Positions 1 through 64,000 of a stretch of DNA of 64,000 nt are shown piece after piece. Each line of letters begins with the position of its first letter. Within the stretch, counting starts at the first letter, position 1. This stretch comes from Candidatus Latescibacterota bacterium (lineage in GTDB: Bacteria; Latescibacterota; CBDEFO01), in NCBI GenBank assembly GCA_965248755.1, contig OZ252149.1:4344680-4408679 (forward strand), read 5' to 3'. Made by a program: the position numbers and the translations under genes. Under the pieces are notes generated by a model. That model was given only the letters and a program-made list of their open reading frames with translations, had not been told where the DNA came from and did not search any database.

Positions 1-17
1 AGCCCTCCGGAGAAGCT

Positions 18-1328
18 GTGGACGTGGACGATGAGATGAACGCTATACTGTCTGCGGCAGGTATCTCCTTAGACGAAGAGAAGGAGGAAATTCCTGAGGC
101 TGAAACGGCTGTTTTGGAAGAAGAAACGTCGGAGCAGCTGGCAGATATCCTTGAAACTGCCGGGGAACCTGCGGAAGCCGCGCCTGACACTGCTGAAGAA
201 TCAAGGGAAACTCCGGGTGACATATTGATGGAGCTGGAAGAGGTAGAAAGCCAGGTCACTCAAGAGGAGGAACCGATGCCGGGAGTCACTGACACCGTTG
301 AGACTCCGGCTCTGGAGGAAGAACCACAGGAAGAAGCTCTTGGCGATACGGAGACATCAGTTGAGGAGGCTCCTACTGTTGAAGTAGAGGGGACAGAAGA
401 GGAGGCCCCCTCTGAGACGTCAGAGATAGAGGATTTCCTTGCTGGGATGGATACAGAGGCGCATGAGACAGAAGTTGAGGCCGCTCCTTCTGTTGAGGCA
501 GAAGAGGGAGTTGCTGCTGAGACATCAGACGTGGAGGATTTGCTCGCTGGGACGATTGCGGAGACTCAGGATACAGAAGTTGAAGAGGAGACTCCTTCTG
601 TGGAGGTAGAGGGGACACCGCAGGAATCCCTCCCTGAGACATCAGAGATAGAGGATTTGCTCGCTGGGATGGATACAGAGTCTCGAGAGACAGAAGTTGA
701 GGCGGTACCTTCTGTTGAGGCAGAAGAGGGAGTTCCTGCTGAGACATCAGACGTGGAGGATTTGCTCGCTGGGGTAGATACAGAGTCTCAGGAGGAAGAA
801 GTTGAGGAGGCTTCTTCTTCTGAGGCAGAAGAGCGAGTTCCTGATAAGGCACCAGACGTGGAAGATTTCCTGGCTCAGATACAAGCAGAGTCTCAAGAGA
901 CACAAGGTGAGGAGGAGACTCCTTCTGTTGAGACAGCGGGGACAGAAGAGGAGGCCCCCGCTCAGACATCGGAGATAGAGGACTTTCTGGCTCAGATACA
1001 AGCAGAGTCTCAAGAGACAGAAGGTGAGGAGGAAGCTCCTTCCTCTGAGACTTCAAGCATAGAAACTGAGCCTGCTGAGGATGTAGCTTCGGATGTGACC
1101 GAAACAGCGCAAAGGCCTGCTATACCAGGGGAGGAAGATAGCGGTGACGACTATGATGAAATAGCCACTGCTACTTTAGCTGATGTATATGCCGATCAGG
1201 GTTTCTTCGATGAAGCCATAGAGATTTACGAAAAGCTCTTGGAAGAAATTCCGGACAATGAGGAGGTAAAGAGCAAAATAGAAGAACTCAAAAAAAAGAA
1301 AGCTGATCAGGAAGGACAGGGAGAATAG
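18..1328 (+). CDS. Highly acidic tandem-repeat protein with C-terminal TPR-like helical motif; 5'-partial (frame open to window edge)
   Basis: 436-aa Glu/Thr/Ser-rich ORF with repeated TSEIEDFLAG...PSVEAEEG units. The C-terminus ATLADVYADQGFFDEAIEIYEKLLEEIPDNEE looks like one TPR. No stop in frame between nt 3 and 18. Confidence 0.6.
   Translation: MDVDDEMNAILSAAGISLDEEKEEIPEAETAVLEEETSEQLADILETAGEPAEAAPDTAEESRETPGDILMELEEVESQVTQEEEPMPGVTDTVETPALEEEPQEEALGDTETSVEEAPTVEVEGTEEEAPSETSEIEDFLAGMDTEAHETEVEAAPSVEAEEGVAAETSDVEDLLAGTIAETQDTEVEEETPSVEVEGTPQESLPETSEIEDLLAGMDTESRETEVEAVPSVEAEEGVPAETSDVEDLLAGVDTESQEEEVEEASSSEAEERVPDKAPDVEDFLAQIQAESQETQGEEETPSVETAGTEEEAPAQTSEIEDFLAQIQAESQETEGEEEAPSSETSSIETEPAEDVASDVTETAQRPAIPGEEDSGDDYDEIATATLADVYADQGFFDEAIEIYEKLLEEIPDNEEVKSKIEELKKKKADQEGQGE
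414..1060 (+). repeat. Coding tandem repeat: about six degenerate ~105-116-nt subunits arranged as a 222-nt higher-order unit
   Basis: gagac[g/a]tcagagatagaggattt recurs at 414 and 636. gagacatcagacgtggaggatttgctcgctggg recurs at about 519 and 741. Related copies lie near 851 and 967. Confidence 0.7.
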
Positions 1329-1334
1329 GGGGAT

Positions 1335-1892
1335 ATGGCGACAACAGCGGACTTCAGGAACGGAATGGTGATAAATCAGGACAAAGAACTCTATTTGATA
1401 AACTACTTTCAGCATGTAAAGCCCGGGAAAGGCGGAGCGTTCGTCAGGACAAAGCTCAAGAACGTTAAAACTGGAGCCATCAGAGACAAGACCTTTCGCG
1501 CTGGGGAGAAAGTTAAAGAGGTCAGGCTCGAAAAAAGAGAAATGCAGTATCTATACAAAGATGGCCAAACCTACTACTTGATGGACAGCGAGACCTTCGA
1601 ACAGTATCCTATCTCAGAGAATCTGATCGCTGACGCCGCCAGATTCTTGAAGGAAAACGAGAAGGTCTTCGTCCTTATGGATAATGATGTTCCCATCACA
1701 TTCGAGCTTCCGTTCTTTGTAGAGATAAAAGTGGTCGATACCGATCCTGGAATAAGAGGAGATACCGCCACAGGTGGGACAAAGCCTGCGACTTTGGAGA
1801 CGGGAGCTGTAGTGCAGGTGCCACTTTTCGTAAATATCGGGGACACTGTAAAGATCGATACAAGGACAGGGGAATATATAGAAAGAGTCTGA
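1335..1892 (+). CDS. efp: Elongation factor P
   Basis: 185 aa. N-terminus ...DFRNGMVI...KPGKGGAFVRTKLKNVKTG is typical of EF-P. Length fits. Confidence 0.95.
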   Translation: MATTADFRNGMVINQDKELYLINYFQHVKPGKGGAFVRTKLKNVKTGAIRDKTFRAGEKVKEVRLEKREMQYLYKDGQTYYLMDSETFEQYPISENLIADAARFLKENEKVFVLMDNDVPITFELPFFVEIKVVDTDPGIRGDTATGGTKPATLETGAVVQVPLFVNIGDTVKIDTRTGEYIERV

Positions 1893-1911
1893 TAAACAGT
1901 GAAGGTAGTCG

Positions 1912-1951
1912 GTAGACAGGGAACTGCCTCCCGCCTCTGTTTGCTGTCTAC
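1912..1951. repeat. Intergenic inverted repeat GTAGACAG ... CTGTCTAC (member of a recurrent palindromic motif)
   Basis: gtagacag at 1912-1919 and ctgtctac at 1944-1951, between efp and accB. Confidence 0.5.
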
Positions 1952-1965
1952 TCCAAGGGGGGGCA

Positions 1966-2430
1966 TTGAGCATATCTGGAATCAGGAGGTTTATAGAGAA
2001 ACTTATAGAAATTATCGAGGAAAACAACCTCGATGAAATAGAGGTATCTCGATGGTGGGGTCTGACGAAAATCAAAGTTGTAAGGCGTAGTTTTTCTACC
2101 TCTGTGCCTGTCCAAAAGAAGGCCGAGTCCCAGGTTGAAGTACTTGAACCGGTTGAAGAGGTTCCCGAAGAAACTGTCCCCCATGGTCTCTATGAGATCA
2201 GGTCACCTATGGTCGGAACTTTTTATCACTCACCTTCTCCCGGTGCAGAGCCGTACGTCAAAGAGAAAGATATGGTCTCTCCAGGTCAGATAGTCTGTAT
2301 CATAGAGGCTATGAAGATAATGAACCCAATAGAATCCGACGTCAAAGGGGAGATAGTTGAAATCCTCGTTGAGAACGCCCAGCCTGTGGAATTTCACCAA
2401 AGACTTTTCCTGATAAGACCTACTGCTTGA
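1966..2430 (+). CDS. accB: Acetyl-CoA carboxylase biotin carboxyl carrier protein
   Basis: C-terminal biotinyl domain with the EAMKIMN biotinylation motif. Lies upstream of accC. TTG start assumed. Confidence 0.85.
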   Translation: MSISGIRRFIEKLIEIIEENNLDEIEVSRWWGLTKIKVVRRSFSTSVPVQKKAESQVEVLEPVEEVPEETVPHGLYEIRSPMVGTFYHSPSPGAEPYVKEKDMVSPGQIVCIIEAMKIMNPIESDVKGEIVEILVENAQPVEFHQRLFLIRPTA

Positions 2431-2535
2431 AAAGATCAGAAAGTGGCAGGGACAAAGTCGCGCACGTATTAAGGGCTTTCAACAATTAGGAGCCGTCTTA
2501 CCCCCACTACCGTAGCAAATAAAGAGAGCGGAATA

Positions 2536-3891
2536 TTGTTTAGCAAGATTCTGGTAGCAGACAGAGGCGAGATAGCGCTCAGAGTGATAAGGGCCTGCAA
2601 GGAGTTAGGAATAGACACAGTAGCCGTTCACTCAGAAGCTGATGCTAACTCACTGCACGTAAAGTTTGCCGACGAAGACGTATGCATAGGTCCCGCCAAA
2701 GGTGAAAAGAGCTACCGGAATATAACTAATATCATAAGCGCAGCGGAGATCACAAATGCAGATGCTATCCATCCGGGATACGGTCCTTTAGCTGAAAATA
2801 GCCACTTTGCAGAGGTATGTCAATCTTGTGGGATAAAGTTCATTGGGCCGACCCCTGAGACGATAAGCAAAATGGGTGATAAGGCACTTGCTAGACGATT
2901 CATGAAGAAGATAGAAGTGCCCGTAATCCCCGGTAGTGAAGGGCCTCTAGAAAATCTGGATATGGCGATACAGGAGGCAAGACAGATCGGATATCCTGTG
3001 ATGCTCAAAGCCGTGGCGGGGGGAGGAGGGCGTGGGATGAGATTGGCCAGAGACGAAGAAGAACTCAAGCGCGAATGGCACCTGGTAAAATACGAAGCCC
3101 AAGCCGTTTTCTCTAATTCGGACATCTATCTGGAAAAATACCTGGAGATGCCCAGGCATATCGAGATTCAGGTTCTCGGCGACGAATATGGTAATATAGT
3201 CCGCTTCCCAGAAAGGGAGTGCTCCATACAAAGGAGACATCAAAAGCTCATAGAGGAATCGCCCTCTGTTGCAGTCAACCCGTCCCTGCGTCAAAAGATA
3301 GGTGGTGCTGCTCTATCTGCCGCCCAAGCTTTGAACTATTGTAGCGCCGGAACGATAGAGTTTCTCCTCGACAGAGAAAGGAAATTCTACTTTATTGAGA
3401 TGAACACCCGAATACAGGTCGAACATCCCGTCACCGAGATGGTATGTGGAATCGACATTGTCAAGGAACAGATAAAGATAGCCCAGGGCGAAAGATTAAG
3501 TGTGGAGCAAAACGACATTTCCCTATCTGGATGGGCTATTGAATGTCGCCTGAACGCTGAAGATCCCTTCAGAAACTTCATGCCCACTCCTGGAACTATC
3601 CAGAATCTGAATCTGCCCGGCGGTCCAGGAATAAGGGTGGATACGCACATATATGCTGGATACAAAATTTCTCCATACTACGATTCACTACTTGCCAAAG
3701 TGATCGCCCACGGCAAGGATCGTGACGAAGCCATCTTGAGAATGAAGAGATGCCTCGAAGAGACTGTTATAGACGGAGTTACAACCACAGTCCCCTTCCA
3801 TCTTAGGGTCTTAAACAACCCCAACTTTAGAGAGGGGAAGATCTACGTGGAAAGCGCTATCAGCTATTTATCGTTCGACAGCAAACAGTAG
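2536..3891 (+). CDS. accC: Biotin carboxylase subunit of acetyl-CoA carboxylase
   Basis: 451 aa. N-terminus [24 protein letters not shown]-grasp [24 protein letters not shown]. Confidence 0.95.
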
Positions 3892-3918
3892 AAAGGGGAA
3901 GCGCTTCCCGTTCTACTG
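3886..3918. repeat. 33-nt near-perfect palindrome overlapping the accC stop codon (variant of the GTAGA[C/A]A motif)
   Basis: cagtagaa-a-ggggaagc/gcttccc-g-ttctactg. ctgtctac follows at 3916-3923. No T-tract, so it is not a classical terminator. Confidence 0.5.
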
Positions 3919-3954
3919 TCTACCGAGTACTGGCTACTATCTTTTGGGGTACTT

Positions 3955-4341
3955 ATGGCTCAGGTGCCTAAACATCTGCTCTATACCCACGAACACGAAT
4001 GGATCCTTCAAGAAGGAGACATTGGAACCGTAGGCATAACCGACTACGCTCAAAGTGAACTAAGCGACATAGTGTTTGTGGAACTGCCACAGGTCCAAGA
4101 TAGAATAAAACAGGGAGAATCCTTCGGAACCATCGAAGCTGTTAAGACAGTCGCAGACCTTTATGCTCCCGCATCAGGAGAGGTCATCCAAGTCAACGAA
4201 ACTCTGGAGGGAGACGCCGGAGCGGTGAACACAGATCCTTATGGCTCGGGATGGATGATCAAAATTCGCATAGAGGATCCATCAGAACTTGAAAACGTTA
4301 TGTCTGCAGATACATATCAAGACATGATCGATAGAATGTGA
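3955..4341 (+). CDS. gcvH: Glycine cleavage system H protein (lipoyl carrier)
   Basis: 128 aa. Lipoyl-lysine context GTIEAVKTVADLYAP. Typical length. Confidence 0.9.
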   Translation: MAQVPKHLLYTHEHEWILQEGDIGTVGITDYAQSELSDIVFVELPQVQDRIKQGESFGTIEAVKTVADLYAPASGEVIQVNETLEGDAGAVNTDPYGSGWMIKIRIEDPSELENVMSADTYQDMIDRM

Positions 4342-4362
4342 AAGCTGTACAGACTCTACGGT

Positions 4363-6216
4363 TTGAAGATACTCATTTTGATGAAGATATTCCCCCTGAT
4401 CTTTCTATCCGTCTTTCTCCTTTCCGTGCAGACAGCTCCCTCTCAAAATCCGCCCGTTAATGGAAGGTCCATTGCCAGACGCGATTCTGTTGTGACCCAA
4501 GCTTATAGTTTGAATGAACTCCTCTCTAAAAGAGATGAACTTATGAGCCGTGATATTCTCACAACCCTCGTCAAGGCTCAAAGGATAGATGCAACGGACC
4601 TTGCCGATCTTCTCAAATACACACCCGACGTAGATATAGTTGAAAGGGGGACCTGGGGGAGACTGCGCACAGCAGACATAGGGGGGTTAATTGGCGGAGG
4701 AGTCAGAGTGTTTACCAACGGCCGGGAGGAAATTCCAACCGACTATCGCGGTTTTGACCTCAATTTGCTCCCCCTCGGAGGAGTGGAAAGTATTCTCATC
4801 GATCCGATATTCGGAACTATTCGCATCCGGACGATATTGTCTCACAAAGGGCCACCGATCACTCGAGGCTGGGCGCAATTTGGGGGAGATCGAGTCAACA
4901 CTGCGGGAGTTGAATTCTCCAAGCTGATGTCTCCAAGTACAGGCGTTTATCTCTTAGGCGACTTTGGAAACAGGGAAAGTGCAATCGATTTTCGAAAGAG
5001 GGTCATCACGGGCGGGATATTCAGAGACTCAAAAAGATGGAGACTTTCATCTTCCATTTCAACCTACAAAGGGGAAGGTGATCCCACTGCTCCCCAAAGT
5101 GTATTTCCCGTGGCGGAAAAACAGGATGAACGCGTCTCGCTCAGCGTACAGGCCGATGTATCACCTCGGGGGAATGTAATTCTTTCTTCAGGCGCGTTCA
5201 TAGATCGCCTCGATCGCGAACTATCCGGGCTGCTCCTCCCGAGAGAGGACAACGTAGTTAGAGCATCATTCAAGGCCTCACTGATTTGGGAGAAGTATCT
5301 GATAGACGTTGAGTTTTTATCCCGAAGACGATCTATCGAGGATCAAAATGAGGGTCAAAAGACAGATTATGAGGAGAATACTAGTGAAGCTAGGCTCAAC
5401 GCACTGGTATCCTTCTACAAAGACATAGATGTCCGATTATCTGGTTCGATAAGGCACCGTACAGCGTTCGACCTCCGAGCCGACGCCGGACTTGGTCTCA
5501 ACTACCGTCTTCGAGATGGCATCAAATTTGCCGTATCCTTTCAAAGACTATCCCGCGAGCCAGAGTTTGACGAACTGAAATGGCAAAGATACGAAATAGC
5601 CCTTCCTCCTCAATCTGCAGAACTGAATAGGGAAAGCCACATCGTCTCAACCATCAAGACAGCGCTGGATTTCTCTAGTTGGTCTTTATTTCTGGCATTT
5701 TCCGACAGACGCTCTGAAAACCTCATAGAACTTTCAGATGCTCTACTCCTGTCTAATTTGCCCAGCGCCCGCATATCCAGATTCACTGCACAGCTTTGCA
5801 TTTATCCCATCCACAACGTCTTTGCACAGTTAAACTACCTCTTTGTAGATGGCAAGAATCGTCAGACCGAAGGGGACCTTCTCCATCGTCCCCAAAGCCG
5901 TATCAAGGCTCTTATAGAGTGGAAAGATAGAATCTATCGTGAAAAGGTCGGACTCGGATTCCTCTTTGGGATAAGATATAGAGACACAAGCTCGGACTAC
6001 GATCCTCTCTCGGACTACGATCCTCTCATAGTTGGAACTCCCGCAGTTCTGGGAAGGGGCACATTAATGGAAATCAGAGGCACCTTAAGCCTTTTGCGGC
6101 TTACAGCTACATTTACGTTAGATTATTTGCTTGACGTCAATCAGTTTATCCGGTTTCGCCACTTCCAACAAAAGAGGTCCTTTCGCTGGGGTGTATACTG
6201 GGAGCTTCTAAATTAG
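4363..6216 (+). CDS. Putative outer-membrane beta-barrel protein with TonB-dependent-receptor-like plug region
   Basis: Signal peptide (MKIFPLIFLSVFLLSVQTAPS from the alternative ATG at 4381). Plug-like N-terminus (DVDIVERG...GGVRVFTNGREE). Long region of alternating beta-strand-like sequence. Confidence 0.45.
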   Translation: MKILILMKIFPLIFLSVFLLSVQTAPSQNPPVNGRSIARRDSVVTQAYSLNELLSKRDELMSRDILTTLVKAQRIDATDLADLLKYTPDVDIVERGTWGRLRTADIGGLIGGGVRVFTNGREEIPTDYRGFDLNLLPLGGVESILIDPIFGTIRIRTILSHKGPPITRGWAQFGGDRVNTAGVEFSKLMSPSTGVYLLGDFGNRESAIDFRKRVITGGIFRDSKRWRLSSSISTYKGEGDPTAPQSVFPVAEKQDERVSLSVQADVSPRGNVILSSGAFIDRLDRELSGLLLPREDNVVRASFKASLIWEKYLIDVEFLSRRRSIEDQNEGQKTDYEENTSEARLNALVSFYKDIDVRLSGSIRHRTAFDLRADAGLGLNYRLRDGIKFAVSFQRLSREPEFDELKWQRYEIALPPQSAELNRESHIVSTIKTALDFSSWSLFLAFSDRRSENLIELSDALLLSNLPSARISRFTAQLCIYPIHNVFAQLNYLFVDGKNRQTEGDLLHRPQSRIKALIEWKDRIYREKVGLGFLFGIRYRDTSSDYDPLSDYDPLIVGTPAVLGRGTLMEIRGTLSLLRLTATFTLDYLLDVNQFIRFRHFQQKRSFRWGVYWELLN

Positions 6217-6351
6217 ACTCTATTCTAATTCTCAATAACAGGTGACACTTGGAAAAAAAACTTGACTTTGTCATGCAAATATGCTAATTTTATTCACTTA
6301 AAGGTAACTTTAAGATTGGCCTCAAGATTTACACTACAGTAAGGTTTATCT

Positions 6352-6858
6352 ATGTTGCTTAATCGCTACGTTCTCGTTTTGAATCGAAACTATGAGCCGC
6401 TGAGTGTGTGCAGCGTGCGCAGAGCTATACTCCTCATCTTCAGGGGCAAGGCCCATATAGTGGAGGAGCTGGACAGCAAAATCCGAACTGTCCGGGAACA
6501 TTTCCCTGTCCCAAGCGTGGTGCGCCTTGAGATATACGTTCGCATTCCTTACAAAAACATTGTCCTCACCAAAAGGAATATTGTCAAAAGGGACAGACAC
6601 CAGTGTCAATATTGCGGAACCACACAAGGTCCTATGACTGTGGATCACGTAATACCGCGCACTCAAGGAGGTAGAAACAGATGGGAAAACCTCGTCTGCG
6701 CCTGCATGAGGTGCAATGCTAAAAAGGGCCGCCAGTCCCCTGAACAGGCGGGTTTAAGCCTTATAAGAGAGCCCAGCTCACCTCATTTCCTTATGTTCAT
6801 AAAAAACGTTGTTGAAGTCCCGGATCGAAGATGGAGGCCTTATCTGTTCATGGATTGA
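6352..6858 (+). CDS. HNH endonuclease family protein
   Basis: CQYCG...VDHVIPRTQGGRNRWENLVCACMRCNAKKG is an HNH/zinc-finger core. Confidence 0.8.
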   Translation: MLLNRYVLVLNRNYEPLSVCSVRRAILLIFRGKAHIVEELDSKIRTVREHFPVPSVVRLEIYVRIPYKNIVLTKRNIVKRDRHQCQYCGTTQGPMTVDHVIPRTQGGRNRWENLVCACMRCNAKKGRQSPEQAGLSLIREPSSPHFLMFIKNVVEVPDRRWRPYLFMD

Positions 6859-6922
6859 TAAGGTGCTCTACAAATATTGGCATGAATCGGCACTGGTTGC
6901 TCTATGAAACTCCGGAGAGTAG

Positions 6923-7906
6923 ATGTCTAAGGGCACGATATTGAGCGGAATGAGACCTACAGGAAGGATCCATCTTGGAAACTACGTAGGAGCCCTCGAA
7001 AACTGGGTCAATTTACAGAAAGATTACAAAAACTACCACATGGTAGCGGACTGGCATGTCCTGACTACTGGGTATGAGGATACGTCAGAGATTGAAAGAC
7101 AAACCAGGGAGATGGTCATAGACTGGATAGCCGCAGGTATTGATCCTGAGAAGAGCCCCATATTTGTCCAGTCTCGGATCAAAGAACACTCAGAACTCCA
7201 CCTGCTGTTCTCCATGCTCGTTACGACTGCAAGATTGGAGCGCAACCCCACGATCAAAGAACAGGTCAAGGACCTCAATTTAGAAGACAGGATAAGCTAC
7301 GGTCTCTTGGGCTATCCGATACTCCAAGCCGCTGATATACTTATGTATAAAGCAGATGTCGTTCCTGTGGGAGAGGACCAGGCCCCTCACGTCGAGCTGA
7401 CAAGGGAGATAGCAAGGCGCTTTAACTCTCTGTATGGAGAGGTTTTCCCTGAACCGGATTCGCTTTTGACCCCATTTGCAAGGCTCTCTGGAACCGACGG
7501 AAAAAGGATGAGCAAATCCGTCGGCAATACTATATTAATATCCGATTCCTCCGAACAGATAAGCAAGAAAGTCTATTCTACCATAACAGATCCTCAGAAG
7601 ATATATAAGAATGACCCCGGACACCCCGACATCTGCACTGTCTTTACGTATCATAAGAAATTCAACCCGCCCGAGACGGAACAGATAAGAGCCGATTGCA
7701 CAAGCGGAGCCCTGGGATGCGTTGACTGCAAGCAGAATCTTTCAAACAAACTTACGATATATTTTGAGCCCATAAGAGAAAAGAGGGCACAGTTAGAGTC
7801 CAAATCCGGCTATATTGACGACGTCCTTAACTTTGGCGACGAAAGTGCCCGTAAAGTATCTCAGGATACGATGAGACAGGTCCATGAGGCGATGAAGATA
7901 GGATAA
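6923..7906 (+). CDS. trpS: Tryptophan--tRNA ligase
   Basis: Class I motifs: GMRPTGRIHLGNYVGA (HIGH-like) and KMSKS. 327 aa. Confidence 0.95.
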   Translation: MSKGTILSGMRPTGRIHLGNYVGALENWVNLQKDYKNYHMVADWHVLTTGYEDTSEIERQTREMVIDWIAAGIDPEKSPIFVQSRIKEHSELHLLFSMLVTTARLERNPTIKEQVKDLNLEDRISYGLLGYPILQAADILMYKADVVPVGEDQAPHVELTREIARRFNSLYGEVFPEPDSLLTPFARLSGTDGKRMSKSVGNTILISDSSEQISKKVYSTITDPQKIYKNDPGHPDICTVFTYHKKFNPPETEQIRADCTSGALGCVDCKQNLSNKLTIYFEPIREKRAQLESKSGYIDDVLNFGDESARKVSQDTMRQVHEAMKIG

Positions 7907-7911
7907 AGAAC

Positions 7912-7996
7912 AGTAGACAGTAGCCCCCGAGTTAGAGTTAAATCGAGGGCAGCCAAGCAATCTCATTTAGACCGTTTTCTTTGTATGCTGTCTACT
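7912..7996. repeat. Intergenic element bounded by inverted repeat AGTAGACAG ... CTGTCTACT; interior resembles part of the selD leader element
   Basis: agtagacag at 7912-7920 and ctgtctact at 7988-7996. The interior agcccccga-hairpin-agccaagcaatctcat parallels 18204-18254. Confidence 0.45.
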
Positions 7997-8015
7997 TTCC
8001 AGATAGGATTATGTC

Positions 8016-8780
8016 ATGGCTTCGGATTCAAGCGCTAATCAGACACAACTGTTCGGCGACTCATACGGCGTAAAATTAGAGGTCTTTGAAGGACCCCTGG
8101 ATCTGCTTTTATACCTCATCAAAAGAGAAGAGATCGACATATACGATATCCCCGTTGCTCATATCACCAGACAGTACCTGGAGTACGTCGAACTTATAAA
8201 GATGGTTAACATAGAACAGGCGGGGGATTTCGTCCTTATGGCTGCCACCTTGATGAAGATCAAGTCCCAGATGCTCCTGCCAAGACAACAGGAAGACGAG
8301 GAGGAAGAAGAGGACCCCAGAGAAGAGCTCGTCCGCAGGCTCCTGGATTACCAAAGATACAAAGAGATAGCCGAGTGGATGGACGAAAGGGAAATAGATC
8401 AAAAAGATGTCTTCTACCGCACGTTCGGACCTGGTATAAAGAGTCAAGAAGAGCCCGAAGAAGGGCCCTTAATAACCGCTACCCTCTTTGATCTCCTCTA
8501 TGCTTTCAGGGTGGTTCTGGAGAGCGCTCCAAAAGTTCCTCTTCACAGGGTAAGAGGAAGCGAAGTCCATATAGAAGAGCAGATAGACTTCATTTTGATG
8601 ATACTGGATAAGAGAAAGAAAATCCTCTTTATGGATTTGGTCTCAGGTCAGGGAAGGCTCGCTATGATAGTCACGTTCATAGCTATCCTGGAACTCATCA
8701 AGACGCAACGGATAAGTGCAGTTCAGAATCGGCAATATGAAGATATATGGATACATAAAAAGGAGCAGTCTGATCTCTAA
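8016..8780 (+). CDS. scpA: Segregation and condensation protein A
   Basis: LEVFEGPLDLLLYLIKREEIDIYDIPVAHIT is an ScpA signature. Followed by scpB. Confidence 0.85.
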   Translation: MASDSSANQTQLFGDSYGVKLEVFEGPLDLLLYLIKREEIDIYDIPVAHITRQYLEYVELIKMVNIEQAGDFVLMAATLMKIKSQMLLPRQQEDEEEEEDPREELVRRLLDYQRYKEIAEWMDEREIDQKDVFYRTFGPGIKSQEEPEEGPLITATLFDLLYAFRVVLESAPKVPLHRVRGSEVHIEEQIDFILMILDKRKKILFMDLVSGQGRLAMIVTFIAILELIKTQRISAVQNRQYEDIWIHKKEQSDL

Positions 8781-8871
8781 TAATCACGTGAACATGATCG
8801 GGACAAAATATAGAGTTCCGAAATAGTTGACAGCGTACACGAGCAGCGAGGCGCCTGCCTGCTTGCTTAAT

Positions 8872-9486
8872 ATGGACTTCAAAAAGATAAAATCCATAAT
8901 AGAGTCGGTTGTCTTTTCGTCAGAAGTCCCGGTCACGCCCGGCAGGTTGTCATCAATTTTGGACGGACTGGACGGAAGGACAATAAGACAGGCTGCAGAT
9001 GCCCTGAACGGGGAGTACGCACAGACCGGTAGAACTTTCACAATCAGGGAAGTGGGAGGAGGCTACCTGATGTCAACGCTGCCTGAGTACGCATCTTGGA
9101 TCAGAAAATTCCAAAAGGACAGGATATCGGCTAAGCTTTCGCAAGCTTCACTGGATACATTAGCTATCGTATCCTTCAGACAGCCGATTTCACGTCCACA
9201 GATAGAGAGTATAAGAGGAGTCAACGTAGACGGAGTTATAAAGACTCTCTTAGAGAGGAATCTGATCAGGATAGTCGGACGATCCGATAGGGTCGGCAGA
9301 CCTCTGCTCTACGGAACTACTAAGGAGTTTTTGAGATACTTTGGGCTAAAGACCCTTTCTGACCTCCCTAAGCCCAAAGAGCTTGAGGAACTTTTGGGAA
9401 AACATGGACAGGAAAACCCAGGCGACGACCAGGCTGAACAGGTTTCTGGCCAAAGCGGGGATAGCATCCAGGCGCAAGTGCGATGA
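8872..9486 (+). CDS. scpB: Segregation and condensation protein B
   Basis: Start moved to the ATG at 8872 (MDFKKIKSIIESVVF). Motifs LSQASLDTLAIVSFRQPISRPQIESIRGV and GRPLLYGTT. Confidence 0.85.
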   Translation: MDFKKIKSIIESVVFSSEVPVTPGRLSSILDGLDGRTIRQAADALNGEYAQTGRTFTIREVGGGYLMSTLPEYASWIRKFQKDRISAKLSQASLDTLAIVSFRQPISRPQIESIRGVNVDGVIKTLLERNLIRIVGRSDRVGRPLLYGTTKEFLRYFGLKTLSDLPKPKELEELLGKHGQENPGDDQAEQVSGQSGDSIQAQVR

Positions 9487-10144
9487 GCTCATACGATCCG
9501 GAAGAGTTAAGCTCAACGGCACAAGAGTCACCAGTCCAGCTGAATATGTAGACCTGTGGAAAGATCGAGTAACCTTTGACGGTAAGGACATAAGCTATAG
9601 TGCAGAGCCAATTTACATAGTGCTGAATAAGGCCCAAGGATATATTACAACTGCGTGGGATACGCACAACAGAAAGACGGTATTTGATCTAATTGATGGC
9701 ATAGAAGGCAGGATATTCTCCGTCGGACGCCTCGACCTCGACACAGAGGGAGTTCTACTGCTTACAAATGACGGCCAGCTTGCTTTCAGGCTTATGCACC
9801 CAAGATACGAAGTAAGTAAGACCTACGAAGCCCTGGTTGAAGGGATACCAGACTCAAAGAGCCTGAAAAGACTATCGTCAGGAGTAGTATTGGACGGAAA
9901 AAAGACCTCTCCTGCCGCCGTCAGGATTAAGAGGAAAGCGGGAGCAGATGCCGTTTTGGAAATTGCGATCCACCAAGGGCAAAAGAGGCAGATAAAGCGG
10001 ATGTGCCAAAAGATCGGACATCCTGTAGTGGAACTGAGAAGGACTAACTTCGGCGGAATATCTGCCGTGGGGCTCGCAAGTGGAAAGTGGCGCCATCTCA
10101 AAAGTATTGAAGTGGAAGCGCTCAAAAGCTCCGTAGGCCTGTAA
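9404..10144 (+). CDS. RluB/RsuA-family pseudouridine synthase (S4 domain + catalytic domain)
   Basis: S4 domain RLNRFLAKAGIASRRKCDELIRSGRVKLNG and catalytic GRLDLDTEGVLLLTNDG. The ATG at 9404 overlaps the scpB tail by 83 nt. Confidence 0.85.
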   Translation: MDRKTQATTRLNRFLAKAGIASRRKCDELIRSGRVKLNGTRVTSPAEYVDLWKDRVTFDGKDISYSAEPIYIVLNKAQGYITTAWDTHNRKTVFDLIDGIEGRIFSVGRLDLDTEGVLLLTNDGQLAFRLMHPRYEVSKTYEALVEGIPDSKSLKRLSSGVVLDGKKTSPAAVRIKRKAGADAVLEIAIHQGQKRQIKRMCQKIGHPVVELRRTNFGGISAVGLASGKWRHLKSIEVEALKSSVGL

Positions 10145-10852
10145 TTGGATAGAAAAGCCATTGCAATTGTTATAGATGGTCCTGTCGCCTCTGGAAAGAG
10201 TACTACTGCCAGACTCGTCGCAGAGAGACTCGGCTACCGATGCATCGACAGCGGAGCAATTTACAGAGCCCTTACGCTTAAGGCCCTGCGCCAATGCGTA
10301 GATATCCAGGACGAAGCAGCCATGGGGCGCTTGGTTTTGAGTACAGAGGTAGATCTGACGCAAAAAGATAGGAAACTGACAGTCCTTTTGGATGGGGAAG
10401 ACGTGTCCGAACAGATACGCCTTCCGGAAGTTACAAACAGCGTTGCTCCTGTATCTGAGATGAAGAGCGTAAGAGAGATCATCGTTCAGAGGCAAAGGGA
10501 GTTGGGAAAAGATAAAGCGATAGTTATGGAAGGCAGGGACACAGGAACAGTTGTCTTCCCCGACGCTGAGCTGAAGATATTCCTGACAGCAGACATAAGA
10601 GAGAGGGCCAAGAGGCGACATCTTGAACTTAAATCCAAAGGTATACATGTCGCCGTGAATGAGTTAGAAGAGGATATAAGAGAAAGAGATAGAAGAAACG
10701 TCCAAAGGAAGTACGGACCTGAAAGAAGGTCCGAAGACGCCCAATTGTTAGACACTACCGGGCTTACTGTAGATGAACAGGTGGACAGAATAGTTCAGAT
10801 GGCAGAAGAACTTATACAGAATAAAAGCAAAGGAGAGGATACACTCTCTTAG
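10145..10852 (+). CDS. cmk: Cytidylate kinase
   Basis: P-loop IVIDGPVASGKST. Conserved cmk-rpsA neighbourhood. Confidence 0.9.
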   Translation: MDRKAIAIVIDGPVASGKSTTARLVAERLGYRCIDSGAIYRALTLKALRQCVDIQDEAAMGRLVLSTEVDLTQKDRKLTVLLDGEDVSEQIRLPEVTNSVAPVSEMKSVREIIVQRQRELGKDKAIVMEGRDTGTVVFPDAELKIFLTADIRERAKRRHLELKSKGIHVAVNELEEDIRERDRRNVQRKYGPERRSEDAQLLDTTGLTVDEQVDRIVQMAEELIQNKSKGEDTLS

Positions 10853-10859
10853 CATGTGA

Positions 10860-11507
10860 TTGTTGATTCCCAAAAAAGCTGTGGCATCTAAATTTTACAC
10901 TATTTCCTGGTGGATAGTACTAACCCTCTTTAGGATATTTTTGAGACTCAAAGTCGAGGGAAAGGAAAACGTACCGGAAGAAGGAGGTGTGATATTAGCA
11001 AGCAATCACGCCTCATATATAGATCCGCCCGTAGTGGGTGTGAGCACCAAAAGGGAGATGAAGTTCCTCGCCAAAAGAGAGCTTTTCGAACCACCTGTTT
11101 TCGGGACTATTATAACTAAGCTCAATGCTGTTCCGATAAATAGGAGCGGATTCGGCAAGGAACCTTTAGATGTTATGTACAAGGCTTTAGAAGAGGACAT
11201 GGCCGTTATCGTCTTTCCTGAAGGTACAAGAAACAAAGGTAGATATTTGGGAAAAGCTAAAGCCGGTCTTGGGATGATAGCCTTACGATCATCCAAGCCC
11301 ATCGTGCCTGTACATATATCTGGCACAAGATCTGTATGGCGCTCGTTGATCGGCATCGAAAGAGTCAAAGTCAGCTTCGGTAAACCTATAAACTTGGATG
11401 AGATTCCGCTCTCTGGAAACAGGAAAGATGATTACCGTACTGTTACCCAAGAGGTGATGCGGGAGATCGAAAAGCTGAAAGCATTTCAAGGTAAAGTAAA
11501 GCAGTAA
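10860..11507 (+). CDS. plsC: 1-acyl-sn-glycerol-3-phosphate acyltransferase
   Basis: Acyltransferase motifs NHASYID (HX4D) and FPEGTR. Confidence 0.85.
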   Translation: MLIPKKAVASKFYTISWWIVLTLFRIFLRLKVEGKENVPEEGGVILASNHASYIDPPVVGVSTKREMKFLAKRELFEPPVFGTIITKLNAVPINRSGFGKEPLDVMYKALEEDMAVIVFPEGTRNKGRYLGKAKAGLGMIALRSSKPIVPVHISGTRSVWRSLIGIERVKVSFGKPINLDEIPLSGNRKDDYRTVTQEVMREIEKLKAFQGKVKQ

Positions 11508-11534
11508 AATCCACGAAAAGGAGGAGAACAGGCG

Positions 11535-13919
11535 ATGCCTGAAGAGCCAAAATCGGCGCCGGAATCCGGCGAAGAAACCGTAGAGTTATCTACAGAGGAA
11601 AACGGAGGTGATGAAAAAGAATCTATCGTTCAATCGGAGACGACCTTGGATGCTGACCAGCCCTTACTTTCTCTGGATGAAGGCGAAAAAGAGTACTCCG
11701 ATGAGGAGTTTGCCAAGATGCTCGACCTCTATGACAGCACAATGCAGGGCATCAAGGCTGGAGAAGTTGTAAAGGGGAAGATCCTGTCCGTAGGTGAAAA
11801 CGAGGTGATGGTGGACATAGGCTTCAAATCTGAAGGAACTATATCTATAGATGAGTTCAAGGACCAAGAATCCATAGAAATCGGCAGCGAAGTTGAGGTC
11901 TATCTTGAGGACGTTGAAGATAAGGAGGGGCAGGTAGTTCTTTCCAAGCAAAAAGCTGATTTTATGCGCGTCTGGGATATGATCAAAGAGGCGCACGATA
12001 GTAATGATACTATCGAAGGCACCCTAACAAGACGTATCAAAGGCGGTATCGTTGTAGACCTCTTGGGCGTGGATGCTTTCCTACCCGGCTCACAGATAGA
12101 CATAAAACAGGTCAGAAACTTCGACCAGTTCGTGGGCCAGAGCTTCCATCTTAAGATCATCAAGATCAACAAGAACAGGAGGAACATCGTCGTCTCCAGG
12201 AGAGCCGTCCTTGAGGAAGAAAGGGAAAAACTAAGGAGAACTATTATAGAGGATATCCAAGAGGGACAGATAAGAGAAGGGACAGTCAAGAACATCACTG
12301 ACTTCGGAGTCTTCATAGACCTTGGGGGAGTGGACGGACTGCTCCATATCACTGACATGTCCTGGGGCAGGGTCAACCATCCATCTGAACTCGTGGCAAT
12401 CGGAGACGAGATCAGCGTTGTAATACTCAGCTTCGATGAAGAAAAACAGAGGATATCTCTTGGACTCAAACAGCTTCAACCTCATCCGTGGGACACTATA
12501 GAAGAAAGATATCCCGTTAGTAAAAAGGTGGCAGGAAAAGTGGTCAGCATTACTGACTACGGCGCCTTTATAGAGTTAGAGGAGGGAGTGGAAGGACTTG
12601 TGCATATTTCAGAGATGTCCTGGACGCAGCACATCAGGCATCCTTCAAAAGTAGTCTCTATAGGTGGCGAGGTTGAAGTCGTGGTCCTGCGCGTTGATAA
12701 GGATGAGCAAAAGATATCCCTGGGCATAAAACAGGTCCAGCCTGATCCTTGGCTTACGATCGAGGAGAGCTATCCTTCCGGAACAGTCATCAAAGGCAAT
12801 GTGCGCAATCTTACCAACTTCGGTGCCTTTGTAGAGATTGAGGAAGGCATTGATGGGCTCGTTCATGTCTCAGATATGTCCTGGACCAGGAGAGTTCGAC
12901 ATCCGAGTGAGATAATGAAAAAAGGAGATGACGTGGATGTAGTAATTTTAAGTGTCAATCAAGAAAGACGGAGGATCTCCCTTGGACACAAACAGGTCCT
13001 CGAAAACCCATGGCCTCAACTTGCCGATGAATACGCTCCCGGAACAGAGACCGAAGGTACAGTCTATAAACTCCTCGACAGAGGCATCGTCGTCGAACTT
13101 GAGGGAAATGTGGAAGGTTTTATACCGACCTCGCAATTGGGCGTACCGAACATTAGGAAGCTCACTGACCACTTCGAGGTAGGAGACAAGATCCCGATGA
13201 AGGTCATTGAATTCGATGAAGCTCAAAAAAAGATCGTCCTGAGCGTCAAAGAATACCTCAGAGACAAAGAACAACAGGAGATCGAAGAGTATAGAGAGAA
13301 GTATCAGCCCAAGTCTGTTACCATTGAAGAAGTGATAGAAGAAATCCCTGAAGCTTCCAACGCAGAGGACGTAGAGATTGAGACTGCTGCTAAAGATTCG
13401 GTTGAGAGAATAGAAGAGGAAGTTCAGAATGAGGCTCCAGAAGATGAGGGGATGTCCGAAGCAGCACAGGCTGAGGTTGCAGACGAGGCTGATGTGGATG
13501 CTGAAGCCTCAGTTGAGGAGGTAAAGAAGGAAGTTCAGAATGAGGCTCCAGAAGATGAGGGGACGTCCGAAGCAGCAAAGGCTGAGGTTGTAGACGAGGC
13601 TGAGGTGGGTGCTGAAGCCTCAGTTGAGGAGGTAAAGAAGGAAGTTCAGAATGAGGCTCCAGAAGATGAGGGGACGTCCGAGGCAGCACAGGCTGAGGTT
13701 GCAGATGAGGCTGAGGTGGATGCTGAAGCCTCAGTTGAGGAGGTAAAGAAGGAAGTTCAGAATGAGGCTCCAGAAGATGAGGGGACGTCCGAAGCAGCAC
13801 AGACTGAGGTTGCAGAGGAGGCTGAGGTGGATGCTGAAGCCTCAGTTGAGGAGGTAAAGAAGGAAGTTCAGAATGAGGCTCCAGAAGATGAGAAAGACGT
13901 CCGAAGCAGCACAGACTGA
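11535..13919 (+). CDS. rpsA: 30S ribosomal protein S1 with long acidic C-terminal repeat extension
   Basis: Six S1 domains (repeated G.V...T.FGAF.....G.DGL.H.S). Residues after about 620 are 37-aa acidic repeats. Confidence 0.9.
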   Translation: MPEEPKSAPESGEETVELSTEENGGDEKESIVQSETTLDADQPLLSLDEGEKEYSDEEFAKMLDLYDSTMQGIKAGEVVKGKILSVGENEVMVDIGFKSEGTISIDEFKDQESIEIGSEVEVYLEDVEDKEGQVVLSKQKADFMRVWDMIKEAHDSNDTIEGTLTRRIKGGIVVDLLGVDAFLPGSQIDIKQVRNFDQFVGQSFHLKIIKINKNRRNIVVSRRAVLEEEREKLRRTIIEDIQEGQIREGTVKNITDFGVFIDLGGVDGLLHITDMSWGRVNHPSELVAIGDEISVVILSFDEEKQRISLGLKQLQPHPWDTIEERYPVSKKVAGKVVSITDYGAFIELEEGVEGLVHISEMSWTQHIRHPSKVVSIGGEVEVVVLRVDKDEQKISLGIKQVQPDPWLTIEESYPSGTVIKGNVRNLTNFGAFVEIEEGIDGLVHVSDMSWTRRVRHPSEIMKKGDDVDVVILSVNQERRRISLGHKQVLENPWPQLADEYAPGTETEGTVYKLLDRGIVVELEGNVEGFIPTSQLGVPNIRKLTDHFEVGDKIPMKVIEFDEAQKKIVLSVKEYLRDKEQQEIEEYREKYQPKSVTIEEVIEEIPEASNAEDVEIETAAKDSVERIEEEVQNEAPEDEGMSEAAQAEVADEADVDAEASVEEVKKEVQNEAPEDEGTSEAAKAEVVDEAEVGAEASVEEVKKEVQNEAPEDEGTSEAAQAEVADEAEVDAEASVEEVKKEVQNEAPEDEGTSEAAQTEVAEEAEVDAEASVEEVKKEVQNEAPEDEKDVRSSTD
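13419..13916 (+). repeat. 111-nt (37-aa) coding tandem repeat: 4 full copies plus a disrupted fifth
   Basis: gaagttcagaatgaggctccagaagatgag recurs at 13419 and 13530 and then every 111 nt. The unit is EVQNEAPEDEGTSEAAQAEVADEAEVDAEASVEEVKK. Confidence 0.85.
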
Positions 13920-14064
13920 GGTTGCAGAGGAGGGGAAGAGGGCTGTGGAGACGACTTTCAAGAAGGCTGACTAACCGCAAAACAGAAAAGAGTTGGGAAT
14001 TTGACCCATTAGTTCTTTATTTTGGGAAATGGTATCTCAATTTAACACTTAGTGAATCGACTGC

Positions 14065-14778
14065 TTAGCGAAAATTCTGTATGGAATCAACGTTCGGATC
14101 GGTTGGCAGATCGCGCAAAGGTCTATTCTCAGAGATAATCAATCCTTTCCCCCTGTAAGCGATATATCTTCCCTTTTCCAAGCGCCTTAAGATTCTCGTT
14201 ACTGTCTCTCGCGTCGTTCCGCAAAGGCTCGCAAGCTCTCTGTGAGTAGGCATTTTCTCGATAAAGACCACACCTTTCTCCCCGACCTCAGTTTTGGCAC
14301 CCAACTCCATCAAGCTCCTTGAGATTCTCCCCGCGGCATCTAAAAGAGCAAGGGTTTCAATCCGCTCGTCCGCCTTCCGCAACCTCGTAGTCAGTTCCAC
14401 CAAAAACTTGATTATAATCCCCGGATTCCTTTGCACCAGATCATAAAGGTCGTCCCTTCTAAGCACGAGAAGTTCCGTATCCTCAGTAATAGCTATCACG
14501 TTGGCTGAGCGAGGTTTATTATCTAACAGGGCCAATTCTCCGAAGAAGTCTCCTTCGCCGAAGAAATCCAGAAGTACCTCCCTTCCCTGTTTGTCTGTGA
14601 TGATAACCTTTACCTTGCCCCTTTTGATGATGAACATCGCATTTCCTACTTGCTTTTCCAGGACTATCGTCTCATTTTTCCGACACTGGCGAGCTACTAC
14701 TAATGTCAAGAGTCTTTCTAACTCATCTTGTGTCAGATCCTGGAAAAGCGGGACCTTTCTTAACAGATCTAATCCCAT
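14065..14778 (-). CDS. Crp/Fnr-family transcriptional regulator
   Basis: cNMP-binding domain (FFGEGDFFGELALLD...RSA) plus a C-terminal HTH (THRELASLCGTTRETVTRILRRL). Confidence 0.85.
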   Translation of the reverse strand: MGLDLLRKVPLFQDLTQDELERLLTLVVARQCRKNETIVLEKQVGNAMFIIKRGKVKVIITDKQGREVLLDFFGEGDFFGELALLDNKPRSANVIAITEDTELLVLRRDDLYDLVQRNPGIIIKFLVELTTRLRKADERIETLALLDAAGRISRSLMELGAKTEVGEKGVVFIEKMPTHRELASLCGTTRETVTRILRRLEKGRYIAYRGKGLIISENRPLRDLPTDPNVDSIQNFR

Positions 14779-14842
14779 CAGGCTGCCCCTTCGTTTTTTA
14801 TATTCTGCGACGTCAGGACAAGCGATCTATCCTGCTAGCAAT

Positions 14843-15559
14843 TTAACTCCTGTTATTAGCACAAACACTAAGATTACTCTTGAAAAAGGCCACATCCGAA
14901 ATACGCCTGTTTAGAAATATCCCGAGCATCATTCCTGCGGTAGTAAACGGAATAAGGGAGAGATCTTCCTTTAAGGTTTGTGAATTTAGAAATCCCAATT
15001 TGATATAGGGCAACATCTTTATCAGATTGATTGAAAAATATAGTACCGTCGCTGTCCCAACAAACGCTCTATTTGGCAACCTTTGTGGGAACACGTACAT
15101 CATGGTAAGAACGCCTCCAATGTGAGCTAGAATAGAGAAGAACCCTGTGGCAATTCCCACAACTGTTCCATAGATGTAGCTCGGCTGCCAATGGGCATCT
15201 CTGCTTACTAACGTGTTCCTTGTAACCTGAATCAGCCCAAAGATAAAGGCTATAACACCAATCGATTTTTTAAGATAAAAGTTTGGGACTTCGTTGAGGA
15301 CCATCCCCGACCAATGTTCCCGAAATCGCCCCAGGCATGAGGGACTTTATGTTTCCCATTCTCACAATCTCCAGTAGTAGAACAAAGATAGAATATCGGT
15401 CAACAAAAGCAGCGGGAGCATTATGCCTATCGCCTGCTTGGGTGGCATCACAACAACTAAAAGTGGTGTGGCTAATATTCCCGTCCCCCCACCGAATCCA
15501 GCCTTAGTCACACCTATTAGCAAAGATGCCCCGCATGAGGCGAGATTTTCGTAGCTTAT
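14843..15559 (-). pseudogene. TauE/SafE (DUF81) family permease, disrupted: ATA in place of the start, plus two compensating 1-nt frame changes
   Basis: An N-terminal piece (SYENLASCGASLLIGVTKAGFGGGTGILATPLL...FYYWR) runs into a TGA at 15362-15364. Residues MGNIKSLMPGAISGTLVG read in another frame. The track ORF (14843-15304) returns to the first frame. GGAGGA lies 6 nt before an ATA codon at 15559. Confidence 0.55.
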
Positions 15560-15571
15560 ATCTTTTCCTCC

Positions 15572-15962
15572 CTACCGAAGGATTTTCCGGAGACCATGAC
15601 GATGGTCCTCTCTATACCCATTTTGAAGCTGACGCAGTATGTTCAGAGTATCTGAGCCCTTGTCCTCCTTTTGTCCCTCTTCCGTCCTAAAAGCACATGT
15701 CCCGCGCTCACCTTGGATGCCTTAACCTCCTTCAGCTTCATTCGAGGCCGTCTCCAAACTTGCGCTGGCGTACGATGTGAACGGTATCTCCTGATCCACT
15801 GGATCAACCCCTAGGTTGGCAAGAGAGGTACCTCTCTTGCCGCTACGCTCCTTAATCAGTGCCAAGAGGATATGTTCAGTGCCCGATAGCTGTGCCTTAA
15901 ACGCGGCCTCCGACCGGGCGTATTGCATTAAGTTCCTTGCTCCTTCTGCAAAGAATTCCCTC
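15572..15962 (-). pseudogene. Clp N-terminal (Clp_N repeat) domain gene remnant
   Basis: FFAEGARNLMQYARSEAAFKAQLSGTEHILLALIKE...LGVD matches Clp_N repeat 1. A second repeat (VSAGHVLL) reads only after frame changes. No start codon follows the upstream stop. Confidence 0.4.
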
Positions 15963-16126
15963 TAGTTAACTGTCGGCACGACGGTTCAAATCTATTCTGT
16001 ACTCCAGGGTCCCCGCCTCGTCTCGTAAGTTTTCCGCTGGCACATAGCCGTGTGCGTTCCCCACCAAGTTCTTAGCTTTTCTCAGGTCCCAGGTCTCTTT
16101 GCGATTCTTTTTTGAGTAGTAGGTTC

Positions 16127-17173
16127 CTATCGCATCAGGACCATTTTTCTTGTCTTCGCAAAGTCCCACGAGTCCCACGCTGTGATCCTGTAGTAATAAA
16201 CCCCGCTTGCGACCTCCTTCTTGTTGTCGTCCAGTCCATCCCAACCAGTATAATGGCTGCCCGCTTCCATATAGGAATTTACAAGAGTCCTTACCTTTTG
16301 CCCACCGGTGTTGTATATAGATAAGGTTACCATTCCTGCAGATGGGAGATCATAATAGATAGTAGTCAGTGGATTGAAGGGATTTGGATAGTTTTGAAAG
16401 AGCCGGTGAACATCAGGCACAGCTGAGGCTCTATCACCTATAAGCTCTGTCTTTACGGGAATCAGTCCCTCGTTCAACTGGACTTTGCGCAGCCATATGT
16501 AAGCGGGGACAGGTAGTCCTGGAAGCAGGGATTTTACTTTGATAAAGGCAATTTCTCCCTTTCCCCTATATGGCTCAGACCCTGCAAAGGCTATCTTGAG
16601 CGTGCTTTCATCGACTTTGCTTGCAAACAATCCCACCCGGGTCAAATCCGACGGCAATGCGCCTGATATCTCAAGCTCTGTCGGATCAAAGGATATTTCG
16701 ACATGTCCGGCTATTACCTTTTCCATATTGTCGATAAGTACAGGAACTTTGAACTCTCCGCTTTCAAGCTTCTGAGCATTACCCATACGCACTGTCCGAA
16801 CTATAAATGATGACTGCAATCGGGGATCGTCCCCGACCGGAAGCGTTCTAATCTTTCCCTCTACAAATTGCAGTATCAGTGCGGCGTCGTACGAAGTTAT
16901 CTGCTCCTGAACCGAACCGGAATTCCCGCTTACATTTGAAACTTTGGGTGTTAATCCGGCGTAGTCCGTGCTGTCCTTTTGTCCCACCGCAAATTGGAGT
17001 ATCAAGGAGGCATCAAACGCCGATATTTCCCCATTTCCACTTACGTCAAAGTTCGTCTCTGCGTCAGCATTGTCCAGAAAGGAAAAGGATAAGATGGCGA
17101 ATAAGAAAACGATTCTTAACGACCTTTCACATTTTACCATCGCACAGCCTTTCGCTCTCAAATGCCTCTTCAT
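16127..17173 (-). CDS. Secreted protein: signal peptide + dockerin-like pair + cohesin-like domain + T9SS C-terminal sorting domain
   Basis: DVSGNGEISAFDASLILQFAVG and ITSYDAALILQFVEG (dockerin EF-hand segments). FKVPVLIDNMEKVIAGHVEISFDPTELEI (cohesin-like). NYPNPFNPLTTIYYDLP...SGVYYYRI...RKMVLMR (type-A CTD). Confidence 0.75.
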   Translation of the reverse strand: MKRHLRAKGCAMVKCERSLRIVFLFAILSFSFLDNADAETNFDVSGNGEISAFDASLILQFAVGQKDSTDYAGLTPKVSNVSGNSGSVQEQITSYDAALILQFVEGKIRTLPVGDDPRLQSSFIVRTVRMGNAQKLESGEFKVPVLIDNMEKVIAGHVEISFDPTELEISGALPSDLTRVGLFASKVDESTLKIAFAGSEPYRGKGEIAFIKVKSLLPGLPVPAYIWLRKVQLNEGLIPVKTELIGDRASAVPDVHRLFQNYPNPFNPLTTIYYDLPSAGMVTLSIYNTGGQKVRTLVNSYMEAGSHYTGWDGLDDNKKEVASGVYYYRITAWDSWDFAKTRKMVLMR

Positions 17174-17762
17174 ACTTCTTGGGTGCAGATATTCAAAGGT
17201 TTAGACACATGTCTTCCCAGATATAAACTAATCTACAAGTGGTTATATTAAATGTCAAGACAATTCGTGCCTGCCACTTGCACCTGCGATATGTAGAAAG
17301 ACAAAGTAAGGTGGTGTAATTTGAAAGAGTAGATTCTCGACAAAGTTTGGAAGGAGTAGCGCGTCGGGAAGGCTCATGCTCACGAGCTTTTGTTCCGCCG
17401 TGCAGTCCGCTGATATATCAATCCTCACAGTCGAGGTCATAGCCATACGACAAGCCTGCCCCGATGCCTTATGTTCGGACATACAACAGCATTTCTGAGC
17501 CCAGCATGGAAAAGGTGAGGACCCATTCTTCTACAGTTGAAGATTAGCAGATGCTTCCGAAGTCGACAAGAAGACCACAGCGGACATAAACACTGTTTTC
17601 AAGGACAAACCCTTAACATCTGACACTATATGTGTGATCTTCAACGAACTTACCCCCTGCCTTTTTGAACAATCTCCCTGTAGAATAATACGAGATTTTC
17701 CAAAAATATGCAGGAGGAATCTTGATCTGTGCGCACAAAATAGGATGGTTTAGAAAGTGGGA

Positions 17763-17963
17763 TTAACCCACTGCGTCCACATTCAGCCCCAAGTCAGTAA
17801 TACGAGCTGTTCTTGGAGGGACTTGGCCTTCACTTACAAGTTTAAGGAGCATTTCTCCCTGAGATTGTACGGAGTCCTTGACCATATTGAGCCTGGCGGC
17901 CTCGAACTTTAACGCGGTCTTCAGTGTACTTAGAGTGTTTAACGTGTCTATTACATCATCCAT
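17763..17963 (-). CDS. Small YjfB-like (putative motility protein family) protein
   Basis: 66 aa. The pattern ...LNMVKDSVQSQGEMLLKLV...DLGLNVDAVG resembles the YjfB family. Weak call. Confidence 0.35.
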   Translation of the reverse strand: MDDVIDTLNTLSTLKTALKFEAARLNMVKDSVQSQGEMLLKLVSEGQVPPRTARITDLGLNVDAVG

Positions 17964-18084
17964 GATCTGTAATCCTCCTATCTTTAAACGGGGCGCTCAC
18001 GATGAAGAGAATGGTTGTCTCCGTATTTATTATCGGCGGATCAGAGGCGAACTTTAGATTATCGTCCAAGTCCGACTTCTATTC

Positions 18085-18113
18085 TTGACTTCATATCCAT
18101 TTCTGTTTATCTT
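18085..18113 (+). promoter_or_regulatory. Candidate sigma70-type promoter for the selD leader
   Basis: TTGACT (18085-18090), 17 nt, TATCTT (18108-18113). Confidence 0.3.
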
Positions 18114-18135
18114 TCTAGAAATTCTATATGGCTAT

Positions 18136-18253
18136 AAGATTGCTTCGAGGTTCGGCACCACGCAATGACGTTGCTTGCCTTTGCCTTGGTCATAGCGACA
18201 CCAGCCCCCGATTGAATCTAGCGGGGTCAATCGGTGGGAGCGAAGCAATCTCA
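18136..18253 (+). promoter_or_regulatory. Structured ~115-nt three-stem element in the selD 5' leader (candidate cis-regulatory RNA)
   Basis: P1: agattgcttcg 18137-18147 pairs with cgaagcaatct 18241-18251 (11 bp). P2: cgcaatgac 18161-18169 pairs with gtcatagcg 18189-18197 (8 of 9). P3: ccgattga 18208-18215 pairs with tcaatcgg 18227-18234 (8 bp). Confidence 0.4.
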
Positions 18254-18288
18254 TACTTCCTCGAGTTCTTAAATCAGGAGACACTTTT

Positions 18289-19356
18289 GTGTTGTCGAAG
18301 CGGAACAATTCCAGAGAAGATATAAAGAGATTGACAGAGACCGTCAAATGCGGTGGTTGAGCGTCTAAACTGAGCCCGGCGGAGCTGGAGCAAGTTATAT
18401 CGCAACTGCCAACGATGGAGGATGCGAATCTTTTGGTGGGGTTTAATACGGCAGATGACGCTGGGGTTTACAGGGTGGGAGACGACTTGGCGTTGATCCA
18501 GACAGTGGACTTCTTTACGCCAATAGTGGACGATCCTTTTCTCTTCGGTCAGATAGCCGCCGCCAACGCCCTCTCTGATGTCTACGCTATGGGAGGAAAA
18601 CCAATAACAGCTCTGAATGTGATCTGCTTCCCCAATACGACCTTCGACCTGGAGGTTCTCTCGGAGATTATGAAAGGCGGCATGTCCAAAGTAAGCGAAG
18701 CTGGCGCCGTTATCCTGGGGGGACACACTGTTCGAGATGAGGAGCTAAAATACGGTCTTTCGGTCACTGGTGTCGTCTCTCCCGATAAGGTAGTTACCAA
18801 CGCCTCTGCACGACCGGACGACAAGCTTATACTCACCAAACCCCTGGGCACAGGTCTCCTTGCTGACGCCCTCAAAGACGGCAAACTGACCCAAGACGAT
18901 ATATCCGAGGCTTGTCAAGTAATGGCAACCCTGAACGCCTCTGCGTCCGATAGGATGGTCGAATTCGGAGCCACTTCCTGCACGGACATAACCGGATACG
19001 GTCTTTTGGGACACGCAGCGGAGATGGCGCAGGCAAGCGAAGTCGGAATGATACTCTACGCATCGAATATACCTTATTTTGATAAGGCATTACGGCTTGC
19101 CTCTGCTCCTCTTACCGGGGGCTCCCGTGATAACCAAAATTTCGCATCCAAGGTCGTAGACATAGACGCATCTGTCCCCCCGGCTATTATCAACCTTATG
19201 TTCAACGCCCAGACCTCCGGCGGACTCCTTATCTCCATATCCCCCGAGACAGCAGAAGACCTTGTGTCAGCACTTATAAAGGACAAAGTTCCCTCCGCCT
19301 CAATAATTGGTGAGGTAACAGATGAAAAAAAGGTACGTATAACTGTCCTTCCCTAA
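18289..19356 (+). CDS. selD: Selenide, water dikinase (selenophosphate synthetase), selenocysteine-containing; in-frame UGA at 18358-18360
   Basis: The track ORF (18415-19356) lacks the catalytic N-terminus. The same frame upstream reads RLTETVKCGG-TGA-ASKLSPAELEQVI, which aligns with E. coli [20 protein letters not shown] (U at Cys17). AGGAG lies 8 nt before the GTG at 18289. Confidence 0.85.
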
Positions 19357-19409
19357 AGTCAAACCGATACGAAAAGCTGTCCACTGCTCAATTTAAAGGG
19401 TCACTGCAA

Positions 19410-20330
19410 TTGATGACAATTGAAGAGATAATAGATCGGCTACCAAAGCTATCTGCTGTAATGAACGAGACATGGCTGCGCCGGAAATGTGATTGGGGTG
19501 AGAATGATAACTGGGATAAGAAAGAGGAGTTTATCAAACGGAATCTACCTTGGTTCGAGCAGATTGAGAGAGACCTAACTATTCTTGAGAAATATGTAGG
19601 CATCAAAAAACTAAAATCTTGCTATAGCAAAAAACTCCATAACCAGTCTGATACCCAGAAGTTTATTTTCGAAATCCACGGAGCTGCCCTGTTGGCGAAA
19701 ACTGGTAGGTGTTTGGATCTACATGTCCCCCGAGGAGATGAAAGTGGAAAGGACTTCGATGTGAAAGCAGAGATCCGAGGATATACTATTAATGCAGAGT
19801 CCAAGACTCGGAAAGACGAATCTCTATTTAATCTGCCACCAAAGTTAGTCTTTGAGAGTAAGTCTCAGATAGCAGGTTTTGGTGACATCCTGGATATTCC
19901 TGAGTCGAAGGGAATTAAGGGAATTCAGGATAGACTATGTAAGGGTCTGAGCCAGCTTCCTGATCAAGGATACAATGTCATTATCTTCGGAAGTATAGAG
20001 GGGGAACATGATGTCTTAGAGGATGCGCTCTTTGGCTAGGTGTACGGGGCGCCCTGGCCTAACCGGAAGACTGGGAAGTCTACCTTTCCTCGTGACCCGG
20101 TAGGTGCATTCGGTGCTGGCTCGGTAGGATTCCAGTCTCTTAGTGGAGTCCTTTGGGTCGAATCGCGACAAGGGACTGGTGATAACTTCCTCAGGCGTGA
20201 CTATGAGATCTACCGGAATCGTAATGCTCACCTACCTCTTCCTGCTGACGTTATTGAAGCCATCACAACTGTGATGAACTGCTCCTCCTTCTCCTGCTTG
20301 CTCCGACAGTGGAAACCTAGACGTTATTGA
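19410..20330 (+). pseudogene. PD-(D/E)xK nuclease-like protein interrupted by an in-frame TAG (20037-20039)
   Basis: Putative core FEIHGA ... GKDFDVKAEI ... INAESK. ORFs 19410-20039 and 20040-20330 are in the same frame and abut at the TAG. Confidence 0.45.
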
Positions 20331-20356
20331 AGCCATCAGAACTGTGATGAACTGCT
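20247..20356 (+). repeat. 37-nt direct repeat (1 mismatch) separated by 36 nt at the 3' end of the nuclease-like gene
   Basis: gacgttattgaagccatca[c/g]aactgtgatgaactgct at 20247-20283 and 20320-20356. Confidence 0.8.
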
Positions 20357-20617
20357 GGGCTATCCCTGTGGAAGATCAGGATCTTTAAGTAGGAGATTTG
20401 CGCTCTGGAGTAGCCATGTCGCAAAGAGTTGAACCAGTTGAACCTCGCTAATGAGAGTAGTATTTTGTTGTGAGCTAAGATTTGCACAACTCCTATTGAC
20501 ATCCAATATTCTATAGCTGACCTTTCTGGGTGGTTTTATCAACTTCCTATTACCCTTAATACAACTTCAGGAGGTCCTTTTGGAGAAGTGGGGAGGGGCG
20601 CAGGATACGAAAAGTTC

Positions 20618-20646
20618 TTGACTTCTTAGAGCGACAAGAGTATATT
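20618..20646 (+). promoter_or_regulatory. Candidate sigma70-type promoter of acs
   Basis: TTGACT, 17 nt, TATATT, about 50 nt upstream of the ATG at 20694. Confidence 0.5.
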
Positions 20647-20693
20647 TTTTCGTCGATTTTTGGTAGTGGTTGACATTAAACACTTACAGGTAA

Positions 20694-22748
20694 ATGAAGA
20701 AGAAAGGTGACATTATGAGCGAGGAGGAATCTTTAGAGGTTAGCGAAGCGGAAATAGCTGTTCACTGGCCGGAGGAGGCATATTTCCACCCGTCAGCGCA
20801 ATTTATTGCACAGGCGAATATGACTGATCCGGGTATTTATGAACGGTTTAGTTTGGAACATTTTCCTGAATGCTTTAAGGAATACGCCGATATGCTTACC
20901 TGGTATGAGTATTGGCATACCACACTTGATACGAGCGATGCCCCTTGCTGGAAGTGGTTTGTCGGCGGAAGGATAAATGCGAGCTACAACTGCGTTGACA
21001 GACACCTGGAGAAGTATAAGAATAAAGCCGCAATTATCTATGTACCGGAACCGGAAGAGGAACCTCACGTGGCCCTAACTTATCAGGAACTATATGTAAG
21101 GGTTAATGAGCTTGCTGCGCTTCTTCGAGACTTTACCGGACTTAAGGCTGGAGATCGCGTGACCCTTCATATGCCGATGGTTCCAGAACTCCCGATCACG
21201 ATGCTGGCTTGTGCTAGACTCGGCGTAATTCACTCCGAGGTATATGGAGGATTTAGCGGCAGGGCGTGCGGCGAAAGGATTTGGGACTCTGGAAGTCGTG
21301 TCTTGATAACCATTGATGGGTACTACCGATCCGGTGATCTCATCGATCACAAAGAGAAGTCTGACACTGCCCTTGGGGTAGCCGAAGAAAAGGGCCAAGC
21401 CGTCGATAAAGTCCTGGTTTGGAGACGTCATCCCGGTAAATATGTCTCAAAGACGCCTATGTTAGAAGGTCGCGATTACTTTATGGACGATGTGCTTTCC
21501 GAGTATGCCGGTAGGAGAGTCGATCCAGTTCCTATGCTCGCTGAAGACCCTCTCTTCATAATGTATACTAGTGGGACAACTGGAAGCCCTAAGGGCTGTC
21601 AGCACAGTACAGGTGGCTATTTAGCCTATGTTACAGGTACGTCAAAATATATCCAGGACATTCATCCGAAGGATGTTTACTGGTGCATGGCGGATATAGG
21701 GTGGATCACGGGTCATTCATATATTGTTTATGGTCCGCTGTCCCTGGCTGCAACGAGCGTTATGTATGAAGGTGTACCTACTTACCCGGATGCCGGGCGC
21801 GCCTGGAGAATCGCCGAGCAGCTTGATGTAAATATATTCCACACTGCTCCGACCACGATACGGATGTTAAGAAAAGCCGGCCCTGATGAACCCAGGAAGT
21901 ATAATTACCAGTTCAAGCATATGACGACAGTAGGAGAACCCATAGAACCAGAGGTGTGGAAGTGGTATTACGAAGTCGTCGGCAAATGCCAAGCGGTCAT
22001 TGTTGACACATGGTGGCAGACGGAAAATGGAGGATTTCTCTGCAGTACCCTACCGGCTCTTAGACCGATGAAGCCCGGAAGCGCAGGCCCCGGTATGCCG
22101 GGTATCCATCCGGTAATCTACGATGAGGATGGGAATGAAGTTGAACGGGGAACCGGTAAAGCGGGGAATATATGCATCAGGAACCCGTGGCCAGGGGCAT
22201 TCCAGACGGTATGGGGAGATAGAGAGCGGTACGTCTTGCAATATTACCAAAAGTATTGCAAAGATAAGGATAGTAATGACTGGCGTGACTGGCCTTATTT
22301 TGCAGGTGATGCCGCCGTGCACGCTGAGGATGGATACTATCGAATTCTGGGCAGAATTGACGATGTCATCAATGTTGCCGGTCACCGACTCGGCACTAAG
22401 GAGTTAGAATCCGCTTGTCTTGTTGTCGAGGAAGTGGCAGAGGCATCGGTTGTCCCCCTGGCTGATGAGTTGAAGGGTCGGGTACCTGATATCTATGTGT
22501 CTCTTAAGTCCGGTTACGAGCCCGACACAGGAATAGAAGATAAAGTTACAAAATCTATCGAGGCAGCAATTGGTAAAATAGCCAGACCCAAGCACGTTTA
22601 CATCGTACCCGATATGCCTAAGACTCGTTCTGGCAAGATTATGCGCCGTGTCCTGGCGTCTATCTCTAATAGGACAGACATTGGTGATGTAACTACATTA
22701 GCTAACCCGGAAATTGTCGAAGAAATTAGAGAAATGGTTCAAGGGTAA
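20694..22748 (+). CDS. acs: Acetyl-CoA synthetase (AMP-forming)
   Basis: 684 aa. WFVGGRINASYNCVDRHL, AMP-binding motif YTSGTTGSPKG, and C-terminal PKTRSGKIMRR. Confidence 0.9.
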   Translation: MKKKGDIMSEEESLEVSEAEIAVHWPEEAYFHPSAQFIAQANMTDPGIYERFSLEHFPECFKEYADMLTWYEYWHTTLDTSDAPCWKWFVGGRINASYNCVDRHLEKYKNKAAIIYVPEPEEEPHVALTYQELYVRVNELAALLRDFTGLKAGDRVTLHMPMVPELPITMLACARLGVIHSEVYGGFSGRACGERIWDSGSRVLITIDGYYRSGDLIDHKEKSDTALGVAEEKGQAVDKVLVWRRHPGKYVSKTPMLEGRDYFMDDVLSEYAGRRVDPVPMLAEDPLFIMYTSGTTGSPKGCQHSTGGYLAYVTGTSKYIQDIHPKDVYWCMADIGWITGHSYIVYGPLSLAATSVMYEGVPTYPDAGRAWRIAEQLDVNIFHTAPTTIRMLRKAGPDEPRKYNYQFKHMTTVGEPIEPEVWKWYYEVVGKCQAVIVDTWWQTENGGFLCSTLPALRPMKPGSAGPGMPGIHPVIYDEDGNEVERGTGKAGNICIRNPWPGAFQTVWGDRERYVLQYYQKYCKDKDSNDWRDWPYFAGDAAVHAEDGYYRILGRIDDVINVAGHRLGTKELESACLVVEEVAEASVVPLADELKGRVPDIYVSLKSGYEPDTGIEDKVTKSIEAAIGKIARPKHVYIVPDMPKTRSGKIMRRVLASISNRTDIGDVTTLANPEIVEEIREMVQG

Positions 22749-22838
22749 CTTGTCTGCGAAGAGTCGAGTGGCCAGACAGTTTATGTCATTGCTCATCGAA
22801 AGGATAACCTTATCAGGTAAATACAAAAGAGAACTCAA

Positions 22839-24251
22839 GTGATCCTTTTGAAAGATCGAATAAGGCACATTCACCTTGTGGGCATCTGCGGCACGGCTAT
22901 GGGAGCCTTAGCCGGGATGCTCAAATCAGGTGGATATAGAGTCACCGGCTCAGATAGCGTCGTCTATGAGCCTATGAGCACTTTTTTGAGAGCCCTCGAA
23001 ATCCAGGTTTTTGAGGGCTTTTGCTCTTCTAACTTGAATCCACCGCCCGATTTAGTCGTCATAGGCAATGTAGTCTCCAGAGGAAACAGGGAGGTCGAAG
23101 AGGTTTTAAACAGAAAGATAAGATACGCCTCTATGCCCGAGGTCATTAAGGACTTCTTCATCAGGGGTAAGCGATCCTTTGTAGTAACCGGGACACATGG
23201 AAAGACCACTACGACCTCCCTTTTGGCCTGGGTCATCGAAAGTTCAGGAAGAGACTCCAGCTTTATGGTCGGCGGTATCCCCTTAAACTTCAACGCCGGA
23301 TACAAGTTAGGACAAGGAGAGGACTTCATCATCGAAGGCGACGAATACGACACAGCCTTCTTCGACAAGGGACCCAAATTTCTCCACTATCTTCCCGATG
23401 TAGTCATAATCAACGGCATCGAATTCGACCACGCCGATATATACAGGGATCTCGATCAGATCAAAACTTCCTTCCGACGTCTGATCAACATAATACCCTC
23501 AGATGGTCTCCTTGTAGCATCTGAGGACGATGGGAACGTCTCCCAACTCATTCCCAATGCCTTTTGCCAAGTTAGGACCTTCGGTTTCTCCAAAAATGCC
23601 GATTGGAGAGCTGAAAATATGGACTTTAAGCCTCGTGGCGTATCGTTCGATGTCAGTGGATACGGCAATTTCTTCATACCTCTTATCGGGGAGCACAACG
23701 TAAGAAACACACTTGCTGTCATTGCTACAGCCGACTTTATAGGACTTTCCCGGGAGCAGATCAAAAGAGGCCTGAGCACTTTCAAAGGTGTAAAGAGACG
23801 CCTTGAGATAAGGGGAATTGTAGATGGGATAACTGTAATAGACGATTTTGCCCATCATCCCACGTCGGTCAAAGAGACTTTGAAAGGGCTCAGAAAATCC
23901 AATCCCAAAGTTAGAATATGGGCACTTTTCGAGCCTGCAAGTGCCACGAACGCAAGGTGCGTATTGGAAGAACGATATAATGAGGCGTTCGACTGTGCTG
24001 ATAAGATTGTTCTGGCCAAAGTCCCAAAGCCAGAAAGGGCCGGAGAAGATGAGAAGATGTCTATACAAAGGGTAACAGAAGCCTTGAAAAAAAACGGCAA
24101 AGACGCCCTCTATATACCGGAAGTAGATGATATAGTAGAACATCTTAAAGAGAAGCTGATGGAAGGAGATATTGTGCTTGTAATGACTAACGGGAGCTTC
24201 GGTGGAATACACGACAAGATCCTTAACGTTCTTAAGAGTGTAAAACAATGA
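22839..24251 (+). CDS. mpl: UDP-N-acetylmuramate:L-alanyl-gamma-D-glutamyl-meso-DAP ligase
   Basis: HLVGICGTAMGALAGMLKSGGYRVTGSD and GTHGKTTTTS are Mur-ligase/Mpl signatures. Paired with ldcA. Confidence 0.9.
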   Translation: MILLKDRIRHIHLVGICGTAMGALAGMLKSGGYRVTGSDSVVYEPMSTFLRALEIQVFEGFCSSNLNPPPDLVVIGNVVSRGNREVEEVLNRKIRYASMPEVIKDFFIRGKRSFVVTGTHGKTTTTSLLAWVIESSGRDSSFMVGGIPLNFNAGYKLGQGEDFIIEGDEYDTAFFDKGPKFLHYLPDVVIINGIEFDHADIYRDLDQIKTSFRRLINIIPSDGLLVASEDDGNVSQLIPNAFCQVRTFGFSKNADWRAENMDFKPRGVSFDVSGYGNFFIPLIGEHNVRNTLAVIATADFIGLSREQIKRGLSTFKGVKRRLEIRGIVDGITVIDDFAHHPTSVKETLKGLRKSNPKVRIWALFEPASATNARCVLEERYNEAFDCADKIVLAKVPKPERAGEDEKMSIQRVTEALKKNGKDALYIPEVDDIVEHLKEKLMEGDIVLVMTNGSFGGIHDKILNVLKSVKQ

Positions 24252-25174
24252 TACTCAAGCCGCCGCCGCTAGAACCTGAAGATACGATAGGCATCGTCTC
24301 CCCTTCGGGAAGAGTGAAAGGGAAGGATCTCGAAGGCGGGATAGAGTATCTGCAAAAAAGAGGATATAATGTCAAGGTAGGGAAGAGCGCCTACGGGTGG
24401 AAGGGGTACTTGGCCGGAGGCGATGACCAAAGGGCGCAGGATATAAACGATATGTTCTGCGACCCCGAAATTAAAGCTATATTCGCATCCAGGGGTGGGT
24501 ACGGATCTACCCGAATATTGGACAAGATAGACTACGAGCTTATAAGGAGAAATCCCAAGATATTCGTGGGATTTTCAGATACCACAGCCCTTCAGTTGTC
24601 TATACTCAAACAGGCAGGGCTTGTTACCTTTTCAGGAGTTCTCGCAGCTGTGGATATGAAGGATGCAAAGATGGATCGGCTTACTGAAAAGACGTTGTGG
24701 GAACTGCTTACGAAAGGAAGGATAGATGATATAGAAGGACTGGAAGTTATAAGAGGGGGATGTGCGAAAGGGAAACTTTTGGGCGGTTGTCTTTCAATTA
24801 TATGTTCCCTTCTGGGGACCGCCTACCAGCCCGATTTAATGGGGGCCATCCTCTTTCTTGAAGACGTAGACGAAGCGCCCTACCGCATAGATAGGATGTT
24901 AACGCAACTCAGTCTGTCCGGCCTTCTGCAACAAGTTAGCGGGATCATCTTAGGGCAATTTAAAGACTGCTTCGATAGAGATGAATCCTCCGAGGTTGAA
25001 GAACTTTCCTTAAAGGACATGGTAGATGACCTAATGTGCGACCTGAACATCCCCATCCTATCCGATCTTCCCTACGGGCATTTTGCAAGTAGGGTCGTTC
25101 TTCCCATGGGCGTAAATGCTAGGATAGACGGAAATACAGGTAAGTTGGCAATGACTGAGAAAGCAGTAGATTAG
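24248..25174 (+). CDS. ldcA: LD-carboxypeptidase (peptidase S66, muropeptide recycling)
   Basis: GFSDTTAL nucleophile motif. 4-nt overlap with mpl. Confidence 0.85.
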   Translation: MILKPPPLEPEDTIGIVSPSGRVKGKDLEGGIEYLQKRGYNVKVGKSAYGWKGYLAGGDDQRAQDINDMFCDPEIKAIFASRGGYGSTRILDKIDYELIRRNPKIFVGFSDTTALQLSILKQAGLVTFSGVLAAVDMKDAKMDRLTEKTLWELLTKGRIDDIEGLEVIRGGCAKGKLLGGCLSIICSLLGTAYQPDLMGAILFLEDVDEAPYRIDRMLTQLSLSGLLQQVSGIILGQFKDCFDRDESSEVEELSLKDMVDDLMCDLNIPILSDLPYGHFASRVVLPMGVNARIDGNTGKLAMTEKAVD

Positions 25175-25337
25175 GCAATTTAAAGGAATCACTGCCGAGT
25201 TGTGTGCAGTAATTTCAACTGAGGCAGAACCAGTTCTTTTAAGAGGACATTTGGTCAGAAATCAGCGAAATATCCTGAATGCAGGTGCTCTGTTGTGCAG
25301 ATGTTTACATAAAAAATTATAGGAGCTGATAAAATAC

Positions 25338-25366
25338 TTGACAAAGGCCCCTTGATTAACTATATT
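25338..25366 (+). promoter_or_regulatory. Consensus sigma70-type promoter of the candidate sRNA
   Basis: TTGACA (25338-25343), 17 nt, TATATT (25361-25366). Confidence 0.5.
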
Positions 25367-25372
25367 CGTATA

Positions 25373-25489
25373 GAATAACGGTGTGAGACTAACTCCTGCG
25401 CCATAGTCCACCTTAGGTGCAAGTGTCTCATCTCCATTATTCAACAACACTGGTAGCGTGCTGGTTTAGGCTGGCACGCTATTTTATTT
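25373..25489 (+). ncRNA. Candidate ~115-nt small RNA, unknown family
   Basis: Bounded by a consensus promoter and an intrinsic terminator. No plausible coding ORF. Internal stems tgagac/gtctca and gcgcc/ggtgc. The next gene is on the opposite strand. Confidence 0.4.
25455..25489 (+). terminator. Rho-independent terminator
   Basis: 10-bp stem agcgtgctgg / ctggcacgct (two G-U pairs), loop tttagg, followed by attttattt. Confidence 0.6.
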
Positions 25490-25656
25490 GATTGCAGTTT
25501 AAATGGCCGTTCGCGACAACTCTGAACATCATTTGTAGTGTCTATTCTGTTTCCCTTATCTCTACCCAGGTGTATTCGTCGTACATATATTTCAGTGGTT
25601 TTGCCATATCTTCACTTATGTGAATCTTAGGGGCTTTCTTTGCGGAAAAGCTATTT

Positions 25657-26778
25657 TCAGGGTTCGATCACGACCTTGATCACATCCTCAGTGCCCGTTA
25701 TCTTTATTCCTTCCTCTAAATCGTCCAATTTCATCTGATGCGTCACGAACTCTTCTAAACGGACATCTGTCTTCTGGAGGAAGGACAGGGCCGTCTTAAA
25801 CTGCATGGGCGGATACGCCCATACGCCTAAGATGTCCACGTCTTTATTGCAGACAACGTGAGGTCTTATTTCAACTCCTCCGGGGTCTGTGTAGTGCCCC
25901 AACTCTACCAATTTACCCCCTCTTCTGACCATGTCCAGACCCTCTTTGAAGGCCCCTGGCACACCCGCGCACTCTATCACAACATCTGCCCCTACTCCTT
26001 CTGTCAGTTCTTTCACAGCTTTCGTGCGCTCTTCTTCTGAAAGCTCTGAGGCGTTTATGGTGTAATCTGCGCCCATCTTCTTTGAAGCTTTCAATCTGTC
26101 CTCGCTGAAATCCAAAGCGATTATGTTTCCGGCCCCTGTGTGCTTCAGGACGGCCACAACCAGAAGCCCTATCGGCCCGACGCCTATAACAGCGGCACTT
26201 TTGCCTATGCCGTAACCCTCGCCTATATACGGAATCCCAACAGGATACGCCCTCTCCACAGCCCTGGTCGCCACGGCCGCAGGTTCGGTCAGTGCGGCGA
26301 TATGATCGGGCATATCGTCAGGTATCTTAAATACATTCGATTTCGAATGCAGATACATAAACTCCGAAAATCCTCCACAAAGATGCGGCTCGCTTTCGCA
26401 GTTGGAAAAGCCATATATAGTTCTGTTGGGACATAGAAAGGGCTTGTGCGGTATATTAACACAGAAATAGCACTTTCCGCATCCTGTCGAACTGGGCGTC
26501 GTAGTTATGCGGTCGCCCTCTACTAACGGACCGCCTACGACAGTCATAAGGTCGTTTGCCTTTTCTCCTATCGTTTCGACTGTCCCTGTAAGCTCGTGTC
26601 CAGGAATAACCGGAAAGTTCAAAGACGAATGTCCCAGATACATGTGCTTATCGCTCCCGCATATTCCGACTCGGTCGATTCTCAAAAGTATGGAATCGGC
26701 CTTTATATCCGGCTTTTTGAAGTCCTGAATTTCAATATTTCCCGGCTCCACCATAACGGCTGCTCTTACGTTCGACAT
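25657..26778 (-). CDS. Zinc-dependent medium-chain alcohol/polyol dehydrogenase
   Basis: GICGSDKH, GHELTG and a structural-zinc Cys cluster CGKCYFC. Rossmann GVGPIG. Confidence 0.85.
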   Translation of the reverse strand: MSNVRAAVMVEPGNIEIQDFKKPDIKADSILLRIDRVGICGSDKHMYLGHSSLNFPVIPGHELTGTVETIGEKANDLMTVVGGPLVEGDRITTTPSSTGCGKCYFCVNIPHKPFLCPNRTIYGFSNCESEPHLCGGFSEFMYLHSKSNVFKIPDDMPDHIAALTEPAAVATRAVERAYPVGIPYIGEGYGIGKSAAVIGVGPIGLLVVAVLKHTGAGNIIALDFSEDRLKASKKMGADYTINASELSEEERTKAVKELTEGVGADVVIECAGVPGAFKEGLDMVRRGGKLVELGHYTDPGGVEIRPHVVCNKDVDILGVWAYPPMQFKTALSFLQKTDVRLEEFVTHQMKLDDLEEGIKITGTEDVIKVVIEP

Positions 26779-26791
26779 CTTGCAATCCTTT

Positions 26792-27355
26792 TTAAGGGTT
26801 CTGTCTTACTACATTCATTGTTTCTATCTTATCTATAACTTTGAAACAGTACTCCTTTGATGGACAGAGGAGATTTCGCCAATCGGGGTCATCGTACATT
26901 TGCTTCAACCTATCTGCCTTGAAGAACTCTATCTTTGAAATCTCCTCGTTCTGAATTTCAAATCGGTCTATCTTCCAGTCAAGGTTTAGAAAATAGACTT
27001 TTTGGAACTCCCTGTCCAATATTCCCTTGGACTCATCGTATTCCTGTACGCTGTGTTTCCACAGAAACGTCAGCTCCTCCAGGTCGGCTTCCACTCCTAA
27101 CTCCTCCTCTACCTCCCTTATAGCCGCCCTTTCGTAGTCCTCGCCCGCTTTCAGGTGTCCCGCTGAGGATACGTCCCACAGATTCGCAAATGTATCTTTA
27201 TCTGGAGATCTTTTCTGAAGGAGTATCTCTCCCTTATAGTTCAAGATCCATACATTGGATACTCTATGCCAATTGCCATCATTATGGACGTGACTTTTCA
27301 ATTTGATTTCAATAAGATTATCGTTTTCGTCTACTACGTCTATGTACTCGTCCAT
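26792..27355 (-). CDS. NUDIX hydrolase
   Basis: Nudix box GHLKAGEDYERAAIREVEEELGV. Start set to the ATG at 27355, which has an AAGGA SD. Confidence 0.8.
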   Translation of the reverse strand: MDEYIDVVDENDNLIEIKLKSHVHNDGNWHRVSNVWILNYKGEILLQKRSPDKDTFANLWDVSSAGHLKAGEDYERAAIREVEEELGVEADLEELTFLWKHSVQEYDESKGILDREFQKVYFLNLDWKIDRFEIQNEEISKIEFFKADRLKQMYDDPDWRNLLCPSKEYCFKVIDKIETMNVVRQNP

Positions 27356-27565
27356 AATTATCCTTCGTTCATCCGTAAGATAAAAACCTACACCTGCTAA
27401 GATAAACTCTATCCAGAGGGGAGTCAAGGGCTTTTTGCCCGTCCTGTTCAGTCTTAAGGATTAATTATGCTTGACAGTCTTATGCTTGGTTAATTATCTT
27501 GGATGGTGAACCTATGTCGAATAGAATTTGGCAATGCTGAAAGGTTGAAAGAGAGGAGGAGTGTG

Positions 27566-28921
27566 ATGAGCTTCCGCGACTGGGCCAAAAATGCTTTCTT
27601 GCTGATAGCAGTTTTGTCGATCGCTATTCCTCACCTCTCCTACAGCCGGACGATCACCGTATCCCCCATCGGGGTAGCCGATTATCCGACCATCGGTCAG
27701 GCTATCGCGACAGCTTTGTCGGGGGATACCATTCGGGTCAGCCCCGCGACGTATCGGGAGTCGGTGGGGTTGAAGTCGGGTGTGGTGGTGTTGGGAAATG
27801 GCTACGAGAATACCCGCATTGAGATAGACATTCTGGCCAATCCTGTGTACGCTGTGAACGTCTCGCATGCCAAGATCTCAGGCTTTACCCTCGCCTACAC
27901 GGGCACCGAGATACCAGCTACGGTCTATGTCCAGTCCTCCCGGGTGACGATCTCCAATTGCCGGATTCTCAACACTACAGTTTCGGGGGTCTACGCTATA
28001 GAGGAATCCGAAGTGACTGTAGAAGGCTGTATTGTGGAACAGAACGAAGGCCACGGCGTTGTCACATCTGGCGGTTCGAAGGGGAGTATTCGGGACAGTC
28101 AGATCCAGGACAACCAGGTAGATGGGCTTTTTTTCGGCGGAGCGTCGTTTGGAGAGGTAACGGGGAACACTGTGACCGGGAATGGAGCCAACGGGGTTGA
28201 GGTGATTGGAGCGGGACCAGTGACGATGTCCGGCAACGTGACCTCGGGCAACACCTATGCTGGTATCCGAGCAGCAGACACCTCGCAAGTGGACGTTCGG
28301 GGGAACACGACAGTGGAGAATGGGACGTATGGGATATTGGTTCAGTCAGGGAGCGTGGCCTCCATCGTGGACAATATTGTGGTCTGGAATTCGATTGGTG
28401 GTATCTACACGAAGGGCGGAGAGGCAGGGGATGGGATCATCTCGGAGATCGGTTACAACGATGTCTGGGACAACGGCGTCACGGTTCAAATGACCGGCAA
28501 CTTATCCAACTACCAGGGTTTTCAGGCGCCGGCAGAGGACATGTCCGTCAACCCTTTCTTTTTAGACGATGCGGCAGGGGACTATCGCCTGCGGTCCAAT
28601 TCGACCCTGATCGGTGCGGGAAGGGACGGAGGGACCGTCGGCGCACTGGGCATTGTGTCCCCTGAAGAGGAAAGTGCCGTCCCTTCACCGGTCTTCATCC
28701 GGGCGTTTCCTGACACTGCCTACTGGACGCTGCTGCAGGGACAGGCCTGGCTGAGCGTGGATATCTACATCATGGTGGGGAACCTCGTCAGCTTTATACC
28801 GGACGAAGTGGAAGTGAGGTTCTTCGGGGAGGACGGGGGTATCGTCGTGTCAGAACGCATCCCGGCCTCGGACTTCAGAGCGACATCTGCTGTAATCGAG
28901 ACGGATGTGACGAACCTTTAG
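27566..28921 (+). CDS. Secreted right-handed parallel beta-helix (PbH1) repeat protein; likely the N-terminal part of one gene continuing to 31588
   Basis: AGGAGGA SD plus ATG at 27566. Signal peptide MSFRDWAKNAFLLIAVLSIAIPHLSYS. Repeated G.V...N.I..N beta-helix turns. Ends at a TAG in frame with the next ORF. Confidence 0.7.
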   Translation: MSFRDWAKNAFLLIAVLSIAIPHLSYSRTITVSPIGVADYPTIGQAIATALSGDTIRVSPATYRESVGLKSGVVVLGNGYENTRIEIDILANPVYAVNVSHAKISGFTLAYTGTEIPATVYVQSSRVTISNCRILNTTVSGVYAIEESEVTVEGCIVEQNEGHGVVTSGGSKGSIRDSQIQDNQVDGLFFGGASFGEVTGNTVTGNGANGVEVIGAGPVTMSGNVTSGNTYAGIRAADTSQVDVRGNTTVENGTYGILVQSGSVASIVDNIVVWNSIGGIYTKGGEAGDGIISEIGYNDVWDNGVTVQMTGNLSNYQGFQAPAEDMSVNPFFLDDAAGDYRLRSNSTLIGAGRDGGTVGALGIVSPEEESAVPSPVFIRAFPDTAYWTLLQGQAWLSVDIYIMVGNLVSFIPDEVEVRFFGEDGGIVVSERIPASDFRATSAVIETDVTNL

Positions 28922-31588
28922 ATGGTGTGGGATGCGACGCTGACAGAGCTGAAATCCGCAACGCCACTGGAGGTTCCCCCAGGAGGACGGGACGTTTTTC
29001 TTCCCAAAGAGCACCCCTTTCCCCAGGCCGATCTCCCCGTGAGAGCTGAGTACGTAGTCCGGGGGCAGGAGGGGGGCAGAACCGTAGAACTGGTGCGCGA
29101 AGTCGTCCCTGAAATCTACCGTCAGCGCACTGACCTTCGCTTCCCCATGCGCGGGGGTGGATGGCAGGTCATCGCTGGTCCCCCTCAGGACAATCACCGG
29201 CACCGTGCGACAACTTTCCGGGGCAGAACCCTGGCGATGCCCGGCCGCTACGCGATGGACATCTGGAGGAGCTACCGGGGGCTTTATCGGACCGATGGAC
29301 TCACCAAGGAGGACTACTGGGGGTACGGGGCTCCCATGTATGCACCGGGGGTCGGCCGTGTCGTCTTTGTGAGGAAGGACGCAGATGAGCCGGCCTTCGG
29401 AGAGGAGATTCCCGGGGGTGAGTCCAACACCGTCGTGATCGACCACCAGAACGGCGAGTACAGCTTTATGCTCCATCTTAAGAAGGGCTCGGTAGCGGTA
29501 GAGGTCGGACAGTGGGTGGAACAAGGCGATCTCATAGGGGCGCTGGGCAATTCGTTCGACAGGTGGAACGTCCCCCACCTCCACTTTGAGGTCAGGGACA
29601 GCTACATTTGGCCGGGTGAGGGCCTTCCGGTGGCCTTCACCGGAGGAAGGATCCTGGGCACGGAGATTCAGGATGGCATGCTATTCAGTGGGGCTTTCTT
29701 TGAGGAGGAATCCCTCGGGCCGGTTCTCCACGTGGCGGCAGACGGGAGTGCGGACTACAGGACCATTAGTGACGCGATGGACGTGGCTGTCATGGGTGAT
29801 ACAGTGCGGGTAGCTCCGGGCACATATCGGGAGACTGTATGGTTGAAGTCCGGGGTGGTGGTGCTGGGAAGTGGCTACGAAGGTACCCGCATAGAGATAG
29901 ACATTCTGGCCAACCCTGTATACGCCGTGAACGTCTCAGATGCCAAGATCTCCGGCTTTACCCTCGCCTACACCGGCACGGAGTCACCGGTCACGGTCTT
30001 TGTCGACTCCTCCCAGGTGACGGTCGCCAACTGCCGGATTACCAACACCACTGTTTCAGGGGTCTACGCCGTGAATGGATCTAAAGTGACCGTCGAAGGG
30101 TGTCTTGTGGAACAGAATAAGGGTTTTGGTATTGCCATATATGGTGGTTCGGAGGGGTATATCTGGGACAATCAGATCCGGGATAATCGGTTGAATGGGG
30201 TTGTCTATGCCGAAGCGTCCTTTGGGCAGCTGATGGGGAACACTATCACCGGGAATAAGGCCAACGGACTGGTGATCGCTGGTGCCGGAGCGGTGACCGT
30301 TACCGGCAACGTGCTTGCGCGAAACAGCTGGGCGGGCATCATAAGTCTTACGGAGTCCGAATTGGAGGTTCGGGGAAACACGATCGTGGAGAACGGGACG
30401 TATGGGATTTTGGTTCTGTCGAGGAGTGTGGCTTCCATCGTAGACAATATCGCGGCCAGCAATCTGATCGGGATTTCCATACAGGGCGGCGAAGAGGGAG
30501 ATGGCGTCGTCTCAGAGATCGGGTACAATGATGTATGGAATAACCGGGGTGGAAACTACTTAGGGTTTACTTCTACCCCTGAGTTGGATCTCTCCGTAGA
30601 CCCACGATTCGTCAATGCGGAGGCCGGCGATTACCACTTATGGCGCGACTCTCCTCTACTTGGAGCCGGACAAGCCGGGGGTACAATCGGAACGTTCGGT
30701 ATTCTGGAGGCCAGACGTCTGCCGGGAGACGTGACGGACAATGGTGTGGTAACAGCCTACGATGCTGTCCATATTCTCCAACACACAGTGGGACTGCTGA
30801 CGTTGACCGGTGAGGATTCTGTAGTTGCAGATGTGAGTGGCGACACCACCATCTCTGCGTACGATGCTTCACTGGTGCTGCAATATGTAGTCGGACAAAT
30901 CTCTCGTCTCCCTGTGAGGGGAGGACAGACAACAAAGGTAGCATATGCCACTCGGACGGTCCGGATGGGTGAGATGAAGGCGTTGTCGAATGGACGGATG
31001 TGTCTGCCCATCTTGATAGACGAGATGGACGCTGTAGTCGCTGGAGAGATGACGCTGTCCATTGAGGAAAATGGAGGAAATGTGACAGTCAGAAGGACGC
31101 ACTTGACTCCTGGCTATCTGCTTGCCAGCAACGTCCAGAACGGTAGTATCAGAGCATCGTTTGCCGGAGCCGAGTTGAGTACCGGCTCAGGGCCGGTGCT
31201 GGAGGTGGTGTCGGACGCAGGACTCCTTAGTACCCTGAGGCTGGAGCGTGTGTCGCTGAACGAAGGGAGGATACCAGTCCGGATCGAGGGAGTCAAATCT
31301 GAGACACCCACAGTGTATCGGCTCAGTCAAAACTATCCAAATCCGTTCAACCCCCATACGGTGATCTATTACGAGCTTCCTGTTCAAAGCCATGTCGATA
31401 TATCTGTCTATAATATGATAGGACAGAAGGTTGCAATACTGTTGGATAAAGGGATAGAAGTAGGTACCTACTCTTTAATCTGGGATGGCAAAGATGACAA
31501 CGGAGAGGACCTTGCCAGCGGAGTCTATCTGTATCGGATAGAAGCGGATGGATTTGTGCAGACAAGGAAGCTGGTCTTGATGCGTTAG
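28922..31588 (+). CDS. M23-like peptidase domain + second beta-helix domain + dockerin-like pair + cohesin-like domain + T9SS CTD (no signal peptide of its own)
   Basis: DHQNGEYSFMLHL...PHLHFEV (M23 HxH; the upstream HxxxD motif is not obvious). The beta-helix is paralogous to 27.7-28.6 kb. GDVTDNGVVTAYDAVHILQHTVG, ADVSGDTTISAYDASLVLQYVVG, NYPNPFNPHTVIYYELP...RKLVLMR. Confidence 0.75.
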   Translation: MVWDATLTELKSATPLEVPPGGRDVFLPKEHPFPQADLPVRAEYVVRGQEGGRTVELVREVVPEIYRQRTDLRFPMRGGGWQVIAGPPQDNHRHRATTFRGRTLAMPGRYAMDIWRSYRGLYRTDGLTKEDYWGYGAPMYAPGVGRVVFVRKDADEPAFGEEIPGGESNTVVIDHQNGEYSFMLHLKKGSVAVEVGQWVEQGDLIGALGNSFDRWNVPHLHFEVRDSYIWPGEGLPVAFTGGRILGTEIQDGMLFSGAFFEEESLGPVLHVAADGSADYRTISDAMDVAVMGDTVRVAPGTYRETVWLKSGVVVLGSGYEGTRIEIDILANPVYAVNVSDAKISGFTLAYTGTESPVTVFVDSSQVTVANCRITNTTVSGVYAVNGSKVTVEGCLVEQNKGFGIAIYGGSEGYIWDNQIRDNRLNGVVYAEASFGQLMGNTITGNKANGLVIAGAGAVTVTGNVLARNSWAGIISLTESELEVRGNTIVENGTYGILVLSRSVASIVDNIAASNLIGISIQGGEEGDGVVSEIGYNDVWNNRGGNYLGFTSTPELDLSVDPRFVNAEAGDYHLWRDSPLLGAGQAGGTIGTFGILEARRLPGDVTDNGVVTAYDAVHILQHTVGLLTLTGEDSVVADVSGDTTISAYDASLVLQYVVGQISRLPVRGGQTTKVAYATRTVRMGEMKALSNGRMCLPILIDEMDAVVAGEMTLSIEENGGNVTVRRTHLTPGYLLASNVQNGSIRASFAGAELSTGSGPVLEVVSDAGLLSTLRLERVSLNEGRIPVRIEGVKSETPTVYRLSQNYPNPFNPHTVIYYELPVQSHVDISVYNMIGQKVAILLDKGIEVGTYSLIWDGKDDNGEDLASGVYLYRIEADGFVQTRKLVLMR

Positions 31589-31621
31589 GCTTATTTCATA
31601 GTAGGAGATGAGGAGTGTAAA

Positions 31622-32482
31622 ATGAGCGGCATAGTCTCTACTTTCAAGAGAGGAGAAAACAAAATTGTAGTTTACAATTTGGATTGTATCGAGGGGATGA
31701 GAAGCAAGATAGAGAACGGTTCTGTAGATGTCGTTGTAACTTCCCCTCCGTATAACCTGGGCATCAGATATGAAAAGTACGATGATGCTGTGCCGAGGGA
31801 GAAATATCTAAGATGGATCGGAATCTGGGCTGGCGTCGTAAAGGAAATTCTCAGTGATAAAGGGTCTTTGTTCCTGAATATCGGATCGAAGCCCACCGAC
31901 CCCTGTGTGCCCTTTGAAGTCCTATCCCAGATGAGAAAGCACTTTTTCCTGCAAAATGTGGTTCACTGGATAAAATCTATCGCTATACAAAAGGAGGACG
32001 TCGGTGACTACCCGGGAATCAGCAGCAATGTGTCTATCGGACACTATAAGCCTCTAAATAGCAATAGATTCATCAACGACTGCCACGAGTACATCTTTCA
32101 CCTGACCAAAAATGGCGATGTAGAATTAGATAGATTATCTATAGGAGTTGAGTACCAGGACAAGTCTAATATCGGGCGGTGGGACTCTGCGAAGGAAGAC
32201 AGAAGGTGCAGAGGCAACACCTGGTTTGTGCCCTATAAGACGATAAGGGATAGAGCAAAGCAGAGGCCTCATCCGGCTACGTTCCCCGTAAGGATCCCTA
32301 AAATGTGTATTATGTTGCATGGGGTTGAGCGGACTCGCATTGTGGTCGATCCTTTTGTCGGGATCGGTAATTCTGCCCTTGCGTGCATAGAACTCGGTGT
32401 TGACTTTGTGGGATTTGAAATCGACCAGGCGTATTATGAAGAAACATGCATGGCGATGGAGAATGTGACAGAGAACGCTTAA
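31622..32482 (+). CDS. DNA methyltransferase, N4/N6 beta-class (motif IV SPPY before motif I)
   Basis: DVVVTSPPYNLG near the N-terminus and VDPFVGIGNSALA near the C-terminus. Confidence 0.85.
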   Translation: MSGIVSTFKRGENKIVVYNLDCIEGMRSKIENGSVDVVVTSPPYNLGIRYEKYDDAVPREKYLRWIGIWAGVVKEILSDKGSLFLNIGSKPTDPCVPFEVLSQMRKHFFLQNVVHWIKSIAIQKEDVGDYPGISSNVSIGHYKPLNSNRFINDCHEYIFHLTKNGDVELDRLSIGVEYQDKSNIGRWDSAKEDRRCRGNTWFVPYKTIRDRAKQRPHPATFPVRIPKMCIMLHGVERTRIVVDPFVGIGNSALACIELGVDFVGFEIDQAYYEETCMAMENVTENA

Positions 32483-32521
32483 TTAAGGCAGTTTTGAACT
32501 CAAGGAAAAAGGAGAGGTGCT

Positions 32522-33163
32522 ATGGATAAGATCAAAACTTTGCTATTTACGGGCGGAGAGACCCACGACTTCAAAGGCTGTGGAGGGGCTATTGAGGAAG
32601 GACTGATAGGAGCTGGGCATTTCGACATCACCAAGGTGGAGGATGATATGTCCGCGCTGGAAGCTCCCAATCTGGATCCGTACGACCTCATAGTCTTCTT
32701 TTACACTGGGGGGGAAATCTCCGATGCGCAGAAGAACGGTCTCTTAAACTTCGTAGCCAGTGGGAAAGGATACGCCGGCGTTCACCCGGCGGCTGACTCT
32801 TTCCGCGAGTGTCCGGAGTATCGGGCTATGCTCGGCGGTCACTTTATCACGCATCCCAAGTTTCGAGGGTATCAGGTGAGCATCGTGGACACGGAGAATC
32901 CCATCACAGAGGGGTTGGACGAGTTCATGGTTGATGATGAGCAGTATATCTTAAGTTATGACTCGAGAGTGAACGTTCTATGCTCCGCACTCTGGGAGGG
33001 TAGGACTATGCCCGTCGCCTGGACCAAGGAGTGGGGGAAAGGCCGCGTATTTTACCTGGCTCTGGGACACAATCCCGATGCGTGCCGACACGAGATGTTC
33101 AAGCTTCTGCTCCAGCGCGGGGCCCTCTGGGCGGGAACTGTACCTTCTAATGACCCAGCGTAG
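32522..33163 (+). CDS. ThuA-like (trehalose-utilisation / class-I amidotransferase-like) domain protein
   Basis: The overall pattern LLFTGGETHDF...GYAGVHPAADSF...GGHF..HP...WTKEWGKGRVFYLALGH resembles the ThuA family. Confidence 0.7.
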   Translation: MDKIKTLLFTGGETHDFKGCGGAIEEGLIGAGHFDITKVEDDMSALEAPNLDPYDLIVFFYTGGEISDAQKNGLLNFVASGKGYAGVHPAADSFRECPEYRAMLGGHFITHPKFRGYQVSIVDTENPITEGLDEFMVDDEQYILSYDSRVNVLCSALWEGRTMPVAWTKEWGKGRVFYLALGHNPDACRHEMFKLLLQRGALWAGTVPSNDPA

Positions 33164-33208
33164 AACTGAATCAAAGGGTGATAAGAAGACACAAGGTGGG
33201 GGACAGCC

Positions 33209-33277
33209 TTGAAATCCAAAGCGATGGTGTTAGAGGAGTTCAACCAGCCTCAGTCCTTGAAAATGGTCGAAAATTGA
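33209..33277 (+). pseudogene. 22-codon remnant resembling the N-terminus of a Zn-dependent alcohol dehydrogenase
   Basis: (M)KSKAMVLEEFNQPQSLKMVEN followed by a stop. Typical MDR N-terminal strand. Confidence 0.3.
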
Positions 33278-33314
33278 GAGACGATTAAGGCTGTCTTTGT
33301 GTGAATAATATCAT

Positions 33315-33767
33315 TTAACAATTATCCTCATCATCTTTCACTACTGTGCCGCTGAATATCTCCTTTACAAGATGTATCTTTTTCAACTCCTTGGGAGTTA
33401 TCTTGAAGCTCACAAGGCGCCTGCATTCGTCCACTGTATAAGTGGGATCTGGCGCCACATCTTTGGTCTGATCCTCCCTTGCCACGATCCATATATGCTG
33501 CTTTAGGACCTTTGAGTAGACTTTTAATATCAGACCCTTTTCCTCGATCTCTGAAAGATTCACATCAGAAGTCTCCACAATCTCAACCTCCGATGTCTCC
33601 TCATTACGCGTATTCAACTTTCTTTCTAATCTTGTAAGGCAGACGCGCGGGCGTCCCTGACAATTTGGGGGAACCACTTCGTGGCTTGTTGCCACCACCT
33701 CACCCACCTCTCCCACTTCATGGCTCCTTGGCACATCTCCCCCTGCATTGCCACATGGCTTTGCCAC
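33315..33767 (-). CDS. Hypothetical protein (low-complexity N-terminal half, conserved-looking C-terminal half)
   Basis: 150-aa ORF. No recognisable motif. Confidence 0.4.
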   Translation of the reverse strand: MAKPCGNAGGDVPRSHEVGEVGEVVATSHEVVPPNCQGRPRVCLTRLERKLNTRNEETSEVEIVETSDVNLSEIEEKGLILKVYSKVLKQHIWIVAREDQTKDVAPDPTYTVDECRRLVSFKITPKELKKIHLVKEIFSGTVVKDDEDNC

Positions 33768-34114
33768 TACTACCTTTTCACACGTGTCCCGTCAACATGA
33801 TTCTCAATTCAGGCTAAGGGATTTATACAAATGTTAATATACAAAAAAGCAGGATCTAAGTCAACAAAGAGTCGAGCTCATGCAGTTGCCAGTATTCAGA
33901 TTGTTTAGCTTCGGTCTTAGGTCATACCAGGTGTTGAAAAGCCCGAAGCAATTTCAAAGGCTTTCCGGTGCTTCTTATGAAAACTGAATTGCCGCTGACA
34001 AAGAGTCAATAGGGTTGAATCGGAAGCTACTTGTTAATAGGGGAAAACCACTTGACTTTCTTGCAAAAAGACCTTTTTATAAAGGAACCGTAATGTTAGT
34101 CCTGATGCAGATCT

Positions 34115-34969
34115 TTGCAATCGGAACTTATCTTGTTGAAGGGGAAAAAAGAGTTGGACAAGCCAATTACAAGCTTTAGAAATCCGTATATCAAATTCAT
34201 ACGCTCTTTAAAGCTGAAGAAATACAGAGATAAAGAGAAAAGATTTTTTATTGAAGGGATCAGGATAGTAGCGGCAGCAGCAAAATTTAACGCCCCTGTG
34301 GAATCTTTGATCTTCTGTCCTGCAAAGCTGGAAAGCCTGAGAGCTATCGCTTTAGTTGAGAGTTTAAGAAAAGAGGGCATAAAGACAGTATCTGTGGAGG
34401 AAGATCTCTTCGGGAAGCTCTCAGAGCGGGAAAACCCACAGGGGATAGGTGCTGTAGTCCGCCAATGGGAAACCCGATTGGATCAGATCGTCGTCAGTGG
34501 ATGTCCTCTCATTGTAGTGATTGATGGCGCTGAAGGGCCTGGGAATTTAGGCACGATAATACGCACGGCTGATGGAGCTGGGGCGTCAGGAGCAATTGCC
34601 TCCGGGCAGATGGTAGACCTCTACAATCCCGCCACTATTCGATCCAGTATGGGCTCTTTTTTCTCCCTTCCGGTCGTAACCTGCAAGGACAGAGCGAAGG
34701 CCTTTAAATGGCTCAAAGACAACAAAATAGCCATCATCGCTACATCTCCGAACGCGGATGTCTGCTACTTCGACACAGACTATACGAAACCGACAGCAAT
34801 ATTGATGGGAAACGAAGCCAAAGGACTCGATAAGGAGGCTCTTGAGGGTGCCGATATAGTCGTTAAAATCCCGATGGCAGGGAGCACTGACTCCCTCAAT
34901 GTCGCCGCTGCCTCCGCTGCAGTCATTTACGAAGCTGTGAGACAGAGGTTGAAAGGGCGACAGGCCTAA
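34115..34969 (+). CDS. TrmH/SpoU-family RNA 2'-O-methyltransferase
   Basis: GPGNLGTIIRTADGAGA, LMGNEAKGL and IPMAGSTDSLNVAAASAAVIYE are SpoU motifs. Confidence 0.85.
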   Translation: MQSELILLKGKKELDKPITSFRNPYIKFIRSLKLKKYRDKEKRFFIEGIRIVAAAAKFNAPVESLIFCPAKLESLRAIALVESLRKEGIKTVSVEEDLFGKLSERENPQGIGAVVRQWETRLDQIVVSGCPLIVVIDGAEGPGNLGTIIRTADGAGASGAIASGQMVDLYNPATIRSSMGSFFSLPVVTCKDRAKAFKWLKDNKIAIIATSPNADVCYFDTDYTKPTAILMGNEAKGLDKEALEGADIVVKIPMAGSTDSLNVAAASAAVIYEAVRQRLKGRQA

Positions 34970-34992
34970 GCATATTAAAGGGACTTCCAAAC

Positions 34993-36015
34993 ATCCAGAG
35001 GATTTTAATCATACAGACGGCTTTTATAGGTGACGTTATTCTGACAACACCTCTTTTGAGAGCTGTCAAAGACAATTTCCCCAAAGCAAGGATTTCCTTC
35101 CTTTTGAATCCTACCACTGCTGAGATTGTAGAGACCAATCCCAATGTGGATGAACTAATCATATATGACAAAAGGGGCCGAGACAGGGGAATCCGGGGGA
35201 TGTTCAGGATTATGCGTGTCCTTAAGAGCAAGAAGTTCGATCTGACTTTTATCCCGCACCGCTCCATAAGGAGCGCTTTCATAGCAAGAAGCGCTAACAT
35301 ACCAAAAAGAATTGGTTTTCACAACAGCGCGGGATCGTTTCTTTACTCTGATGTTGTGGGGCACCGAAGTGGAGTCGGAGTCCATGAAATAGAACGCAAT
35401 CTGGATCTTATCGCTATCTTCAAGGCAAGTATAGGGAGCACCAGACCTGAAATCTTTCCCGATGATAAAGATAAGAAGAGGGTCTCTGCGTTCTTGAAGG
35501 AGAGCCGGAAATCTCCTTCTAAACCGATTATAGCGGTTGCGCCTGGATCTGTGTGGGCAACCAAAAGGTGGCTATGTGATCGCTTTGCCGAGGTGTCGAA
35601 TCGTCTTATCAAAGAAGAGGATGCCCAGATAGTGTTGATCGGCGGTGCAGAGGACGAAAAGCTCTGCCGGCATATAGCCTCAAATATGGACTTTGCTCCT
35701 ATAATAGCCGCAGGCAGGCTGACACTTCGACAATCTGCTGAACTCTTGAAAAGGTGCCGCCTTCTCCTTTCCAACGACAGTGCCCCTGTTCATCTATCCT
35801 CAGCCGTAGGCACTCCAGTAGTCGCTATATTCGGACCTACAGTCAAAGACTTTGGATTCTACCCTTATGGAGAGAGAAATACAGTCGTTGAGATTGAACT
35901 CTACTGCCGCCCCTGCGGATCTCACGGAGGCAACAAGTGCCCGGAAGGTCACTTCAGGTGTATGAGAGAGATAACTGCAGATAAGGTTTTAGGCAGGATA
36001 AGAGACATCAAATAG
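34993..36015 (+). CDS. Glycosyltransferase family 9 (ADP-heptose:LPS heptosyltransferase-like); start codon uncertain or non-canonical
   Basis: The conserved N-terminus RILIIQTAFIGDVILTTPLL lies upstream of the track start (TTG at 35056). No ATG, GTG or TTG in frame between 34891 and 35055. C-terminal SNDSAPVHLSSAVGTPVVAIFGPT. Confidence 0.7.
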   Translation: MQRILIIQTAFIGDVILTTPLLRAVKDNFPKARISFLLNPTTAEIVETNPNVDELIIYDKRGRDRGIRGMFRIMRVLKSKKFDLTFIPHRSIRSAFIARSANIPKRIGFHNSAGSFLYSDVVGHRSGVGVHEIERNLDLIAIFKASIGSTRPEIFPDDKDKKRVSAFLKESRKSPSKPIIAVAPGSVWATKRWLCDRFAEVSNRLIKEEDAQIVLIGGAEDEKLCRHIASNMDFAPIIAAGRLTLRQSAELLKRCRLLLSNDSAPVHLSSAVGTPVVAIFGPTVKDFGFYPYGERNTVVEIELYCRPCGSHGGNKCPEGHFRCMREITADKVLGRIRDIK

Positions 36016-36277
36016 GCCACAAGTTTCCCAGCTACACCGCAGATTCTGAAGGATTTAACTCATCAGTTTTCTCCAGGAAGTTCTCCGCCCGCTTCGCTAC
36101 TTCGTGGTTTGCTAGCTCCCCAGCAAGGTGGCCACGCCACCCAGTGGATGGTTTGGTGCCATTTCGTGCCCCTTGCAATCACCCCCTGTATCCCCCCTTG
36201 GTAAGGGCGGAATGAAAGGGGAGTGGCAGAAACGCACTAAGTACCCACGTCACCTTTTTGCGGCTTTGTCAAAAAGC

Positions 36278-36640
36278 ATGTATCAATCAATCTTGTTATT
36301 CTTCCTGACACTTGCTACAGGATCGATATTAGATGGCAGCACGGCTCAGGTTGTAAGGAGAGAGCATCTCATGGTTGCCGACTTCTCAAATGTCGGAGAA
36401 CCCGGTCAGTTCCCATCTGGATGGGCTTCCAGGGGAGGAGACGGGATAGAGGTGTATCGCCTTGAATCTGAAGATGGTGATCTCTTTTTAAGAGCCGCAT
36501 GCAAAGGGAAGTCCGTAACTATCGGGCTTAAGTACAGAGTCAACCTGAGGATTCATCATATCTTGCAGTGGAGGTGGAGAGTCCACAAAATCCCTTCGTC
36601 CGCCGACGAACGAGAAAGGTGCTCTTTCAGGAGAGGGTAA
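36278..36640 (+). CDS. DUF3047-like secreted protein, apparently 3'-truncated
   Basis: Signal peptide MYQSILLFFLTLATGS. ILQWRWRVHKIPSSADERE resembles the DUF3047 core. Ends prematurely and overlaps the next ORF. Confidence 0.4.
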   Translation: MYQSILLFFLTLATGSILDGSTAQVVRREHLMVADFSNVGEPGQFPSGWASRGGDGIEVYRLESEDGDLFLRAACKGKSVTIGLKYRVNLRIHHILQWRWRVHKIPSSADERERCSFRRG

Positions 36641-37083
36641 ACGACAGGTTCTACGGATGGGAAACCACCGCAGGGATCAAATTCCAACTCCTTACGGAAA
36701 TGAAAGGTGTGAAGCGACGGGATCCTTCTGCCGCTATCGGGTTTAGGTACTCCCGTCCGTTAAACTGGACAACGCAGGTCAACGCCCGATTCGAGTTCAG
36801 CACGCCTTTTACAGGAGACTTTGCAGAACTCTACAACACGTCCTTTATCACGGACTTCATCTACGAACTTACAAACAAAATAGATTTCACGCTCCGCTAC
36901 CTGGTAAGGGCCAATAAATCTAATAAAGATATAGACACAGACACTGTCAACTCATTAGGGGCCGCGATTACCTTCTTCCTGGAGAACAAGATCAATCTCA
37001 CTATAAGCGAACAGTTCGACAAGGAGGACAAAAAAAGGATAGAACAGCAGTTCAATATAACGCTCAATTATAGAGTGTTCTGA
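36568..37083 (+). CDS. C-terminal fragment of an outer-membrane beta-barrel (DUF481-like) protein
   Basis: Alternating beta-strand pattern and a terminal ...NITLNYRVF (aromatic C-terminus). No signal peptide. Out of frame with and overlapping the previous ORF. Confidence 0.4.
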   Translation: MEVESPQNPFVRRRTRKVLFQERVNDRFYGWETTAGIKFQLLTEMKGVKRRDPSAAIGFRYSRPLNWTTQVNARFEFSTPFTGDFAELYNTSFITDFIYELTNKIDFTLRYLVRANKSNKDIDTDTVNSLGAAITFFLENKINLTISEQFDKEDKKRIEQQFNITLNYRVF

Positions 37084-37805
37084 GCACAGGCCAAAAACCG
37101 ATGTCCGCTGCGCATGCAGGACTCTCTTGCGGACCTGCCACTGTTGCCCCAAAAAATGTAATACTGCTTTACCCAGTTCTGCTACTCGGAGAAGATCTGA
37201 CCTTGGAGAATTCCTTGCGGATTACGACTTCTGGTAAAGCGACAACTCTTGTAAATGCTGCAAGTTTAGTCCCATCTGGAAGGGGTTTATCACATTCCCA
37301 ATCTCCCTTCAACATAGATTGAGAGTGGGATTCTATTTGCAGCTTCTACTTTGTAGCCCCATAGGGCTCATATTCAAGAGGCAAGGGACAAAGGTGAGAT
37401 TTTGATCAATTTGGAAAGAATATAAAATAAGATATCAGCTGTCAATTAAATTGTGCGGTGGATGGTCGGGTCAACAACAGACGTTAGCCTCAAGAATTGG
37501 CCTGATAATTTTCAGCGTCGATGCCTTCACTGGAGTGTCGCTCCGCGAACAACCACGGCTTCCACCTGGCTACCTGCGACAGTCAATAGTTTCGCGTTCA
37601 CTAAAATTATTTCTGATCAACTCCATTGTGATCCAATTTGTTGCTGCTCATGACGTTGTACTAAATAATTTAAGACCTTGGACCAGCTCATTACCTTGTC
37701 CCGCGAGATCTCGAGGGTGAGCGGGGATCGTTTCCCAAAGTTAAGTCCCTTACCTCTCAGGCCGGTTAGTGACGTTCTCGCAGTAGATTTCACCAAGTGT
37801 AGAGA

Positions 37806-38531
37806 TCATCTGGGAACCCAACTGGCGAAGTAGGTCGGCGACCACTTGCGCGTCAGTTGAAAAACGCGCTCCCTTACACAGCCGTGGTCTGGGGAAACCT
37901 CGATGTCGATATACGCCTCGGCCCCCGCTACAGTGGGAAATTCCGCCAGCCAGACGCGGTGCCAGGCAGCTTGGGGGGCCATCAGCTTAAAACACTCCAG
38001 CCGCATCAAACTATGCTTGTGGGTTACAGAGCGCATGCCCTCGATGTAGTCATCTTCCACCCGCTTTTCTCCGGAGCCGTGTGTCGGCTCCCCACGTTCG
38101 AAGAGCACTACAACCACACTGCCAGAGTCCACCCTTAGTTCTGGAACTTGGCGGGGATCAACGTCTTCCGGTACGATCACCGAAGGTGCAGCGTTCGCTA
38201 CCCAGTCGGTGCAAAACTCCGGACGACAGTTACGCGCCAGGTAGTATTCGTAGTACCCATAGCGCCCATAGGGCGGCGCCATCTCTGCCTCAATCCATGC
38301 CTCGGCGCCCGCTAACGCCGGAAACTCAATGGTCCAGAAGCGCTCCCAAGTGCTTTGCGGCGCCATCAAACGGAACCCTTCGAGGCGCTGCAGCCCGTAT
38401 TTGTGCGCAATTCCCAGCATCAGATCCACGTGCTCCTGCTGATAAGCTTTCTGTTCACGGGGCGACAAGCTGTGCCAGCTCAATAGCCGGCCACCTTTGT
38501 AGAGCACGACAATAGATTCGTCAGCTTCCAT
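37806..38531 (-). CDS. Hypothetical protein made of two tandem ~110-aa homologous domains
   Basis: Both halves share ...H..L.RLE.F.LMAPQ..W.R.W..EFP...GAEA.I..E..P... Confidence 0.6.
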   Translation of the reverse strand: MEADESIVVLYKGGRLLSWHSLSPREQKAYQQEHVDLMLGIAHKYGLQRLEGFRLMAPQSTWERFWTIEFPALAGAEAWIEAEMAPPYGRYGYYEYYLARNCRPEFCTDWVANAAPSVIVPEDVDPRQVPELRVDSGSVVVVLFERGEPTHGSGEKRVEDDYIEGMRSVTHKHSLMRLECFKLMAPQAAWHRVWLAEFPTVAGAEAYIDIEVSPDHGCVRERVFQLTRKWSPTYFASWVPR

Positions 38532-38879
38532 CTAATTTATCCCACTGTGGTTATTCTGTCGACGGATGATCTTTGAGCAGAAAAATCGGTTATAGAGTCA
38601 ATTAGGATGAAGTTAATCCCTATACACTGTGGATCTGACAGCAAGACACTCTTGCCTGCGGATTCCAGTGACTTTAGCCTGTAATCGAGACGGATTCCGA
38701 ATGGCTAGTCAGACCATTCGAACTGATGAAAGCAGGCGAAAGAGCCAGCCACTATGCAAATCCGTTCTTGGCGGCGAGGTCGAATTTGGAGTTCGTGCCT
38801 TCACAGTGGGAATGATCAGGTATTTGTTTATCGGTCCGGCAGATGCATTTAGCGTCGGCTGGCGCTGGGGTAGCCACGT

Positions 38880-39808
38880 CTACATGACGATTTCGTGCAT
38901 ATCGCCGATCCACTTGATCCCGGTGGGTCCGGGTACTTCGCATGCTCCCCCCATGGCAAAAATGCGGTCGCCCACCGTCGCCGCATCCAGCCACGCCTTC
39001 CCCTTCGGCAACGGCGCTTCGCGGATCCAGCTGTCCGCGTCGATGTCGTAGATTTCAGTCGTGTTGGTGTAGTTTTTGATGGGGTCGTTGTCGTCCTCGT
39101 TGTTGTGGCCACCGCAGGTGAAAATCTTGTTGTCGCCCATCAGGGTTATGCCCATGGATTCCCTTCTTGTGAACATCGGGGCCAATTTTTCCCACTTGAC
39201 CACAGTCGGATCCAGCACGTGTGCGTCGAGCAGGTAGGACTCCTCCCGGGGTTGACCCGTTCGACAACCACCGAAGACGTAGACCCTGTCATCGACACCG
39301 ATGGCATTGGGGGCCTGGAGACGGTAGGGAAAAGCTGGGCCCGACTCCCACTGGCCGCTCTGCGGATCGTAGACATCTACAGCCTCCAGTTGGGTGCCGG
39401 TTCACTCCATGGTGTTGCCGCCGATGATGTAGACCTTTCCACGGCAGGAAGCCAACGTCACTCCGGCCCTGGGACCACTGGGGGCAGGGGCCAGAACAGA
39501 CCAGGTCTGCGTCTCTAGATCCAGCACCTCCAGGGCATCCTGCACGTTCCATCCGTCACCGATGCGCTCTATTTCCTCCTGTGTTCGGATAGTTTTGCCG
39601 CAACCCACATAAATCTTGCCATCCAGCAGGGTGGCTCCGCGCTCTAGCTGTCTGTGGCAACGTCGTAGATTCCTACCACGTGAATCGTCTGAGTGGTGGC
39701 GCCGGAGATGGCGTAGATCTTCTCGCCCACCTCTATGGACTGCAAATCGTGCCGCGGCGTCGGCATGGACGCCCGTTGGATCCAGTTTCCCATTATTCTT
39801 TCCTCCAT
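38880..39808 (-). pseudogene. Kelch-repeat beta-propeller gene with one frameshift (~39645) and one in-frame TGA (39402-39404)
   Basis: The pieces join as MEERIMGNWIQRASMPTPRHDLQSIEVGEKIYAISG... / ...LLDGKIYVGCG...KVYIIGGNTME-TGA-TGTQLEAVDVYDPQSGQWE...RVYVFGG... continuing into ORF 38880-39218. Confidence 0.6.
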
Positions 39809-40021
39809 GCCGGCGCGTCACATGATCCGAACCACGCCCAGTCGAGCTTCGTGGCCGGCATCTTGAGTTCGTATTCACTGACATTCCCCATATGAAATTC
39901 ATGAGGCGCTAAATTTCGATAGACCCTTGTTTGTAAGTGAATATAACCGCTTTTATATTCTTGAACAATCACTTTTTTCAATCAAAATAGCATTTCCCTC
40001 TGAATTAGCACTTTCTGTGTG

Positions 40022-40739
40022 TTAAATCTTAAAATTAGGGACATCTCTCCATCTACTCACAACAAAAAGTGGCAGTTTAAGAGAGTGGCATCGCAATAGT
40101 TTAATCCGGGATAAAACTTCGGCAAATAACCTGTTGTCTATCCCAACTCCAGCCACCTGCAACGCGATGTATCCGTTGTGCCTGACAATTTTCACACGAA
40201 TCTTGATCAATTTCACAAGGAACATCAGCAGAGACGACTGTTTGATTCTCCCTGTAAGAATCAACAGCCTCAAAAAGTTTCCAGGATTGTATGCCGGAAC
40301 AAATAACCAGATCCGCACCTGATCCCTTTTTGAACCCACATACTATTGATAGCTGACAGGCTGTCGAGATTTTCCAGCTGAGCCAGTATCTCCGTTTCAA
40401 AACCTCCTATCGTATTGGCTTTGGCCGCATGCTTGCCCTTGTCCTTCTTTCCGGTAATCGCTCGCATGACCGGGTCAACTGATAAACTCTGAGCATAATT
40501 GACTTCTTCATATCCAGCAAGACGGCTGTAATCGATTAATGCACCAATGTGGCCATATCATGGTGGCCATATTATGTTGGATATTACGTCCAGTTCGTAA
40601 ATCGCTAAGAGAGAGTAGATACCGAGTCGAACAATCCTAAAACGTCATCAAGGTTACGATACGCAAGAATGCCACCCTCACATGTAACCTTCGAACCATG
40701 AAATTCAAGATTAGTACTTCCATCAAATCCCATATTCAT
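40022..40739 (-). mobile_element. Decayed IS1380-family transposase relic: N- and C-terminal pieces, several frame breaks, catalytic core deleted
   Basis: MNMGFDGSTNLEFHGSKVTCEGGILAYRNLDDVLGL, ...AGYEEVNYAQSLSVDPVMRAITGK... and the C-terminal ...LIKIRVKIVRHNGYIALQVA...LFAEVLSRIKLL resemble IS1380 transposases. Only about 0.7 kb is present. Confidence 0.55.
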
Positions 40740-41168
40740 CGTTTCACTTCCTGAATGATCAATGTTTATCCGCAATTTTGTGAGTGTTATTTATTGTAAT
40801 ATAATATGTTGTGCAAACATTGACAACCGTGCTTAGAGCTTAATATGGCGAATGAAGGGTAATATTTCTTGACTAAAGTTATGGATGAATGTATCTTATA
40901 TGACTGTACGGGGAGCTATTCTGATGGGTAGACTCCATAGCGCGGCAAAGGTGAGACGGACAATGCTGGCGTTTTCGATTTAGGTCTGGCCGCGAACGAA
41001 CATGAGGGGATTCAGGAGTCCTAATTACGTTTCATGACCTGTAGATCCTGAGTGGAGACTACGGTCTGGAGACTACGGTGATGACTACAGAGAGTGAAAG
41101 CTCTGAGCCTGAACAACGTCGGGCTGTGAGGAGGCGTAGGTCAGGTTTTTCGGATAAGGAGATGCAGC

Positions 41169-42047
41169 ATGCAAAGTAATGTCAAGCTGGATATAGAAGA
41201 CGAAGAAATTGGTTTTATGAACGTCGACCAGACCGACTTCAGTTCGTTCACCCTGGGTGAGCGTATTCGACACGTTGAGGTAGAGGGCTACGTCGTTCTA
41301 CCCGATACACTCGACAGGCGGCAGATTGCAAGACTCAAGTCCGAACTTGCCGATATTCCAATGCAACATAAGGATTATAGCGTAGCTCAGACTGTGTCTG
41401 AGGATCCTCCACAGTGGCAGAGTCGCGCCGTTGCAGAGCTGATCGGGCATCCGCCGGTTATCCAGTTTCTCAGGGAACTGATGGGCACGGATATTGTGTT
41501 TACACGAGGAGTATTTCAACGCACGAATCACGGCTCCCCAGGGATCTCTATGCACACAGACGGACAGCCCTTTGGGTCGTCAATCTTTGACTACGAGGGC
41601 AGTTCGCCCCGGCTGCTGCGGGTCCTCTATTACCTCGACGACCTCATACCTGAACGGGCGCCCTTTCGGCTCGTGCCTCGTTCGCACCTGTCCTTCCATG
41701 CAGAAGCGAACCCGTACCTCCGATACAAGTCGCACCCGGAGGAGATCACCCTTTGCCTGAAGGCAGGATCAGCCCTTATCATCCCTAAAGACCTCTTCCA
41801 CGGGACACATCCGAACAACGACACCTCCTCCAGGTCGATGATTCAGTTCGGCTACCGGCCAGGCTGGTCCGGGCCGATCCAACCTATGGAGGAGTGGGAC
41901 CCGGAGTTAGTGGCTGCAGCACCCGAGCAGGCCAAGCCGTTCTTGCAGAGTCTCAACAAGACGGGCGGTGTGTGGAAGCTGGAGAATAAGCCAAAGGGCA
42001 TGGCGTCAAACGCTCCCGGGATCGACCCGCATCGCTGGGGAGACTGA
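41169..42047 (+). CDS. Phytanoyl-CoA dioxygenase (PhyH) family Fe(II)/2-oxoglutarate oxygenase
   Basis: MHTDGQ (HxD) and a distal LFHGTHPN. PhyH-like length. Confidence 0.75.
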   Translation: MQSNVKLDIEDEEIGFMNVDQTDFSSFTLGERIRHVEVEGYVVLPDTLDRRQIARLKSELADIPMQHKDYSVAQTVSEDPPQWQSRAVAELIGHPPVIQFLRELMGTDIVFTRGVFQRTNHGSPGISMHTDGQPFGSSIFDYEGSSPRLLRVLYYLDDLIPERAPFRLVPRSHLSFHAEANPYLRYKSHPEEITLCLKAGSALIIPKDLFHGTHPNNDTSSRSMIQFGYRPGWSGPIQPMEEWDPELVAAAPEQAKPFLQSLNKTGGVWKLENKPKGMASNAPGIDPHRWGD

Positions 42048-42131
42048 GGGCATGAGGTGTAAGCCACTTCGGAGAACAAAAACTCAAATTCTCAGTATCC
42101 TGAGCGCTTTACGCTTCAAGGAGAATATCGT

Positions 42132-43748
42132 ATGAAACTGGCAGAGTTGATTATTGTCGAGGCAAGAGAGCGCGGTTTGCGACATTTCTTCGGTCTTCCC
42201 GGCGGCGGTTCTCCCTTGGATATTATGGACTCCGGCCGGCGTCTCGGCGTCGAATTTGTTAGCGTTGCGCACGAATCTTCCGCAGCGATCATGGCTGCAT
42301 ATTACGGAATCATGAAGGACACAGCGGGGCTGGCTTTGGCTGTGAAGGGTATTGGGGCAGGCAATCTTGCCGGCGGTGCCGTAAATACGTATTTTGAACG
42401 TGCGCCTGTCGTATGTCTTTGTGAGTCCTCACCGACTCACGTGACTCAACGAGAGCTGGTACAGCACTACCAGCATGCCGAGCTGTTCGGTGCCGTTGTG
42501 AAGTTCCAGGACACCTTGACCCCCGATGCGGCTGCGGCTTGTCTTCAGGAAGCTGTGTTTCACGCTACGGACGGACGACCTGGGCCGGTCCTTTTAAATC
42601 TTCCCTCGGATTTGGGACAGGCAGAGTGCACTGATCCCCTGCCCGCAGTCTCTTCACCAGCGCCGCATCCACCGGACAGGGCCATGCTTGCCGACGCTTT
42701 AGAATTCATTCAAAGCTCTGGACGACCGGTAGTAATCGCCGGTTCGGATGTCGTGCGCGCTGGAGCGACGCCGGAGTTGTTGGACCTGGTCGAGAACATC
42801 GGCGCAGCGGTTCTTGTCAACATGGATGCCCGCGGTGTCTTTCCTGAATCTCACCCTCGCTGGGCGGGAGTGTTCGTGGGCAATTTTAGCCCCAATATCG
42901 TCGAAACCGAAATCATTAGCCAAGCGGACACGGTGCTGCTGGTCGGGGCAGATGCCATGATGTCGCACACTCCCTGGAACAGCGAACTTTCCACTTGTGA
43001 GTTAGTGGCCCGACCCGAATATGAGACGTTGTCGGAAAATCCTAAGGTGCGTGTGAACGGGGATCTGAAGGCTGCACTCACAAGCCTGTTGTCGCATAAT
43101 CAGCAAGGCTTTTTCCAGAACCAGATCCAGACGACACGCCGGAAGATACTGCAGAACTTCAAGAGGCCGGGGCAGGCCCGACTAGCAGCCCAGGACATCA
43201 TTGAAATCACACGCGCCGTCCTTCCGGCGGAATGCGCTCTATTTTCGGAGACAGGTGTTTACATCCCCATGCTCGAGCATCTATGGACGGTGGTTCGACC
43301 CGAAACCTACTGGGGCACAGCAGGAGGGCGGACCATGGGACTGATGGTGCCTGCCATATTGGGAGCAAAGCTGGCAAGGCCCGAAGTTCCTATGGTGGGC
43401 ATCGGTGCAGACGGCAGCATGTTGATGCGCCTTGGGGAACTGGAGGTTTTTGCACGCACCGGTGTAGCGGTGCCGCTAATAATTATCAATGACCGGGCCT
43501 TAGGCACGATGAAGTCACGACAGAAATCTCGCGGCATGCACGAATACGGATTGGACCTCTGCTCCGTCGATTTTGCCGAAATTGCCACGGCGTGCGGTCT
43601 GATAGGCGTGCAGGTGGACGCCCCCGAACAGTTCGAAAAGGAGCTGAAGCGCGCACTGGAGGCAGATCGGACCACGCTCATCGACGCGCGGGTGGATCCT
43701 CTGGCTTACCAAGACAGCTTTGGCCCAACGATCGGTGTTCTTGCTTGA
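42132..43748 (+). CDS. Thiamine-diphosphate-dependent enzyme (acetolactate-synthase-like fold)
   Basis: N-terminal Pyr domain (FGLPGGGSPLDIMD) and C-terminal TPP motif GIGADGSMLM...IIINDRALG. Confidence 0.8.
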   Translation: MKLAELIIVEARERGLRHFFGLPGGGSPLDIMDSGRRLGVEFVSVAHESSAAIMAAYYGIMKDTAGLALAVKGIGAGNLAGGAVNTYFERAPVVCLCESSPTHVTQRELVQHYQHAELFGAVVKFQDTLTPDAAAACLQEAVFHATDGRPGPVLLNLPSDLGQAECTDPLPAVSSPAPHPPDRAMLADALEFIQSSGRPVVIAGSDVVRAGATPELLDLVENIGAAVLVNMDARGVFPESHPRWAGVFVGNFSPNIVETEIISQADTVLLVGADAMMSHTPWNSELSTCELVARPEYETLSENPKVRVNGDLKAALTSLLSHNQQGFFQNQIQTTRRKILQNFKRPGQARLAAQDIIEITRAVLPAECALFSETGVYIPMLEHLWTVVRPETYWGTAGGRTMGLMVPAILGAKLARPEVPMVGIGADGSMLMRLGELEVFARTGVAVPLIIINDRALGTMKSRQKSRGMHEYGLDLCSVDFAEIATACGLIGVQVDAPEQFEKELKRALEADRTTLIDARVDPLAYQDSFGPTIGVLA

Positions 43749-43959
43749 CTCAATGAACCACGTAAGAACGCTCGAATCTTCTGAGTTGGCCCATTCGAAT
43801 CTTACGCAAGACCGGATATGACTATCCAGGGCAAATATTGTGGAGATGACTTATAGAGATCCAAAATAGTAGGCAGCATATACGGAAAACTTACCTAAGC
43901 TAGCTTGCTGTCTAATTATATTCGAGAAGTTCTGTCAATCCATTTAGTTTCATGGAGAT

Positions 43960-45534
43960 GTGAACATGAGTGCACACAAAAAGTATCGGCGCGTATTGTG
44001 CAACGACGACGGATGGATAATGGGCACATCTGAGCCTCCGCTGAGCGTAGACCAGATTAGGGACAAGATGATCTCGCCCTGCGAAGGGACACCGGTGGAC
44101 ACCTTTCTGTGGTCGATAGGAGGCCATGAGGTCTACCACTACGAGACCGAAGTCGGAGAACTATCTGGTGAGGGCTATGAAGATCTCAACCCACGAGGTA
44201 AAACGAAGCATCAAAACCTTCGGCACATGATAAAGGAGAACGGGGGGCCAGTAACGGTCATCGCGGATTTGTGCCACGCTGCGGGATTGAGCTTCTTTCC
44301 ATCAGTGAGGATGAACACACACTACGATATTGAGGAGTCATCTCCAGACTACGGCCGGCTCAGAGGAGAACACCCGGAGTTACTCATCGGACGTCCCGGA
44401 GAGGAGATACCGGACGGGAGCCTCGAATGGGGCATCAGGACAGGTCTCAATTACGCGTTCCCCGAAGTGCGAGCTCACATGACCAAGATCATCTTCGAGC
44501 TGTTCGAGCGTTTCGACGTGGACGGTATAGAGCTGGACTTCATGCGCCATCCGGCCTTCTTCAGGATGGAAGAGGCATACGCCAACCGTTACCTGATGAC
44601 GGACATGATAGATCACATACACCAGAGGATGAACCAGGTTGGCGCCCGGAGGGGAAAGCACCTCGAACTGGCGGTGAGGGTCCCACCGACGCTGGCCGAC
44701 TCTAAGAGGATAGGACTCGATGCCGAAGTATGGATCAAAGAAGGGCTCATAGACATACTCATCGCGGGTGGAGGGTTCATCCCGTTCCAGATGCCCATCT
44801 CAGAGTTTGTGGAGGCAGCCAGGGACACCGATTGCCAGGTATGCGGATGCTTCGAGGCGCTCAGGCCGTTTGTGGATGAGGAATTACTCAGGGCTGCAGC
44901 CGCTCGGTACTGGAGGGCAGGTGTCGATGGAATCTATCTCTTTAACTACTTCAGCATGTCAAACGAGTGGAGACGCAGTGTCCTGGCCCAGATGGCCGAC
45001 CCGGATGCGCTGGTGCTTACTGACAAGCTCTATGAACTGGACTGTTCTGATAGGGACAGGCCGACTACCCAGCTCTGGCATTCGTTCCGGAACGCAATTC
45101 CTTTCGTTCAGCTGCCCGTTACCTTAGAGGAGACCCTTGCCGAGCGCGGCACGATCCTCAGCATGGACATCGCCGACAACTTAGAGATGGCCTTCGCCGA
45201 TGGAACATTAGCTAAATGCATCCTCGCGCTTCGGTTTGACGACATTGTGGATGGAGACGAGATAGAGGTAAGTCTCAACCAGGTATCGGTCCCATGGGAA
45301 TCAGGTAAGATTCCCTCAAATGGCTGGAGTCGCCGGGTGTATGACCTAAATCAATATCCAGCTACGCTGAAAGAGACCGCTGTGGAAGGTGACTGCATCG
45401 AGTTTGAAATAGCCGCTCCTCCGCTTAAACAGGGGGTAAACGAGCTTGAGGTACGCCTGGTCAAGCCCGCCTCGGAGCGTACACAGCCGGTAGTCCTTGA
45501 AGGTGTAAGGTTGTCAATTCCCTACAGAAGATAA
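43960..45534 (+). CDS. Hypothetical TIM-barrel, glycoside-hydrolase-like protein
   Basis: The segment FDVDGIELDFMRHPAFF resembles GH-like TIM-barrel families. Weak call. Confidence 0.4.
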   Translation: MNMSAHKKYRRVLCNDDGWIMGTSEPPLSVDQIRDKMISPCEGTPVDTFLWSIGGHEVYHYETEVGELSGEGYEDLNPRGKTKHQNLRHMIKENGGPVTVIADLCHAAGLSFFPSVRMNTHYDIEESSPDYGRLRGEHPELLIGRPGEEIPDGSLEWGIRTGLNYAFPEVRAHMTKIIFELFERFDVDGIELDFMRHPAFFRMEEAYANRYLMTDMIDHIHQRMNQVGARRGKHLELAVRVPPTLADSKRIGLDAEVWIKEGLIDILIAGGGFIPFQMPISEFVEAARDTDCQVCGCFEALRPFVDEELLRAAAARYWRAGVDGIYLFNYFSMSNEWRRSVLAQMADPDALVLTDKLYELDCSDRDRPTTQLWHSFRNAIPFVQLPVTLEETLAERGTILSMDIADNLEMAFADGTLAKCILALRFDDIVDGDEIEVSLNQVSVPWESGKIPSNGWSRRVYDLNQYPATLKETAVEGDCIEFEIAAPPLKQGVNELEVRLVKPASERTQPVVLEGVRLSIPYRR

Positions 45535-45602
45535 TCGTCCAGTTTACCTCGTCGAACTATCCAACACGACAGGCAGCAGGAACCCCGGAAGGGCCTTCTT
45601 TC

Positions 45603-46596
45603 TCATGAACTTCGCTCTGATCTCATCTCCTCGATGAAACGCACGGCATTCCCTGAGAAGTTATCCTCGATCTCCTCTTGAGTCAATCCTAAAATGTTCG
45701 CCACCTGCTGCTCCAGGCGCAACTGCTCGTAAATCACAAACGTCGGTGTGGTATCACAGTGAGGAAGTTCGGACCCCCCCCGAAATACTCCCAGGCTCGG
45801 CCAGGGGTAATCTACTTGCAGCGAGCACACCCGGCCACGATGTTGTTCGAGACGAACATCACCTGTTTTCAATCCTCTTGTTTCATCAGCAGATAGTACG
45901 AGTATATCTCGTTCACGGCCGAAGCGACGTACCTGATATTCGGCATGTCTCTTGAGTACGTGGATCGACTCCTCCGTAATGAAGGCGTTGAAGGACCGGG
46001 CACAGTGCGCCAGGATCCATTGGGCCTTCGGGTACTCTTTGGTGTAGTACTGCAGGTCTTCAAGTTTTCGGGATCAGCAGCCCCGGTTTTCTTGGAAAGA
46101 TGCATGGTGATCGCCAGCCCCATGTCGTGCGCTACCTCGATGAAGGACTCGTGCAGGAAGTCCTGAATCCGATAATTGATCGGATCGGGGGCAAAGAAAC
46201 GATAGGGCTTTAATCCAAAGAAGTTGTACTTTCTTACTTGAGCGGCGACGTAGTCAGGCGTTATATCCGGTGTGACCATCATGTTGACCTCGCATTGAGT
46301 ATCCTCCGCCATCTGTGCCGCCATCCAATTGTTGTGGCCCTCTAGATCCATTCCCGGAATCGGGCTCCCCAGGACCAGGTAGTGCATCTCGCGATCGGGA
46401 TATAGTTTTGCCGCCCAGGCCAGGTACTCCTGATAAGCGATCTCCATCGCATACCTGGGCGAGGGCCTTTTAGTGCTCCTGTATGTGCCTCGGCACTGAT
46501 GTGGGTGTGCATGTCGTAGATCACAGGGGGCACAAAGTTCTCCAATTCCTTTTCCCAGATATCGCGGTCCAAGCTTCGGTAATCAATAGTTCCCAT
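45603..46596 (-). pseudogene. Amidohydrolase-2-family (metal-dependent hydrolase) gene broken by at least three frameshifts
   Basis: The N-terminal DMHTHI metal motif (46342-46596), the middle piece (45869-46447) and the C-terminal NAVRFIEE (45603-45872) lie in different frames. Alternate-frame pieces (EDLQYYTKEYPKAQWILAHCARSFN; DMPNIRYVASAVNE) restore a typical sequence. Confidence 0.6.
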
Positions 46597-47180
46597 AAAT
46601 TTTCACTCACATATATGTAGCATCAAGCCCATTCAACCGCGGCGGTCACGATAGGTTGCGCTATCTAATTGTCGCTGTTGTTGAGCAACTGATGCTTGGT
46701 TTTGTATGGTAGATATGCGGCATCTCCCTCTTTAAACTGCTTAGGACTCACCATGCCCTTCATAAAGTATTACCATGGACCTTCCCAATTCTGGAAGGAT
46801 CATTCGAAGAAAGTGAGAAATCAGTGGTAGCACACCTGCTTCGGCTGCAATGCCTGATGCAAAAACAAAGAGCCTGCAATCAGGGCAATTTAGTTTCTTT
46901 CGGAGGTAAGAGAGTACTGATGGAACGCTATGCAGAGACGAGGGCACTCCGGCCCTTAGGGTTTATTCGCAGATCTCCTCCCATCTGGGGTGGCAGGAGA
47001 TTACGTAATGCTCACTGCGCCTCGCCCTAGGGTGCGGTAGCCAATCCCTGCATTGGATAGGTGTATTCAAATCAACCTAGGGGACAGCTCAGACCTGCCG
47101 CTAGGTCTTGATAGGTCGCTTGTATTCTACCGAACCAACGCTACTAAAAATTAAATAGCCCTGCTTGACATCTTGCAGTA

Positions 47181-47209
47181 TTGACAAACAGATAGGAAAA
47201 GTTTATATT
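47181..47209 (+). promoter_or_regulatory. Candidate sigma70-type promoter upstream of coaX
   Basis: TTGACA, 17 nt, TATATT. Confidence 0.4.
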
Positions 47210-47395
47210 CTCAAATAACTCAGATGGTCATAGAAGATGCTGGTGGACTACGGAAGTTACTGAAATATCCAGGTGTTTCAGGTAAGTTTTCTTCAAGGAC
47301 TTTCAGAAGGGCAATTATATGCCAGTATTTGCGCGGGAACGTCTAACTATCCTAAAGGAGAGCGGCTTGGCTCCATAAGTGGCTTAGAGAATACG

Positions 47396-48169
47396 ATGCT
47401 TGTGGCGGTAGACGTAGGAAATTCAAATGTCTCGGTGGGGGTTTTTGCCGGGGACTTTCTTGAAGGGAGTTGGAAGTTTCCTGCTGATCAGAATCGGTCT
47501 GTGGAAGAATATGTTCATGATATATTGGTCGCCTTCAGGGACAGCGGAGTGTGTTGGGGAAGCGTAAAGCACACGGTTATATCCTCCGTCGTCAGCGAAA
47601 TGGCGGATAAGTTCGTCGCAGTCTCCGGTGAACTTTTCGGGAAGGACGGGATCGTAGCTTCTACCCATATGGATCTTGGGTTAGAAATTGACCTTAAATG
47701 TCCTGAAGGCGTGGGTATAGACAGGCTCCTTGAGGCATCTGCTGCCTACGAATTATACAAAGGACCGTGTGTAGTTGTGGACGTCGGAACAGCTATAACT
47801 GTAGATGCCGTGTCTGTGGATGGTAAGTTCTTAGGGGGGGCTATAGCGCCGGGCTTGAAGATGTCTCTAAAGGCTCTCTCCAAAGGAACGAGCCTGCTCC
47901 CGTGGGTCGAGTTGAGCAAGCCTGATTCTGTGATAGGTAAAGATAGCCCCCATTGCATGCGATCGGGAGTAGTATATGGCTCTGTGGGACTGATAGATGG
48001 ACTTGTAGAGAAAATGAAGGAAATATTAGGACAGGGGACCAAGGTGATAGCCACTGGGGGGGATGCTGAACTCATATCTGGGGAATTGAAATCGATTCAA
48101 GAAGTAGATCTATGTTTAGTCCTAAAAGGATTAAGGTCTGCCTATATAAGAAATTGGGGGACAATATGA
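47396..48169 (+). CDS. coaX: Type III pantothenate kinase
   Basis: MLVAVDVGNSNVSVGVF N-terminus and ...VVDVGTAITVD... Start moved to the ATG at 47396. Confidence 0.85.
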   Translation: MLVAVDVGNSNVSVGVFAGDFLEGSWKFPADQNRSVEEYVHDILVAFRDSGVCWGSVKHTVISSVVSEMADKFVAVSGELFGKDGIVASTHMDLGLEIDLKCPEGVGIDRLLEASAAYELYKGPCVVVDVGTAITVDAVSVDGKFLGGAIAPGLKMSLKALSKGTSLLPWVELSKPDSVIGKDSPHCMRSGVVYGSVGLIDGLVEKMKEILGQGTKVIATGGDAELISGELKSIQEVDLCLVLKGLRSAYIRNWGTI

Positions 48170-48266
48170 AAGCAGTAGAAAGTTAAGAGTACAGAGCATA
48201 GGGGGAAACCCTGTTTAGAAACTATTGCCTACTTATAATAACGCAGCCGACCAGGAGGATAAGAAT

Positions 48267-48872
48267 ATGTCACAGGAGAGTCTAGCAGATAGCTATTTGG
48301 AGGAAATCTTGGGGGACATATATCCGAAAGTTGAGACTTTGAAGGACGGTACTGAAATTACCGTAAAGTTATTAGAGAGCGGGGATAAGGAGGAGCTTGT
48401 GGAGTTTTTCCGTCATATTCAGGCCAGAGACAGGATGTTCCTCAAGGACGATGTTACAGATGAGTCCGTTATTCAAGGATGGTGTACAAATATAGACCTC
48501 GGGAGAGTTATCCCTTTAGTGGCGAAGACAGAAGGAAAGATTGTAGCCGACGCTACACTCCATCATCAAAAGATGGGCTGGATGAGGCGCGTGGGACAGG
48601 TTCGGGTCGTAGTGCATTCTGACTATAGGCGTCGCGGCTTATCGGCTCTGCTGTTGAGTGAGTTGTCGGACATAGCCCTGCACGCCGGACTGGACAGGTT
48701 AAACGCCGAATGTATGATAGAACAGCATGGGGCTATTCAGATGTTTCTGGATATAGGTTATATTCAGGCGGCAACGCTCGCGGACCAGGTCATAGACCTA
48801 AGAGGACAGCCTCACGATCTGGTGATATTGGTAAACGATCTAAGGGATAGGGAATATCCCGAATTGGATTAA
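48267..48872 (+). CDS. GNAT-family N-acetyltransferase
   Basis: AGGAGGA SD plus ATG at 48267. Acetyl-CoA-binding-type segment VVVHSDYRRRGLSALLL. Confidence 0.75.
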   Translation: MSQESLADSYLEEILGDIYPKVETLKDGTEITVKLLESGDKEELVEFFRHIQARDRMFLKDDVTDESVIQGWCTNIDLGRVIPLVAKTEGKIVADATLHHQKMGWMRRVGQVRVVVHSDYRRRGLSALLLSELSDIALHAGLDRLNAECMIEQHGAIQMFLDIGYIQAATLADQVIDLRGQPHDLVILVNDLRDREYPELD

Positions 48873-49026
48873 AATTATAAAGAGTGTTAAAAGCTTGACT
48901 CTCTGTACCCTGAAAATGTAGCCAGTTTAGTAGGAGTTTTTTATTTTTTGGTGCTGAATTAGACAAAGAACATTTATTTTATATGCTTTCTCAAAGTCCA
49001 AAGCGTTACCGAGAAAGAGGATCCAA

Positions 49027-49473
49027 ATGAGCCGAAAATAATCGTAGCAATCCTGCTGAGTATCTTGTTGCATACCGCATGTAGTTCTACAAAACCCCTT
49101 GCAAGCTTTATAAGCGCCTTTGACGAGCCTGGGATATGGCAAACTGTTGAGATTTGAGAAGGGCTGAAGAAGGAAGTTTTATGGCAAATAGTATCGGATG
49201 GCTTAACTCAAAAAGTTGACCTGAAGGTGATCGACAAAGATAGTGGTTAGATACGTACTTCGTGAAAGTACAGTTACAGCGCTATAGGAAGGATCAATGA
49301 AAAATATAGAACGCGTGTATCCTCAAATTGATGGGCAAGGACGGGAAAATCTTTCAGTCCAGTCGGAGGCTAATTGGCTGAGTAAGGGTGGATCGGTACT
49401 TGGGAATGATACAAGGTTGTTAGAGGATATATACGGTGATCTTCAGGGGAGAATAGGGAGCGTGCGTGGCTAA
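49027..49473 (+). pseudogene. Possible decayed lipoprotein gene (the last 58 codons, 49297-49473, remain an open frame)
   Basis: ATG-AGC-CGA-AAA, then a 1-nt slip into IIVAILLSILLHTACSS (lipobox-like). The middle has in-frame stops. The 3' part MKNIERVYPQIDGQGRENLSVQSEANW...RIGSVRG is open. Confidence 0.3.
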
Positions 49474-49552
49474 AACTTCCGTTGCGCATCACTCCCACGT
49501 AAGCATTTTCCCTTAATAGAGAAAGTCCTGATCCTTACCGAGTAAAAAGTTC

Positions 49553-49581
49553 TTGACAGGGAAGGAATTGTTTCATATATT
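49553..49581 (+). promoter_or_regulatory. sigma70-type promoter of groESL
   Basis: TTGACA (49553-49558), 17 nt, TATATT (49576-49581), directly abutting CIRCE. Confidence 0.6.
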
Positions 49582-49583
49582 TA

Positions 49584-49610
49584 TTAGCACTCAGATGATA
49601 AGAGTGCTAA
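49584..49610 (+). promoter_or_regulatory. CIRCE operator (HrcA binding site)
   Basis: TTAGCACTC-N9-GAGTGCTAA is an exact match to the CIRCE consensus, upstream of groES. Confidence 0.9.
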
Positions 49611-49668
49611 AATCCTAACGTAATAAGAGTCTGTTCACAATTACTTATTGGCAGGAGGAGAAAGCAGA

Positions 49669-49959
49669 ATGAAGGTGAAACCACTGGGCGACCGTGTTTT
49701 GATTAAGCCCGTTGAAGAAGAGGAACAGATCAAAGGTGGTATAATTATTCCGGATACTGCAAAGGAGAAGCCTCAAGAAGGAGAAGTCATCGCTGCGGGA
49801 CCCGGAAGGATCACAGAATCAGGAGATAAGCTCGCCATGGAGGTAAAAAGTGGCGACAGGGTCCTGTATGGGAAATATTCAGGCACCGAGGTGCGTTTGA
49901 ACGATGTGGAGCATCTTATTATGCCAGAGAGTGATATTTTAGCTGTTATCGAAGATTAG
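49669..49959 (+). CDS. groES: Co-chaperonin GroES
   Basis: [14 protein letters not shown]... 96 aa. Start set to the ATG at 49669. Confidence 0.95.
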
Positions 49960-51615
<1,656 letters not shown>

Positions 51616-51641
51616 TAAGAAGTTGAGGTCAATTCTCTTCG

Positions 51642-51677
51642 AGCCCCCATAGGAACTCCCTGTGGGGGCTTCTTATT
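51642..51677 (+). terminator. Rho-independent terminator after groEL
   Basis: 12-bp stem (51642-51653 pairs with 51659-70, incl. one G-U), 5-nt loop, followed by ttcttatt. Confidence 0.6.
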
Positions 51678-51699
51678 GCGGACAAAAAATGCTCTGCAA

Positions 51700-51728
51700 T
51701 TAACAAAAATTACGCTATGGGGTATAAT
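51700..51728 (+). promoter_or_regulatory. Candidate promoter of the homocysteine methyltransferase gene
   Basis: TTAACA, 17 nt, TATAAT. Confidence 0.4.
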
Positions 51729-51794
51729 TCTGAAAGAGAGGGGAAGAATACAGATTGTCAAGTTTGCTGAAATTCAAAGCAGAGGGAAAGGGCC

Positions 51795-52673
51795 ATGAGA
51801 GACTTTTCGGAACGTTTGAAGCAAGAGATTTTAGTGTCTGAGTGCGCTATGGGGACTATGCTTCAAGGCATAGGGCTTCAGACGGGCGTGGAATTCGGGG
51901 AGGAGTGGAACCTTACGGCAAGGGAGAAGGTTCAGTCGATTCACAAAGCAAACATAGATGCGGGAGCAGATATTGTATTTACAAATACGTTTGGGGCAAA
52001 TAGGTTCAGACTTGAGCATTACGGACTTGCCGAGAAGAGCGGGGAAATCAATAGTAAAGCTGCCGAGAACATTAGGGAGATAGCGCCAGATTCCGTGTAT
52101 GTGGCCGGGAATATGGGCCCTTCGGGAGGGATACTGGAAATCTGGGGTGGAAATAAGTCCCCTGAGGAGATATATGAGGCGTTCGTGGAACAGGTATTGG
52201 CTCTTTCAGACGGAGGAATAGACCTGGTGATAGTTGAGACTATGATGGACCTGGAGGAGGCTAAGATCGCAGCTCGGGCTTCAAAAGAGAATACAAACCT
52301 TCCCGTAATAGTTTCTATGTCTTTCGATAAGGATAGGAACGGTTACAGGACTCCCTGGGGGATAAGCCCTCAGATGGCGGTGGAAGAATTAGCTGCCGCA
52401 GGCGCAGATGTGGTGGGAGCAAATTGTCAGATTACCATAGCAGATATGGTAGGTTTAGCGGCTGAATTTAGGGCGTGCACAGACATGCCCATCATAGTGC
52501 AGCCGAACGCCGGAAATCCGGAGATGATAAAAGGAGTCACGTATTACAGACAGACAGCCCGGGACATGGCAGAATACTTAGACGAGCTTATAGCGGAAGG
52601 TCCTAATATAGTAGGCGGCTGCTGCGGCACAACTCCCGAGTACACAGAGCTGGTGGCCGAAAAAGTCAAGTAA
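51795..52673 (+). CDS. Homocysteine S-methyltransferase domain protein (stand-alone MetH-N-like)
   Basis: Zinc-ligand contexts GANCQI and GGCCGTTPEY. 292 aa. Confidence 0.8.
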   Translation: MRDFSERLKQEILVSECAMGTMLQGIGLQTGVEFGEEWNLTAREKVQSIHKANIDAGADIVFTNTFGANRFRLEHYGLAEKSGEINSKAAENIREIAPDSVYVAGNMGPSGGILEIWGGNKSPEEIYEAFVEQVLALSDGGIDLVIVETMMDLEEAKIAARASKENTNLPVIVSMSFDKDRNGYRTPWGISPQMAVEELAAAGADVVGANCQITIADMVGLAAEFRACTDMPIIVQPNAGNPEMIKGVTYYRQTARDMAEYLDELIAEGPNIVGGCCGTTPEYTELVAEKVK

Positions 52674-52686
52674 CAGGGCGTGATAG

Positions 52687-53529
52687 ATGGGATTTATAAT
52701 CGTCAGCCTTTTTATGTTTGCCACCTTCAGTCAGTTTATGAAGTTGACTGTGCACAAAGGATACAATCGCTTTGCCATAGCAACCATAAACTATTTGGTT
52801 GCCGCTCTGGCGGTGGGCTTGTATGAGCTGAATATAGGGATTTGTAAGTTCAACGGAAAAGTTATCGGGTTGGGGATATTGACGGGAATCTCTTTTACCG
52901 CGGGTCTGCTGTCCCAATTTAGGGGGATAGGGATAGGAGGGCTGTCAGTAACTCAGACTGTATCTCGGCTCTCCGTGTTGGTTCCTATCAGTCTGTCGAT
53001 AATCATCTGGCACGAGACTCCAAGTTCGGGGCAAATAGCAGGGATACTATTCATCGTGTTGGCCTTAGTGTTGCTTAGCAAGAAAAGTAGCGTGGTCGTC
53101 TCCGAGAATTCGAGCAGATGGTCTGTGTGGATTCTGCTTTCGCTTATTATCCCTGCAGGTGCGAGCTCGACGATGTCGAAATTAGTGCACGAGGTGGGCT
53201 TGGACGACTACAGATCGGCCTATCTTTTTGTGCTTTATATATCTGCGACAGTTTTATCGGGGGCAGTTTTTTATTTTAAGAGGGATAAGATAAGCCGAGT
53301 GGAAGTTCTTATAGGGGTCTTGTTGGGGTTATGTAACGTGTCAGGAGTGTGGAGTCTGCTGATAGCTTTATCACAGCTCAAAGGTGTGGTGGCCTTTCCT
53401 ATTATGAGCTCGGGCGCGGTGATCATAGTAACTATATTATCTACGGTGATATGGAAGGAGCATCTGCCATTGAGGGGTGTCTTTGGAATCCTGTGCGCTG
53501 TGGCGGCGCTGATACTTGTAAATCTGTGA
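52687..53529 (+). CDS. EamA/DMT-superfamily permease
   Basis: 280 aa, about 10 hydrophobic segments, two-fold internal symmetry. Confidence 0.65.
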   Translation: MGFIIVSLFMFATFSQFMKLTVHKGYNRFAIATINYLVAALAVGLYELNIGICKFNGKVIGLGILTGISFTAGLLSQFRGIGIGGLSVTQTVSRLSVLVPISLSIIIWHETPSSGQIAGILFIVLALVLLSKKSSVVVSENSSRWSVWILLSLIIPAGASSTMSKLVHEVGLDDYRSAYLFVLYISATVLSGAVFYFKRDKISRVEVLIGVLLGLCNVSGVWSLLIALSQLKGVVAFPIMSSGAVIIVTILSTVIWKEHLPLRGVFGILCAVAALILVNL

Positions 53530-53674
53530 AATTACCCTATTGGCCCTCTACTGTGAGCCGCATCACAGTACAGATGCTAATATGTGATTACATTTGACAA
53601 TAAGGCAATTTTGAATTACTCGTTGCCGGAGCGTTTTTCGGATTTTTAGGGCTTTAACAATAAAAAGGCATACG

Positions 53675-56600
53675 ATGAGAACAATGCTCATATTTCCGGC
53701 TCTGCTCCTTGTAATACTATCCTTCATAATTGATGTTCAAGCACAACAAAACAGTAAGTACGTTGAACATCAAGTGATTGTTAAGATGAGTGGAAAGATT
53801 CAAGCAGCGGATATCGTAACTATGAGAGAGAACCTTAATGCTTCAGTGCTCAAGAAATTTTGGATCGTTAACGCTGAACTTTGGGAAACACCCGGAATTA
53901 CCGTGGAAGATGCTATCTATCAATATCGTAATGACCCTCGTATCGAATATATTGAACCGAACTATCGTGTCTGGGCTGTTCAAACTATCCCGAACGATAC
54001 CAGCTTTTCTCAGCTTTGGGGATTGCACAATATCGGGCAGATAGGCGGAACAGTCGATGCAGACATCGATGCTGTTGAGGCCTGGGACATCCAAACCGGA
54101 GATTCCGTGTTGGTGGGCGTAATAGATACAGGCGTAGACTGGACGCACGAAGACCTTGCGGATAATATCTGGACTAATCCGGGAGAGATCCCAGATAACG
54201 GTATTGATGATGATGGAAACGGTTACATCGATGACGTCAGAGGATGGGACTTTGTAAACAAGGATAATGATCCTATGGACGACAATGGTCACGGAACTCA
54301 CGTAGCCGGGACCATTGCTGCTGTCGGAAATAATGGAATAGGCGTTGTTGGAGTCTCTTGGTCGGCACAAATAATGCCGCTTAAGTTTTTGGAAGCCGAT
54401 GGTTCCGGAATTACCTCCGATGCGATTCTGGCAATAGAATATGCGATGATTATGAGGTCAAAATTAACTAACAATAGTTGGGGTAGCAGTGGATTCTCCC
54501 AAGCTTTATATGATGTGATAGCTGTTTCAGGGAACGCTAACATCCTCTTCATAGCCGCCGCAGGGAATGGAGGTGATGATAACATCGGAGATGATAATGA
54601 TCAGGTTCCCCACTATCCCTCCAACTACGATTTGGACAATATCATTTCCGTTGCGTCTACAGATCACAACGATGTAAGATCTCCCTTCTCCAACTTCGGC
54701 CTTACCTCAGTCGATCTAGGAGCTCCGAGCTCAAGTATTCTCAGCACGGTGCCAGGAGATACTTACAGCTTTCTCATCGGGACCTCTATGGCTACACCAC
54801 ATGTGTCCGGCGCTGCCGCTTTGATTTGGGCTCAATATCCAGATCTGACGAATCTTCAGGTCAAGAATAGGATTATGAGCACTGTAGATCCGATCCCTGC
54901 GTTAGGTGGCAGATCGGTTACAGGTGGAAGACTGAATGCCTTTGGTGCATTAGCAGGACCGGATAGTATCCCACCGGATACCGTGACCGATTTAGCCGCA
55001 GCAGACCCGACCTCAAATTCTATAACGCTTACATGGACAGCCAGCGGCGATGACAGCACCTTCGGCACAGCAGCGTATTATGATATCCGATATGTAACCT
55101 CTCCGATCGATTTCGGGAATTTTGATTTGGCTACTGAAGTTTTGAACGAACCGGATCCTCAAGAGGCTGGTTCTACGGAGACGTTCACAACGGGTGGACT
55201 AGGTTTCAATACGACCTACTATTTTGCCCTGAAAGTTTTTGATGAGCAGGGGAATGGGTCAGAAGTCTCTAACTCGCCATCGGCTGCCACGTTGGGCATA
55301 CCCGATATTTCAGTTACACCGGATTCTCTGAGCGATAGTCTGCTCACAGCAAGCGCATCTACTCAAATCCTGACTATATACAATGTAGGAGAGGGAACGT
55401 TAGACTTTACTTTTCCGGATTTTGCTTCTGCCGCTTTATTAAACACGCCAGGGATTGAAAGGAACGACGTCTCAAGTCGTTTTGAGCATTTAGAACTCGA
55501 AAAGGGGCTGACAGATCTGCAAGAGGGGAATCCCCTCCTTTTAGGAGCAGGAGGCCCAGATGGCTTTGGCTATCGGTGGATCGATAGCGATGAACCGGGT
55601 GGACCCATCTTTAACTGGATTGAAATATCGAAAGTCGGGACATCGATATTGTTACTTGATGATGATGTTGAGGAAGTCGCTCTGCCTTTTACATTTCCGT
55701 TTTATGGAGAAGCAAAGACAACCCTCAAGATCTCCTCGAATGGCTATCTTGCGTTTAGTGCAGATGGGACAGATTTCTCAAATGATCCTATTCCAGATCC
55801 TGTTGATCCCAATGACTTAATTGCGCCATTTTGGGACGATTTGAATCCGAGCGCTGACGACACTATCTTTTACTATCACGACACTGATCAAAATCGATTT
55901 ATTGTGCAGTACACTGGGCTTCCTCACTATGATGTTGGAGGGCCCTACACTTTCCAAGTTATCTTGTACCCTGATGGCAGTATGCTCTTTCAGTATCTGG
56001 ATATGCTCCCTCCTTTGGATAGTGCCACGATAGGCGTCGAAAACCTAGATGCTTCCGATGGCTTACAAGTAGCTTTTAACACAGACTTTATCCATGATAG
56101 TCTCGCCGTTAGTATCTCAGCTATTCCTCAATGGTTAAGCCTTAATCCTGTATCTGGCACTCTTCTACCGGGTTCATCGGCGGACATTGCTGTAAACTTC
56201 GATGCAACAGGTTTGAACGGCGGCAATTATGATGCACATATTGTGATTGCAAGCAACGATCCGGATGAGCCACAGGTACGAGTTCCTGCGCATCTGCATG
56301 TGACAGGTGTGCCGGATATTGCTGTTTCCCCGGATACTTTGGATTATGGCTTTGCCCTCATTGGAGCATCTGTCGACGATACGCTGATTGTCTCGAATAT
56401 AGGGACCGATACATTGACGGTGAGCAGCATTGTATCGGACAATCCAAATTATACCGTAGATTTAACCGGTCTTAGCTTATCTCCCGGAGAAAGTCAGGAG
56501 GCGTTGGTAAGTTTTGCGCCGGTAGATACAGGAATAAGTAGCGGGACATTGACGATAACAAGTGATGATCCGGATGCACCCATGGTGACGGTGACGCTAA

Positions 56601-58747
56601 CTGGCGAGGGATTAATTGCACCGAATATTTCTGTTTCTCCAGATTCGTTAAGTGCAGATTTGCGAACTGGAGAGACATCGGAACAGTTATTGACAATCAA
56701 GAACACCGGTGGCAGTGATTTGACTTTTGATATTTCGATTGAAGGATTGGCAGCTGCTTCAGTGTTGGTAGAAGTTAGTTCCAGGAGTTTCGAGCGAAGA
56801 TTAACTATTCAATTGCAGGATAATCCACAAAAGGAATGGAGCGACTATCGGCAAATTCGTCAGGTAAAGATGGCGATGAAGAAGCTACATCGCAAGGAAG
56901 ATGCTCTGAGAACGTCGCTTCCTGTTGTGATAGAGGATCCTGTTGGTGATGGCGGCGTTGTTGACGTAACCGTTCTTCGGGGCGCCAGTACATCGAACAA
57001 ACTTCAGATCGAGATGCAATTTAATACAGAAATTGATCCATTCAATTTTGGCGGTTTTCTTTCACTTGATATAGATCAAAACCCCAGTACAGGTCTTCCT
57101 CCAACTTTCGGGTTCGCTGGACAAGATATCGGTGCAGATTATGAATTTCGGTTTTTCACAGTTAGCAGCGGTTTCGTGGGACTTTATGATGTCATATCAG
57201 GTTTTGTAGGTGCCTATCCTGTTGAAGTTGGGATACATACCTTGCGTTTTTCTGCACCGCTGTCTGATATTGGCAATGATGATGGAAACATGGATGTCAC
57301 GGGAGCTATAGGAGACGCATTTGGCTCTACGGATTGGTTCCCAGATGCAGGTCATGGAACTATCAATGGCGTCAGTTGGTTGTCAGTAACGCCCACCTTG
57401 GGCACCGTGCCAACAGGTAGCAGCGTGGACATTGCAATAATCTTTGATACCACGGACTTGGACATCGGTGATTACAACGCCAACATCGTGGTGAGAAGCA
57501 ACGATCCGGATGAGCCAGAAGTTCGAGTTCCTGCACATGTGCATGTAAGGGAAAATAGCTCACCCGGATCCTTTACCCGATTACTCCCTGCAGATAGCAG
57601 TCTTGTCCTGCCTCAAGCCGTAATCTTCCGCTGGACAGCGGCTCCCGATGTGGATATGATTATCTATTCGCTGTCCATCAGCGTAAATGGGATCGATATG
57701 ACCTTCACCTTGAAAGACACTACACTGACGCTTGATTTCCAGACGTTCGGCTTGCCGAACGATCAGCTTCCGTTGACATGGTCTGTGCTCGCCTCCGACG
57801 GCATTTCAACCTCAGCCCCTACCAACAGGCAAGGACACTTCACGCTGGATAACCTCTTCCTGTTTGGCGATCCTTCGGGCAACATTTCAATCAGCGCTTT
57901 TGATGCCACATTGGTGCTGCGACACTCCGTGGGACTTTTGACGCTGGCAGGCAGTGCCGCGCTGGCCTCGGATGTCTCCGGAAATGGCCTGATCAGTGCC
58001 TTTGATGCCTCCTTGATCCTGCAATACGTCGTCGGGATCATCGACTGTTTTCCTGTCGCTCAGGGCTGTGGGGCACCACTGGCTAAGAGGACAAGCGTTA
58101 GAGGTACACTCGGCTGGTCTGATGTCAGATCGGTCGATCTTTCTGAACTTGTTAGTCTGCCTATCCTCTGGAGCGGAGAAGTAGGAAGGGTTACTTCAGC
58201 GCAGTTCACCGTCCAGATTGACCCGACGCAGGTGACGGTTGAAAAAGTAGTCGCTCATGTACCTCAAGACTGGCAGTTGGTCTATAGCTTGGGGGACAGT
58301 GTGCTGTATGTAGCGATGGCCGGGGTGACCCCAATCTCGGCAGGCGATCTGGCAACTATCACACTGCAGGTGCACGATCCAGTAGCACAGGTAACACTGC
58401 ACGGTGTGGGGTTCGTGAATGAAAACGCTGTACAGGAGCTCGGCGCGGTTGCGATCTCACAGGCGCCGACAGAATATGTCTTAGAGCAGAACTATCCCAA
58501 TCCGTTCAACCCTACCACAGAGATTATGTATCAGCTGCCAGGGGCTTCGGAGGTACACCTGGTCATCTACGACCTATTGGGTCAAAAGGTGCGGACTCTG
58601 GTGAACACTCAACAGGCGGCGGGGTTCTATAGAGTCCAGTGGGACGGACAAAATGACGCGGGTGTGGATGTCGCATCGGGCGTCTATGTGCATCGAATCT
58701 GGACGAAGAACTATCAGCAGACGAGGAAGATGTTGCTGTTGAAATAA
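53675..58747 (+). CDS. Giant secreted subtilisin-like (S8) serine protease with Ig-like/Fn3-like arrays, dockerin-like pair, cohesin-like domain and T9SS CTD
   Basis: Signal peptide. Catalytic triad contexts VGVIDTGVDWTHEDL, HGTHVAGTIAA and GTSMATPHVSGAAAL. Repeated ...SNDPDEP.VRVPAH.HV modules. GDPSGNISISAFDATLVLRHSVG, SDVSGNGLISAFDASLILQYVVG, NYPNPFNPTTEIMYQLP...RKMLLLK. Confidence 0.9.
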   Translation: MRTMLIFPALLLVILSFIIDVQAQQNSKYVEHQVIVKMSGKIQAADIVTMRENLNASVLKKFWIVNAELWETPGITVEDAIYQYRNDPRIEYIEPNYRVWAVQTIPNDTSFSQLWGLHNIGQIGGTVDADIDAVEAWDIQTGDSVLVGVIDTGVDWTHEDLADNIWTNPGEIPDNGIDDDGNGYIDDVRGWDFVNKDNDPMDDNGHGTHVAGTIAAVGNNGIGVVGVSWSAQIMPLKFLEADGSGITSDAILAIEYAMIMRSKLTNNSWGSSGFSQALYDVIAVSGNANILFIAAAGNGGDDNIGDDNDQVPHYPSNYDLDNIISVASTDHNDVRSPFSNFGLTSVDLGAPSSSILSTVPGDTYSFLIGTSMATPHVSGAAALIWAQYPDLTNLQVKNRIMSTVDPIPALGGRSVTGGRLNAFGALAGPDSIPPDTVTDLAAADPTSNSITLTWTASGDDSTFGTAAYYDIRYVTSPIDFGNFDLATEVLNEPDPQEAGSTETFTTGGLGFNTTYYFALKVFDEQGNGSEVSNSPSAATLGIPDISVTPDSLSDSLLTASASTQILTIYNVGEGTLDFTFPDFASAALLNTPGIERNDVSSRFEHLELEKGLTDLQEGNPLLLGAGGPDGFGYRWIDSDEPGGPIFNWIEISKVGTSILLLDDDVEEVALPFTFPFYGEAKTTLKISSNGYLAFSADGTDFSNDPIPDPVDPNDLIAPFWDDLNPSADDTIFYYHDTDQNRFIVQYTGLPHYDVGGPYTFQVILYPDGSMLFQYLDMLPPLDSATIGVENLDASDGLQVAFNTDFIHDSLAVSISAIPQWLSLNPVSGTLLPGSSADIAVNFDATGLNGGNYDAHIVIASNDPDEPQVRVPAHLHVTGVPDIAVSPDTLDYGFALIGASVDDTLIVSNIGTDTLTVSSIVSDNPNYTVDLTGLSLSPGESQEALVSFAPVDTGISSGTLTITSDDPDAPMVTVTLTGEGLIAPNISVSPDSLSADLRTGETSEQLLTIKNTGGSDLTFDISIEGLAAASVLVEVSSRSFERRLTIQLQDNPQKEWSDYRQIRQVKMAMKKLHRKEDALRTSLPVVIEDPVGDGGVVDVTVLRGASTSNKLQIEMQFNTEIDPFNFGGFLSLDIDQNPSTGLPPTFGFAGQDIGADYEFRFFTVSSGFVGLYDVISGFVGAYPVEVGIHTLRFSAPLSDIGNDDGNMDVTGAIGDAFGSTDWFPDAGHGTINGVSWLSVTPTLGTVPTGSSVDIAIIFDTTDLDIGDYNANIVVRSNDPDEPEVRVPAHVHVRENSSPGSFTRLLPADSSLVLPQAVIFRWTAAPDVDMIIYSLSISVNGIDMTFTLKDTTLTLDFQTFGLPNDQLPLTWSVLASDGISTSAPTNRQGHFTLDNLFLFGDPSGNISISAFDATLVLRHSVGLLTLAGSAALASDVSGNGLISAFDASLILQYVVGIIDCFPVAQGCGAPLAKRTSVRGTLGWSDVRSVDLSELVSLPILWSGEVGRVTSAQFTVQIDPTQVTVEKVVAHVPQDWQLVYSLGDSVLYVAMAGVTPISAGDLATITLQVHDPVAQVTLHGVGFVNENAVQELGAVAISQAPTEYVLEQNYPNPFNPTTEIMYQLPGASEVHLVIYDLLGQKVRTLVNTQQAAGFYRVQWDGQNDAGVDVASGVYVHRIWTKNYQQTRKMLLLK

Positions 58748-58927
58748 CAAATAAACTGCATAAGTCTCTCCAAACTCATATAAATCACCACGCAAAAGAA
58801 CGATGTGTTCCTCTTTCATCTGTCCATCTGTTCTGCTTACCTTTGCAAAGATGTTCTGATTTCCCCTAACCTCCTAAGTATCCTATCATATTCCCGACTT
58901 GTGCAGAAAGGCTACACGAGTTTTACC

Positions 58928-58956
58928 TTGACACTGAGGGCTTTTTTAGCTAAATT
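58928..58956 (+). promoter_or_regulatory. Candidate promoter upstream of the DUF2723 gene
   Basis: TTGACA, 17 nt, TAAATT. Confidence 0.35.
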
Positions 58957-59049
58957 TCTGGAAGTTAAGAGAGCTGAGTAACCATTGAAATTGCAGTTTA
59001 GATAATTGTGCTATTTAGAGATCCTTAAGGGAGAAAAAATTCGTTGATA

Positions 59050-61578
59050 ATGGTCAATCACAAAACGACTAACAGAGTTATTGCAGGAGCAATATTCTTA
59101 ACTGTTTTAGGGGTCTATCTGAAGACTGTGGCACCTACGGTCTCCTTCTGGGACTGCGGAGAGTTCATAGCATCGTCTTACATAATGGGTGTTCCGCATC
59201 CACCGGGGACCCCGCTCTATGTTCTTATAGGGAGGCTGTTCAGTCTACTTCCGATAGGAGGAGAGATCGCCTGGAGGGTTAATATAATATCTTCTTTAAG
59301 CAGCGCGCTGGCGGTTCTGATGATATACTTGGTTACTGTACGCTTAATCTTGCTCTGGAGTGGAATTGGATTTTCTACGATTGAATCACAGACGGAAGAC
59401 CTGTCACTTACGGAGCTTATCCCCGCATATGCAGGCGGAGCTATGGCGGCGTTCTGTGTGGCTTTTTCAGACACATTCTGGTTCAACGCAGTGGAGGCTG
59501 AAGTCTATGGTTCTTCTGTTTTGGTGACTATGTTGGCCGTGTGGCTGGCGATGTTGTGGATGGAACGGCACGATGATCATGAAAGCGACAAGATATTGCT
59601 CTTTACAGCTTATCTGTTCGGACTGGGGAGCGGGATGCATCTTCTGTCTCTTTTGACTATTCCGAGTATTTTGATATTGATACTCTTTACAAATGCAAGA
59701 CCGCTCAAGAATCCTAAACTGTGGATCGCAGCTATATCCCTCTTTATTTTAGGGTGGTCTACGGTTTTTGCGCTCTACATAAGGTCCGGATTGAATCCGG
59801 CTATCGACGAGAATAATCCGGAAAATTTAGATAATTTTATGCAGTTCCTCCAAAGGAAACAGTACGGTCAAGAAAGCTTACTTGTGACTCTATTTAATCG
59901 AAAATCGGATTTCTGGGGATTTCAGGTATGGCATATGTTTGTGAAGTACTTCTTTCAGCAGTTTCCCCTCCCTGACGTGTTTCCATTTTCGCTATTTGGT
60001 AGGATCTCCCAGTTCAGAAAAGCTACAGCAAATGAGTATATGACAGTTAAGATCTCGCTTATCCCTTACATCCTGGGAATCGCAGGGATGTACGTCCATT
60101 TAAGGAAAGATTGGAAAAGAGCGCTTGCGTTTGTGGTGTTGTTTGTGATTATGGGATTCGGGTTGGTAGTGTACCTGAATATGCAAGATCCTCAGCCCAG
60201 AGAGAGGGATTATTTCTTCGTGGGGGCATTTACGATATTCGCCATGTGGATTGGAATAGCCCTGTCAGGAGTCTTAGATGGGTTGGCAGAATGGGTCAGG
60301 AAATCGGAAAGTAGATATGCTGTTATGGCTGTTGTAGTGTTGATATTTCTGGCGGTACCTGCGGGGATGTTAAAAGCGAACTATCACTCTCACGACAGGA
60401 CAGGGGATTACGTTTCGTTCGACTATGGATACAATATAATTCAATCGTGTGATCAGGACGCTATATTATTTACGAACGGGGATAACGATACATTCCCACT
60501 ATGGTTCCTTCAGGAGGTTATGCAGATAAGGAAGGATGTTAAAGTTGTAAATTTGAGCCTTTTGAACACGAACTGGTATATAAAACAGCTGAGGGATTTC
60601 GAGCCCAAGATTAAGATAGAGTACAGCGATAATTATATAGATAATGTGCTGTGCGGATCAACTACGGAGGCTGTGATGACCAGGAAATGGGATAAGGAAC
60701 GGTTCGAAAAGGCGGTTGCCGCTGGGATGAAGTGGAAGATCCCATCTCCGGGTGGTAATTATAATATTCTCAGGATTCAGGACGTGATGGTCTATAATAT
60801 CATACATTGGAATAAGTGGGAAAGGCCTGTATATTTCGCTGTGACTGCGGCAACGTCGAATATGATAGGTTTGAAGAGTGCAGGACATCTGATTATGGAG
60901 GGCATGGTCTTCCGCGTTATGAAGGATAAGGTAACAAGTTACAGAAACTTGGATCCAGAAAGGTCGAGGCATAACCTGTGGAATGTATATCAGTATAGAG
61001 GATTAAAGGACCCTGAGGTCTATAAGGATGAGAACACTTTGAAGCTGTTGGCAAACTACAGGGCGGCGTATCTCCAGCTTGCCGACGTCTACAGGGTTAT
61101 GAGAAGACCCGATGAGGCTGTAGAGACACTCAAAAGGTGCGATGAATTGGTACCTATGTACTGGGTGGACTACAGGGTGTCGTCCCAGATATTAGCTGCG
61201 GCGGGCAGGCGCGAAGAAGCGGGGGAGTTTTTAGAAAAGGGGCTGGAAGATGCCAAAAAGAAAGGAAGGAGCGCCCTTCTTCAGATCGCCTCTTCTCTTA
61301 TAACGGACGCGCATAATTACGACAGAGCGGTCAAAGTTTACAGAGAGGTGACAGAGGAATCTCCTTTTGAGAAGGACGCATACTACGGACTCGCGCTTGC
61401 CCTTGAGAAAAAGCAGGACTACAAAGCCTCAATAGAAACTCTGGAGCACCTTCTGGAACTTTTTCCTGAAGATAAGAAGGCCAAAAGCGGCATCGAGGGG
61501 CTCAAGAAGTTAGCCAATGTGGAGAAAGAGGAAGGGGATGCAGGAAACAGTGAACAATCTGAGTCGGGAATACCTTGA
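59050..61578 (+). CDS. DUF2723-family integral membrane (glycosyltransferase-like) protein with C-terminal TPR repeats
   Basis: VSFWDCGEFIASSYIMGVPHPPGTPLY is the DUF2723 signature. Multiple TM segments. TPR-like C-terminus. Confidence 0.8.
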   Translation: MVNHKTTNRVIAGAIFLTVLGVYLKTVAPTVSFWDCGEFIASSYIMGVPHPPGTPLYVLIGRLFSLLPIGGEIAWRVNIISSLSSALAVLMIYLVTVRLILLWSGIGFSTIESQTEDLSLTELIPAYAGGAMAAFCVAFSDTFWFNAVEAEVYGSSVLVTMLAVWLAMLWMERHDDHESDKILLFTAYLFGLGSGMHLLSLLTIPSILILILFTNARPLKNPKLWIAAISLFILGWSTVFALYIRSGLNPAIDENNPENLDNFMQFLQRKQYGQESLLVTLFNRKSDFWGFQVWHMFVKYFFQQFPLPDVFPFSLFGRISQFRKATANEYMTVKISLIPYILGIAGMYVHLRKDWKRALAFVVLFVIMGFGLVVYLNMQDPQPRERDYFFVGAFTIFAMWIGIALSGVLDGLAEWVRKSESRYAVMAVVVLIFLAVPAGMLKANYHSHDRTGDYVSFDYGYNIIQSCDQDAILFTNGDNDTFPLWFLQEVMQIRKDVKVVNLSLLNTNWYIKQLRDFEPKIKIEYSDNYIDNVLCGSTTEAVMTRKWDKERFEKAVAAGMKWKIPSPGGNYNILRIQDVMVYNIIHWNKWERPVYFAVTAATSNMIGLKSAGHLIMEGMVFRVMKDKVTSYRNLDPERSRHNLWNVYQYRGLKDPEVYKDENTLKLLANYRAAYLQLADVYRVMRRPDEAVETLKRCDELVPMYWVDYRVSSQILAAAGRREEAGEFLEKGLEDAKKKGRSALLQIASSLITDAHNYDRAVKVYREVTEESPFEKDAYYGLALALEKKQDYKASIETLEHLLELFPEDKKAKSGIEGLKKLANVEKEEGDAGNSEQSESGIP

Positions 61579-61780
61579 AGAAAGGAACAGCAAAGCTCAA
61601 TCGTCTCCATACATTAATCTATGGGAAGGAGCCAGGGAGGAGATGAAGAATTGGATAGACGATAAGGTGCTGGAAAGATACGTTGAGCCTCTGTACATTT
61701 GTGGCTCTATGAATGGAAGTTATATAATCTACGCTTCACACGATTCATGGGCTGTTAAGAGGGAAAGGGATTATAAATGA
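61517..61780 (+). CDS. Hypothetical small protein (overlaps the 3' end of the previous gene; real start may be the ATG at 61538)
   Basis: ORF only. Confidence 0.3.
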   Translation: MWRKRKGMQETVNNLSREYLEERNSKAQSSPYINLWEGAREEMKNWIDDKVLERYVEPLYICGSMNGSYIIYASHDSWAVKRERDYK

Positions 61781-61841
61781 CTGATCGAGGACGTAATCGG
61801 CTCACGATGGATGTAGTTGGAGAGTATTAATAGGGAACGTA

Positions 61842-62186
61842 ATGGCAGAGTGGATAAACAACTGGCAGGAGATAGAGCTTCCACCGGGATGGTCTGAGGT
61901 TTCGGTCCCCCAAAAGGATGGAAGAGTGCACTTTGATGGAAAAGTCAGGGAGTTTATACTCGGAGGGGAGAAAAACTACGGGGACTGCAAAAACAGGATA
62001 AGAATATTCTGGAACAGGAGAGAGGATGAAAAGCGGGGATGGGGTATATACCAGATGAAAAATGGGAAGGTCGCGTCTAAAATGATCGTAAGAGCAAAGA
62101 GGATAGCTCAAAAGGGGAGAGACCCTGAAGAGTTCCCCACTGAGGAATTATTGGACACAGTAGATAGGTTTGAGATCTTCGATTAG
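61842..62186 (+). CDS. Hypothetical protein
   Basis: 114-aa ORF. No recognised motif. Confidence 0.4.
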   Translation: MAEWINNWQEIELPPGWSEVSVPQKDGRVHFDGKVREFILGGEKNYGDCKNRIRIFWNRREDEKRGWGIYQMKNGKVASKMIVRAKRIAQKGRDPEEFPTEELLDTVDRFEIFD

Positions 62187-62237
62187 AGATAGGAGTGCAT
62201 GGTAGGGTCAAGGATACAATTCAAGAGAGGATAGGTT

Positions 62238-63200
62238 ATGAAACGGGCATTGATAACTGGAATTACTGGTCAGGACGGATCTTATCTTGCCGAGTTTCTA
62301 CTGGGGAAAGGATACAAGGTCTACGGCTTAATAAGGAGGAGTAGTACGGGACATCTTGAGAGAATCCATCATCTGGAGGACAAGATAATTACTCTACCTG
62401 GCGATCTTTTGGATCAGAATTCGCTTGTAAGTGCCCTCAAGGAGTCCGATCCTGATGAGGTCTATAACTTAGGAGCCCAGTCCTTTGTCGCTGCGTCCTG
62501 GTCTCAGCCTATACTGACGGGGGAGATCACCGGACTTGGGGTTACCAGCCTATTGGAGTCCATAAAGGCGGTAAAGCCAGACGCTAAATTCTACCAGGCG
62601 TCCACCAGTGAGATGTTCGGTAAGGTTCAAGCGAGTCCGCAAAACGAAAAGACGCCCTTTTATCCGCGCAGTCCTTACGGTGTATCTAAGCTTTATGGCC
62701 ATTGGATAACTGTAAATTATCGTGAGAGTTACAATATATTCGCCTGTTCCGGCATATTGTTCAACCACGAATCTCCCAGAAGAGGGTTTGAATTCGTAAC
62801 CAGAAAGATAACAAGCACTATTGCAAAGATAAAGTGCGGATTGGCAGATAGACTAAGCCTCGGCGATCTGGATCCTGAAAGGGATTGGGGGTTCGCCGGA
62901 GACTACGTTGAGTCTATGTGGTTGATGCTGCAGCAGGATGAGCCGGACGAATACGTCGTGGCTACTGGAGTGGCTCACTCTGTCAGGGATTTAGTGAAAC
63001 TGGCGTTCGAGTGCGTAGATATGAATTGGGAGGACCATGTAGACATAGACAAGCAGTTCTTCAGACCGGCTGAGGTCAATAATTTGGTGGGCGATGCGAC
63101 CAAGGCAAGAAAAAGGTTAGGCTGGGAGCCGAAGGTTACCTTTGAGGAACTGATAAAGATGATGGTGGAGTCAGACTTGGCCCTGTTCAGCCGAAAGTAG
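62238..63200 (+). CDS. gmd: GDP-mannose 4,6-dehydratase
   Basis: [40 protein letters not shown] and FNHESPRRG. Confidence 0.95.
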
Positions 63201-63217
63201 AAGTCGTATTATCCCTT

Positions 63218-64000
63218 ATGTATAATATATTAGTTATTGACTACAGGGATATTTCCCATCCCGAGGCCGGCGGCGCTGAGGTCCTTGTACATGAAATTTT
63301 CGGAAGGTTAGCCAACAGGGGACATAGAATAACACTGCTATGTTCAGGCTACAAAGGCGGAAAAGTCAAGGAGTATATAGGAGGGATGAGGATCTTAAGG
63401 GTGGGCAATCAACACAATTTCAATTTTGTGGTGCCCTATGTCTACCGCAGGAGACTTAGCAAAAACAGCTACGATGCAATTGTGGAAGATATAAATAAGA
63501 TTCCATTTTTTATGCCTCTTTTTTCAAATACCTGTGTCCTGCCTGTGCTGCCTCATGTCTTCGGAACGACACTGTTCAAGCAGGCGCCTTTTCCGTTGGC
63601 TCTGTATGTGTACAGCTACGAGAAACTCATCCCTTTCGTATATAGAAACTGTAAGATCTCAGTCCTGTCCCAAAGCACGAAGGAAGATCTTATCGAAAGA
63701 GGACTGCCCGAGGAGAATCTACAGGTTATACATCCAGGGGTGGACCGGATTCTATATAATACAGGCGATGGAGTTGCAAAGGACTCTTCCCCGATAATCC
63801 TCTACGTTGGGAGGATAAAGCAGTATAAGTGCATAGATCACGTAATACGGGCTATGCCGAGAATTTTGCATAGGGTGCCAGACGCTCATTATCTTGTCGC
63901 AGGGACGGGAGATTATTTAGATAGTTTAAGACGTTTGACGTCGAAATTGGGTTTAGATGACAACGTTAAGTTCTTGGGGTACATAAGCCATGACGAAAAG
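63218..64000 (+). CDS. Glycosyltransferase family 4 (GT-B), 3'-partial; absent from the ORF track because it runs off the window
   Basis: The ATG at 63218 opens a stop-free frame to nt 64000: MYNILVIDYRDISHPEAGGAEVLVHEIFGRLANRGH...ILYVGRIKQYKCIDHVIRAM...LVAGTGDY. Confidence 0.8.
   Translation, partial: MYNILVIDYRDISHPEAGGAEVLVHEIFGRLANRGHRITLLCSGYKGGKVKEYIGGMRILRVGNQHNFNFVVPYVYRRRLSKNSYDAIVEDINKIPFFMPLFSNTCVLPVLPHVFGTTLFKQAPFPLALYVYSYEKLIPFVYRNCKISVLSQSTKEDLIERGLPEENLQVIHPGVDRILYNTGDGVAKDSSPIILYVGRIKQYKCIDHVIRAMPRILHRVPDAHYLVAGTGDYLDSLRRLTSKLGLDDNVKFLGYISHDEK

Follow-up and report, generated by a model that had tools for sequence, protein, structure and literature searches.

Three proteins encoded in the window, that is, the whole 64-kb stretch of DNA analysed here, end in the same C-terminal cassette, in which a dockerin (Doc) is followed by a cohesin (Coh) and by a type-A C-terminal sorting domain (CTD) of the T9SS (type IX secretion system). 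This cassette is genuine and widespread in this bacterial group. Structural models predict that its dockerin and cohesin form a matched pair that docks as one rigid unit, and its probable effect is that proteins on the cell surface bind to themselves or to one another. The best overall explanation, to which we give about an even chance, is a C-terminal surface-display cassette typical of FCB bacteria that would be closable in cis and linkable in trans.

Scanning the six frames of the window with HMMs of the three modules retrieved exactly three ORFs, each of them with all three modules, and no other ORF with a dockerin, a cohesin or a CTD. The three genes are scattered among housekeeping genes of a Gram-negative host of the FCB group, whose GroEL is ∼80% identical to that of Latescibacteria. 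A cassette paralogue, P0125, is present in the same genome. The features, in positions of the window, are as follows:

16127..17173, minus strand: cargo-less ORF with signal peptide, dockerin, cohesin and T9SS CTD, counting 348 aa if read from the first ATG
17060..17140, minus strand: Sec signal peptide, residues 12-38, MVKCERSLRIVFLFAILSFSFLDNADA, with K/R n-region, hydrophobic core and A-x-A site
16838..17056, minus strand: dockerin, residues 40-112, two F-hand repeats, second loop degenerate (profile and model)
16439..16804, minus strand: cohesin, residues 124-245, nine-strand beta sandwich (2XDH, E=3.4e-6; Foldseek)
16130..16405, minus strand: T9SS type-A C-terminal sorting domain, residues 257-348, FlgD-Ig-like subtype (TIGR04183, FlgD_ig)
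27503..28921, plus strand: beta-helix ORF with signal peptide, directly upstream of the M23 ORF, in the same frame with one TAG between
28922..31588, plus strand: M23 and right-handed beta-helix protein (888 aa) with the cassette at its end (Peptidase_M23 59.0 bits, Beta_helix 160.7 bits)
30704..30913, plus strand: dockerin of the M23 protein, residues 595-664 (Dockerin_1 31.5 bits; AF2 fold match to 4UYP_B)
30944..31285, plus strand: cohesin of the M23 protein, residues 675-788 (custom HMM; AF2; Foldseek to 2XDH, TM 0.62)
31316..31585, plus strand: T9SS type-A CTD of the M23 protein (TIGR04183 43.3 bits, cut-off 23)
53675..58747, plus strand: S8 subtilase, 1690 aa, with signal peptide, Ig-like, FN3 and BACON-like modules and the cassette at its end (Pfam)
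57839..58054, plus strand: dockerin of the S8 protein, residues 1389-1460 (Dockerin_1 21.2 bits, profile positions 2-56/57; custom HMM)
58097..58438, plus strand: cohesin of the S8 protein, residues 1475-1588 (Pfam Cohesin 16.8 bits, E=0.008; custom HMM 57.5 bits)
58475..58744, plus strand: T9SS type-A CTD of the S8 protein (TIGR04183 40.5 bits, cut-off 23)

An earlier note on this DNA had proposed that the module order of the 348-aa protein also closes the M23/beta-helix protein and the 1690-aa S8 protein (Peptidase_S8, 203.5 bits; Fervidolysin N-prodomain, 44.8 bits). The HMMs confirmed this order at both C-termini, and the three Doc-Coh-CTD cassettes are 38-43% identical over ∼300 aa. The claim that the 348-aa ORF comprises nothing beyond signal peptide, dockerin, cohesin and CTD also held, with every quoted peptide recovered in the translation, and the protein is enzyme-free as claimed, no cargo module having been found in it. 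Signal peptides could be read from the sequence in both the 348-aa and the S8 proteins. Translation of the former probably starts at Met12 (ATG at 17140), which would give 337 aa, judging from the 337-aa orthologues (96% identical, intact in three other assemblies) that all begin at this residue (MVKCERS...), and the signal peptide was therefore placed at about residues 12-38. The AF2 model of the full 348-aa protein reached a pLDDT of 83.6 and a pTM of 0.70 despite 36 disordered residues, residues 1-36 showing a pLDDT below 50, and the dockerin begins 4-5 residues past the predicted cleavage site. The dN/dS of the cargo-less gene, 0.45, derives from just 20 differences and indicates constraint weakly.

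The profiles suggested at the outset gave uneven results: TIGR04183 exceeded its cut-off in the three proteins, Dockerin_1 in one of them and Pfam Cohesin in none. With Dockerin_1 (PF00404, cut-off 22.9), the M23 protein scored 31.5 bits over positions 1-56/57, the S8 protein fell just under the cut-off with 21.2 bits, and the 348-aa protein reached 17.0 bits, with one repeat only. As regards Pfam Cohesin (PF00963, threshold 24.1), no match was obtained in the 348-aa and M23 proteins, and the S8 protein stayed below with 16.8 bits; a precomputed PF00963 match is present in many homologues. Pfam thus under-calls these modules, its thresholds being missed by all three window cohesins and two of the three window dockerins, and their identity rests instead on profile searches of the PDB and on structure prediction, which supported both folds (TM 0.86 for the dockerin and 0.62-0.67 for the cohesin).

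A profile built from the three Doc-Coh segments of the window matched the ScaB dockerin of A. cellulolyticus (4UYQ_B) over its full length (E=3.5e-12), and the AF2 model of the M23 cassette superimposed on the ScaB dockerin 4UYP_B with a TM of 0.86 and an rmsd of 1.3 Å over 68 columns (38% identity). The dockerin modelled in the M23 cassette has the two-F-hand fold with a helix after each Ca-loop; the corresponding helices of the 348-aa protein lie at residues 52-63 and 94-104. D12 is invariant in both dockerin repeats across 54 sequences. Both 12-residue Ca-loops (D1, N/D5, D12) are intact in the M23 and S8 dockerins, and the second Ca-loop of the 348-aa protein, NVSGNSGSVQEQITSYD, has N in place of D1 and a 5-residue insertion. 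The claim that this protein carries two EF-hand-like dockerin segments stood as to dockerin identity, with the correction that the second loop is atypical. The positions used in recognition, A-F/Y at loop positions 10-11 and L-Q at 17-18, are near-identical in the three window proteins and in the family.

The segment described as cohesin-like proved to be a cohesin by sequence match and by fold. The A. fulgidus cohesin 2XDH was matched with E=3.4e-6 by a single sequence (phmmer against the PDB) and with E=3.5e-7 by a profile. DSSP assigned nine strands to the cohesin in the AF2 model of the 348-aa protein, and Foldseek aligned it to 2XDH with a TM of 0.67 and an rmsd of 3.6 Å; matches at probability 1.00 and TM 0.6-0.67 comprised 2XDH, 1G1K, 2VN5, 1OHZ and 2CCL, many of them type-I cohesins.

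Assignment of the tails to type-A T9SS sorting domains was likewise borne out, since TIGR04183 (cut-off 23) was passed by the M23, S8 and 348-aa proteins (43.3, 40.5 and 28.1 bits), with scores of 25.6-28.1 bits for the last. The tail of the 348-aa protein also matched FlgD_ig (40.3 bits, cut-off 27), and Pfam PF18962 gave 21-25 bits on the tails, below its cut-off of 27. No more than 3 residues extend beyond the CTD in any family member. The CTD is described as a 7-strand Ig-like sandwich, and the T9SS has been reported for several FCB phyla (PMC11285876); a literature search found no paper on this system in Latescibacterota. T9SS core genes (GldK/L/M/N, SprA/Sov, PorU, PorV) were found neither among the window ORFs scanned nor in L084, a 21.6-kb locus from a related genome. 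In the FCB loci examined, 164 out of 177 CTD-bearing ORFs contained neither dockerin nor cohesin; therefore, the pair is not required for export and is an optional add-on.

At the family level, a Doc-Coh-CTD end was present in 88 of the 125 proteins of a first homologue search and in 104 of the 140 newly retrieved 50%-identity representatives. Spacing is regular, with Doc-to-Coh gaps of mostly 10-15 aa, a Coh-to-CTD gap of ∼13 aa and the CTD always terminal, in bearers that range from 319 to 3267 aa and whose cargo includes glycoside hydrolases, a sulfatase-modifying-type domain, and beta-helix, TIG and PKD modules. Cargo-less proteins made of a signal peptide and Doc-Coh-CTD recur in other lineages (P0005, P0012, P0049/P0095). 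An additional full-length cohesin lies ∼6 aa upstream of the dockerin in 62 of the 104 cassette-bearing representatives, and tandem (Doc-Coh)n arrangements also occur, as do cohesin-less Doc-CTD proteins with the same dockerin signature and proteins composed of a signal peptide and Coh-CTD. Melioribacter (L082) has a Coh-Coh-CTD gene next after a Doc-Coh-CTD gene, and Balneola (L009) a Coh-CTD gene next after a Coh-Doc-CTD gene. In a whole-protein scan of genome contigs, the CTD pattern outweighed the rest and most of the relatives recovered were CTD-only; the host species was not among the representatives. Poly-dockerin proteins (3-10 dockerins) were rejected as partners: they are lysine-rich and of low-GC type, with N-terminal membrane anchors and another dockerin signature.

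The presence of both partners on one polypeptide is not in itself new. The cohesin of Amy4, from the R. bromii amylosome, was shown to bind its own dockerin, which was read as autoaggregation and mini-complex formation (PMC4611034). Like the three window proteins, Amy4 carries cohesin and dockerin on one chain; unlike them, it is a single protein of a Gram-positive Firmicute, has a C-terminal dockerin instead of the Doc-Coh-CTD order, and reaches the surface through a separate sortase-anchored scaffoldin, Sca2, whereas here a family-wide cassette places a T9SS tail on every chain. Binding of window dockerins to their own cohesins in the manner of Amy4 is predicted by the AF2 didomain model. 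A. fulgidus is also cited, in PMC4611034, as carrying both cohesin and dockerin modules. Among solved cohesins, its 2XDH comes closest to those of the window in both sequence (E=3.4e-6) and fold (TM 0.62-0.67). Voronov-Goldman 2011 reportedly dealt with a non-cellulolytic context in which A. fulgidus joins cohesin and dockerin in one polypeptide, and measured strong binding. The archaeal protein differs in having no T9SS tail, another module order and other surrounding domains.

With the clostridial cellulosome (C. thermocellum CipA, A. cellulolyticus ScaB/ScaC) the cassette shares a dockerin that is 38% identical to that of ScaB at an rmsd of 1.3 Å, a conserved F/L-P-V dockerin tail and a type-I-like cohesin fold. 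The window bearers, in contrast, have no multi-cohesin scaffoldin, CBM or cellulases, and their anchoring is by a T9SS CTD instead of SLH or sortase. The recognition residues also differ, A-F/Y plus L-Q here against the S-T plus K-R of clostridial dockerins. Features that define a cellulosome are absent from the window, which holds no multi-cohesin ORF and in which the cassette is borne by one protease, one M23/beta-helix protein and one protein without cargo.

Among Gram-negative bacteria of the FCB group, a cellulosome-like system has been inferred for Ca. Stygibacter (Cloacimonadota), where glycoside hydrolases and two peptidases, one of type S8/S53 and one of type C25, carry dockerins, and where a scaffoldin-like protein has a conserved C-terminal domain, with a T9SS review cited, that attaches the complex to the cell, as is proposed here (PMC8542988). 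That system relies on a 3755-aa scaffoldin-like protein (tandem cohesins and CTD) and on dockerin-only enzymes (PMC8542988), whereas on each window bearer dockerin, cohesin and CTD are fused and no scaffoldin was seen. Cellulosome-affiliated enzymes, that is, extracellular enzymes with cellulosome-type modules, were also reported for Latescibacteria, the same or a neighbouring phylum, according to PMC7081726 (citing Farag 2017). Thus, the statement that the cassette falls outside the Firmicutes paradigm is right as to the host, which is not a Firmicute, although the angle is not new considering A. fulgidus, Cloacimonadota and Latescibacteria. Farag 2017 is said to describe dockerin-bearing glycoside hydrolases and separate cohesin/CBM37 scaffoldins and not a fused Doc-Coh-CTD. 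Youssef 2015 makes no mention of dockerin or cohesin. As the earlier note had supposed, the function of the fused triad appears experimentally untried: our literature search found no paper describing or testing a Doc-Coh-CTD cassette, and none combining dockerin and T9SS for it. Ordinary T9SS cargo such as RgpB of P. gingivalis presents signal peptide, cargo, beta-sandwich and type-A CTD in the same order; in the window proteins, by contrast, the place in front of the CTD is taken by a cohesin accompanied by its dockerin, two modules known to pair in protein-protein binding.

The AF2 model of the Doc-Coh didomain of the M23 cassette was highly confident (pLDDT 95.8, pTM 0.91), and its 20-residue connector was ordered (linker pLDDT 89-97). 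In this model the two modules close on each other inside a single chain, which, taken alone, speaks for a pedestal rather than an array. The canonical cohesin face for such a contact is 8-3-6-5. A mean-field DCA of 174 Doc-Coh didomains (Meff 168) gave top inter-domain pairs that lean to strands 5, 6 and 8 of the cohesin; face strands held 9 of 20 pairs against ∼32% expected, a deviation that was not significant, and the DCA was discarded as evidence.

In the explanation that we favour, the signal peptide would carry the protein over the inner membrane and the type-A CTD would route it through the type IX secretion system, after which the CTD would be cleaved and the new C-terminus anchored on the outer membrane, as judged from the family. 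The matched Doc-Coh pair would then adjoin the membrane, and the dockerin, presumably in a Ca-dependent manner, would bind a cohesin of its own family. Because the recognition positions are near-identical in the window proteins and the family, any dockerin should fit any cohesin. On an isolated chain the pair would close on itself as one rigid unit, and on a crowded surface equal contacts between chains could link the protease and the M23/beta-helix protein with one another and with further bearers, the cargo-less 348-aa protein acting as a pure connector or cap. Recurring cargo-less forms, surplus cohesins, Doc-only or Coh-only proteins and neighbouring cohesin genes suggest, at the level of gene architecture, a capacity for trans contacts. 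A closed cis pair could, at the very high local concentration of its partners, prevail over every contact in trans. Provided that the pair binds at all, a closed-in-cis resting state is roughly as probable as its absence; under the same proviso, functional trans links, which are compatible with such a resting state, stand in a similar balance. Further points against the favoured explanation are the degenerate second Ca-loop of the 348-aa protein, the lack of a T9SS core gene in the window and the Pfam thresholds missed by the three cohesins and two of the dockerins. A T9SS-anchored cellulosome-like array is a plausible hypothesis. Its more specific form is tentative and less likely than not: a scaffoldin-free T9SS-anchored FCB system in which each surface enzyme brings a universal Doc-Coh connector and cargo-less connectors link or cap a self-organising lattice of proteases and glycoside hydrolases on a Gram-negative outer membrane. 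Besides the plain connector, such a lattice would include Coh-Doc-Coh and (Doc-Coh)n variants as well as forms with a dockerin or a cohesin alone.

In a rival reading, the cassette would be a pure cis pedestal, resembling the Ig-like domain that precedes the CTD in gingipain RgpB: the dockerin would stay permanently clamped on the adjacent cohesin of its own chain, and the didomain, stabilised by Ca, would be a rigid stalk keeping the cargo at a distance from the outer membrane after anchoring, with no assembly between proteins. The didomain pTM of 0.91 with its ordered 20-residue connector, the short linkers of conserved length, the rod-like appearance of tandem (Doc-Coh)n and the near-invariance of the dockerin contact positions across phyla, as for a fixed internal interface, agree with such a stalk. 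It would, however, leave cargo-less Doc-Coh-CTD proteins presenting nothing, yet these recur and stay intact; many bearers have one cohesin more than dockerins, the same dockerin type is found in cohesin-less Doc-CTD proteins, and extra cohesins are encoded by neighbouring genes. Moreover, a monomer prediction may put an inter-chain contact inside a single chain. We regard a pedestal and nothing else as possible but on the unlikely side. The opposite extreme, the main model of the earlier note, is obligate head-to-tail chaining, with a linker too short for cis contact and daisy chains or reciprocal dimers as the outcome. Both partners on every chain, the short linkers, a cargo-less member that could serve as cap or adaptor and the autoaggregation precedent of Amy4 are in line with it; nevertheless, the confident closed AF2 arrangement makes a cis contact appear sterically possible, the anchoring of each chain by its own CTD restricts chain geometry and nothing indicates oligomers, for which reasons we judge obligate chaining improbable.

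A classical hierarchy, on the pattern of clostridial cellulosomes and of what was proposed for Ca. Stygibacter, would have the cassette cohesin take the dockerins of other secreted, CTD-less enzymes and the dockerin of the cassette bind to a scaffoldin encoded elsewhere in the genome, each with a specificity of its own. The cellulosome-affiliated enzymes reported for Latescibacteria would fit this scheme, but the 64-kb window contains no scaffoldin, stand-alone dockerin or stand-alone cohesin, the recognition residues are undiversified among the three paralogous dockerins, and the poly-dockerin proteins look unrelated, low-GC Gram-positive and devoid of the family signature, leaving such a hierarchy a slim prospect. 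Slimmer still is the case for a cassette without a binding role or unrelated to the T9SS, in which the cohesin-like sandwich would be a carbohydrate-binding or spacer module and the FlgD-Ig-like tail would belong to a different sorting route or have no part in sorting. Foldseek also matches CBM2-type sandwiches (TM ∼0.5), FlgD_ig outscores Pfam Por_Secre_tail on the tail, and similar tails are named in MAGs of Poribacteria, Deltaproteobacteria and Brocadia, which are not known for T9SS; against this, cohesins rank top by sequence and fold, well above CBMs, all three tails pass TIGR04183 and are strictly C-terminal, and the host belongs to the FCB group.

If trans contacts do operate, cohesin-dockerin assembly would be a general organiser of the outer-membrane exoproteome in uncultured FCB degraders (Latescibacterota, KSB1, Calditrichota, Ignavibacteriota, Balneolales) and no longer chiefly a Gram-positive cellulosome device, and it would follow a different logic, with a universal connector on every enzyme and no central scaffoldin. 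If the pair acts in cis only, the cassette would give T9SS cargo a rigid stalk of a new type, probably dependent on Ca, with a possible use in surface-display engineering; even then annotation would gain, the present name being merely 'T9SS type A sorting domain-containing protein'.

Regarding the M23 bearer, the partner that had been called peptidoglycan-hydrolase-like may be a disrupted gene, because an in-frame TAG (28919-28921) lies upstream of it. The 888-aa M23 ORF by itself lacks a signal peptide and gains one if joined across the TAG to 27503..28921; the two ORFs are possibly, from their sequence, the N-terminal part and the remainder of one 1361-aa protein. None of the homologues retrieved spans the TAG junction before the M23 ORF, and an exact-pattern scan of JGI metagenomes for the in-frame TAG junction gave zero matches. 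In sister strains, the gene call for the M23 protein comprises a 485-aa C-terminal piece only. The beta-helix of 27503..28921 is a direct repeat of the downstream beta-helix, the two being 77-81% identical.

All stop-to-stop segments of the window were scanned with module HMMs for dockerin (Doc), cohesin (Coh) and the T9SS type-A C-terminal domain (CTD). Only three ORFs were retrieved, each carrying all three modules, hereafter the cassette:

16127-17173, minus strand: ORF encoding 348 aa (348-aa protein)
28922-31588, plus strand: M23 protein, with Peptidase_M23 (59.0 bits), Beta_helix (160.7 bits) and full-length Dockerin_1 (31.5 bits, above threshold)
53675-58747, plus strand: S8 protein, with Peptidase_S8 (203.5 bits), Dockerin_1 (21.2 bits) and Cohesin (16.8 bits)

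The S8 protein also contains a fervidolysin-type prodomain and FN3, Ig-like and BACON-like modules. An earlier note on this DNA had proposed that the same module order caps the M23 and S8 proteins, and indeed the ~300 C-terminal residues of both can be aligned to the 348-aa protein (43% and 38% identity, respectively). The three genes are dispersed among housekeeping genes (accC, trpS, rpsA, acs, mpl, groEL and gmd), and no T9SS core genes were found in the 64-kb window.

Pfam alone was weak for the 348-aa protein: FlgD_ig exceeded its cut-off (40.3 bits), Por_Secre_tail (21.0 bits) and Dockerin_1 (17.0 bits, one repeat covered) fell below theirs, and the cohesin had no Pfam match. Of the profile searches that the earlier note proposed, those with TIGR04183 in all three proteins and with Dockerin_1 in the M23 protein gave scores above the cut-off, but not those with Dockerin_1, Por_Secre_tail or Cohesin in the 348-aa protein. 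The identity of the three modules is settled by other evidence. A profile of the three Doc-Coh segments of the window covered the full length of the A. cellulolyticus ScaB dockerin (E = 3.5e-12) and matched several further solved dockerins; for the M23 cassette, the AF2 model matched the ScaB dockerin with TM 0.86, an rmsd of 1.3 Å and 38% identity. For the cohesin of the 348-aa protein, phmmer retrieved the non-cellulosomal Archaeoglobus fulgidus cohesin 2XDH (E = 3.4e-6); in the AF2 model (pLDDT 83.6) this module has nine strands, and Foldseek grouped it with 2XDH and type-I cohesins (TM 0.6-0.67, probability 1.00). The T9SS type-A sorting domain, NCBIfam TIGR04183, passed its cut-off of 23 bits in the 348-aa, M23 and S8 proteins (28.1, 43.3 and 40.5 bits).

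All the peptide strings previously read in the 348-aa ORF are present in its translation. Because orthologues of 337 aa (96% identical, from three other metagenome assemblies) begin at Met12, the true product is probably MVKCERSLRIVFLFAILSFSFLDNADA, a standard signal peptide, followed by ETNF..., with the first dockerin loop reached within a few residues. As nothing lies between signal peptide and cassette, the protein is without cargo; with its modules backed by profiles, fold matches and TIGR04183, its description as signal peptide, Doc, Coh and CTD alone holds. Its second Ca-loop is atypical (N for the first Asp, plus a 5-residue insertion), and the pLDDT of the model is reduced there.

A protein on a 4.54-Mb contig matches the window GroEL at 100% identity, and the same contig carries, beyond the window, a fourth cassette paralogue (P0125; 530 aa, with signal peptide, Ig-like module and Doc-Coh-CTD). 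The window GroEL shares 79-81% identity with GroELs that bear the name Candidatus Latescibacteria/Latescibacterota, followed by those of Zixibacteria and Gemmatimonadetes. Judged from GroEL, the host is an FCB-group Gram-negative, which places the 348-aa protein outside the Firmicutes, as had been suggested. The FCB superphylum includes Latescibacteria (PMC4454575), and the possible presence of T9SS has been reported for several FCB phyla other than Bacteroidota (PMC11285876); for Latescibacterota specifically, we found no report of T9SS in the literature.

A first homologue search gave 3044 matches, many with precomputed PF00404, PF00963 and PF18962/PF13860 and names from Latescibacteria, Calditrichaeota, Poribacteria and Zixibacteria. 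In the set of 125 proteins available after this search, our module HMMs located the Doc-Coh-CTD ending in 88; the median spacing is 13 aa between Doc and Coh and 14 aa between Coh and CTD, and the CTD is terminal in every case. An exhaustive search of 1.84 billion cluster representatives with a Doc-Coh profile, leaving out the CTD, yielded 14,270 matches at E≤1e-3, 3,285 at ≤1e-10 and 160 at ≤1e-30. The ending recurred in 104 of 140 proteins newly retrieved from its best matches (319-3267 aa, linker peak 10-15 aa); 62 of these 104 read Coh-Doc-Coh-CTD, with an extra full-length, more divergent cohesin ~6 aa upstream of the dockerin, and a few carried tandem (Doc-Coh)n. Family cargo includes GH130, GH32, GH43, FGE-sulfatase, beta-helix, TIG, PKD, VCBS and proprotein-convertase P domains. 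True cargo-less forms are recurrent (P0005, P0012, P0049/P0095), and there are signal-peptide proteins with Coh-CTD, as well as cargo-Doc-CTD proteins that keep the family dockerin signature and have no cohesin. In ~1.17 Mb of fetched loci, mostly from FCB genomes, Doc and Coh were absent from 164 of 177 CTD-bearing ORFs, so the pair is an optional add-on outside the export signal. Adjacent genes encode Doc-Coh-CTD then Coh-Coh-CTD in Melioribacter sp. (L082, 3179-12782), and Coh-Doc-CTD then Coh-CTD in Balneola sp. (L009, 7079-12267); they look like partner proteins encoded side by side. In four Poribacteria-named and related proteins (P0101, P0104, P0117, P0120), whose dockerin bears the family signature, a ~50-residue segment, helical by eye (…LSKTIAQLEATTLNEEQRQVLEQLKRLV…), takes the cohesin's place between dockerin and CTD.

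For the M23 protein, AF2 modelled Doc-Coh (196 aa) with pLDDT 95.8 and pTM 0.91, including a ~20-residue connector at pLDDT 89-97, and the full 348-aa protein reached pTM 0.70 despite 36 disordered residues. Since flexibly tethered independent domains would give lower values, the monomer model fixes the dockerin in place against the neighbouring cohesin; this closure may instead be an inter-chain contact folded into one chain. In mean-field DCA on a shallow set of Doc-Coh didomains (n = 174), 9 of the top 20 inter-domain pairs fell in cohesin face strands, a non-significant difference from the ~32% expected. Loop positions 10-11 and 17-18, the specificity-conferring sites of clostridial dockerins, read A-F/Y and L-Q in each of the two repeats, nearly equal in the three window paralogues and the family consensus. 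This near-constancy gives no sign of a specificity code, and any family dockerin should fit any family cohesin, as far as these residues predict.

By analogy with the family, a cassette protein would most likely use Sec for export and, by means of its type-A CTD, T9SS for translocation, and would then, once the CTD is removed, be anchored at the outer membrane, which would leave a self-complementary Doc-Coh pair beside the membrane. We judged the following readings separately; they overlap, and our confidences do not sum to one. A closed cis state is suggested by the AF2 didomain, the short conserved linkers and the invariant contact residues. Functional trans contacts are suggested by the cargo-less connectors, which otherwise have nothing to present, by the surplus cohesins in Coh-Doc-Coh and in adjoining genes, and by dockerins of the same type in proteins that lack a cohesin. 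Because both kinds of evidence are present, we chose a pair whose default state is closed and which can link surface neighbours, a reading to which we give about an even chance. A pure cis pedestal would account for the first set and leave the second aside, and we regard it as rather doubtful. Obligate head-to-tail chains seem improbable. Classical scaffoldin logic appears still less probable. That the modules do not bind, or that export is not by T9SS, is very unlikely given the fold matches and TIGR04183 scores.

The closest experimentally tested analogue of the pairing is R. bromii Amy4, whose cohesin binds its own dockerin, taken as autoaggregation; such own-chain pairs are mentioned for other systems, including A. 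fulgidus (PMC4611034). Ecologically and architecturally, the closest is the inferred cellulosome-like system of Ca. Stygibacter (Cloacimonadota), with dockerins on S8/S53 peptidases, C25 peptidases and glycoside hydrolases, and a separate scaffoldin-like protein that bears tandem cohesins plus a conserved domain at its C-terminus for cell-surface attachment, for which the authors refer to a T9SS review (PMC8542988). Latescibacteria are credited with cellulosome-affiliated enzymes (Farag 2017, as cited in PMC7081726). In the literature we found no description of the cassette as a Doc-Coh-CTD fusion, of the variant with Coh-Doc-Coh or of the form that lacks cargo. Neither a scaffoldin nor a cellulase bearer was found in the window, so by definition the system is not a cellulosome.

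The M23 ORF (888 aa) has no signal peptide of its own and is preceded in the same frame by another ORF:

27503-28921, plus strand: signal-peptide beta-helix ORF, 472 aa

A single TAG codon (28919-28921) parts the two; joined (27503-31588, plus strand), they would code for 1361 aa and include both beta-helix regions. These regions correspond to a direct repeat with copies 2073 nt apart (27670-27969 and 29743-30042; 28287-28398 and 30360-30471) and 77-81% identical at the DNA level, and therefore to a duplication in tandem, either inside or between the ORFs. In sister strains the only gene call is a C-terminal one of 485 aa, 90% identical. The TAG may mark a pseudogene, may be read through to yield one 1361-aa protein, or may be a consensus error. 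GC-rich islands lie at 28001-30000 (0.59), spanning the ORF junction and M23 region, 38001-40000 (0.55) and 42001-46000 (0.54-0.55), compared with 0.46-0.48 in the background; they may be of foreign origin or reflect gene conversion. An N6/N4 DNA methylase gene (31622-32482, plus strand) directly follows the M23 gene, beside the first island. In the M23 domain (29192-29650), the HxH motif (PHLHFEV) and the His before it (MLHL) can be aligned to M23 peptidases of solved structure. The alignment leaves out HxxxD, the zinc motif at the N-terminal side, and because this site reads RYAMD, the domain may be catalytically degenerate.

The S8 orthologue of a sister strain (P0388, 1176 aa) lacks residues ~877-1217 of the window's S8 protein and ends ahead of the CTD, reflecting either domain-level length variation in a surface protease or an assembly break. 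Directly downstream of the S8 gene, 59044-61578 (plus strand) encodes a fusion of TPR repeats with a TMEM260-like protein O-mannosyltransferase, which might conceivably be connected with the glycosylation of secreted cargo. Near the 348-aa gene, and divergent from it, lies a selenophosphate synthetase gene (selD-like, AIRS/AIRS_C; 18415-19356, plus strand). In L001, an assembly of 4.25x coverage, the selD-like gene is broken into three short gene calls, and long-read assemblies of this kind thus contain frame errors.
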